DNA from: a virus
Lineage: Duplodnaviria > Caudoviricetes
Virus record (IMG/VR): IMGVR_UViG_3300012347_000028
Span: 1 to 42,027 of that record
Reading direction: 5' to 3' (one strand)
Length of the DNA: 42,027 nt
The position numbers and the translations under genes were made by a program. Shown one piece after another: positions 1 to 42,027 of the stretch. The notes beneath the pieces are model-generated. The model was given only the letters and a program-made list of their open reading frames with translations. It was not told the DNA's origin and ran no database searches. Each line of letters opens with the position of its first letter. The stretch's first letter is position 1.

Positions 1-1
1 A

Positions 2-454
2 GACGATGTTCCTGGAACTGATGTTGTTGAGGAGTCAGACGATATGTCTGGTACTGAAGACGACGAAGAAGAGGTAGCAAAGTCGGACTCGGTTGCTGAA
101 GAGGTATCTAAGTCAGATGAGGCTATTGTTGACGCAGTAGCTGAAATCAAGAACTCTCTAACATCAGCCTTTAGCGATCTAGCACTAACCATTAAGTCTC
201 TAAACGAGCAGGTTTCTGCACTAAACAAGTCTCTTGACGAAGCAAACGGTGAAATCGCATCTGTAAAGAGCGAAATCTCGAATGCCAAGAACGAGTTTAA
301 CGAGTTTGGAAAGAGAGTAGACGCTGTTGAAGCTGACACTGCTTTCCGTAAGTCTGGCGATCTAGGCGAGATCGTACAGGAAAATGAACCAGAACTGGTT
401 CAAAAATCCCTATGGGGCGGTCGTTTCCTCAAAACTGCCGACTTATTGAAATAA
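2..454 (+). CDS. C-terminal part of capsid scaffold / prohead protease-scaffold protein (5'-truncated by window)
   Basis: Frame is open from base 2. Acidic and coiled-coil-like sequence, directly upstream of the major capsid gene, many K-S dipeptides. Confidence 0.65.
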   Translation, partial: DDVPGTDVVEESDDMSGTEDDEEEVAKSDSVAEEVSKSDEAIVDAVAEIKNSLTSAFSDLALTIKSLNEQVSALNKSLDEANGEIASVKSEISNAKNEFNEFGKRVDAVEADTAFRKSGDLGEIVQENEPELVQKSLWGGRFLKTADLLK

Positions 455-483
455 TAAGAACATTATCACAGGAGGTGAAAAAT

Positions 484-1599
484 ATGTCGGAAGAAATTAA
501 GAAAAACTATCCAGATGCAGCAGGTGACCCAACCGTAAACGGTGAAGGTGCTTTCGCTTCTGGAGGCATTGGTGGTGTGGCTGATCCAGGTGCAAGCACC
601 CTCGGTAACATCCCAACTGCAAACTATGGTCTAACAACTGGACCAAATGCCGTCAATCCTTCGGGTGATGCAGGCAGCGGTATCCTACGCCCTGAACAGG
701 CACGTCGTTTTATTGACTACGTATGGGATGCTACTACTCTCGCCAAGGATGGTCGTCGTGTAACTATGAGAGCCAACACTATGGAGCTTGAGAAGGTTAA
801 CGTCGGTGAGCGTGTAATTCGTGCTGCTGCTCAGGCAAATGCTGACTATACAAACACAGGTGCTACCTTTAGCAAGGTTGAGTTGACTACCAAGAAGATT
901 CGTCTTGACTGGGAAGTTTCAGCTGAGGCTCTAGAGGATGGCATCGAAGGTGCTGCTCTCGAAGATCACCTAGTTCGCTTGATGACAAATGCATTCGCAA
1001 ATGACATCGAAGATCTAGCGATCAACGGTACAGGTACTGGTTCTAACGCATTCCTTTCAATCATGGAAGGTTTCGTAAACAAGATCAAGACCAACGGTGA
1101 CGCACACGAAGCTGTTGTAACAGTAGCAGATAACGCATGGACTCCAGAGGTAATGCAGAACATTATTCTTGCAATGCCTCGCAAGTACCGTGCACTTAAG
1201 AGCAATCTTAAGTTCTACGCTGGTACAGACGCTTTCCAGGGCATCGTAAAGAACAATGGTACTCTTGCTGACGCAATCGCTGAAGCATTTGCTGGTACTC
1301 CAGCAGGTACTCCTGCAAACCGTCAGGCTTACCTAGACGGTGCTGCACAGACATTCGGTGGAGCACGTACTACTCGTGTTCTCGGAATCGACGTACAGGA
1401 AGTTCCTTACTACCCAGAAGGTTACGTTGACCTTACATTCCCTCAGAACCGTGTTTGGGGTTTCCAGCGAGACATCACTGTAAACCGTGAATACAAGCCA
1501 AAGAAGGACACAATTGAATACACAGTATTCGTCCGCTTCGGTGTTCAGTGGGAAGAGGAAGACGCTGTCGCATTTGCTGATGCAGCTGCAGATAGCTAA
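484..1599 (+). CDS. Major capsid protein (HK97-like fold)
   Basis: RBS GGAGGTG before ATG 484 (ORF-track start 412 is too far upstream). Motifs GILRPEQARRFID, EVSAEALEDGIEG and EDLAINGTG are typical of HK97-type MCPs; position after scaffold. Confidence 0.9.
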   Translation: MSEEIKKNYPDAAGDPTVNGEGAFASGGIGGVADPGASTLGNIPTANYGLTTGPNAVNPSGDAGSGILRPEQARRFIDYVWDATTLAKDGRRVTMRANTMELEKVNVGERVIRAAAQANADYTNTGATFSKVELTTKKIRLDWEVSAEALEDGIEGAALEDHLVRLMTNAFANDIEDLAINGTGTGSNAFLSIMEGFVNKIKTNGDAHEAVVTVADNAWTPEVMQNIILAMPRKYRALKSNLKFYAGTDAFQGIVKNNGTLADAIAEAFAGTPAGTPANRQAYLDGAAQTFGGARTTRVLGIDVQEVPYYPEGYVDLTFPQNRVWGFQRDITVNREYKPKKDTIEYTVFVRFGVQWEEEDAVAFADAAADS

Positions 1600-1613
1600 A
1601 CCTTAGCACCCTT

Positions 1614-1649
1614 GAGGGGGCAGGGGCATTGCGCTCCTGCCCTCTTTTT
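1614..1649 (+). terminator. Intrinsic terminator after major capsid gene
   Basis: GC-rich stem GAGGGGGCAGGGGC...GCTCCTGCCCTC followed by TTTTT. Confidence 0.8.
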
Positions 1650-1658
1650 GCATTAATC

Positions 1659-1667
1659 TGTTATAAT
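1659..1667 (+). promoter_or_regulatory. Extended -10 promoter (TGtTATAAT)
   Basis: TG-n-TATAAT just after the terminator and upstream of the RBS AGGAGG of the gene at 1686; no -35 box seen. Confidence 0.7.
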
Positions 1668-1685
1668 TAATATTTAGGAGGTACT

Positions 1686-2126
1686 ATGTCAGACGAAATT
1701 AAGAATGATGATATAGAGGTCGCAGCAGAAGAGCTAACCGCAACTGAGGAGCTAGCTGTAGATCTAGGCATTGAGGCAACAATTGAAGAAGTAAAAGATG
1801 ACGCACAGGCAGAGGGAGTTATTTCTGCTCCAGAGCCAGTAGAATCTGTAAAGAAGGTGCCAGCAATTGCACCAGTTGCAGACGGAGTTATTGGATCAGC
1901 TTCTGCTTCAGTTACCAAAGCAAACAAGAAACCAAAGGCTGTAGAAGGCAAAGAGGTAGAAAAGGTTGCAGTTTACTCAAGCAAGAATGTTACTTGGACT
2001 GGCGTTGGCAAGGTGTATGTTGGTTTCAACATCGTTACCAAGGACCAGGCAGACAAGTGGCTTACTCGCAACCACACCAGACTAGCTACACCAGATGAGG
2101 TAGCTAAGGAGTTTGGTGTTCTTTAA
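1686..2126 (+). CDS. Hypothetical virion-associated protein (acidic N-terminus)
   Basis: Strong RBS, 146 aa, between MCP and head-tail adaptor. Confidence 0.7.
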   Translation: MSDEIKNDDIEVAAEELTATEELAVDLGIEATIEEVKDDAQAEGVISAPEPVESVKKVPAIAPVADGVIGSASASVTKANKKPKAVEGKEVEKVAVYSSKNVTWTGVGKVYVGFNIVTKDQADKWLTRNHTRLATPDEVAKEFGVL

Positions 2127-3043
2127 TGGAAATTCTTAGACTTCTACCCTATGGTTCAACATCAGTTGACGTGAGTCTACCAACCGCCAATTATGTCGGG
2201 GTACCGCTAACGGTAACAATCACTGACCTAACAGATATAAGTACACTAGCTACACTAGGTGTAGATATTCTTACTTCTGTAACAAAGATCTCAGTAGACT
2301 TGCCAAACACATACGATGCGGACTATAGGGTAGAAGTCAGGATTGCCGAAAGCTCAGAGATTATCGCAGACGAAGTCTTTGAACTTAGAAGACCATACGT
2401 AGACCCAAACACAAAGGGTACTACAGCTTCAGAGATTGCAGAATATGCTCAGCACGAAGAGCTGGCAAGAGCAATCATTGACTCATACATTCCAGACGGA
2501 TTCTACTACCAGAAGAGAGCAGTCCTGACCACTGGTCAAGGAACTGACTACCTACCTATTTGGGTAGATGCGAAGAAGGTAGTTAAAGTCTACGAAAACA
2601 ACGTGCTAGTCTATGACGCAAACAACGCATCAGCTTATGGTAGAGCATTTGAAATCTCACCAAACAAGGCATCAATTATCGAGAGCTACTCTGGACAGGT
2701 AAACAGACTTGAGTCAGCTCCAAACGTATTGCCAGCTAGCCCATCAGACATTCTAGACATGACCTGGGGCTTTAGAGGATTCCCAAAGACCTATGACTAT
2801 ACTCTAGTCCTTGCTACAGGTCACCCATCGGTGCCATCAGACATCGTCAAGGCTACAGAGCTTTTGGTCTCAGACATTAGCTGCGGTAAGCTAGACTACT
2901 TTAAGAGATATGTCTCAGACTACAACACCGATCAGTTTAGAATTAAGTTTGATTCTAAGTCTTTCGAGGGAACAGGAAACCTAATAGTAGACAAGATTCT
3001 TTCTAGATATCAGAAGTCTATTACAACAATCGGGGTATTGTAA
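2126..3043 (+). CDS. Head-to-tail adaptor (connector) protein
   Basis: Synteny; C-terminal VPSDIVKATELL...GTGNLIVDKILSRY resembles adaptor family; stop/start overlap with previous gene. Confidence 0.65.
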   Translation: MEILRLLPYGSTSVDVSLPTANYVGVPLTVTITDLTDISTLATLGVDILTSVTKISVDLPNTYDADYRVEVRIAESSEIIADEVFELRRPYVDPNTKGTTASEIAEYAQHEELARAIIDSYIPDGFYYQKRAVLTTGQGTDYLPIWVDAKKVVKVYENNVLVYDANNASAYGRAFEISPNKASIIESYSGQVNRLESAPNVLPASPSDILDMTWGFRGFPKTYDYTLVLATGHPSVPSDIVKATELLVSDISCGKLDYFKRYVSDYNTDQFRIKFDSKSFEGTGNLIVDKILSRYQKSITTIGVL

Positions 3044-3044
3044 A

Positions 3045-3494
3045 ATGTCTTGCGGAACTAACACAGACTTCATGTTTCCACTAGAGGTGGATATCTTCTA
3101 TCCTATAGTCGCTCAGGGCGGATTTGGAGAGGTTAAGAAGAGCTGGGTAAAGGATAGAACTATTGGATGTAACTTTAGTTCAGCAGGTTCCGCATCAAAG
3201 GAAGACGTAAAGCCAAACGTAAACATTACCAATGAGCTAGTGCTAGTTGGTCGTGTAAAGACAGACCTTCGTGTTTCAAGTCTAGATAGTAACAACGCAG
3301 TAACCAATGTAATCCTGACAAACATTCGTGATAAGAGCTGCAACCAGGTCTACACAGAAACATCTGGCGTAAGAGCAGGCAAGGCAACTATTTTTGAGAT
3401 AGCTTCTAACGAGCCATTCGTTGGTCCATTCGGTAGCGTAGAATACTTCAACGTAGTATTACGCAGATCAGAAAATCAAGGGGCAGACGTATGA
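3045..3494 (+). CDS. Head-to-tail stopper / head closure protein
   Basis: Synteny, 149 aa, beta-rich with GGFGEVKKSW motif like SPP1 gp16-type proteins. Confidence 0.6.
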   Translation: MSCGTNTDFMFPLEVDIFYPIVAQGGFGEVKKSWVKDRTIGCNFSSAGSASKEDVKPNVNITNELVLVGRVKTDLRVSSLDSNNAVTNVILTNIRDKSCNQVYTETSGVRAGKATIFEIASNEPFVGPFGSVEYFNVVLRRSENQGADV

Positions 3495-4165
3495 TAAGCG
3501 CAACCTTTAACGTTAATTCATTTGTCAAAGATATTCGTAATGTGATCAAATACTCTGAGGGATTTGTAGACGGTGCTAAGGATGCAGTGCCACAGCTAGT
3601 GGATACTATTGGTCAGTTCACAGTAGAGGCACTGAAGAACTATATTGACTCAAATGCAAGACTGTCGCCACAGGCTTTACATCACGTATACGAATGGGAG
3701 AGAACTGGTAGCCCAGCTGCCAGGTTGTTCGACATCGACTATCGTGTTGCTGGTAATGGACTTTCTTTCTCATATACATTTAGCCAGTCTCAATCAGTCA
3801 AGTCTGGGTCTAAAGTCCCATTCTACAATAAGGCAGAGATTATGGAGAAGGGTCTCCCAGTTACGATTGTTCCAAAGAAGTCAGTCCTGTCATTCGAGGT
3901 AGACGGAGAGCAAGTCTTTACTAAGGGACCAGTAAAAATAGATAACCCAGGCGGTGCTGCTGTAGAGGGAGCATTTGAAAAAAGTCTAGACTCATTCTTT
4001 AACAACTACTTCTCCCAAGCGTTTTTGAGATCTAGCGGACTACTAGATCACCTAAAGACACCAAAGGAGTATGACAAGTATTTCCCAAGGTCAAAGACTG
4101 GCGGTAAGGCAGCAGGAAGAAAAGCTGGTACCGAATGGGTATCTAAGGCAGGAGTAAACTTATAA
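3491..4165 (+). CDS. Neck / tail completion protein (putative)
   Basis: Synteny between stopper and tail terminator; ATGA overlap. Confidence 0.5.
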   Translation: MISATFNVNSFVKDIRNVIKYSEGFVDGAKDAVPQLVDTIGQFTVEALKNYIDSNARLSPQALHHVYEWERTGSPAARLFDIDYRVAGNGLSFSYTFSQSQSVKSGSKVPFYNKAEIMEKGLPVTIVPKKSVLSFEVDGEQVFTKGPVKIDNPGGAAVEGAFEKSLDSFFNNYFSQAFLRSSGLLDHLKTPKEYDKYFPRSKTGGKAAGRKAGTEWVSKAGVNL

Positions 4166-4692
4166 TGGCAATAACTCACCCACCAACACTTATCAATAGA
4201 TACCTCCAAGAGAAGGTCTCTCAGGACGACAGATTTGGCTTTACTATCCCATTCATGCCAACCATGCCAACAGACATCGAAGCTCTAACCAGTCTTTTCC
4301 CAGATGCTGCAAATAACGTATTTGCGGTATATGACAGAATGTTTAAATATCGTAGAACGCCATTCCCACACATCAAGTGCGAACAGCTACTGTACTACTT
4401 CTACAAGACAGCAGGAGACCCAGTCAAGCTACTCAAGACTACTCAGAAGATACACGACCTGCTTGACAGGGAAGACGAGTCAGCTCAGGAACTAAATGCC
4501 TGGATATCTACAAAGGTAGTCAATGGTGTCATTACTCTAGACGGAGAAGACTTCAAGCCAGTATTCTTCCACAATGTAAAGGTCTATCAGCTAGAGGAGA
4601 CCAGAGACATCGTTGACTTCGGTACAGCCAGAACCTTTGCTGGGAATAAGGTAATCATTGACTACGACTACCACACTGTCGATTATCAATAA
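4165..4692 (+). CDS. Tail terminator protein (putative)
   Basis: Immediately upstream of major tail gene; 175 aa; TAATG coupling. Confidence 0.5.
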   Translation: MAITHPPTLINRYLQEKVSQDDRFGFTIPFMPTMPTDIEALTSLFPDAANNVFAVYDRMFKYRRTPFPHIKCEQLLYYFYKTAGDPVKLLKTTQKIHDLLDREDESAQELNAWISTKVVNGVITLDGEDFKPVFFHNVKVYQLEETRDIVDFGTARTFAGNKVIIDYDYHTVDYQ

Positions 4693-4705
4693 TTTATCAA
4701 AAGCC

Positions 4706-4714
4706 TGATATAAT
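4706..4714 (+). promoter_or_regulatory. Extended -10 promoter (TGaTATAAT) for major tail gene
   Basis: TG-n-TATAAT in intergenic gap. Confidence 0.7.
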
Positions 4715-4767
4715 TAACTTGAGGAAACACGCCCACTAATTCCATATAGAAAAAAGAGGTGAAAAAT

Positions 4768-5400
4768 ATGGCATATAACAGAGGTACAAACAGCCAGATC
4801 ATTGTTGGTGCAGCTGCTCTCTTCACATACGAAGACGGCGAACTAGCAAACAATCTGCTTCCTGCTTATGAAGCAGGCGTATCATACAAGGACACTCTGG
4901 AGGACAATGCTGATTTCCGTAACGTAGGTTACACTATGAACGGTCTTGAGCTTTCATTCCAGCCTGACTTCGGTGAGGTAGCAGTTGACCAGTTGCTTGA
5001 CGTAGCTAAGCTATACAAGCAGGGTATGACTGTAAACCTAAACACCACATTCGCAGAGGCTACTCTAGAAAACCTTCTATTCGCAATCGCAGGTAAGGGC
5101 GGTGTTGGCGGTGACCTAACCACAGTAGGCGGTAACCCAACACTAGAACTTAATGCAGGCAATATTGGTGAGTGCCCAGTCGAGCGTGGTCTAATCGCAG
5201 TCGGTCCTGGTACTGGTGACTGTGCAGCAGGCAGCTCAATCGAGCGTGTCTACGTTGCATACCGTGCGCTATCTATCGAGAACGTAACTGTATCTGCAAA
5301 GCGTGACGAAGCTACAATGTTTGAAGTTTCGTTCCGTTTGCTACCAAACAACGACGCTACCTACGGTAAGATCGTTGACCGTACAGTCGCAAACTCATAA
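4768..5400 (+). CDS. Major tail tube protein
   Basis: RBS GAGGTG before ATG 4768. Motifs VGYTMNGLEL, VDQLLD and FAEATLENL typical of siphovirus tail tube proteins; followed by terminator. Confidence 0.85.
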   Translation: MAYNRGTNSQIIVGAAALFTYEDGELANNLLPAYEAGVSYKDTLEDNADFRNVGYTMNGLELSFQPDFGEVAVDQLLDVAKLYKQGMTVNLNTTFAEATLENLLFAIAGKGGVGGDLTTVGGNPTLELNAGNIGECPVERGLIAVGPGTGDCAAGSSIERVYVAYRALSIENVTVSAKRDEATMFEVSFRLLPNNDATYGKIVDRTVANS

Positions 5401-5417
5401 TAACTTAATATAGAGCG

Positions 5418-5449
5418 AAGCCGTCAAGACTTATTGTCTTGGCGGTTTT
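5418..5449 (+). terminator. Intrinsic terminator after major tail gene
   Basis: AAGCCGTCAAGAC-ttatt-GTCTTGGCGGTTT hairpin followed by T-rich tract. Confidence 0.75.
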
Positions 5450-5456
5450 GCATTTT

Positions 5457-5465
5457 TGGTATACT
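5457..5465 (+). promoter_or_regulatory. Extended -10 promoter (TGgTATACT), leaderless transcript
   Basis: -10 ends 6 nt before ATG 5472; no convincing SD. Confidence 0.65.
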
Positions 5466-5471
5466 TATAGG

Positions 5472-6152
5472 ATGGCAACTAAAGTATATGAAATAGAGCT
5501 AGTCAGCACGGTAGACGGACTGATCCTAGAAATAACACCACTTAAGATAAAGTTTCTCAGAGAGTTCCTTGTAGCATTCGAAGGCTTGAGATTATCCAAA
5601 GGTGAAGAAGCAGGGATGGATGCCCTGTCACGCTGCATCCTGATTACAATGAAGCAGTTCTTGCCAGAGATTAAGACGATAGAACAACTTGAAGACACGT
5701 TTGATCTTCCAACTATGTATAGAATTCTAGACATCGCTGCAGGTGTTAAGATTAACGAGAAGTCTCAGGAAACCCCAGTGGAACAAGCAAAGGAAAGCGG
5801 TACAAGCTGGGAAGACATGGACCTAGCTAAGTTAGAGTCAGAAGTATTTTTGCTGGGTATCTGGAAAGACTATGACGAACTAGAAACGTCTCTATCTATG
5901 CCAGAGCTAGTAGCAACACTAAGTGCAAAGCGAGACCTTGACTATAGCGAGAAGAAGTTCTTTGCAGCTATTCAAGGTGTAGACCTCGATGCCCAAACAG
6001 GTAAGTCAAATGCCTGGGAAGACATGAAGGCAAGAGTATTCAGTGGTGGTCAAGCCACCAGTGCAAATGACGTGCTAGCCCTACAAGGACAGAACGCAGC
6101 CAAGGCTGGTTTCGGTATTGGTATGGGGCTAGACTACGAAAGAATAGACTAA
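5472..6152 (+). CDS. Tail assembly chaperone, long form (G-T-like, in-frame fusion)
   Basis: Between major tail and TMP. N-terminal ~94 aa paralogous to the 6207 gene, plus an extra C-terminal domain. Start taken at MATKVY. Confidence 0.75.
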   Translation: MATKVYEIELVSTVDGLILEITPLKIKFLREFLVAFEGLRLSKGEEAGMDALSRCILITMKQFLPEIKTIEQLEDTFDLPTMYRILDIAAGVKINEKSQETPVEQAKESGTSWEDMDLAKLESEVFLLGIWKDYDELETSLSMPELVATLSAKRDLDYSEKKFFAAIQGVDLDAQTGKSNAWEDMKARVFSGGQATSANDVLALQGQNAAKAGFGIGMGLDYERID

Positions 6153-6168
6153 AAAAATAAACAGTCTA

Positions 6169-6177
6169 TGCTATAAT
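6169..6177 (+). promoter_or_regulatory. Extended -10 promoter (TGcTATAAT)
   Basis: TG-n-TATAAT upstream of RBS AAGGAGG of the 6207 gene. Confidence 0.7.
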
Positions 6178-6206
6178 TAATAAGACCCTTAAAGGAGGAC
6201 TATAAA

Positions 6207-6527
6207 ATGACAACAACCATCAACGAACTAAAGACAGTCGATCTACTAGATGGAACTCAAATCAACGTAAGACCACTAAAGGTATCCCTACTTCGTGAAT
6301 TCACAAAGAAGTTTGAGGGCATTGCCGATGTAGCGGACGATAACGACAAATCAATTGACTTGCTAATGGAGTGTGTCCAGATTGCAATGAAGCAGTACAA
6401 GCCAGAGCTATCGACAGACGCAAAGGCACTTGAGGATCTTCTTGACCTCCCAACAGTATATAGAATCGTGGAAGAGGCATCTGGCATTAAGCTTGCAGAT
6501 GCAGCAATTCTAGGCGGTATTGCCTAA
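6207..6527 (+). CDS. Tail assembly chaperone, short form (G-like)
   Basis: 106 aa, directly upstream of TMP, strong RBS. Confidence 0.75.
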   Translation: MTTTINELKTVDLLDGTQINVRPLKVSLLREFTKKFEGIADVADDNDKSIDLLMECVQIAMKQYKPELSTDAKALEDLLDLPTVYRIVEEASGIKLADAAILGGIA

Positions 6528-6549
6528 CCAAAAAGGATGTAGAATTTGA

Positions 6550-9500
6550 ATGACTGATATCAACTCCAATGTTCGCTTAGATATAGACGGTAGCGGTGCG
6601 TTAGCGACTCTAAAAGAACTACAGAGACAGATATCAGTCTTTCAATCTGCAATGGCAAAAGGCAATGCAGCCAATAGGACTGCAGCCTCTAATCTTCAAA
6701 AAGATTTAATAAACAACATCAATGCGACTGGTCAGTTCGCAGCTTCTATGAAGGATGTTCGTACTGGCACAGAACAGTTCACAACCGCTCTAGAGAAAAA
6801 CAAGCTATCGCTTGGAGAGTACTTTAGATACGGCATGGGTTCTACCAAGACATTTGGTAGAATGTTCAAGACCGAGATGGCAACTGTAGAAAAGGTTGCT
6901 CGTGAACGTGTCAAGACAATTCAGACTCAGTACATCAAGCTAGGCAGAGATGCCAACGGTGCGATGAAGTCTATCGCTGTTAGACCACTAGCCCTTGACA
7001 TGGGAAACCTAGCTACCAAGACAGCTATCGCTGCTCAAAAGCAGCAGATCTTTAATCAGGTACTTAAGCAAGGTTCAACAAACCTTCTCAACTTCGGTAA
7101 GAACACCCAGTGGGCTGGTCGTCAGCTTATGGTTGGTTTTACAATCCCACTAACCATGTTTGCTACCACTGCTGGTAAGGCATTCATGGACATGGAAAAG
7201 CAGATTATTCGCTTGCGCCGTGTCTACGGTGACTTTAACACAACAGTACAGCAAACAGATGCCATGGTCGAAAGCGTTAGGAACCTAGCTAACGAGTTTA
7301 CCAAGTATGGTGTAGCCGTAGAAAAGACTATGGGTCTTGCTGCAGACGCAGCTGCCATGGGTAAGCAGGGAGCAGACCTAACTGCTCAGGTAACGGAAGC
7401 AACTCGACTAGCCGTTCTTGGTGGGGTAGAGCAGGCTCAAGCACTTGAGACTACAATTTCACTTACCAACGCATTCGGAACAGCAGCCGATAAGCTTGCA
7501 GGAAAGATTAACTTCCTGAACTCAGTAGAAAACCAGACGGTAACATCTATTGAAGACCTTACAATTGCTATTCCAAAGGCTGGTCCTGTAGTACAGCAGC
7601 TAGGTGGAGACGTAGAAGACCTAGCATTCTTCCTAACCGCTATGCGTGAGGGTGGTATTAATGCGTCAGAAGGTGCTAACGCACTAAAGTCTGGTCTCGC
7701 ATCCTTGATCAACCCAACAGCAAAGGCTTCTGAATTCCTACAAGGGTTCGGTATCAACATCAAGTCTATTGTTGAGTCAAACAAGGGAGACATCAGCGGT
7801 CTAGTCGTTGACTTCGCTTCTGCTCTGGATACCCTAGATCCTCTAAACCGTGCACGTGCAATCGAGCAGTTGTTCGGTAAGTTCCAGTTCTCACGTCTTT
7901 CTACACTATTCCAGAACGTAATCAAGGATGGCACCCAGGCATCGCAGGTACTGAAGCTAACAAGAAACAGCACAGAAGAACTTGCCATCGTAGCTGAGCG
8001 AGAACTAAAGAAGTTGGCAGACTCGCCACTTACTAAGTTCCAAAAGTCTGTAGAAGACCTTAAGGCATCTTTGATTCCACTAGGTGAGCAGTTTATCAAG
8101 ATTGCCACTCCTATTATAGAGTTTGCAACAAAGGCTCTAAAAGAATTCAGCAAGCTAGACGAAGGAGCTAAGGGCTTCGTTGTAGCCATGACTGCAGGTC
8201 TAGGCTTGATTGGTCCAGTAGCCATTATGACATTCGGTCTTTTGGCTAACGGTGTAGCCAACATTATCAAGGGCTTTGCAGCCATGAGAAATGTATTCCT
8301 GAAGCTAAAGGGTGGAACTGGTGCACTCGGTGAGAGCGTCAGCTACCTAACCCAGGAGCAGCTAGAGGCACTGTCAGTATCAGCTTCGTTGAACGCAGCT
8401 CACCAAAAGCTAAGACAGACCTATACCTCTGAGAAGAATGCAGTTGATAATCTAACAGCAGCCTACGTCAGAGCGACAACGGCTCAGGCTGGCTTTGCTG
8501 TTCCTGCCACAAAGAGATCTCGTCCAACAAAGAAGTATGCTAGCGGTGTTGTCTCGGTTCCAGGTCCAAAGGGTGCAGGCGACATTATTCCAGCTATGCT
8601 CGCCCCAGGCGAAGCAGTTATTCCTGCTAAGATGGCAAGCAAGTACTCTGGTCTAATCCAGGGTATGGTTGCAGGAAGCATCCCAGAATTTGCTAAGGGC
8701 TTCCTTGGTATGCCTAAGTCGTTCAAGCGTGTTTCTAAAGAGCGTGAAAACGCAAAGGAAATTTTTGACCTATTCCAGCAGAGCAAGAGATTTAAGGATC
8801 AGGCTCCAGAGAACTACATGGGTCAGGTTAAGTCAAGTGGTGGTCACAGCTTCCCAATATTCGGTTTGGGAGGTACATACCGTAAGCCAGATGGTTCTCA
8901 GGTATTTGTTAAGCCTGTTATGGATGAGAAGGCTGCCCTAGCCGAGGTACGTGCAACAAAGATTGCAAGAGAAGCTCATGGTCTACAGTCCCCAGAGCAG
9001 AGAATCGTAGTAATGAAGGATCCAACCGACAGGACTGGAACAAGAAAGTTCCTAGCTCTAGAGTCACCAGTTGATCCAAAGTTTGCAACACCTACTGGAA
9101 AGTTTACCAAGAAGCAGTACTTCCAGCAGCTTCTAGCATCCCTTGTAAGAGGAGATAAGGACCTTTCTGCTGACAACGTTTATGGAGATGTCTTGCCAGA
9201 CGTTGGTACAGCTGGTGTCTTTAGCCGTGCCTCTGGCGTACGTGACTACGAGCCAAACATGCCATCACTTGAAGAGCAGGCAAAGATCAACCTGCTTGCA
9301 GTAAAGGGTGGAGCAAAGAAGGCATTCGCAGAGTCAACAGCAGACATGGTTCGTGGCATGTCAGCACAAGAATACTCAAGTGCCATGCGCAACGAGATTG
9401 AGGAAGTTCTTCCAAAGCTAAAGGCAAGTATCAAGTCTATGAGCCTAGGTCCAGATGAGCTGCCTTACTATGAAGCAATGGTTAAGAGACTGGAAGACGG

Positions 9501-12500
9501 TAGAGGGGTAGACTGGACAAAGTTCCACGAGATTCACTCAGCTGTAGGTATGAACCCTAAGCAGTCTAAGAACGTAAAGAAGTATAACTCTGGTGTAGTC
9601 AGTGTGCCAGGAAGCGGTAACAAGGATACCATTCCTGCTATGCTTACTCCAGGCGAGGCAGTAATCCCAAAGAAGTATGCAAAGAAGTATGCTCCACTAA
9701 TCAATGCAATGGTAGATGGAAAGATTCCTGGATTCAACGGTGGACTAAAGGCAACACTACAGCGTTCACACCTACAAGAAGACCTCGACCTAGAAGATCC
9801 AAAGGTAAGAAAGATGCTTGCCGAACTAGGGTACGATTTTGGCTCTATGCCAAAGGATGTCAGAGACAACATGAAGCTGACAGGATCTCTAGTAGCTGAT
9901 CTTCCAGATAGACTAAACCAAAAGCTAAGAGAGAGCGGTTCTGGAGTATCGCCAGATGACTTCCTTAGATCTTGGAATGCAGTAGAGGATAAGCTAGCTC
10001 AAACTGCAATGCTAGGTGGAGTCGATATGTCTTCACGAGAAAACAAAGATTTGCTTGCTCAGCTAGAGCGTGAGATTGGTCAAGAAGTAGCAAAGACTGC
10101 TAGAAAAGAAAAGTCTCCAATTAAAGACAAGCTAGTAGCAAGAGTTACTAGAGAAGTTCTTGAAAGAAGAATTAACGCTGGGGGTCCTCTTGCAAGTCTA
10201 GCATCTGCAATAGACTCAAGACGTTTTGTGCCTGGCGACCTAAGAAGCAAGTATACTCACGCTGAAATAGACGCAGAGCTGAAGTCAGGTTCTGGCAAGT
10301 TTACTAGAGTAGGATCACAGGTTGTAGAGACTAAGTCTGGTATTACAATTGGTGGCTACCGTGCAAGAACTGGCAAGTTCAAGCAAAAGACTATGGGTGT
10401 CGCAGGTTCTGGTGGATACTTCGGTAAGGCAAAGCTCGGCAGGGTAACTGACAGAGACGAAGCCTTCATGACCTATCTAGACGACAGTCAAAGCGCAAAG
10501 TCTGCAAAAGCAACCAAGACCAGAGCATCTGACAAGGCTGCTCAAGATACCGTAGCTAGATCACTAAATAGAAGTTCTAAGTCACGCTCTCCATCAAAGA
10601 AGATGAAGCAGGCAACAGACAACATTGTTGACGGTGTTGAAGAAGGTCTTGAGGACGGTAAGAAGGCTGTAAAGGCTGCAGCTACACGTCTTGGAGAGAC
10701 TGCTGCACAGTCGTTTGAAGATGGCGGTACCAAGAGAGTTAAGCTAACTCAGTCTGGTAGATACATGAATAGAGATACTGGAAAGTTTATCTCTAAAGAA
10801 GAAGCCAAGAAGCTTATGGGCATGGACCTAAAGAATGCACGTGCAAGAGAGAGAGCAGCTGAACGTAAGGCTACTCCTACTGTAAAGATTGTTAAGCGTA
10901 AGCCAAGAGTCGCATCTGGCACACCTGAAGACGAAGATGCTAAAAAGCGTGGATATAGACCAAGCAAGGTTGGAATGCTTGGAAGCTCATTGGGCATGGG
11001 AGCCTCAATGGCTGGTGGCGCAATGGGCAATGAAGCACTTATGAATGCTGGAAACGTTGCATTCCTAGTCAGTGCCCTCGCTGATGTCGCAATGCTTTTC
11101 AAGGGCACAAAGGTTATCGACAATGTTAAAAACTTTGGTAGTGTCGTAAAGACTGCTTTTGGTGGTGCTAAGGCAGCCAGAGGAGCAGGAGCTGTTGGAA
11201 AGTCTGCAATCGCAGCTGGAAGGGCAGCAGCTGCTCAAGCTGGAACAAAGGCAGCTACAGGAATTGCCACAAGAGTCGGAGCTGGTTTAGCAGCACGTCT
11301 CGGTGCTAGCACCTTGGGTGGACCTGCAGCACCTGCATTAGCAGTTGGAGCAGTTGTTCTAACTGGAATCCAGTTGGGCGTAGAGCTATTTAACGAGAAG
11401 GTAAGAACAACCGCTGAAGAGTTGAGAGTCTTTGGCGACCACATGACTACAACTGGAAAAGAGATGGAATCTTTTGCAGTAGCAACAGGGCAGGCTACCC
11501 CAGATGCAATTATGGATCGTAAGAATGCCAAAAAGTTTTCTGCAATTAACTATGCAGCAGGAAAGACCCCATTCGGAGAGTCGTTCCTACAGTCAGAGGC
11601 TGGGTCTGCAATGCTTACTAAGACAGCAGAGCTAGCAGCAACAGACCGCAAGGCAGCAATCGAAGCGGTAGGAAAAGACCTAGCATATGCAGTTGTATCT
11701 GGACTAATGACACAAGAGCAGGCTAACTCAGTCGCTACTGCTCTAGGCAAGCAAATGGATGACTACACAATTAGCGTATCTCTAATTGGAAAGCTTCAAG
11801 AGGTAGTCGGGTTTGATGGATACGATGTTACCAAGAACCCTATTGACATTCCAGTAAACCTAATGATTACCTCGAATGGAAAGGCTCTGACAGATGTTGC
11901 TGGTCCGCTAAAAGACCTTATCAACACAGAGACAGGATTCTTTGACGGCGTGGATGCATGGGCTGACGTTCAGGCAAACGAAAAGGATGCAGCAGTTGCT
12001 GCTTCAGAGCTAGTCAATGGTGCTCAGCTAGTTCTAGATCTTCTAGACTCTGAGTATCTTCCAAAAATTGAAGAGCTAAACAAGAAGGGCAAGTTCGCAG
12101 AAGCAGACCAGCTAAGCTCAGAATACCTTAGCAAGCGAGGCGTTGCTCTAAAAGAATATAACTCTCAGTACGGATCATTCCTAAAGTCAGTACAAAAGAT
12201 GGAAGGCTTCAAGACAGCAATCGATTACGACATAAACGGAAAGCAAATTGCGGTTGCTTCTAGAGATGGAAAGAAGCAGCAGAACGTCGAAGGAATTGTT
12301 GAAAATATTCAGCAGAACATCAACACAGAATTCACTGGCGATGAGAATGCCCCAATGAGAAAGTTTGCTGAAAAGATTGCAGACGATGGACAAATTTCTG
12401 GTGCAGCTAAGATTTCATTTATGCTTAATGCAAAAGCAGGAAACATAGACCCAGAAAAAGGTCTCAAGCTATTCGAGAAGGGCGCAATCTTTGACCCAAA

Positions 12501-15027
12501 TAGCCCAGAGGGACAGAGAAACCAAAGCGCATATGTTACTATTTTCACTGAGCTTGGAGGTAGAGATGCTGCACAGTTTAGCGGTATTCTGGAAAATCTT
12601 GCTGCTGAAGGTGTTACCTCTGCAACCTTCATTGCTCAGGTACAGGCAAAGGGTAAGCCAGAAGACAAGAGAGACATTCTTAACCTATACAGTCTAATTG
12701 ACCAGTACGGTGGCGTTATCAATGCGGAGGCAACCTACAACTTCTTGGCAACAGGCGACAACCTAGAGGATACACTATCCAAGATCGATAAACTACAAAA
12801 GCTAGCAGACACTGGAAAACTTGACATTAAGTCAGTTCTAGAGCAGGAAATTATTACAGACCCTAATGACATAGCTGCATTTAAGGGCAACCAGGAATAC
12901 TTCGATAGCCTAGACCCAGTAAATAAGGTTCTATACCTACAGACATTCATGACAGTCCAGTATGACACATCCCAGGTTGACGCATACATTAAGGAAAATA
13001 CCAAGAATGGAACATACACAGATAAGTCTACTGGTAAAAAGATTAATTTTGCACAAGCTGGAAGAAACTCTATGGGTGCCGTTAGAGCACTTGCTGAATC
13101 ATCAATGGCACAGCGTGATGCAGAGCTTGTTACTGAAACAAATAAGCTAAACAATAAGAATAACAATAATAACAATAACAACACAGATGGCAGTGGTGGT
13201 CCAGACTCATCTTGGCTAGATGACTACGTCAGACGTGCAAAGAATGCCTTCAAGTGGACCCAGCAGCTGACCACTGGATTCAAAGCTTCTGCAGATGCCT
13301 TGAAGAAGTTTAAGGCTGCATCTGGTGGTGTCGGTCTTGAGCAGTATCTAAGAGAGAACTTGCAGTCAGTTGGTCTTTCTCCAGAAATGGTAGATATTAT
13401 ATCTAACCTGAGTGGCGACGAGCAAAAAGAATTTGTTAAGAGATACTTCAAGGGCGGTCAGATGTCCAAGGGTCTCAACAAAGATGGAGAGAGCCTAGTA
13501 GCATTTGATAGAAAGCTAGCTATTGAAGAGACTACAGATGCCTATGCAAAAGAAGCAAAGAATGCTCAGCAGGCTGCCAAGGCTAGAGACATGCTTATTG
13601 CAAAGGGATTCTCGGAGGCAGATGCTACAGAGCTAGCAGCCGATTCTCAAATTGCCTGGGCATTGACAAGTGCAAAGACCACAGAAGAGATCGACAAGCA
13701 GATTGCTAAGATTAAGGGACACATCAAGACTATCCAAGAGTCTAAGACTGTCAACCAACAGTTTGCTGAAATGTTCGATGAAGCAATGGGAATTATTGGC
13801 GACCGAAGAGAAGCAATTGAGATTAAGTTCGAAGCTGACACAAAGGCTCTAGAGGACGGAATTCGCAAGGCACAGGACCAGATCGACATCATTGTCAATG
13901 AGCCTGGAGGTATTGATGATCTTCAGTATGGTCTAGACCAAATTGGTTGGCAAGAAGATGAAATCAACAAGAAGTACGACAAGCGTCTAGATGCCCTAGA
14001 TAAGGTTGAGCAAGCCAGAAAGCGTGCTGTCCAGGCACAGCAAGCAGAGTTCGACCTAGCAAGAGCTATGGCTTCTGGAGACTCTTCGTCAGCAGCCTCT
14101 GCTATCCAAAAGTTTAGAGCAGACAAGGCTTCCTCTGCAGCAGATAACCGCAGAAGAATGCTTGAGCAGGCTCGTGACACAGAGATTAAGAATATTTCTG
14201 TACAGGTTAATGGAGTAAAGCTAACTCGTGACCAAATCGAGCAAAGCATCCTTGATAAGACAAAGCAGATTGCAAAGATTGAGGAAGACTCAATTGAGCC
14301 AGCACGCTACAAGATTCAGCTTATGGAGGATGCTAGAGACGATATCCTATCTACTCTTGCAGACCAAGAAATAAAGTGGAAGCTTCTAGACGCTCAAATT
14401 AAGAATGCAGCTTACAATGCTTGGGATTATGCCAAGGCAATTGGCGAGGCGAATACTCTGCTAGGCAACACTACAGCTCCTGCATCTGCTCCAGCAAGCA
14501 CAGGCACTGACAACAAGGCAATTCAAGCCGAGATTAACGAGCTAAACAGACTAATTGGAATAACTCGTGAAAACGTAGCAAACGAAAAGGATGCAAAGAA
14601 AAAGGCTGCCCTTATAGAAATAAACGAGGGAAGAATCAGAAAGGTTAGAGAGCTAACCCTAAAGCTTAACAACAATGCCGCACCAGCTGCACCACTAAAG
14701 CTTTCTGGTGGCGTAAGCAGAACCCAGTATGCTGCAACAGGCGGTATGATCAAGTACTTTGCAAATGGCGGTAAGCCACTAGGTTCAGACATTGTTCCAG
14801 CTATGCTAACCCCTGGTGAGTTTGTAATGAGCAAGTATGCAGTATCAAGCTTTGGTGCAGATAACATGAAGGCTATCAATAACGGCTCGTACAAGAACGA
14901 TTCAGTGTATAATTATGAAGTAAACATTAATGTTAAGTCTGACACAAATGCAGACCAGATTGCAAGAACTGTTATGATGCAGATTCAGCAGATTGATGCA
15001 CAGCGAGTTAGAGGAGGAAGAATCTAG
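6550..15027 (+). CDS. Tape measure protein with internal kinase-like domain and repeats
   Basis: 2825 aa, Ala/Lys-rich and helical; TP901-type core (GINASEGANALKSGL); hydrophobic segments; position after tail chaperones. Confidence 0.92.
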   Translation: MTDINSNVRLDIDGSGALATLKELQRQISVFQSAMAKGNAANRTAASNLQKDLINNINATGQFAASMKDVRTGTEQFTTALEKNKLSLGEYFRYGMGSTKTFGRMFKTEMATVEKVARERVKTIQTQYIKLGRDANGAMKSIAVRPLALDMGNLATKTAIAAQKQQIFNQVLKQGSTNLLNFGKNTQWAGRQLMVGFTIPLTMFATTAGKAFMDMEKQIIRLRRVYGDFNTTVQQTDAMVESVRNLANEFTKYGVAVEKTMGLAADAAAMGKQGADLTAQVTEATRLAVLGGVEQAQALETTISLTNAFGTAADKLAGKINFLNSVENQTVTSIEDLTIAIPKAGPVVQQLGGDVEDLAFFLTAMREGGINASEGANALKSGLASLINPTAKASEFLQGFGINIKSIVESNKGDISGLVVDFASALDTLDPLNRARAIEQLFGKFQFSRLSTLFQNVIKDGTQASQVLKLTRNSTEELAIVAERELKKLADSPLTKFQKSVEDLKASLIPLGEQFIKIATPIIEFATKALKEFSKLDEGAKGFVVAMTAGLGLIGPVAIMTFGLLANGVANIIKGFAAMRNVFLKLKGGTGALGESVSYLTQEQLEALSVSASLNAAHQKLRQTYTSEKNAVDNLTAAYVRATTAQAGFAVPATKRSRPTKKYASGVVSVPGPKGAGDIIPAMLAPGEAVIPAKMASKYSGLIQGMVAGSIPEFAKGFLGMPKSFKRVSKERENAKEIFDLFQQSKRFKDQAPENYMGQVKSSGGHSFPIFGLGGTYRKPDGSQVFVKPVMDEKAALAEVRATKIAREAHGLQSPEQRIVVMKDPTDRTGTRKFLALESPVDPKFATPTGKFTKKQYFQQLLASLVRGDKDLSADNVYGDVLPDVGTAGVFSRASGVRDYEPNMPSLEEQAKINLLAVKGGAKKAFAESTADMVRGMSAQEYSSAMRNEIEEVLPKLKASIKSMSLGPDELPYYEAMVKRLEDGRGVDWTKFHEIHSAVGMNPKQSKNVKKYNSGVVSVPGSGNKDTIPAMLTPGEAVIPKKYAKKYAPLINAMVDGKIPGFNGGLKATLQRSHLQEDLDLEDPKVRKMLAELGYDFGSMPKDVRDNMKLTGSLVADLPDRLNQKLRESGSGVSPDDFLRSWNAVEDKLAQTAMLGGVDMSSRENKDLLAQLEREIGQEVAKTARKEKSPIKDKLVARVTREVLERRINAGGPLASLASAIDSRRFVPGDLRSKYTHAEIDAELKSGSGKFTRVGSQVVETKSGITIGGYRARTGKFKQKTMGVAGSGGYFGKAKLGRVTDRDEAFMTYLDDSQSAKSAKATKTRASDKAAQDTVARSLNRSSKSRSPSKKMKQATDNIVDGVEEGLEDGKKAVKAAATRLGETAAQSFEDGGTKRVKLTQSGRYMNRDTGKFISKEEAKKLMGMDLKNARARERAAERKATPTVKIVKRKPRVASGTPEDEDAKKRGYRPSKVGMLGSSLGMGASMAGGAMGNEALMNAGNVAFLVSALADVAMLFKGTKVIDNVKNFGSVVKTAFGGAKAARGAGAVGKSAIAAGRAAAAQAGTKAATGIATRVGAGLAARLGASTLGGPAAPALAVGAVVLTGIQLGVELFNEKVRTTAEELRVFGDHMTTTGKEMESFAVATGQATPDAIMDRKNAKKFSAINYAAGKTPFGESFLQSEAGSAMLTKTAELAATDRKAAIEAVGKDLAYAVVSGLMTQEQANSVATALGKQMDDYTISVSLIGKLQEVVGFDGYDVTKNPIDIPVNLMITSNGKALTDVAGPLKDLINTETGFFDGVDAWADVQANEKDAAVAASELVNGAQLVLDLLDSEYLPKIEELNKKGKFAEADQLSSEYLSKRGVALKEYNSQYGSFLKSVQKMEGFKTAIDYDINGKQIAVASRDGKKQQNVEGIVENIQQNINTEFTGDENAPMRKFAEKIADDGQISGAAKISFMLNAKAGNIDPEKGLKLFEKGAIFDPNSPEGQRNQSAYVTIFTELGGRDAAQFSGILENLAAEGVTSATFIAQVQAKGKPEDKRDILNLYSLIDQYGGVINAEATYNFLATGDNLEDTLSKIDKLQKLADTGKLDIKSVLEQEIITDPNDIAAFKGNQEYFDSLDPVNKVLYLQTFMTVQYDTSQVDAYIKENTKNGTYTDKSTGKKINFAQAGRNSMGAVRALAESSMAQRDAELVTETNKLNNKNNNNNNNNTDGSGGPDSSWLDDYVRRAKNAFKWTQQLTTGFKASADALKKFKAASGGVGLEQYLRENLQSVGLSPEMVDIISNLSGDEQKEFVKRYFKGGQMSKGLNKDGESLVAFDRKLAIEETTDAYAKEAKNAQQAAKARDMLIAKGFSEADATELAADSQIAWALTSAKTTEEIDKQIAKIKGHIKTIQESKTVNQQFAEMFDEAMGIIGDRREAIEIKFEADTKALEDGIRKAQDQIDIIVNEPGGIDDLQYGLDQIGWQEDEINKKYDKRLDALDKVEQARKRAVQAQQAEFDLARAMASGDSSSAASAIQKFRADKASSAADNRRRMLEQARDTEIKNISVQVNGVKLTRDQIEQSILDKTKQIAKIEEDSIEPARYKIQLMEDARDDILSTLADQEIKWKLLDAQIKNAAYNAWDYAKAIGEANTLLGNTTAPASAPASTGTDNKAIQAEINELNRLIGITRENVANEKDAKKKAALIEINEGRIRKVRELTLKLNNNAAPAAPLKLSGGVSRTQYAATGGMIKYFANGGKPLGSDIVPAMLTPGEFVMSKYAVSSFGADNMKAINNGSYKNDSVYNYEVNINVKSDTNADQIARTVMMQIQQIDAQRVRGGRI
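8530..8700 (+). repeat. TMP internal repeat copy 1 (KKYASGVVSVPG..D.IPAML.PGEAVIP..KY..LI..MV.G.IP.F..G)
   Basis: Protein-level direct repeat with 9577-9744 and, more weakly, 14752-14886. Confidence 0.9.
8821..9540 (+). other. HipA/PI3K-like kinase domain within TMP
   Basis: Gly-rich GLGGTY, VFVK lysine, AEV glutamate, GDKDLSADN catalytic loop and DVG, in canonical order. Confidence 0.65.
9577..9744 (+). repeat. TMP internal repeat copy 2
   Basis: KKYNSGVVSVPGSGNKDTIPAMLTPGEAVIPKKYAKKYAPLINAMVDGKIPGFNGG. Confidence 0.9.
13141..13182 (+). repeat. AAT/AAC low-complexity tract encoding poly-Asn in TMP
   Basis: NKLNNKNNNNNNN. Confidence 0.85.
14752..14886 (+). repeat. TMP repeat copy 3 (C-terminal)
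   Basis: KYFANGGKPLGSDIVPAMLTPGEFVMSKYAV...AINNG. Confidence 0.8.
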
Positions 15028-15752
15028 TGGCAAACACACAAGCCTACATGGCAGGTCGTAAGAAGTACAGCAGACCACAGGCGATTCTCCTAGCAGACAA
15101 TTCTGGAACTATCGTATCTTACACAGATCCAACTACCAATCAAACAGCTAATTTCCACATACCACTGGGGTATGAGTACGGAAACGCTGCTGGAGAAGAT
15201 CCTACATTCATTATTCTTTCAGATGATAATAGATCTCCAATCAACTTCTCCAACACTAGACTAGAAAAGCGTGAGCGTATGATTAATGGTCGTATGCGTT
15301 CATATCACATTGCTGACAAGCTAAACATTGATGTTTCTTGGAACTTGCTTCCGTCTAGAGCATTTACTACTAATCCAGAGTTCGGATCATCTGGAACTCC
15401 AACAGGGCTAGTCACGTCTACTGACCACGACAACAACCAGGCAACAGCCACAAAGACCGTGAAGCCATATGGCTCACCTTTCTATAAAGACCAGCAATAT
15501 ACCACCGATGGTGGTGCTGGCGGTGTTGATATTTTGGACTGGTATAGGAATCACCAGGGACCATTCTACGTTTACCTAGCCTATGATAACTATAAGAACT
15601 TTACTTCTGACGATCCATATGCTAACCTAGATAAATACAACGAAGTCATTGAAGTATACTTCTCTAGATTTGATTACACCGTAGAGCGTAGAGGAAGCGT
15701 TGGAACAGGTTATGACTTCTGGAACATAACCATGTCACTGGAAGAGGTTTAA
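15027..15752 (+). CDS. Distal tail / minor tail protein
   Basis: First gene after TMP, GTG start overlapping the TMP stop; ERMINGRMRSYH and WNITMSLEEV resemble Dit-like proteins. Confidence 0.65.
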   Translation: MANTQAYMAGRKKYSRPQAILLADNSGTIVSYTDPTTNQTANFHIPLGYEYGNAAGEDPTFIILSDDNRSPINFSNTRLEKRERMINGRMRSYHIADKLNIDVSWNLLPSRAFTTNPEFGSSGTPTGLVTSTDHDNNQATATKTVKPYGSPFYKDQQYTTDGGAGGVDILDWYRNHQGPFYVYLAYDNYKNFTSDDPYANLDKYNEVIEVYFSRFDYTVERRGSVGTGYDFWNITMSLEEV

Positions 15753-18700
15753 ATGTTCGTAGATGATCAACTAAAGAATCACTTAGAGACATCTTCAACA
15801 ATCAAAGGCAATAGCTTTATTGTTGCTGAATGGAATATGAACTTCTCCAACAACATTGACCTAGTTGGAAACTATAGATTTAGACCAGAGCTTGCATCTT
15901 CTAAATTCAAGTTCATCCCAAGTAACTACGACCCAAATGACGTTGGTGGCTTCTACACAGGGGCAACAGACGCAGACATAAGCATTGAGAATGGTGTAGA
16001 GGACGACGGAGAAACTCCAGCGGTATTCACCGAACGTAAGCTAAACGAAAAGCTACTATACTCACTAGAAGACTGCTTTGGAAGATTTAGACCACGCTCT
16101 GGCATCAATAAGCTAAGATACTTTGACACAGCATTTGTGCCAAACTCTGACCAAGACATGGCTACTAGACCACGTTACTACGCAGCACACAAAGACGACT
16201 CGTTTAAGTACTGGACTTCATACAGAACTACTGGTCAGAATGTAGCCATTGAGAAAGACCTACCATCGTCAACAGATACTTCTGCTGAGCGAGGTATCGC
16301 TAATAAGACTGTTAATGGAAAACATTATATCCAAGATGCAGCTCCTTTTGTTGTGTATAAGTCTGCAGTTCCAGCCAACCGTGTAGTTGTAAAGATGCAG
16401 ACACACGTTGGCACCACTGACCTAGGACTGATATCACTAGCTTCAGGAAGCGTAATCTCAGATCCATTTTCTGGCAGTGCGAACATGCAGGTTCCAACTA
16501 GGTGGAGAATCCAGGGACTAGACTCGTCTAACTCCTGGGTAGACCTAATGTCTTTCAATGAGGCTTCTACCAGATTGGATGGCTCTCCAGTTATAAAGGA
16601 AGATGGTTATGTAGAAATTGGCTATGGGCTAATCATTCCAGAAAAGTATAGAGAAATCTTTGTTTTTGCAGGCGAGTATAAGACTGCCTCAGAGTTGCCA
16701 GCAACGAGCCTACGTGGCTACACCTACAAGGTGTTTGACGGAACTACCGAGCAGTACTTCATTTGGGACGGAGACTCTTATGTAGAGATCTTCCCACAGT
16801 ATGGATGGCAAATAGTAGACGAGCCTTTAAGTGAAATTACAGGACTGGTCACCAAGCTTGTAAGCCCAGTACTAGTTGGATCTAATTTAGCAACAGCTCC
16901 GAACCAGCACTCAGAGTTCCAGTATCTCAACGGACTCAGGGTAGTCGTCGAGACTATGAACAAATATCGTTCAACCTTCGACCTGATCGAACTGTCACCA
17001 AGACTGACCGTAGACATTACAGAACTTACTAATGATATAACTATTAGCAAAGCAGCATCCGACCTAGGCGTAAGCGGTATGCCAGTAGGACAACTAATTG
17101 CATCTACAGGAACCATTAACCTATTTGACTTTGACCAAGCCTTTAACGAGCTTAACGAAGATAGCATAATTTCAAAGTTCAACACAAGAAACCTACAGGT
17201 AAAGGTCTATGAAAAGATCCGTGAGGTAGGGCAGACAGAGTCAGCAACTGGTCAGCAGATGTTTGCAAACTTCTATGTGCCAATTAAGACTCTATACGCA
17301 GAAGGATTCCCAACCATAGATGGAATGGATCGTTCTGTATCTATCCAGCTAAGAGACATGTTCCACTATTTTGAGAATAATGGTGCCCCAGAGCTATTCA
17401 TACAGAATGCATCTATGAGTTACGCTGTATCAATTCTTCTAGACTCAATTGGATTCTCTAACTATACATTTAAGAGAAACTCTGGGGAGGCAGACGACGT
17501 TATCCCATTCTTCTTCACAGGCACGGACATTTCTGTTGCCGAGGTTTTGAATGAGATCGCAGTAGCAACTCAGACTGCCATGTTCTTTGACGAGTACAAC
17601 AACTTCGTTATCATGAGCAAGGGCTACATCATGCCAACAGAAGCTCAGAGAGGTACTGACCTAGTTCTTCGTGGAAGCAACGACTTTGCAAAAGACGGTA
17701 TTGTCAAGAATGCAAAGACTAACGAACTTCTTGCAAACATCGTAGAGCTAGAAGAGCAAGACTCTAACGTCTTCAACGACGGAAGTATTCAGTACACTGC
17801 TAGAGCAATCGATAGACAGATCGGCAGTATCTTTGAGGCAGAGAACATTCAGGAAAGAACTAAGAGCCTAAGCTACAGGGTGTCAAACCTTTGGCAGGTA
17901 CCAGGGTCAGAGAGCGTTCGTAAGCTTGGAGATACCGATGGTGGATATACCCTAAGTGCAGTTCCACTAAACTCAGACCTATCTGCAAACGTTCCATCAG
18001 TGTCAAATGGTGTAATCCTTAACAATGTCTTAGACCTAGGCGAGGGTATTGATGCAGCTGGTCTTCCACAGTATTCTGGATACCTATATGCAAATGGTGA
18101 GATTATTAGATACGATGCCGTAGAATATTCTGTGCCAAGAGCAAGCCAGTATGGCGACAGCGTGTCAATAACTGCTGGCAACAACGTTTGGATTAGAGAT
18201 ACTCAGGAGTACGTAAATTACCTATCTAAACTACCACTAAACGCTAAGATGTATGCTACTGGTTTGGTTAGAATATACTCAGAGCCAAACTATCAGACTC
18301 AGGCAGATGGCTCAGAAAAGATTATCAGTATTGCCAAGCATGGTCGTGGTCAATTCGGTACGCCAGTGGTAGCACACAAGGCAGGGCTTGACCCATACTG
18401 GTCAGATAACGCCAACACCTATGGCTGCAAGATGGACTCATCACTGATCTTTGCACTGAAGGAGTCTGACGTAGCAAACATATCTGTCACCACAGGTGCA
18501 GCAGGTATTGAAACCACAAAGGCAAGACAGTCTACTAGAAATGGTATTATCAAGAACTACGCAGCCAAGTCAGACGTTAAAGAATCAGATGTAAATAAGT
18601 ACACCAAGCCAATGGCAGGTTCTGTACAGGCTTCTGCACTAGTCATTAATGGACCATCTTTCGAGGTAACAGACAAGCCAGTAGACCACATTACCTATAT

Positions 18701-20144
18701 TAACAAAAAGCTAAACTCTAAGTTTGTCCACTTCGGCACACGCATGAGAATTGTTACAAAGTACGAGAACAATGAGTACGTTGGTCAGATGCCTGTAGGT
18801 GGCAACGTCTACTATGGAGAAGACATCGTTGGTGGCTCTGGTGGTCTTGGAGTTATGGTAGACCCAGCAACAAACAACGGCTACTTCTTCGAGATTATGG
18901 CACTGTCGTCAACATCTTCTGGTAAAGCAACCTCGTTTGAAAACACAGAGTTTGACGTAGTCTTCTACAAGGTCATGAAGAACTCATCTTCTACATCTAG
19001 CACAGACAAGGCAATCCCTGTAAGGCTCTGGGGCAAGACCGTAGGAATCATTGGTGACGACGGTAACTTTGTTGGTCAGTCGAGGGTAGTGGGAGAAGAA
19101 AACACCACAGTATACGACCTAGCGGTAGAATACGAAGACTTCTCTGGATTCAGAAGATTCTATCTGTACATCAACAACACCCTACAGGCTACCGTAGATG
19201 ACAAGGACAAGCTTCCTATCTTTAATAATATGAACGTCTTTGCACGTGGCTCATCTAGAGTAATGTTTGAGAATACCTATGCTCTTGGCTACAGATACAG
19301 CCAGAACTCTGCCTACGTCCTTGACACACCAGTCAACAGTGCATTTGGAGACACGACAGTAACGTCTGACGAGTCCCTAAGAAAGTATGCCATCAGCGGT
19401 ATGGTTCAGTCAACATACCTGTCTGGACTATCTACATCGTCACAGCCAGCATACAACCTATACTACGAAGAGTTCGGAACAATCATGCGAGGTATGGCAT
19501 ACTTTAATATCAAGTATGACAAGGCTTACCCAGCACTAGTGGCTAACCTATCTCCACAGGTAACAGAGCTTAAGAGCTACGTAGTATCTGGACTATCCAA
19601 GACACCTTATGGTGCAGAGTTTATGGTCTTTAACGCAACAGACACATCTATTGTGCTGGACTCAAACAGCGGTAACGCTTTGAATATCGTTGGCGTTGCA
19701 ACTACCCAGGATTCAAACCTAGAGCTGACAATGGACCAGTACTTCAATAAGGCTGGAGATCTATCTAACCCAAGATTTACAAACAACACCCTAGTATCCT
19801 CACCACTTAAGACTAATAAGTTATATGAAGATATCCTATTCAACATAATAACCTATGGTCGCAACGAGTTCTCGCTATCTTCAAACTACATTCAGAGTCA
19901 GGATCAGGCAAATGGAATTATGGGTTGGCTATCATCTAAGATATCTAAGCCACGTAAATCAATTGGCATTCAACTATTCGGTATGCCAATTCTACAGCTT
20001 GGAGACATTGTCACAGTAGATTATCGCTCAAATGATGGGGTAGATCAGATCTCACCAACAAGCAGATTCGTAGTGTACAATATAGAGTACAGATCTAGCG
20101 TATCTGGTCCAGAAACAAGTGTATATCTTAGCGAGGTCGCATAA
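15753..20144 (+). CDS. Large minor tail protein (tail tip / hub)
   Basis: 1463 aa, beta-rich; C-terminal GMPILQLGDIVTV hub motif; FFDEYNNFV. Confidence 0.75.
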   Translation: MFVDDQLKNHLETSSTIKGNSFIVAEWNMNFSNNIDLVGNYRFRPELASSKFKFIPSNYDPNDVGGFYTGATDADISIENGVEDDGETPAVFTERKLNEKLLYSLEDCFGRFRPRSGINKLRYFDTAFVPNSDQDMATRPRYYAAHKDDSFKYWTSYRTTGQNVAIEKDLPSSTDTSAERGIANKTVNGKHYIQDAAPFVVYKSAVPANRVVVKMQTHVGTTDLGLISLASGSVISDPFSGSANMQVPTRWRIQGLDSSNSWVDLMSFNEASTRLDGSPVIKEDGYVEIGYGLIIPEKYREIFVFAGEYKTASELPATSLRGYTYKVFDGTTEQYFIWDGDSYVEIFPQYGWQIVDEPLSEITGLVTKLVSPVLVGSNLATAPNQHSEFQYLNGLRVVVETMNKYRSTFDLIELSPRLTVDITELTNDITISKAASDLGVSGMPVGQLIASTGTINLFDFDQAFNELNEDSIISKFNTRNLQVKVYEKIREVGQTESATGQQMFANFYVPIKTLYAEGFPTIDGMDRSVSIQLRDMFHYFENNGAPELFIQNASMSYAVSILLDSIGFSNYTFKRNSGEADDVIPFFFTGTDISVAEVLNEIAVATQTAMFFDEYNNFVIMSKGYIMPTEAQRGTDLVLRGSNDFAKDGIVKNAKTNELLANIVELEEQDSNVFNDGSIQYTARAIDRQIGSIFEAENIQERTKSLSYRVSNLWQVPGSESVRKLGDTDGGYTLSAVPLNSDLSANVPSVSNGVILNNVLDLGEGIDAAGLPQYSGYLYANGEIIRYDAVEYSVPRASQYGDSVSITAGNNVWIRDTQEYVNYLSKLPLNAKMYATGLVRIYSEPNYQTQADGSEKIISIAKHGRGQFGTPVVAHKAGLDPYWSDNANTYGCKMDSSLIFALKESDVANISVTTGAAGIETTKARQSTRNGIIKNYAAKSDVKESDVNKYTKPMAGSVQASALVINGPSFEVTDKPVDHITYINKKLNSKFVHFGTRMRIVTKYENNEYVGQMPVGGNVYYGEDIVGGSGGLGVMVDPATNNGYFFEIMALSSTSSGKATSFENTEFDVVFYKVMKNSSSTSSTDKAIPVRLWGKTVGIIGDDGNFVGQSRVVGEENTTVYDLAVEYEDFSGFRRFYLYINNTLQATVDDKDKLPIFNNMNVFARGSSRVMFENTYALGYRYSQNSAYVLDTPVNSAFGDTTVTSDESLRKYAISGMVQSTYLSGLSTSSQPAYNLYYEEFGTIMRGMAYFNIKYDKAYPALVANLSPQVTELKSYVVSGLSKTPYGAEFMVFNATDTSIVLDSNSGNALNIVGVATTQDSNLELTMDQYFNKAGDLSNPRFTNNTLVSSPLKTNKLYEDILFNIITYGRNEFSLSSNYIQSQDQANGIMGWLSSKISKPRKSIGIQLFGMPILQLGDIVTVDYRSNDGVDQISPTSRFVVYNIEYRSSVSGPETSVYLSEVA

Positions 20145-20623
20145 TGGTTAGTGCAGTTCCAAACACACCAAAGGTCACAAGGCTTGTAGACGCTATTCCA
20201 GGAATCAAGTCTGCGACTCCAGAGCAGTATTACGAAGAGCTTCCTAATGTTATGGATAGCGGATACGATGTAAGAACCCAGCTATTCTTCGACTCGATGG
20301 AGAGCATTGACATTATTAGCATAGCTAGAAATGACCTAGTTAACGGTCAGAAGATTTTGTATCAGCCAATTAAGAACCTAGAGCACATCGAAGATAGATA
20401 CGGCTCTAAGTACCTACTACCAATGTTCGACACTGACAACATTAGATTTAAGTCATTCGCAATTAAGCTAGAGGATAAGGTTGGAGAAAATGCAACACCA
20501 GTGTACCTGACAACCTCTGGCGACCTAGTGATCGAAGCCATAAACTTGGCTGACGACGAGCTAATCGAAATAGAGATCCTAACCTCTGGTCAGGCAATAG
20601 ATGATACAATATATGGAGGATAA
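20144..20623 (+). CDS. Minor tail protein (putative)
   Basis: Translationally coupled within tail module. Confidence 0.5.
   Translation: MVSAVPNTPKVTRLVDAIPGIKSATPEQYYEELPNVMDSGYDVRTQLFFDSMESIDIISIARNDLVNGQKILYQPIKNLEHIEDRYGSKYLLPMFDTDNIRFKSFAIKLEDKVGENATPVYLTTSGDLVIEAINLADDELIEIEILTSGQAIDDTIYGG
20602..20610 (+). promoter_or_regulatory. Possible extended -10 promoter (TGaTACAAT)
   Basis: Same architecture as other promoters; just upstream of RBS GGAGG of 20626. Confidence 0.45.
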
Positions 20624-20625
20624 CT

Positions 20626-21756
20626 ATGATTACTCAAACTGGTAAAAGAATTATTAGCAAGTTTTTGCTTGGGCAGGCACCAGCCTATGCCTCTTATATT
20701 GCTGTAGGTTGTGGACCAACACCACTAAGTGCTGATCCATCTCAGGAAGACATTACTGCATTCTCAACAAAGCAAAGCCTAGACTTTGAGATGTTTCGTG
20801 TTCCGATTGTGTCACGTGGCTACGTGTCCGAAAACGGAGAGACCAGCCTCGTGTTTACAGGAGAGCTTCCTACTGCAGAGCGTTACGAGATTTCAGAGGT
20901 TGGCGTTTTCTCAGCAGCCTCAAACCCTGCTGCTGGGGCATACGACAGCAAGAACCTATACTCTTTCTCTACCACTAGAGAAAGCTGGGTATTCAACCAG
21001 AACAGCACACCAACATCAATCCCAGAAAGATTCGAGCCACTAGATGGTTCAGACCCTACAAACATCATATCTGTAACCGACAAGGTATTCTATACTAACT
21101 CTAATAACAGAATCTTCACTAACGCAGACCGTGACGCTAGACACGAGACTGCTAGATACCTAAACACAGCCCTTGCAATGCGTGGAGATGTTTCTGCTAC
21201 GACTACTACAGGTGCCTATGCTTATACTGGGGACAACATCGAAATTACAGACGTGTCTATCGATCTAAGCAAGAACTCTCCTGGAGACGAAATCAAGCTT
21301 GCCTTCTCTTTGGTCAACCAGACTGGGGTAGAGGATCCACAGGACCTAGTCTCTCCAGATGCAGTGCACATCACTATCATATTTTCATCTCAGGATGGCT
21401 CTCAGACAGCTATAATGCCAGTGGTTATTGAGAGCACTGACGCTGGAGTAGACTTCGATACAAACAGATACTTCGTAGCAAAGTCCAGAATTACAGACCT
21501 AGTTAAGAGCAATGGATTCACCTGGAGCCAGGTAGACAGAATTAAGGTATATGCAACAGTAGTAAAGGACTCTGCAGTTTCAGACGAGTTCTACGTATTG
21601 CTCGACGCACTAAGGCTTGAGAACGTTAGCTCAACAACCCCTCTATACGGTCTGACTGGATACACAGTAATCAAGACTGAGACTGGAGACACTTTTGTTA
21701 AGGAAGCCAATACTACAAGCTACATTGAGTTTAGGTTTGGATTGGATGTTCAGTAA
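20626..21756 (+). CDS. Minor tail / baseplate protein
   Basis: N-terminal MITQTGKR..YIAVGCG..ISEVGVF motif typical of tail-fibre-proximal/baseplate proteins. Confidence 0.65.
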   Translation: MITQTGKRIISKFLLGQAPAYASYIAVGCGPTPLSADPSQEDITAFSTKQSLDFEMFRVPIVSRGYVSENGETSLVFTGELPTAERYEISEVGVFSAASNPAAGAYDSKNLYSFSTTRESWVFNQNSTPTSIPERFEPLDGSDPTNIISVTDKVFYTNSNNRIFTNADRDARHETARYLNTALAMRGDVSATTTTGAYAYTGDNIEITDVSIDLSKNSPGDEIKLAFSLVNQTGVEDPQDLVSPDAVHITIIFSSQDGSQTAIMPVVIESTDAGVDFDTNRYFVAKSRITDLVKSNGFTWSQVDRIKVYATVVKDSAVSDEFYVLLDALRLENVSSTTPLYGLTGYTVIKTETGDTFVKEANTTSYIEFRFGLDVQ

Positions 21757-22193
21757 TGGCAGACGTAGTCAAGAAGAGCACGATCAAGGCAGCTTCACTT
21801 CCATTAGTTAGCCCTAACAATACTTATATTGTTAGATATAGAATCGTCTCTCAGGACCAAAACAGATATTCTCACTGGTCCCCAATATATAACATAGACT
21901 CCTTGCCAGTAGTCGAAAGCGAGATCGAGGGAGACATCTCCTATTCGTCTACCACAAGACAGGTAACTCTGGGATGGACCAATGAGGTCCTTCCACCTTA
22001 CGACGTATTTATGAGGGTAGGCACTGGAGAGTGGGTCTACATTGCCACAACATCAAGCACATCGTACCAATATTACGTCAGAACATCATTGTCTGGAAGC
22101 CTAACTTTCTGGGTACAGAAGGCAAGCTACTACAAAGCTCAGCCATCCGAAGAGCTAAGAATGTTCTCAGGTACAGTAACTGTAGCAGCCTAA
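21756..22193 (+). CDS. Minor tail protein, fibronectin-III-like
   Basis: YIVRYRIVS...YSHWSP and VTLGW...YDVF motifs of FN3-like folds. Confidence 0.5.
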   Translation: MADVVKKSTIKAASLPLVSPNNTYIVRYRIVSQDQNRYSHWSPIYNIDSLPVVESEIEGDISYSSTTRQVTLGWTNEVLPPYDVFMRVGTGEWVYIATTSSTSYQYYVRTSLSGSLTFWVQKASYYKAQPSEELRMFSGTVTVAA

Positions 22194-22202
22194 GCCTTTG
22201 CA

Positions 22203-22211
22203 TGCTATAAT
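22203..22211 (+). promoter_or_regulatory. Extended -10 promoter (TGcTATAAT), leaderless transcript
   Basis: -10 ends 6 nt before ATG 22218; no SD. Confidence 0.7.
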
Positions 22212-22217
22212 ATAATA

Positions 22218-22667
22218 ATGATTAGTAAGATTCCAGATCCAGCACCAGGACAGCCAGTAGACCTAACCTATCTTTCAAAGATCGTTGGCGTTGTAAATGG
22301 CTTGGTAGACAACAACATTTCTAGACAGACTACTAAGAAGTATGTATCTCTAGATACCATTACTGCTGGAACGCAGAACATGCTGATTAATGAAGTTAGA
22401 ATGGCAGGTGGCTACGCAGAGGCTACCATTGGTACAAGCTCTAACTCACAGCCATTCACTTACAGATTTTCAAATACTGAATTTAAGTATCCACCAATCG
22501 TAGTCGCTACTCCAATTGTTTTGGATCAGACAGCGACATCTGGAGACATCAGCGTTGTGCTACAGAGCGTTACCAACTCTAGCATTTCTGGTAGCGTTAG
22601 AACCAACAAGACTGGAACAGAAGTTCGTGTCGGAGTCTACCTGATGATGATCGGTGTTCCAAACTAA
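22218..22667 (+). CDS. Putative tail fibre / receptor-binding-like small protein
   Basis: FKYPPIVVATP...VYLMMIG resembles C-terminal lectin-like tail fibre domains. Confidence 0.45.
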   Translation: MISKIPDPAPGQPVDLTYLSKIVGVVNGLVDNNISRQTTKKYVSLDTITAGTQNMLINEVRMAGGYAEATIGTSSNSQPFTYRFSNTEFKYPPIVVATPIVLDQTATSGDISVVLQSVTNSSISGSVRTNKTGTEVRVGVYLMMIGVPN

Positions 22668-22676
22668 AGGTCTATC

Positions 22677-23213
22677 ATGAGTGATGGCAAAGTAGATATG
22701 GAAACATATAACGCATCCCCTGTCGTCCAGGCTAACAAAAAGGTCTGGTTCCTGAATGGGGATTTGGTGAGGGCACACCACTTAAACAAGTCAAACGGAA
22801 TCATGTCCGTATTTAATATTACAAAGGATCAGCTAGAGAGCTGTCTAATTTCTGACTTCAAGCGTAATCGAGAGAGAGCTTACACTGTAGGTCAGACTGC
22901 AATGCTAGTAAATAGGCACAAGAAATATCTACCAGCATTGTATAAGCAAGGTATCATCCCTGGACCAACTGGCTCACAGAAGGGTGGCGAAAGAGGGTGG
23001 CAGGTAAGAAGCTACTACTCAGAGTCGCAGGTACGTGAGATTCGTGATATACTTGCTTCCTACCATATGGGTAGACCAAGAAAAGATAAGTTAATTACTA
23101 ACGACATAACTCCTTCGAAACAAGAGTTGACAAGGCGCATGGGCGATGGTATACTGACTTATACGAAGACCGAAGATGGAAGATTTATTCCGATTTGGTC
23201 AGAATCAATTTAA
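22677..23213 (+). CDS. MerR-like helix-turn-helix DNA-binding protein
   Basis: YTVGQTAMLVNRH..L..LYKQGIIP...RSYYSESQV fits the MerR/Xis winged-helix pattern. Confidence 0.65.
   Translation: MSDGKVDMETYNASPVVQANKKVWFLNGDLVRAHHLNKSNGIMSVFNITKDQLESCLISDFKRNRERAYTVGQTAMLVNRHKKYLPALYKQGIIPGPTGSQKGGERGWQVRSYYSESQVREIRDILASYHMGRPRKDKLITNDITPSKQELTRRMGDGILTYTKTEDGRFIPIWSESI
23127..23155 (+). promoter_or_regulatory. Near-consensus sigma-A promoter inside HTH gene
   Basis: TTGACA-N17-TATACT with TG extension. Confidence 0.8.
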
Positions 23214-23235
23214 AGTTCTTGAGAGGAACGTGGGT

Positions 23236-23445
23236 ATGAGTAATGAAGAGACAAAGGTAACCGTTGGACTAGGTTACACACTTAACTTGGGTAATTTCCA
23301 ATCGCTCCGCATTGATCTGGCTATTACAGACAATAAGCGTGAAGGCGAAAACACTGCAGACGCATTTGAGCGTGTGTACAAGTTCGTTGAAGACAAGCTT
23401 GCGGACAAGGTCCGTGAAGCATCTGCTGAGATCGAAAGTAAGTAA
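23236..23445 (+). CDS. Phage hypothetical protein
   Basis: SD-like GAGAGG upstream; 69 aa with TLNLGNFQSLRID motif; start at MSNEET. Confidence 0.7.
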   Translation: MSNEETKVTVGLGYTLNLGNFQSLRIDLAITDNKREGENTADAFERVYKFVEDKLADKVREASAEIESK

Positions 23446-23753
23446 TGGCTGATCGCAAAGACCGTATGGCTTTGCTGAGTAGATTTAACAAACACTATCA
23501 GTTTAAATACAACGCAAAGCCTGTTTATAATCAGTGGGCAGAACAGTGGGCTGCCGATGCACTCATTGAATCGTACACTTTACAAACCTGCTATGAGCTG
23601 CTAGAATATTACTTCGACGTTGCTCAGAATCCAGACTGGAAGTACTTCTCCAACTTTACACAGGAGATTATCGATTCAAGACAACGTAGAATTCAAGACA
23701 ATGCTGAAAGAGCAGAACGCCGTAAGAAAGCAAAGGAGTGGCTAAATGAGTAG
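23445..23753 (+). CDS. Hypothetical protein (possible helicase loader/initiator partner)
   Basis: Coupled directly to DnaB; function inferred from position only. Confidence 0.55.
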   Translation: MADRKDRMALLSRFNKHYQFKYNAKPVYNQWAEQWAADALIESYTLQTCYELLEYYFDVAQNPDWKYFSNFTQEIIDSRQRRIQDNAERAERRKKAKEWLNE

Positions 23754-24966
23754 CGCAGAGGACAAACTAATATCAGCTGTACTGGCTGATAAGCAGATGC
23801 ACGTATTGCTGCAGGCAAACGTGGAGACCATCCTGCGCACACACAAAGATATCTGGAACTTTATCCGACTATACTCTGAGCAGAATGGTACTGTACCACC
23901 TGCATCTCTGGTAGTCGATAAGTTCCGTGATTTCAGCCCTGTGGAGGGCGTAGGAGCCACGAAGCACCACCTTGAGGAATTACAGGCAGAGTATCTAAAC
24001 GACAGCCTAAAGGGCATCCTGATGTCTGCTGCTAGCGATATTCAGAATGGTCGAGGCACCGAGGTCCTGGAGACTCTGATCACTAAGACCTCAGAGCTTA
24101 AGAAGAATACAGCAGTAATCCGTGACATTGATGTTACAGACATTGAAGATGCAGTGCACTATTACCAGAAGCTACAGGAGCAGCAGGCTCTAGGCTCTAT
24201 TGGTATTAAGACTGGTCTGCCAGGCTTCGACAATTACCTACCTGCTGGTATTATGCCAGGACAGCTAGGCGTATTCCTAGCCTACCCAGGTATCGGCAAG
24301 TCTTGGCTATCGCTATACTTTGCGGTACAGGCATGGAAGCAGGGCAAGTCACCACTAGTAATCTCCCTAGAAATGTCAGAGACAGAAGTTCGTAACCGTG
24401 TATTTACCATCATGGGTGAAGGTCTGTTCTCACACAGAAAGCTATCTAGCGGTCAGGTAGATGTAAATGACCTACGCATGTGGCACAAGAAGGAACTAGC
24501 TGGCAAGCCAGAGTTCCACATTATCTCTAACGACTCTGGTGGCGAGGTAACTCCAGGAGTTATCCGTGGAAAGATTGACCAGTATAAGCCAGACTTTATT
24601 ATTGTAGACTATCTACAGCTTATGTCTCCAAACCAAAAGGCAGACAATGAGACTGTTCGTATGAAGAACCTTTCTCGTGAGCTAAAACTTTTGGCAATCT
24701 CAGAAGAGATTCCAATCATCGCTATCTCATCAGCTACTCCAGATGACGTTAATAAGCTAGACACTGTTCCTACACTTGGACAGACTGCTTGGTCACGTCA
24801 GATTGCATATGACGCTGACTGGGTAATGGCTCTTGGTCGTGGTGCAAACTCAGATGTTATCGAGTGTGTATTCCGCAAGAACCGTAACGGCTTCATGGGT
24901 GAGTTTTTGGTCCAGGTAGACTTCGATAAAGGTTGGTATAAGTACAAGGATTTCGAAGATAATTAG
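23746..24966 (+). CDS. dnaB: DnaB-like replicative helicase
   Basis: Walker A AYPGIGKS, SLEMS, IIVDYLQLM, IAYDAD, KNRNG. Confidence 0.92.
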   Translation: MSSAEDKLISAVLADKQMHVLLQANVETILRTHKDIWNFIRLYSEQNGTVPPASLVVDKFRDFSPVEGVGATKHHLEELQAEYLNDSLKGILMSAASDIQNGRGTEVLETLITKTSELKKNTAVIRDIDVTDIEDAVHYYQKLQEQQALGSIGIKTGLPGFDNYLPAGIMPGQLGVFLAYPGIGKSWLSLYFAVQAWKQGKSPLVISLEMSETEVRNRVFTIMGEGLFSHRKLSSGQVDVNDLRMWHKKELAGKPEFHIISNDSGGEVTPGVIRGKIDQYKPDFIIVDYLQLMSPNQKADNETVRMKNLSRELKLLAISEEIPIIAISSATPDDVNKLDTVPTLGQTAWSRQIAYDADWVMALGRGANSDVIECVFRKNRNGFMGEFLVQVDFDKGWYKYKDFEDN

Positions 24967-24967
24967 T

Positions 24968-24973
24968 TATAAT
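24968..24973 (+). promoter_or_regulatory. -10 box (TATAAT), probable leaderless transcript
   Basis: 7 nt before ATG 24981; no SD. Confidence 0.5.
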
Positions 24974-24980
24974 AGTACGT

Positions 24981-25325
24981 ATGGACAGCGTACATCACAA
25001 GCCGATCAAGAGATTTAGCATTGATGGAACTATCCACGACGACTCAGCACTTCCGAGACTAAGAGAAGAATACCAACGACTTTTGGTAACAGAAATGCGG
25101 TTGTCTGGATATGTTCCAAGGCTTGACATAAACACAGATTTTACGCTACAATATAACGAACAACACAATTACTTTGAATTTAAAATATCATCATATGGAG
25201 TATACGTAGGAAAGAAGCAGAGCGAATGGATATCAGGAATAGACGAAACGAAAATAATATTTACGGAAAAGACCAAATCAAGAGAGTCCTTGCAGGCGCA
25301 GGAATCACAGTCGAATCCGAAGTAG
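24981..25325 (+). CDS. Hypothetical protein
   Basis: 114-aa ORF filling the gap between helicase and primase; 3' end overlaps primase by 100 nt. Confidence 0.65.
   Translation: MDSVHHKPIKRFSIDGTIHDDSALPRLREEYQRLLVTEMRLSGYVPRLDINTDFTLQYNEQHNYFEFKISSYGVYVGKKQSEWISGIDETKIIFTEKTKSRESLQAQESQSNPK
25123..25152 (+). promoter_or_regulatory. sigma-A promoter upstream of primase
   Basis: TTGACA-N18-TACAAT. Confidence 0.6.
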
Positions 25326-26170
25326 ACACTGATTACATCATCTTCTGCCCATTCCACGGCAACCACAGAACTCCAGCTGGAGAAATTGACAAGGCATCTG
25401 GCACATTCTTCTGCTTCTCTTGTCACAAAATTGCAGACCTCGTAGAGTTCATTATGCACACCACTGGCAGGACATACTTTGAGTCTGTTCGCTACATCAA
25501 GAGCAAGCACACTGAGACAGACCTGTCTTCAGAGATTAACAAGAAGCTTGTCGTTGTCCCACAGTACACACAGTTTGATCAGATCATGATTAAAAGACTT
25601 AGCCAGCAGGCACTTGACTCGCCACGTGCTATGAGGTATTATAATGGTAGGCTAATTACAGAAGACTCTATTAGGAAGTTTTCTCTTGGCTTTTCAGAAA
25701 AGCAAGACATGGTAACTATTCCAGTGCACTCTCCAGATGGTATGGAGGTTGGCTTTGTTGGTCGATCAGTAGAGGGTAAGGACTTTAAGAATACTCCAGG
25801 TCTGCCAAAGTCAAAGGTTTTATTTAACTTGCACAGAGTTAAGACATCAAGCAAGGTTTATGTGGTAGAATCGTCTTTCGACGCTATCAGGCTAGACCAG
25901 TGTGGATTTCCAGCGGTAGCCACACTAGGAGCCAATGTATCTAACATACAGGTAGAACTACTCAAAAAATATTTCAACAGTATCTACATTATTGCGGATA
26001 ATGATGAAGCAGGCGGTAACATGAAAGATAGGCTTCTGGAGAAGCTTGGCTCTATTGTCACCGTAATACAACTAAATAAACAATATAAAGATATTGGCGA
26101 TATGCCAGATGATGAGATCAAGAAATTGGATATATCATTTGACAAGTCTATTGCCTCTATGCTAAACTAA
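25226..26170 (+). CDS. dnaG: DNA primase (CHC2 zinc finger + TOPRIM)
   Basis: CPFH...CFSC zinc finger; VVESSFDA and ADNDEAG TOPRIM motifs. Confidence 0.9.
   Translation: MDIRNRRNENNIYGKDQIKRVLAGAGITVESEVDTDYIIFCPFHGNHRTPAGEIDKASGTFFCFSCHKIADLVEFIMHTTGRTYFESVRYIKSKHTETDLSSEINKKLVVVPQYTQFDQIMIKRLSQQALDSPRAMRYYNGRLITEDSIRKFSLGFSEKQDMVTIPVHSPDGMEVGFVGRSVEGKDFKNTPGLPKSKVLFNLHRVKTSSKVYVVESSFDAIRLDQCGFPAVATLGANVSNIQVELLKKYFNSIYIIADNDEAGGNMKDRLLEKLGSIVTVIQLNKQYKDIGDMPDDEIKKLDISFDKSIASMLN
26139..26168 (+). promoter_or_regulatory. sigma-A promoter upstream of SSB gene
   Basis: TTGACA-N18-TAAACT with TG extension. Confidence 0.65.
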
Positions 26171-26197
26171 AACACACACAATATATAAGGAGAAAAA

Positions 26198-26860
26198 ATG
26201 AGTGTAATTAAAGGGCTTAAGAACATCAACGCACTACTTGACAAGCCAAAGTATGATGAAGACGGACCAAAGGTTCGCTGGCTAAAGCTAGCTGACGGAC
26301 AGTCTGTTAAGATTCGTTTCATTGAAGAGCTGGATGAAGACAGCGCAAACTACAACGAAGAGCGAGGACTTGCTCTAGTTGTCAAGGAACACACCAATCC
26401 AAAGGATTACAAGCGCAAGGCAATCGACACTGTTGACACAGAGGGTCGTGACTGGGCTGAAGAGATGTACCGCAAGGATCCAAAGGGCAACGCTGGCTGG
26501 CGTGGTCGTCTACGCTTCTACTGCAACGTCCTAGTTGACGATGGCATCGAGGCTCCATACGTAGCTATCTGGTCAATGGGTGTAAGCAAGCAGTCTGCTT
26601 TCAACACCATCCGTGAGTATGCTCTAGAAACTGGTAGCGTGTCAAACCTCCAGTGGAAGCTAAAGCGTAACGGTCAGGGAACTGAAACTAGCTATACCTT
26701 GTTCCCATCTGCACCAGACAGCGAGCCATTCGCCTGGAACGGTGTACGACCATTCCCACTAGAGTCTGCACTAAAGAAGGTTCCATACGCAGAGCAGGAA
26801 GCCTACTACCTAGGCTTTGATACTCCATCAGTAACCTCATCTTCGAATATGGACTGGTAA
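26198..26860 (+). CDS. Single-stranded DNA-binding protein (gp32-like)
   Basis: WLKLADGQSVKIRF, KLKRNGQGTETSY; C-terminal ...MDW; replication module; strong RBS. Confidence 0.7.
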   Translation: MSVIKGLKNINALLDKPKYDEDGPKVRWLKLADGQSVKIRFIEELDEDSANYNEERGLALVVKEHTNPKDYKRKAIDTVDTEGRDWAEEMYRKDPKGNAGWRGRLRFYCNVLVDDGIEAPYVAIWSMGVSKQSAFNTIREYALETGSVSNLQWKLKRNGQGTETSYTLFPSAPDSEPFAWNGVRPFPLESALKKVPYAEQEAYYLGFDTPSVTSSSNMDW

Positions 26861-26872
26861 TAACTAAAGCTG

Positions 26873-26907
26873 TGGGGGTATCTATAAACGATACCCCCAT
26901 TTGCTTT
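26873..26907 (+). terminator. Intrinsic terminator after SSB
   Basis: TGGGGGTATC-tataaac-GATACCCCCA perfect 10-bp stem followed by TTTGCTTT. Confidence 0.8.
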
Positions 26908-26969
26908 ACACGTCTTGACAACGTGTAAAAAATATGTCATAATTTTTACACATCCGTTAAACGTATAAA
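26905..26969 (+). promoter_or_regulatory. dnaE promoter with two palindromic operator-like sites
   Basis: TTGACA(26915)-N17-CATAAT(26938) with TG; TTTACACGT-N7-ACGTGTAAA (26905-26929) and TTTACACAT-N7-ACGTATAAA (26945-26969). Confidence 0.7.
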
Positions 26970-26981
26970 GGAATTTTAAAC

Positions 26982-29900
26982 ATGAGCTACGTTGGACTTC
27001 ACGTTCACACACACTACAGTCTTTTTGACGGCATTGCAACACCTACCGAATATGTAGATAGGGCTGCAGAACTTGGCATGTCAGCCATTGCCATCACAGA
27101 CCACGGCTCCTTGTCAGGACACCGTGAGATGTACCGTGTTGCCAAAGAAAAGGGTGTCAAGCCTATCCTGGGTATCGAGGGGTACATCACCAAGGACCGC
27201 TTCGACCATGAAGACAAGAAGGAAAAGAATGACCTACTTGACCTTAACTATAACCACCTTATTATCCTTGCAAAGAATGCAAAGGGTCTAGAGAACCTTA
27301 ATAAGCTTAACGAACTAGCCTGGACCGATGGTTTCTACAAGAAGCCTCGTATGGACTGGCAGATCCTAGAGCAGTACAAAGAGGGTCTAATCATTACGTC
27401 TGGGTGTCTATCTGGCTTCCTAGCTAAAGCAATCGAGGCAGATAATCTTGCTGTTGCTAAGGAACACATCCAGTGGGCAAAGTCTACCTTTGGTGACGAC
27501 TACTACATTGAGGTAATGCCTCACAACCCTGCAGAAGTCAACAAGCTTCTTCTAGAGCTTGCAGATGAGTTCGGGGTAAAGCCAGTGGTCACTCCAGACT
27601 GCCACCACTCAGACCCATCTCAAAAAGAGATTCAAGAACTAAAGCTTATCCTAAACTCATACTCAAATAAGATTGAGAAGGATGCCACATACGACAAGTC
27701 GCTGAAGTACGACAACCTTATGGACAAGTTGGACTACCTGTATGGCGCAGACCGTCAGATGTCATTCAACAAGTTCGACATTCACCTACTGTCTGATGAA
27801 GAGATGCGTAACGCCATGATGGCACAGGGCATTGACCGTGAGGACATGTACGCTAACACCAACGAGATTGCTAGCAAGATTGAAGACTATGACATCAAGG
27901 ATCATGCCAATCTGCTTCCTGTACAGTACCAGAACCCAGACCTAGAGTTGGCTAACCTTGCTATGCAGGGTTTGCGTGACCGTGGCATTGCGGATAAAGA
28001 GGGGTACGTAGAGAGACTTGAAGAAGAACTAAAGGTAATTGCAGACAAGAACTTTGGACCATACTTCCTAGTAGTACGCAACATGATTGCGTGGGCTAAG
28101 AAGGAGGACATCATGGTTGGACCAGGACGTGGTTCTGCTGCAGGTTCGCTACTCTGCTATGCCCTAGGTATTACAGACATTGATCCTATCCAGCACGGCT
28201 TGCTGTTCTTCCGTTTCATCAATCCAGAGCGTAACGACTTTCCAGATATCGATACAGACATTCAGGACTCTCGTCGTGAAGAGGTTAAGGACTATCTAGT
28301 TCGTCAGTATCGACACGTTGCGTCTATCGCAACATTCCTTGAGTTTAAGGATAAGGGTGTCGTTCGAGACATTGCACGTGTTCTAAACATACCACTGCCT
28401 GATGTAAACAAGGTTCTAAAAGTAATTGACACTTGGGACGACTACTGCAGCTCTAAGCAGGCTGCTTGGTTCCGTGAGAAGTATCCAGAGATTGAGCGAT
28501 ATGGAGACCTACTTCGTGGTCGCATCCGTGGTACTGGTATTCACGCTGCAGGTGTTGTTACTGCCAAGGAGCCTATCTTCCGCTACGCACCAATGGAGAC
28601 TCGTCAGTCCCCAGGATCTGGTGAGCGTATCCCAGTAGTTGCGGTAGACATGGAAGAGGCAGAGCGTATTGGTCTTATTAAGATTGACGCACTTGGTCTA
28701 AAGACCCTGTCTGTTATTCAGGATACCCTTAAGATTATTCAGAGCCGTAGTGGTAAGAAGATTGACCTGCTGTCTCTAAACATGGAGGAGCCAAAGGTAT
28801 ACGAGATGCTGTCATCTGGTTACACCAAGGGCGTGTTCCAGTGTGAAGCGACACCATACACCAACTTGCTAGTCAAGATGGGTGTAAAGAACTTTGCCGA
28901 ACTTGCTGCATCTAACGCTCTCGTGCGTCCAGGTGCTGCTAACACCATCGGTAAGGACTACATCGCACGTAAGCACGGTAAGCAGAACATCGCATACCAC
29001 CACCAGGTTATGAAGGCTTTTACTGCAGAGACCTATGGATGCATCTTGTACCAGGAACAGGTTATGCAGGCTTGTACAGAGCTTGGCGGTATGACCATGG
29101 CTGAGGCTGACAAGGTTCGTAAGATTATTGGTAAGAAGAAGGACGCTAAAGAGTTTAAGCAGTTCCAGGACAAATTTGTTCAGGGTGCTTCACGCTTTAT
29201 CCAGACACCAGTAGCAGAAGAGCTTTGGCACGACTTTGAGGCTCACGCAGGGTACTCGTTTAACAAGTCCCACGCTGTTGCATACTCAACCGTATCCTAC
29301 TGGACTGCATGGCTAAAGTACTACTACCCACTAGAGTTCATGTACTCTCTTCTAAAGAACGAGAAGGACAAGGATGCACGTACTGAGTACTTGATCGAAG
29401 CTAAGCGTATGAATATTCCTATTCGCCTACCACACATCAACGAGTCAGACAATGACTTCAAGATTGAGGGCAAGGGTATTCGATTCGGTCTAACTGGAAT
29501 CAAGTACATCTCTGAGAACGCTGCTAAGGTTTGCATGGACAATAGACCATTCAACTCATATGAGCAGGTTCGTGAACTCTTTTCACAAAAGGGTAATGGC
29601 GTGACCAGTAGACAGTTGGAAGCTCTCCGCAAGGTTGGTGCACTTACATTCCCAGACATGGCAAGAAACGATGAAGAGATTCGTGAGCACCTGTACGAGT
29701 ACCTGAACCTACCAGAGTTTAATATCACCGTTCCATCGCACTACTACGCTTTTATTGCTGGGGTAGAGGACTTCGAAGAGAAGGGTTCCTTTATCCTAAT
29801 GGGCATGGTAAAAGCTATTAAGCGTGGCAAGGGTTGGTCTCGTGTAGAGATCCTAGACAAGACTGGTAGTGTTGGCATCTTCGACGATGAGCAGACTACA

Positions 29901-30257
29901 ATCGAGCCAGGCAAGACCTACTTGCTATTGGCTAGCGACAATAGAATTACTAATGCAATTCAGGTAGACGACCTAAAGACTACAGACTCTGCACTAGTGA
30001 AGTTCCTGAATTATAAGCAGTTGCCTTACAAGGATGAGGAGATGTACGTAATCTCATTTAAATCCAGGGTAACTAAGGCAGGAAAGAAAATGGCAACACT
30101 AACTCTAGCAGACTCTGCAAGAGAGTTGCACTCAGTAACTGTATTCCCTACGAACTATTCAAAGGCTTATATGAAGGTTCAAGAGGGTAACGCATACAAA
30201 TTTGATTTTGGCAAAACCAAAGACGGAACAGTAATTATGGAGGATGTACATGTTTGA
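26982..30257 (+). CDS. dnaE: DNA polymerase III alpha subunit (family C)
   Basis: PHP HVHTHYS/TDHG, GPGRGSAAGS, FPDIDTD, GIHAAG, KIDALGL, YSFNKSHA. Confidence 0.97.
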   Translation: MSYVGLHVHTHYSLFDGIATPTEYVDRAAELGMSAIAITDHGSLSGHREMYRVAKEKGVKPILGIEGYITKDRFDHEDKKEKNDLLDLNYNHLIILAKNAKGLENLNKLNELAWTDGFYKKPRMDWQILEQYKEGLIITSGCLSGFLAKAIEADNLAVAKEHIQWAKSTFGDDYYIEVMPHNPAEVNKLLLELADEFGVKPVVTPDCHHSDPSQKEIQELKLILNSYSNKIEKDATYDKSLKYDNLMDKLDYLYGADRQMSFNKFDIHLLSDEEMRNAMMAQGIDREDMYANTNEIASKIEDYDIKDHANLLPVQYQNPDLELANLAMQGLRDRGIADKEGYVERLEEELKVIADKNFGPYFLVVRNMIAWAKKEDIMVGPGRGSAAGSLLCYALGITDIDPIQHGLLFFRFINPERNDFPDIDTDIQDSRREEVKDYLVRQYRHVASIATFLEFKDKGVVRDIARVLNIPLPDVNKVLKVIDTWDDYCSSKQAAWFREKYPEIERYGDLLRGRIRGTGIHAAGVVTAKEPIFRYAPMETRQSPGSGERIPVVAVDMEEAERIGLIKIDALGLKTLSVIQDTLKIIQSRSGKKIDLLSLNMEEPKVYEMLSSGYTKGVFQCEATPYTNLLVKMGVKNFAELAASNALVRPGAANTIGKDYIARKHGKQNIAYHHQVMKAFTAETYGCILYQEQVMQACTELGGMTMAEADKVRKIIGKKKDAKEFKQFQDKFVQGASRFIQTPVAEELWHDFEAHAGYSFNKSHAVAYSTVSYWTAWLKYYYPLEFMYSLLKNEKDKDARTEYLIEAKRMNIPIRLPHINESDNDFKIEGKGIRFGLTGIKYISENAAKVCMDNRPFNSYEQVRELFSQKGNGVTSRQLEALRKVGALTFPDMARNDEEIREHLYEYLNLPEFNITVPSHYYAFIAGVEDFEEKGSFILMGMVKAIKRGKGWSRVEILDKTGSVGIFDDEQTTIEPGKTYLLLASDNRITNAIQVDDLKTTDSALVKFLNYKQLPYKDEEMYVISFKSRVTKAGKKMATLTLADSARELHSVTVFPTNYSKAYMKVQEGNAYKFDFGKTKDGTVIMEDVHV

Positions 30258-30585
30258 TGAACTAGCTGAACAGCTGCACGAAACAGCAGTAGAAAAAGGT
30301 TTCTGGAAGGTCGTTGACGACGCTTCCGCAGAGCAGACGGATATCTTTATCACCAAGCAGCTAATGATGATTGTATCAGAGGCTACGGAGGTTATGGAGG
30401 CTATTCGTAAGGATAAGGGCGAGGAAGAGATCGCAGATGAGATGGCAGACATTCTCATCCGCACACTAGATCTCTACGCTGGTCTAGTCGAGCACGGCTA
30501 TACCAGAATGTCCCTAGACTACGCATTTGAGAAGAAGACTAATGTAAATAAGTCTAGAGCAGAGAAGCACGGAGTAAGATTCTAA
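30250..30585 (+). CDS. MazG-like nucleotide pyrophosphohydrolase
   Basis: SEATEVMEAIRK...EEIADEMADILIR acidic motif; RBS GGAGG favours ATG 30250. Confidence 0.8.
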   Translation: MFDELAEQLHETAVEKGFWKVVDDASAEQTDIFITKQLMMIVSEATEVMEAIRKDKGEEEIADEMADILIRTLDLYAGLVEHGYTRMSLDYAFEKKTNVNKSRAEKHGVRF

Positions 30586-31592
30586 TGACGACTATGGAAG
30601 AAGCAATGGCTTTGCTAGATCCAAAGCTACGCAAGAAGGTCCAGGCAGCAGTTGGCATTGAGACAGAGTTTCAGCCAACACCAAGTCCAGGTCTTAACAG
30701 AGCACTAGGTGGAGGCTTGCCATATGGTAGACAGGTTCTGCTGTGGGGTAGCAAGTCTAGTGCAAAGTCTTCTATGTGCCTACAGATGATTGGTCTGGCT
30801 CAGAAGGAAGGCAAGCTGTGTGCATGGGTAGACGCAGAGATGTCGTACGATGAATCATGGGCAAAGCGACTTGGAGTAGATACTTCACAGCTAATTTACT
30901 CAGAGGCACGAAGCATCAACGACATGACTGACGTAACCGTAGCATTGCTAAATGCAGGAGTTGACCTTATTGTCATCGACAGTATTAGCTCTCTTCTGCC
31001 AGCGGTATACTTCGAGAAGGACTCTACGGAGCTAAAGCAACTTGACCAGACTAAGCAGATTGGTTCTGAGTCTAAGGACCTTAAGCACGCATGGCTAATG
31101 ATTAACTACGCAAACAACCGTGAGAAGCCAGCACTTATCGTTGCAATCTCTCAGGCACGTAATAACATTACTGCTATGTACACTCAGCAACAGCCTACAG
31201 GGGGCTTGACAACTCAGTACATGTCGTCTACAATTATTAAGTTGTTCTCATCTACATCGGACTCACAGGCTATCAAGGCTAAGCTTCCGATCGGAGACAA
31301 GCTTATTGAGCAGAAGGTAGGTCGTAAGGTTCGTTGGGAAGTCACTAACTCAAAGACATCTGCCCCAGGCGATAGCGGAGAGTACGACTTCTACTTTAAG
31401 GGAGACCTGATTGGAATCGATGTAATTGCTGACCTAGTTGATACTGCAGAGATGAATGGTCTCGTGGAGAGAACTGGTGCATGGTACATCATTCAGGATG
31501 GCTCTAAGGTGCAGGGTAGGGATGCATTCATTAACTATGTTAAGAATAACCCAGAGTATCAGGAAGAACTAAAGGCAAAACTAAGTGTCTAA
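30585..31592 (+). CDS. recA: RecA/UvsX-like recombinase
   Basis: LGGGLPYGR, WVDAE, IVIDSI, TGAWY, VQGRD. Confidence 0.9.
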   Translation: MTTMEEAMALLDPKLRKKVQAAVGIETEFQPTPSPGLNRALGGGLPYGRQVLLWGSKSSAKSSMCLQMIGLAQKEGKLCAWVDAEMSYDESWAKRLGVDTSQLIYSEARSINDMTDVTVALLNAGVDLIVIDSISSLLPAVYFEKDSTELKQLDQTKQIGSESKDLKHAWLMINYANNREKPALIVAISQARNNITAMYTQQQPTGGLTTQYMSSTIIKLFSSTSDSQAIKAKLPIGDKLIEQKVGRKVRWEVTNSKTSAPGDSGEYDFYFKGDLIGIDVIADLVDTAEMNGLVERTGAWYIIQDGSKVQGRDAFINYVKNNPEYQEELKAKLSV

Positions 31593-31770
31593 ATACATTG
31601 TAATCTCAGGAAAATTCCCTTGCCACACATGTAAGGAAGAGGTGCTTACTCTGCGTTGTTATGGCGCAGATAAGCTTCTCACCTGGATGTGTAGTGAAAA
31701 GCACCTAAGCCAAGTAGTTTTCCCGACTAAGAAGAACAAGAAAGACTATGAGCGAGAAGAGCGAGAGTAA
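31585..31770 (+). CDS. Small zinc-ribbon protein
   Basis: CHTC...CSEKH; GTG start overlapping recA stop. Confidence 0.55.
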   Translation: MSKYIVISGKFPCHTCKEEVLTLRCYGADKLLTWMCSEKHLSQVVFPTKKNKKDYEREERE

Positions 31771-32032
31771 GCGTATTGGTGCTAAGCAGCACAAAAACTC
31801 AGGCAGAGGAACCCACAAGGGTGACGCTACATGGGAAAACTTCACGGTTGACTTCAAGGAAGTTGGCAAGTCGTTTACCCTCAACAAGGATGTATGGGCT
31901 AAGGCAACTACAGACGCAATTAGAAATGGAAATGACCCAGCTATCATCGTGGTAATTGGAGAAGGCAACACAAAAACAAGGCTCGCAGTAATAGAGTTAT
32001 CTTTGCTAGAGCAGATTCTTGAAGGAGAATAA
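31748..32032 (+). CDS. Hjc-like Holliday junction resolvase / PD-(D/E)xK nuclease
   Basis: NSGRG..KGD...VDFKE pattern of small phage resolvases. Confidence 0.6.
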   Translation: MSEKSESKRIGAKQHKNSGRGTHKGDATWENFTVDFKEVGKSFTLNKDVWAKATTDAIRNGNDPAIIVVIGEGNTKTRLAVIELSLLEQILEGE

Positions 32033-32640
32033 TGAAGACACTATTTTTGGATATTGAAACAACACCAATGCAGGTTTACGCATGGGGACTATGGGACCAG
32101 AACATCAGCATTGACCAGATCATTAAGAGTACTGAGATGCTTTGTTTCGGTGCACGTTGGCTAGGGGACAAGAAGGTAATCTTCAAGTCTGTACACCACG
32201 ATGGCAAGAAGGCTATGCTAGAAGAGCTACACAAGCTCATGGACGAGGCTGACGTTCTGGTTGGCTGGAACTCTGCTGCATTTGATCACAAGCACATTAA
32301 CCGTGAGTTCCTAGAAAACAAGATGGCTCCACCATCTCCTGTTAAGGACTTGGACCTAATGAGCATTACTAAGGCTAACTTCCAGTTCCCATCTAACAAG
32401 CTAGACTATGTTGCACAGAAGCTAGAGGTTGGCGCAAAGGTAAAGCACTCTGGATTTAAGCTATGGATCGACTGCATGGCAGGCGATGACAAGGCTTGGA
32501 AAGAGATGCGAAAGTACCAGATTCAGGATGTCAACCTGCTTATCGACCTGTACGAGCTTTTGCTCCCATGGTTTGTTTCTGGCGGTAGAGTAACCAGTAA
32601 GGAAAAGCAGGCTATACAAGAAGCTGACGGCGTGGTATAA
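32032..32640 (+). CDS. DEDD / RNase H-like 3'-5' exonuclease
   Basis: LDIET, GWNSAAFD, SNKLD, YQIQDV. Confidence 0.85.
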   Translation: MKTLFLDIETTPMQVYAWGLWDQNISIDQIIKSTEMLCFGARWLGDKKVIFKSVHHDGKKAMLEELHKLMDEADVLVGWNSAAFDHKHINREFLENKMAPPSPVKDLDLMSITKANFQFPSNKLDYVAQKLEVGAKVKHSGFKLWIDCMAGDDKAWKEMRKYQIQDVNLLIDLYELLLPWFVSGGRVTSKEKQAIQEADGVV

Positions 32641-32641
32641 T
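32633..32641 (+). promoter_or_regulatory. Extended -10 promoter (TGgTATAAT), leaderless transcript
   Basis: -10 ends 6 nt before ATG 32648; overlaps stop of previous gene. Confidence 0.65.
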
Positions 32642-32647
32642 AATACA

Positions 32648-32956
32648 ATGGAAACACAAAACAAAACGACAATTGATATGGTTAACGGTCTCTCAGAGAT
32701 TGCTGACTTTATGCAGGATGATGAGCTAGCGGATGCACTTGCATTCATTGCCAAGCTTTGCGTAAAGCCAGACATCCCACTTAATGTTGCTACTGTAGAG
32801 ATTGTAAGACTACAGGCTATTGCTGCAAAGATGGCTTTCAGGGCTACATGGATGGTTAACGTAGAAAAAGGAAACCGAGAGAAGAAGAACATCTACTTCA
32901 CAGCACACGAGGCTATTACTGACCTAGTGTCTGCTCTGAAGTACATTGTTAGGTAA
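32648..32956 (+). CDS. Hypothetical helical protein
   Basis: 102-aa ORF with phage-like codon usage. Confidence 0.7.
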   Translation: METQNKTTIDMVNGLSEIADFMQDDELADALAFIAKLCVKPDIPLNVATVEIVRLQAIAAKMAFRATWMVNVEKGNREKKNIYFTAHEAITDLVSALKYIVR

Positions 32957-32961
32957 TTATT

Positions 32962-33768
32962 ATGGCAAAGAATCTGTTGCAACAAGTTATGCTCAAGGTA
33001 GAGGACAAGGCTTCTAGCAAGCCTTCGTTCCTCGACCGTGACGCTCTGATTCAAAAGATCAACTCTGGATATACTATTAATCGTGTAGATAAGTTTGCTC
33101 AAAAGAAAACTTTCGCACCTAGCACCATTGCATATTCGCATGGAGAGTGTCCAAGGTACTGGTACCTAGCATTCGAAGGTGCTACATTCACCGATAATGC
33201 AGACGCATACGGTGGTGCAAACATGACTGCTGGTACAAAGTCTCACGAGCGTATTCAGGAGGCTATGGGCAACGTGCCTGGCTTCCTAGTAGACTCAGAG
33301 TTTAAGGTAACCTACAATGACCCACCTATCTTTGGTTACGGTGACGTAATCCTAAAGTGGGACGATGAAGATCTACTGGGTGAAATTAAGACCATGCCAC
33401 ACGAGGGCTTCGAGTATCGTAAGGCAAGCGGTAAGCCAAAGACTGGACACCTGATCCAGCTGCTTATCTATATGAAGATTCTAAACAAGACGAAAGCAGT
33501 CTTGATTTATGAAAACAAAAACAATCATGACCTACTGATCATTCCAGTAGAGATTAATGATTACTATGTACGGTGGGTAAACCAAGCATTTGACTGGATG
33601 AGAACGGTAAGAAAGGCGTGGGAAGAGAAAACACTTCCTAGCAAGAACTACCGATCTAATTCTAAAATCTGTAAGACGTGTCCTCTTAAGGCTACGTGTA
33701 CAGAGGCTGGCGAGGGACTATTGAAGATTAAGTCCTTGGAGCCGTTAGATGAAACACAAGCACTGTGA
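32962..33768 (+). CDS. Cas4-like (PD-(D/E)xK, Fe-S) exonuclease
   Basis: CPRYWY, GTKSHE, GYGD, EIKT, QLLIY, CKTCPLKATC. Confidence 0.85.
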   Translation: MAKNLLQQVMLKVEDKASSKPSFLDRDALIQKINSGYTINRVDKFAQKKTFAPSTIAYSHGECPRYWYLAFEGATFTDNADAYGGANMTAGTKSHERIQEAMGNVPGFLVDSEFKVTYNDPPIFGYGDVILKWDDEDLLGEIKTMPHEGFEYRKASGKPKTGHLIQLLIYMKILNKTKAVLIYENKNNHDLLIIPVEINDYYVRWVNQAFDWMRTVRKAWEEKTLPSKNYRSNSKICKTCPLKATCTEAGEGLLKIKSLEPLDETQAL

Positions 33769-34042
33769 GTGGTGTGACAACCAGTTTAATCCTGCAGTAT
33801 CTTATCAGATCTACTGCTCTGCAGAATGCAGACAGCTAGCAACTAGAGAAAAGATTGCAGAGAAGTACAACCAAATCCGTCGTAACAGAAGGGTTGGAAA
33901 ACTAAGGCAGTGTAAGAGCTGCGGTGCCAACCTTTCTGTCTACAACGATGATCAAATATGCAATGCATGTGCAATCAACCCAATAGATGTGAGCAAAGCA
34001 CTCAGAGAGATTAAAGGCATCGCCAATGGTAAATCTGAGTAA
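33749..34042 (+). CDS. Zinc-finger protein
   Basis: CEWC, YCSAEC, CKSC, CNAC. Confidence 0.7.
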   Translation: MKHKHCEWCDNQFNPAVSYQIYCSAECRQLATREKIAEKYNQIRRNRRVGKLRQCKSCGANLSVYNDDQICNACAINPIDVSKALREIKGIANGKSE

Positions 34043-34610
34043 GTTTTCTAATCAGCCAAAAACTATTATGGCTATCGATGCAAGTACGAACAGTCTTGCA
34101 TTTTCTATCTTTCACGAGCAAGAGCTAGTCTCATATGGCAAGATCAACTTCAAGGGCACTACAGCCTATGAGAAGCTGATAGACGCTTGTAGAAAAGTTC
34201 TAGGTCTATTCAAGGCTTATGACGGAGTCTCAGTAGAAGCTATCGTTATTGAGCACACAGTGTTCATTAACAGCCCGAAGACAGCAGCAGACCTTGCCCT
34301 TGTGCAGGGTAGCCTCCTAGGAGCAGCTGGTGTGTCGGGGGTAAAGCAGGTAAGATCCGTAGCACCAATCACTTGGCAAAACTTCATTGGTAACAAGAAG
34401 CTAACTAAGGAAGAACAGCTGGCAGTTCGTAAACAGTTGCCAGGCAAGTCTGACTCTTGGTACAAGTCTTACGAGAGACAGCTTAGAAAAGAAAAGACTA
34501 TACACTTTATAGACGTTCAATACGATATCAAGATTGACGACAACGATGTATCAGATGCAATTGCAATTGGTCATTATGCTGTTAATAATTGGGAAAGGTT
34601 GACAAAGTAA
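34026..34610 (+). CDS. RuvC-like Holliday junction resolvase
   Basis: MAIDAST, IVIE, PITW, DNDVSDAIAIG. Confidence 0.8.
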   Translation: MVNLSKFSNQPKTIMAIDASTNSLAFSIFHEQELVSYGKINFKGTTAYEKLIDACRKVLGLFKAYDGVSVEAIVIEHTVFINSPKTAADLALVQGSLLGAAGVSGVKQVRSVAPITWQNFIGNKKLTKEEQLAVRKQLPGKSDSWYKSYERQLRKEKTIHFIDVQYDIKIDDNDVSDAIAIGHYAVNNWERLTK

Positions 34611-34627
34611 ATCATGGCTGCTAAACT
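34599..34627 (+). promoter_or_regulatory. sigma-A promoter upstream of terminase region
   Basis: TTGACA-N17-TAAACT with TG extension. Confidence 0.6.
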
Positions 34628-34769
34628 ATATGCGTCAGAGGCGTGGCTAAAGAAACGCTACCACCTAGACAAGAAGACACCAGAAGAGATCGCTAAGGAA
34701 TGCGGTACAAGCGTAGAGACTATCTATGTTTATCTAGCTAAGTTTGGACTAAGGAAGTCAAGGAGATAA
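34614..34769 (+). CDS. Small helix-turn-helix protein (51 aa, absent from ORF track)
   Basis: MAAKLYASEAWLKKRYHLDKKTPEEIAKECGTSVETIYVYLAKFGLRKSRR; fills the gap exactly; HTH pattern EIAKECGTSVETIY. Confidence 0.8.
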   Translation: MAAKLYASEAWLKKRYHLDKKTPEEIAKECGTSVETIYVYLAKFGLRKSRR

Positions 34770-34770
34770 C

Positions 34771-35061
34771 ATGGCACGTAAAGCCAAGTACGAAGTACCA
34801 CCTATTGCACGTAAGTTTGTCAGAGAGCCAAACCTTGTGCTAGATGGCTTTGAGATTGCTCAGGGAGAGACTATCAAGGTCCGTGGTGAGTTTGGTGCAA
34901 AATTTAAGTTTCAGTATCTAGTTACCAACACAGAGACAGGTGCTCAGTGGATTGACTGCTTCGAGATTATCGGAGGAGTCGCATCGGTATTTAGATCATT
35001 TAAGGTAGACCGCATTAAGCGAGTACCTAAGCGAGGAAAGAGAGCAAAGCGTGTCAACTGA
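34771..35061 (+). CDS. Hypothetical protein (SH3-like beta barrel suspected)
   Basis: RBS AGGAG; 96 aa. Confidence 0.65.
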   Translation: MARKAKYEVPPIARKFVREPNLVLDGFEIAQGETIKVRGEFGAKFKFQYLVTNTETGAQWIDCFEIIGGVASVFRSFKVDRIKRVPKRGKRAKRVN

Positions 35062-35590
35062 GGACCAACTAGTAGAACACCTTGACCAAGTAAATAAGGT
35101 CGTAGAGAAGTATCTGACTGGTGCTGACGCTACCCAGATTTCTAAAGAACTTGTAATGCCAAGACAAAAGGTAGTGGCATACATCAACGAGTGGCGTTCA
35201 ATGGCTGCAGATAATGCTGCTATTCGTGCTCGTGCTAAGGAAGCACTTGTGGGTGCAGATACCCACTACTCAAAGCTTATCTCCAAGGCATACGAGGTTA
35301 TTGACGAGGCTACCACAACAGCTAACCTGCAGGCAAAGACCGCAGGCATTAAGCTAGTCATGGACCTGGAGTCTAAGCGTATTGATATGCTACAGAAGGC
35401 TGGTCTTCTAGAGAATAAAGAACTCGCAGAAGAAATGGTTGAGATTGAGCGTAAGCAGGATGTCCTTGTGAATATCCTAAAAGACATTGCGTCAGAGTAT
35501 CCGCAGATCCGTGACGAGATTATGCGTAGACTATCTTCTGTATCTAAGGAAAAAGAAGTAATTACCGTGGTGGTCAATAACGATGTTTGA
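35051..35590 (+). CDS. HTH protein, probable terminase small subunit
   Basis: N-terminal HTH (ATQISKELVMPRQKV) plus coiled coil; overlaps start of large terminase. Confidence 0.55.
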   Translation: MSTEDQLVEHLDQVNKVVEKYLTGADATQISKELVMPRQKVVAYINEWRSMAADNAAIRARAKEALVGADTHYSKLISKAYEVIDEATTTANLQAKTAGIKLVMDLESKRIDMLQKAGLLENKELAEEMVEIERKQDVLVNILKDIASEYPQIRDEIMRRLSSVSKEKEVITVVVNNDV

Positions 35591-37364
35591 TGATTTTCTC
35601 GAAGCACTTAAGTCTGACGTATTTGCTGAACGACCAGTAGACGCTAAGACATTCGTGGAGGGTGAGCACTATCTTGCCCAACCACCACTGTCTCAGGTAC
35701 AGTACGACATCGTAGAAGCAATGAGCCAGATCTACAGGCTAGAGGATGTCATTGAGCTAATGGGCGATACCGAGGGTAGACGCTATTACAATAAGTATAC
35801 TAAGAATGAAGTTATCCTACAGCTGGGTAAGGGTTCTGGTAAGGACTTTACCTCTACTGTTGCTTGTGCTTATATCGTGTATAAGCTTCTCTGCCTTAAG
35901 GATCCTGCTCGCTACTTTGGCAAGCCTTCTGGTGACGCTATTGATATTATTAACGTTGCTATTAACGCACAGCAGGCTAAGAACGTTTTCTTTAAGGGTT
36001 TCAAGACCAAGATTGAACGGTCTCCTTGGTTTGCTGGAAAGTTCTACGCCAAGGCAGATAGCATTGAGTTTGACCACGCTATCACAGTTTACTCAGGTCA
36101 CTCGGAGCGTGAGTCTCACGAGGGTCTGAACCTTTTGCTTGCAGTTCTCGATGAGATTTCTGGTTTTGCTACAGAGATTGGTACTGGTAACGACCAGGGT
36201 AAGACTGCAGACAACATCTACAAAGCCTTCCGTGCTTCTGTAGACTCTCGTTTCCCAGACTATGGGAAGGTAGCACTGCTATCGTTCCCTCGTTATCCAG
36301 GAGACTTTATTTCTCAGCGGTACGATGCAGTAATCGCAGACAAAGAAGTAGTTACAAAGACTCATAGGTTTATTATGAATCCAGAACTACCAGAGGATGC
36401 AGATGGTAACTACCTAGATATTGAGTGGGACGAAGACACAATTGTTTCGTACAAGTATCCAGGAATGTTTGCCCTTAAGCGTCCTACTTGGGTTGTAAAT
36501 CCTACTCGTAAGATCGACGACTTTAAGCTTGCTTTCTTTACAGACATGGGCGATGCTATGCAGCGTTTTGCTTGCGTACCTACGTTCTCCTCTGACCGCT
36601 TCTTTAAGCAGACAGAGAAACTACGCTCTACCATGACTATGAGAAACCCACTGGACTCGAATAGAAGATTTGACGCAACCTTTGTGCCAGATCCAAACAA
36701 GAGATATTTCGTACACGCTGACCTTGCACAGAAGCATGACAAGTGTGCTGTTGCAATTGCTCACGTAGAGAAGTGGGTAAACATCCAGGTCCTAAAGGAC
36801 TATCAGCAGATTGCCCCAGTGGTAGTTGTAGATGCTGTGGCTTGGTGGGAACCAAAGGTAGAGGGTCCTGTAAACCTATCAGAGGTTAAGCAGTGGATTC
36901 AAAACCTGAGACGACAAGGATTCGATATCGGTATGGTATCGTTCGACCGTTGGCAGTCATTCGATATTCAGAATGAGCTAAAGGCGGTAGGCATGAGAAC
37001 TGAAACAGTTTCTGTTGCCAAAAAGCATTACGAAGATATGGCTATGCTAGTGTATGAAGAAAGACTAGCCATGCCAATGATCGACTTGCTCTTTGAAGAA
37101 CTCTCAGAGCTTAAGATTATGAAGGGTAATCGTGTAGACCACCCTAGAAAGTCTTCCAAGGACCTCGCAGACGCTGTCTGTGGTGCAGTCTTTGGTGCTA
37201 TATCCCACACCTCAAGGGATCAAAACTTAGAGGTAGAAATACACACGTTTAGAGATAGACCAAAAGTTGACCAGGTAGTTGACAGGAATGAATCTAACGT
37301 GATACAATATAAGCCTATGCCGAAAGATGTTCAAGATTACTTGGCTAGGTTCGATTTAATCTAA
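35583..37364 (+). CDS. terL: Terminase large subunit
   Basis: Walker A GKGSGKD, Walker B VLDE, nuclease HADLA, FDRW, DHP..SSKDLADA. Confidence 0.92.
   Translation: MFDDFLEALKSDVFAERPVDAKTFVEGEHYLAQPPLSQVQYDIVEAMSQIYRLEDVIELMGDTEGRRYYNKYTKNEVILQLGKGSGKDFTSTVACAYIVYKLLCLKDPARYFGKPSGDAIDIINVAINAQQAKNVFFKGFKTKIERSPWFAGKFYAKADSIEFDHAITVYSGHSERESHEGLNLLLAVLDEISGFATEIGTGNDQGKTADNIYKAFRASVDSRFPDYGKVALLSFPRYPGDFISQRYDAVIADKEVVTKTHRFIMNPELPEDADGNYLDIEWDEDTIVSYKYPGMFALKRPTWVVNPTRKIDDFKLAFFTDMGDAMQRFACVPTFSSDRFFKQTEKLRSTMTMRNPLDSNRRFDATFVPDPNKRYFVHADLAQKHDKCAVAIAHVEKWVNIQVLKDYQQIAPVVVVDAVAWWEPKVEGPVNLSEVKQWIQNLRRQGFDIGMVSFDRWQSFDIQNELKAVGMRTETVSVAKKHYEDMAMLVYEERLAMPMIDLLFEELSELKIMKGNRVDHPRKSSKDLADAVCGAVFGAISHTSRDQNLEVEIHTFRDRPKVDQVVDRNESNVIQYKPMPKDVQDYLARFDLI
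37279..37308 (+). promoter_or_regulatory. sigma-A promoter in terL 3' end driving the secreted protein gene
   Basis: TTGACA-N18-TACAAT with TG extension. Confidence 0.7.
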
Positions 37365-37388
37365 CTAATATATAAGGAGAAACAAAAT

Positions 37389-38339
37389 ATGACTTCTATT
37401 AAGAAGCCTCTTATTGCTATTGCCTCTGCACTAGCACTCGTAGGAACTGTTCTTTCAGTACCTGCAAACGCTGCAACTGCAGCACTAACCGTTAACGCTG
37501 TTGCAGTTAGCACCGCACCAACCACTGCTGCAAATGCTGTAGCCATTCCTGTACCTGCAGATAACTCTGTAGATGCAACCGATGCCCTTAAGATTGCTCT
37601 TACTGGTGTCGCTACTGGCAGTGCAGTTACTGCAACTGCAACCGATGCACTATTGCTAACCAGCCTAACTGGTGCAACTGCTGCTTCTGGTTCCGCAACT
37701 GTCTCGATCGCTACTGGTACTGGTACCACTGCAGACATCTTCGTATTCACTAAGACTACTAAGACTGGTTCTGTTGCTGTTACTGCCGATGGCGTAACGA
37801 CTACCTACTACGTCAAGGGTACTGCTGGTGCACTTAACAACATTAAGGTAGACGCACCAACCGCTGCTCTAGGAACTACCGCTAAGGTAACTGTTACTGG
37901 CACTGACGTATTCGGTAACGCTGTTTCTGGTTCTGCTGTAGCACTTCAGGTTGTATCTGCAACCGCAACTGCTACCCACTCAATCACCACTGCTGCTGAC
38001 GGTACTGCTGTCAAGGAGTTGGCTGGTCTTGCTGTAGGAACTTATGACCTTCTAGCAACTGCTACTGTAGCAACTGCTGTGACTGGTCTAACCGCTCCTG
38101 TAGGCTTTGTACGTGGCAACCTAAAGGTTGTAGACCTTGCTGCTATCGTAGCAGAGAAGGATGCAGAGCTTGCCATTGCCAAGGGTAAGGCAACTGCCCT
38201 AGAGGCACAGGTCGCTGACCTACAGCTAAAGCTATCACTTGCTGAGGCTAAGGCTGAGGGTAACAAGCGTAAGCACAACGCCCTAGCTGCCAAGTGGAAC
38301 AAGAAGTTCCCAAAGGCTAAGGTAGCACTTCTTAAGTAA
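37389..38339 (+). CDS. Secreted Ala/Thr-rich Ig-like protein with C-terminal coiled coil
   Basis: Sec signal peptide MTSIKKPLIAIASALALVGTVLSVPANA; Big/invasin-like motif TDVFGNAVSG...TAADGTA; basic C-terminus. Confidence 0.75.
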   Translation: MTSIKKPLIAIASALALVGTVLSVPANAATAALTVNAVAVSTAPTTAANAVAIPVPADNSVDATDALKIALTGVATGSAVTATATDALLLTSLTGATAASGSATVSIATGTGTTADIFVFTKTTKTGSVAVTADGVTTTYYVKGTAGALNNIKVDAPTAALGTTAKVTVTGTDVFGNAVSGSAVALQVVSATATATHSITTAADGTAVKELAGLAVGTYDLLATATVATAVTGLTAPVGFVRGNLKVVDLAAIVAEKDAELAIAKGKATALEAQVADLQLKLSLAEAKAEGNKRKHNALAAKWNKKFPKAKVALLK

Positions 38340-38356
38340 GTGTGGTAAAATTGATT

Positions 38357-38386
38357 AGGGAGAGGGTTTCGGCTCTCTCCCTTTTC
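38357..38386 (+). terminator. Intrinsic terminator (UUCG loop)
   Basis: AGGGAGAGGGT-TTCG-GCTCTCTCCCT followed by TTTC. Confidence 0.75.
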
Positions 38387-38419
38387 TATCCCCAATTTTG
38401 AAAAAAGGAGTTAAAATAG

Positions 38420-38813
38420 ATGTCCATAGATATCGTGTACTTTTCAAACTATTCGGGGAATACAAAGAGATTGGTTGAGAAATTAGATGGAACTGCTACT
38501 CGTATTCCTATTGATTGGGATAGCTCTAAGCCTACCCTTGCTCCTCGTGAGTACGTACTTGTTGTACCTACTTATGGTGGGGGTAGCGAAAAGTCTGCAA
38601 TCCCCAGACAGGTTCGACACTTTTTAAATGTTGAACACAACCGTGACCTATTGCGAGGAGTAATAGGCACTGGTAATACAAACTTTGGAGAGCACTACTG
38701 CAAGGCAGCGGTATTGATCTCAGAAAAAACAGGTGTGCCCATTGTTGCAAAAATAGAAATATTTGGCACAGAGGACGACGTACAACAAGTAAATAACCGA
38801 TTGGAGATACTAT

Positions 38814-38821
<8 letters not shown>
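38420..38821 (+). CDS. nrdI: Class Ib ribonucleotide reductase flavodoxin NrdI
   Basis: [28 protein letters not shown]. Confidence 0.95.
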
Positions 38822-41872
<3,051 letters not shown>

Positions 41873-41881
41873 GAGGTAACT

Positions 41882-41929
41882 ATGGACTGCAACTGCGGTG
41901 GCAACTGCCCATGTGGCAAGGATAACTAA
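41882..41929 (+). CDS. 15-aa Cys-rich micropeptide MDCNCGGNCPCGKDN (metallothionein-like)
   Basis: Perfect SD AGGAGGT overlapping the nrdF stop; lies before the operon terminator. Confidence 0.55.
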   Translation: MDCNCGGNCPCGKDN

Positions 41930-41944
41930 ATAAGTAATGGGATT

Positions 41945-41971
41945 GGGCAGCTTCGGCTGCCCTTTCTTTTT
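41945..41971 (+). terminator. Intrinsic terminator of nrd operon
   Basis: GGGCAGC-TTCG-GCTGCCC followed by TTTCTTTTT. Confidence 0.88.
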
Positions 41972-41981
41972 ATCTAAAGAA

Positions 41982-41990
41982 TGCTATAAT
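41982..41990 (+). promoter_or_regulatory. Extended -10 promoter (TGcTATAAT) for next gene outside window
   Basis: TG-n-TATAAT after terminator, with SD AAGGAG near the window end. Confidence 0.7.
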
Positions 41991-42027
41991 TATCTTGTTA
42001 GTCTTAATGTCTAACAAGGAGACCCCA

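What the first reader, a model, noticed from the sequence alone, without database searches (positions are those of the whole stretch)
8530..9744. Kinase-like effector domain carried as a repeat-flanked cassette inside the tape measure protein
Seen: TMP aa ~758-997 is not helical tape. It has protein-kinase-fold motifs in canonical order: Gly-rich GLGGTY, beta3 Lys (VFVK, K788), alphaC Glu (ALAEV, E799), catalytic loop GDKDLSADN (D871...N876) and a DFG-equivalent DVG (D884). It sits between two copies of a ~57-aa repeat. Established: HipA and PI3/PI4 kinases use D-x-H-x-x-N plus DxG-type loops; TMPs leave the tail during infection, and known TMP cargo is mostly peptidoglycan hydrolases. Inference: this phage delivers a pre-made kinase with its DNA, before any phage transcription, possibly for host takeover or anti-defence. 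The repeats may mark an exchangeable and/or proteolytically released cargo slot, making the TMP a polymorphic effector carrier. The usual catalytic-loop His is replaced by Ser, so activity is not guaranteed.
Basis: partly seen in the sequence, partly recalled or inferred. Interest (0 to 1): 0.88.

Follow-up and report, generated by a model that had tools for sequence, protein, structure and literature searches.

The report
Kinase cargo in phage tail ruler
The tail-length "ruler" protein of an uncultured freshwater phage holds an internal domain predicted to fold as an atypical kinase, in a slot that related phages fill with other modules, so it likely carries a ready-made kinase into the host along with the phage DNA.

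Summary
Observation confirmed, with one correction. The 2,825-aa tape measure protein (TMP, 6550-15027) holds a 253-aa domain (aa 752-1004). Its AlphaFold model (pLDDT 93) matches atypical kinases: CotH Z 11.9, MavQ 10.3, PI4KIIa 10.2, CtkA 10.1, HipA 9.4. K788, E799, N876 and D884 are invariant in 158-170 aligned homologues, D871 in 169 of 170; dN/dS is about 0.12. The missing His is a variable position, so not a sign of decay. The family has 176 clusters and no Pfam hit; every complete copy examined lies in a TMP. The slot is exchangeable: 18 of 47 related TMPs carry the kinase, others carry different modules or none. The correction: the 57-aa repeat is not cassette-specific. A third copy lies at the C-terminus, all 47 relatives carry it, it matches the TMPs of Douge, JBD30 and lambda, and it fences the kinase on both sides in only 38 of 122 homologues. 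It does mark swap points. Activity, substrate, delivery, cleavage and host are untested. TMP-borne enzymes and virion kinases have precedents; ten paper searches found no TMP kinase. This scan noted the same architecture on three other genomes.

The parts
6550..15027 (+). Tape measure protein gene, 2,825 aa, the longest ORF in the window
   Evidence: PF10145 E 1e-23; TIGR01760 102.6 bits, cut-off 28.8; PHROG tape-measure families
7282..7878 (+). Conserved tape-measure core (PhageMin_Tail, aa 245-443) in the N-terminal half shared by all relatives
   Evidence: aa 1-650 covered by 47 of 47 relatives
8167..8280 (+). First hydrophobic block (aa 540-577), predicted membrane-spanning; upstream edge of the cargo bay
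   Evidence: Kyte-Doolittle peak at aa ~540-580 in 48 of 48 TMPs
8530..8700 (+). Joint repeat, copy 1 (aa 661-717)
   Evidence: D678, G687, E688 invariant in 129 copies; two predicted helices, pTM 0.42
8803..9561 (+). Atypical kinase-fold domain (aa 752-1004)
   Evidence: model; fold matches; conservation; dN/dS 0.11-0.13
8863..8946 (+). N-lobe motifs: Gly loop (G775), beta3 K788, alphaC E799
   Evidence: G775 157/157, K788 158/158, E799 163/163 of rows with a residue there
9148..9207 (+). Catalytic loop R867-x-D869-K870-D871-L-S-x-x-N876 and metal-binding D884-V-G886
   Evidence: D871 169/170, N876 170/170, D884 169/169, R867 163/170
9577..9744 (+). Joint repeat, copy 2 (aa 1010-1065)
9751..10359 (+). 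Second variable module of unknown function (aa ~1068-1270); follows the single repeat directly in kinase-less L020
   Evidence: no Pfam or NCBIfam hit; Atlas hits under 0.9
11044..11394 (+). Second hydrophobic block (aa 1499-1615); downstream edge of the cargo bay
14752..14904 (+). Joint repeat, copy 3 (aa 2735-2785), near the C-terminus

Best explanation
The tape measure protein carries a conserved domain predicted to be an ATP-dependent atypical kinase in a swappable bay, and likely delivers it into the host cytoplasm at DNA ejection, where it would phosphorylate host targets, most likely proteins, before any phage gene is expressed. Shown by the calls: the gene is a TMP; the catalytic residues are near-invariant and under purifying selection; the bay lies between two hydrophobic blocks; relatives gain, lose and swap its modules, mostly at the joint repeat. 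Predicted: the kinase fold. Inferred: the chain is stored largely unfolded in the tail tube and ejected; the hydrophobic blocks insert in the cytoplasmic membrane and leave the bay inside; the kinase refolds and uses host ATP. With only 3-6 TMP copies per virion in studied siphophages, it would have to act catalytically. The repeat is a duplicated copy of the usual TMP C-terminal joint that insulates modules. Cutting at it is possible but not required. The purpose, blunting an early defence or redirecting host machinery, is inferred by analogy with T7 kinase.
For: Fold: pLDDT 93; CotH Z 11.9 (rmsd 3.9, 215 aligned), MavQ 10.3, PI4KIIa 10.2, CtkA 10.1, HipA 9.4. Catalytic residues conserved across 174 proteins; dN/dS 0.13 and 0.11 in two pairs. 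Of 181 proteins with the domain, 126 have the TMP N-terminus, 50 have TMP-matching flanks and 5 are partial fragments. Other bay cargo includes cofactor-dependent enzymes: HIGH nucleotidyltransferase (L090 PF01467 E 3e-5; L001 and L090 phrog_3041), HAD phosphatase (L047 E 1e-17; P0098), weak GNAT (L001). The bay lies between hydrophobic blocks in 48 of 48. Exchange: 8 gains or losses on the N-terminal tree, 7 forced by starred branches; L040 and L083 have 97% identical N-termini but 51% identical kinases; L020 is an empty-slot form. Precedent for a cytoplasmic enzyme inside an intact virion TMP: P23-45 gp96 RNA polymerase (PMC10770324, section 7). T7 kinase disarms defences (PMC13645617, passages).
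Against: No activity, virion or host data exist. The kinase is absent from 29 of 47 relatives, so it is dispensable. The loop lacks a fixed basic residue two places after the catalytic Asp; PMC4702295 (passages) links that residue to protein substrates, which favours a small-molecule substrate. Sequence identity to solved kinases is only 6-17%, and Foldseek TM-scores reach 0.43 at most. Membrane sidedness rests on hydropathy alone. Kinase presence is clustered on the tree (8 changes against 15.0 shuffled), and a 9-member clade appears in both trees, so much inheritance is vertical. A kinase made late in the producing cell could harm it unless held unfolded.
Confidence: 0.55

Rival explanations
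1. It is delivered the same way but phosphorylates a small molecule or lipid (phosphatidylinositol, a cell-wall precursor or a nucleotide) near the membrane where the TMP is anchored, helping entry or countering nucleotide signalling.
For: Lipid kinases MavQ and PI4KIIa tie with protein kinases in Z. No fixed Lys/Arg/His at D+2 (PMC4702295). Neighbouring cargo includes nucleotidyltransferase and phosphatase domains. Actinobacterial membranes contain phosphatidylinositol (recalled).
Against: The top hit CotH, and CtkA, HipA and Fam20, are protein kinases. R867 (163/170) and K870 (153/170) could supply the basic residue. The host is not shown to be an actinobacterium.
Confidence: 0.22
2. The kinase works in the producing cell or on the phage's own tail (self-phosphorylation, or a RIO-like ATPase switch), is cut out at the joints during tail assembly, and never reaches the next host.
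For: T5 pb2 is cut after R1127 (PMC10038345), directly before an A-x-G-G stretch that resembles the start of the repeat by eye. Lambda gpH is cut near its C-terminus (PMC12617516), where the repeat profile scores 7.0 bits against a best of 3.6 in 500 shuffles. The D-L-S-x-x-N loop is RIO-like.
Against: In 47 of 122 homologues neither side of the kinase is close to a repeat, so excision cannot be general. T5 pb2C and lambda gpHC stay in the virion after cutting. The repeat profile did not match T5 pb2. A late intracellular enzyme would not need to be fused to the TMP.
Confidence: 0.15
3. It is an inactive kinase-fold filler or binding module that only sets tail length or binds a host factor.
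For: Dispensable in 29 of 47 relatives; no His in the loop.
Against: All five catalytic positions are fixed across homologues as distant as 40% identity; dN/dS about 0.12.
Confidence: 0.08

Closest known systems
Thermus phage P23-45 gp96, TMP fused to a virion RNA polymerase (PMC10770324; passages and section 7)
   Same: A cytoplasm-acting enzyme inside a giant TMP, present in virions as part of the full-size protein; some relatives lack it.
   Different: That cargo is an N-terminal RNA polymerase with proven activity. Here it is an internal kinase in a bay with many alternative modules.
Polyvalent proteins of phages and conjugative elements, including their kinase family (Iyer 2017, PMC5512222; passages)
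   Same: Large multidomain proteins thought to be injected with the DNA, carrying kinase, GNAT, NTase and ART domains that vary by cassette.
   Different: Their kinases lack the C-terminal subdomain and occur in Verrucomicrobia-Chlamydia and Bacteroidetes (pro)phages. The main text has 0 occurrences of 'tape measure'. This domain keeps a helical C-lobe.
CotH / HipA / CtkA / PI4KII / Fam20 atypical kinase clade
   Same: Fold (Z 8.4-11.9) and the K-E-D-N-D catalytic set.
   Different: 6-17% identity, no Pfam hit, no catalytic-loop His, and found only inside TMPs.
PI3/4-kinase-like domains in phage portal, head-morphogenesis and ADP-ribosyltransferase fusion proteins (BFVD rows: Mycobacterium phage Onyinye A0A6B9L6W7, A0A6J5S481, A0A6J5MJB0)
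   Same: Kinase-fold domains of the same clade in large phage proteins, some named as structural (best TM 0.55).
   Different: Head-associated rather than in the TMP; 12-18% identity; database names only, function untested as far as seen here.
T7 kinase gp0.7 / JSS1_004 (PMC13645617; passages)
   Same: Phage kinase acting early on host proteins; the functional analogy for anti-defence.
   Different: An expressed early gene with a DPV motif and a DNA-binding shut-off domain, not a virion part. No direct comparison was run.
Mycobacteriophage TMP motifs 1-3 (PMC1796659) and T5 pb2 muralytic C-terminal piece (PMC10038345); passages
   Same: Enzyme domains embedded in TMPs; processing of the TMP.
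   Different: These act on the cell wall outside the membrane and need no ATP.
JBD30 TMP 'hook', residues 1022-1066 (PMC11445458; passages)
   Same: The repeat profile matches residues 1018-1054 of that TMP (E 1.6e-4); two helices are predicted in both.
   Different: There it is one C-terminal element with a speculated cut. Here it is copied internally and bounds cargo modules.

Membership tests
Siphophage tape measure protein | Tape-measure profile above the curated cut-off | tested here: met
   PF10145 84.7 bits vs 33.2; TIGR01760 102.6 vs 28.8
Siphophage tape measure protein | Longest gene, within the tail gene block | tested here: met
   head genes upstream, minor tail genes (phrog_10359, phrog_9983) downstream
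Protein-kinase-like fold superfamily | Two-lobed fold: beta-sheet N-lobe with alphaC, helical C-lobe | tested here: met
   predicted model; Z up to 11.9 over 215 residues
Protein-kinase-like fold superfamily | Conserved beta3 Lys, alphaC Glu, catalytic Asp and Asn, metal-binding Asp | tested here: met
   their assignment to kinase roles rests on order and spacing, as model coordinates could not be read
Protein-kinase-like fold superfamily | ATP-dependent phosphotransfer | not testable with these tools
   needs an assay
HipA family | HipA Pfam profile match | tested here: not met
   no hit in 27 of 27 members; the Atlas's nearest named cluster is 46% HipA_2, 149 shared features, a lead only
HipA family | D-x-H-x-x-N catalytic loop (motif from the finding and recalled) | tested here: not met
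   His in 4 of 170 rows
HipA family | Stand-alone toxin gene with a HipB or HipS partner | tested here: not met
   no complete stand-alone copy among 181 proteins
PI3/PI4 lipid kinases (PF00454) | Pfam profile match | tested here: not met
PI3/PI4 lipid kinases (PF00454) | Phosphoinositide substrate | not testable with these tools
   fold ties lipid and protein kinases
CotH kinases | CotH Pfam profile match | tested here: not met
   no hit, although CotH is the top fold match at 10% identity
Polyvalent-protein kinase of Iyer 2017 | Loss of the whole C-terminal subdomain | tested here: not met
   the model has five helices after the DVG motif
Polyvalent-protein kinase of Iyer 2017 | Insert between a conserved His and Asp | tested here: not met
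   no conserved His before D871; the loop is R-G-D-K-D
MuF-type polymorphic toxin | Variable toxin at the C-terminus | tested here: not met
   cargo is internal, aa 720-1480 of 2,825
MuF-type polymorphic toxin | Adjacent immunity gene | tested here: inconclusive
   the next ORF (15027-15752, 241 aa) has no Pfam or PHROG hit; its position suggests a tail gene
Cleaved TMP (lambda gpH / T5 pb2 type) | Proteolysis at a defined site near the joint | not testable with these tools
   repeat profile matches lambda gpH weakly and not T5 pb2; the T5 site resembles it only by eye

The most novel reading that the evidence does not exclude
TMPs of this large freshwater siphophage group are effector polyproteins. 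Internal copies of the tail's own C-terminal processing joint are cut, releasing interchangeable enzymes (a TMP-only kinase family, nucleotidyltransferases, phosphatases, unknowns) into the cytoplasm ahead of the DNA. The 57-aa joint, with its invariant Asp and Glu, would be the self-cutting or cut-marking element that also explains the unsolved cleavage of lambda gpH and T5 pb2.
Probability: 0.25. Interest if true: 0.9.

Novelty: new variant of a known kind. Interest (0 to 1): 0.66.

Why it matters
Known TMP cargo is mostly wall hydrolases, plus one RNA polymerase. A kinase family of 176 clusters, seen only in TMPs, would be a route for modifying the host before any phage gene is read; known anti-defence kinases such as T7's must first be expressed. 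The swappable bay is a catalogue of unknown early effectors in abundant uncultured freshwater phages. The joint gives a testable handle on an open question: how TMPs are cut (PMC12617516 states that the catalyst of lambda gpH cleavage is unknown). Cultured phages such as Douge carry internal copies of the joint, so it can be tested without culturing this phage.

Tried and rejected
Sequence libraries gave no significant hit for the kinase domain: Pfam, PHROGs, NCBIfam, PDB sequences (its protein kinase C rows are weak, E 0.12 or worse, and were disregarded). No match among 50,697 cultured-phage records at E 0.01 and two chance-level rows at E 10. No relative in GTDB genomes by the close-relative scan, so no host name came from it. 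'Repeat specific to the cassette' rejected. 'His loss means inactive' rejected as an argument. Assembly artefact rejected. No joint skipping the cassette was seen in 4 of 4 runs laid; these are contigs, so this shows nothing about rare excision. No RNA holder was listed. The repeat model is low-confidence (pTM 0.42) and its fold search had no hit at E 0.001, so no protease fold could be assigned. The repeat profile did not match T5 pb2. The module after repeat 2 stayed unidentified. Most other cargo modules had no family hit.
Full report
Setting. The window is a 42-kb linear virus record, estimated 39% complete. It encodes head and tail genes, DnaB, primase, a DnaE-type polymerase, RecA, a terminase and a class Ib ribonucleotide reductase. 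ORF 6550-15027 (2,825 aa) is the tape measure protein (PF10145; TIGR01760 above cut-off). Its N-terminal half is closest to TMPs of ~132-kb Streptomyces phages among cultured records, at about 33% identity, so an actinobacterial host is inferred, not shown. Near-identical DNA is held by 20 listed runs of 10 studies, mostly freshwater metagenomes, two of them possible sources.

Observation. The repeats at aa 661-717 and 1010-1065 share 38 of 57 residues and 99 of 165 bases. A third copy lies at aa 2735-2785. A contig from another study spans 7500-11000 without gaps, with 66 differing letters.

The domain has a predicted kinase fold. No sequence library recognised it. A 27-sequence alignment gave a model with pLDDT 93.0 and pTM 0.90: a beta-sheet N-lobe with one long helix, then a helical C-lobe. 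Foldseek returned kinase-fold entries with weak E-values (1 at E <= 0.001; best TM 0.43 to CtkA). Alignment to 48,161 solved chains ranked CotH (Z 11.9, rmsd 3.9, 215 aligned), MavQ (10.3), PI4KIIa (10.2), CtkA (10.1), HipA (9.4) and Fam20 (9.2) first; all 50 listed rows are kinase-fold proteins. It belongs with the atypical CotH/HipA/PI4K/Fam20 group by fold. It fails the sequence tests for each named family. Among predicted viral structures the closest are large phage proteins named portal, ADP-ribosyltransferase or PI3/4-kinase, at 12-18% identity.

It looks maintained as an enzyme. A profile search found 176 clusters at E <= 0.001, of which 150 were listed. With this gave 174 proteins, one of them the window's own. 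Among rows with a residue at the position: G775 157/157, K788 158/158, E799 163/163, D871 169/170, N876 170/170, D884 169/169; also R867 163/170 and D/N869 170/170. Position 873, where HipA and PI3K have His, is S64, Q38, G31, A17, K15, H4, T1. RIOK-3 kinases have LVH(G/A)DLSE(F/Y)N (PMC4265397, passage), the same D-L-S-x-x-N. dN/dS is 0.13 and 0.11 against two relatives, versus 0.06 for the N-terminal half. Against a protein substrate: PMC4702295 (passages) ties a basic residue in this loop to protein phosphorylation, and none is fixed at D+2 here.

It is a TMP domain. Of 181 proteins with the domain, 126 carry the TMP N-terminus, 50 more have flanks matching TMPs, and 5 are partial fragments. 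The 26 weakest clusters were not seen. No cultured phage record and no GTDB genome (close relatives only) matched.

The slot is exchangeable. 28 of 80 have the kinase. After dropping 19 open-ended or short ones and 14 near-copies, 18 of 47 do. Residues 1-650 are shared by 47 of 47, and the stretch after about aa 720 is a mosaic. The same upstream module occurs with the kinase (L038, L055, L076) and without it (L036, L042, L044, L058, L088). L020 is an empty form: its single repeat aligns to both window copies and runs straight into the module that follows repeat 2 here. The window thus equals that layout plus a 348-aa kinase-and-repeat unit. On a quick tree of the N-terminal half the kinase needs 8 gains or losses, 7 forced by starred branches; shuffles average 15.0, so it is also clustered (the careful search did not finish). 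L040 and L083 share 97% of the N-terminus but 51% of the kinase. A 9-member clade appears in both trees, so deeper inheritance is partly vertical. Other cargo with a family hit: HIGH nucleotidyltransferase (L001, L090), HAD phosphatase (L047, P0098), weak GNAT (L001), weak DUF3626 (L014, L016, L053); most modules have none. In 48 of 48 TMPs the bay lies between a hydrophobic block at aa 540-580 and a later one.

The repeat is a general joint. All 47 relatives have it at about aa 655-725 and near the C-terminus; 16 have extra internal copies. It closely flanks the kinase on both sides in 4 of 18 local relatives and 38 of 122 wider homologues with full flanks; 34 have it upstream only, 3 downstream only, 47 neither. 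It still marks swap points: of 92 close pairs, 75 show a sharp identity drop and 57 of these fall in a repeat, against 13% of positions expected. These pairs are not independent, and copy 1 is also simply the end of the conserved half. L031/L032 break at the second copy, and the window/L013 pair drops there less sharply (0.86 to 0.46, just outside the 75); L046/L078 break at the kinase's end with no repeat. In 129 copies D678, G687 and E688 are invariant; the model is low-confidence with two helices. The profile matches TMPs of solved phages: Douge gp16 twice internally (E 1e-21), JBD30 at 1018-1054, and a third weakly (E 0.15). The JBD30 stretch is the predicted 'hook' with a speculated cut at 1066 (PMC11445458, passages). 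Lambda gpH scores 7.0 bits near its C-terminus against a best of 3.6 in 500 shuffles; T5 pb2 is not matched. T5's mapped cut after R1127 (PMC10038345, passages) falls just before an A-x-G-G stretch that resembles the repeat's start by eye only. A single repeat copy also hits 459 cultured-phage records at E 10, and most of the 30 rows listed are TMPs.

Mechanism. Most likely (0.55), the TMP is held largely unfolded in the tail, is ejected, anchors by its hydrophobic blocks with the bay in the cytoplasm, and the kinase refolds and phosphorylates host proteins before phage expression. The sequence facts and conservation are shown, the fold is predicted, and storage, sidedness, activity, substrate and purpose are inferred. 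Rivals: a lipid or small-molecule substrate (0.22), a role in assembly with no delivery (0.15), inactive filler (0.08).

Novelty. Enzymes in TMPs are known: wall hydrolases (PMC1796659, passages) and a virion RNA polymerase within full-size gp96 (PMC10770324, passages and section 7). Kinases in injected polyvalent proteins are known but are of another build (PMC5512222, passages). Anti-defence phage kinases are known as expressed genes (PMC13645617, passages). I also saw passages of PMC6802176, PMC7824862, PMC12617516, PMC10713586 and PMC13033339; none describes a TMP kinase or this joint as a cargo boundary in the passages shown. Ten searches of the open library (listings and abstract starts) showed no such paper. 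Subscription journals are mostly missing, and no supplements were read; File S2 of Iyer 2017 could bear on this. Three earlier notes of this scan describe the same joint-and-cargo layout on other genomes; they supplied the leads to T5, lambda and P23-45, which I checked here, and are not independent support. A look-up by this domain's sequence found no look-alike window. Verdict: a new variant of a known kind, interest 0.66.

Noticed in passing
window 5439-6152 and 6207-6527: Two adjacent ORFs before the TMP both match phrog_10504; the upstream one carries phrog_10474 in frame after it. This looks like a long and a short tail-assembly chaperone as two genes, long first, rather than the usual frameshift pair.
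   Followed up: no
window 35583-37364: The terminase large subunit lies among replication genes, about 35 kb from the head genes.
   Followed up: no
window 26982-30257, 30585-31592, 32962-33768, 38420-41872: DnaE-type polymerase, RecA, Cas4-like nuclease and an nrdI-nrdE-nrdF ribonucleotide reductase set.
   Followed up: no
window about 13150-13185: A poly-Asn run followed by Gly/Ser residues inside the TMP, seen in the translation; possibly a flexible linker.
   Followed up: no
window 12973-13137 (TMP aa 2142-2196): Weak match to LPD3, a polyvalent-protein domain (E 0.005, below cut-off).
   Followed up: no
L016 aa 2895-3382, L032 aa 2640-3126, L076 aa 2671-3522: A second repeat-bounded bay of 350-730 aa near the C-terminus, with modules of no known family.
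   Followed up: partly
L047:9152-10564; P0098 aa 1458-1591: A HAD phosphatase in the same TMP as the kinase, a possible kinase-phosphatase pair or an RNA-end-healing domain.
   Followed up: partly
L001:8706-9848; L090:11006-12448: A HIGH-family nucleotidyltransferase directly after (L001) or before (L090) the kinase.
   Followed up: partly
L046 aa 1313-1425; L078 aa 1397-1502; L004-L006 aa 905-990: Tandem, degenerate double copies of the joint.
   Followed up: no
L005:7674-7710: The TMP is in two overlapping ORFs with the frame change just upstream of the kinase; it may be a sequencing error.
   Followed up: no
L093 (T5 pb2) and L094 (lambda gpH), C-terminal regions: Lambda gpH has the joint with an aromatic-A-T-G-G motif at both ends, like the window's copies; T5's mapped cut precedes a similar short motif.
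   Followed up: partly
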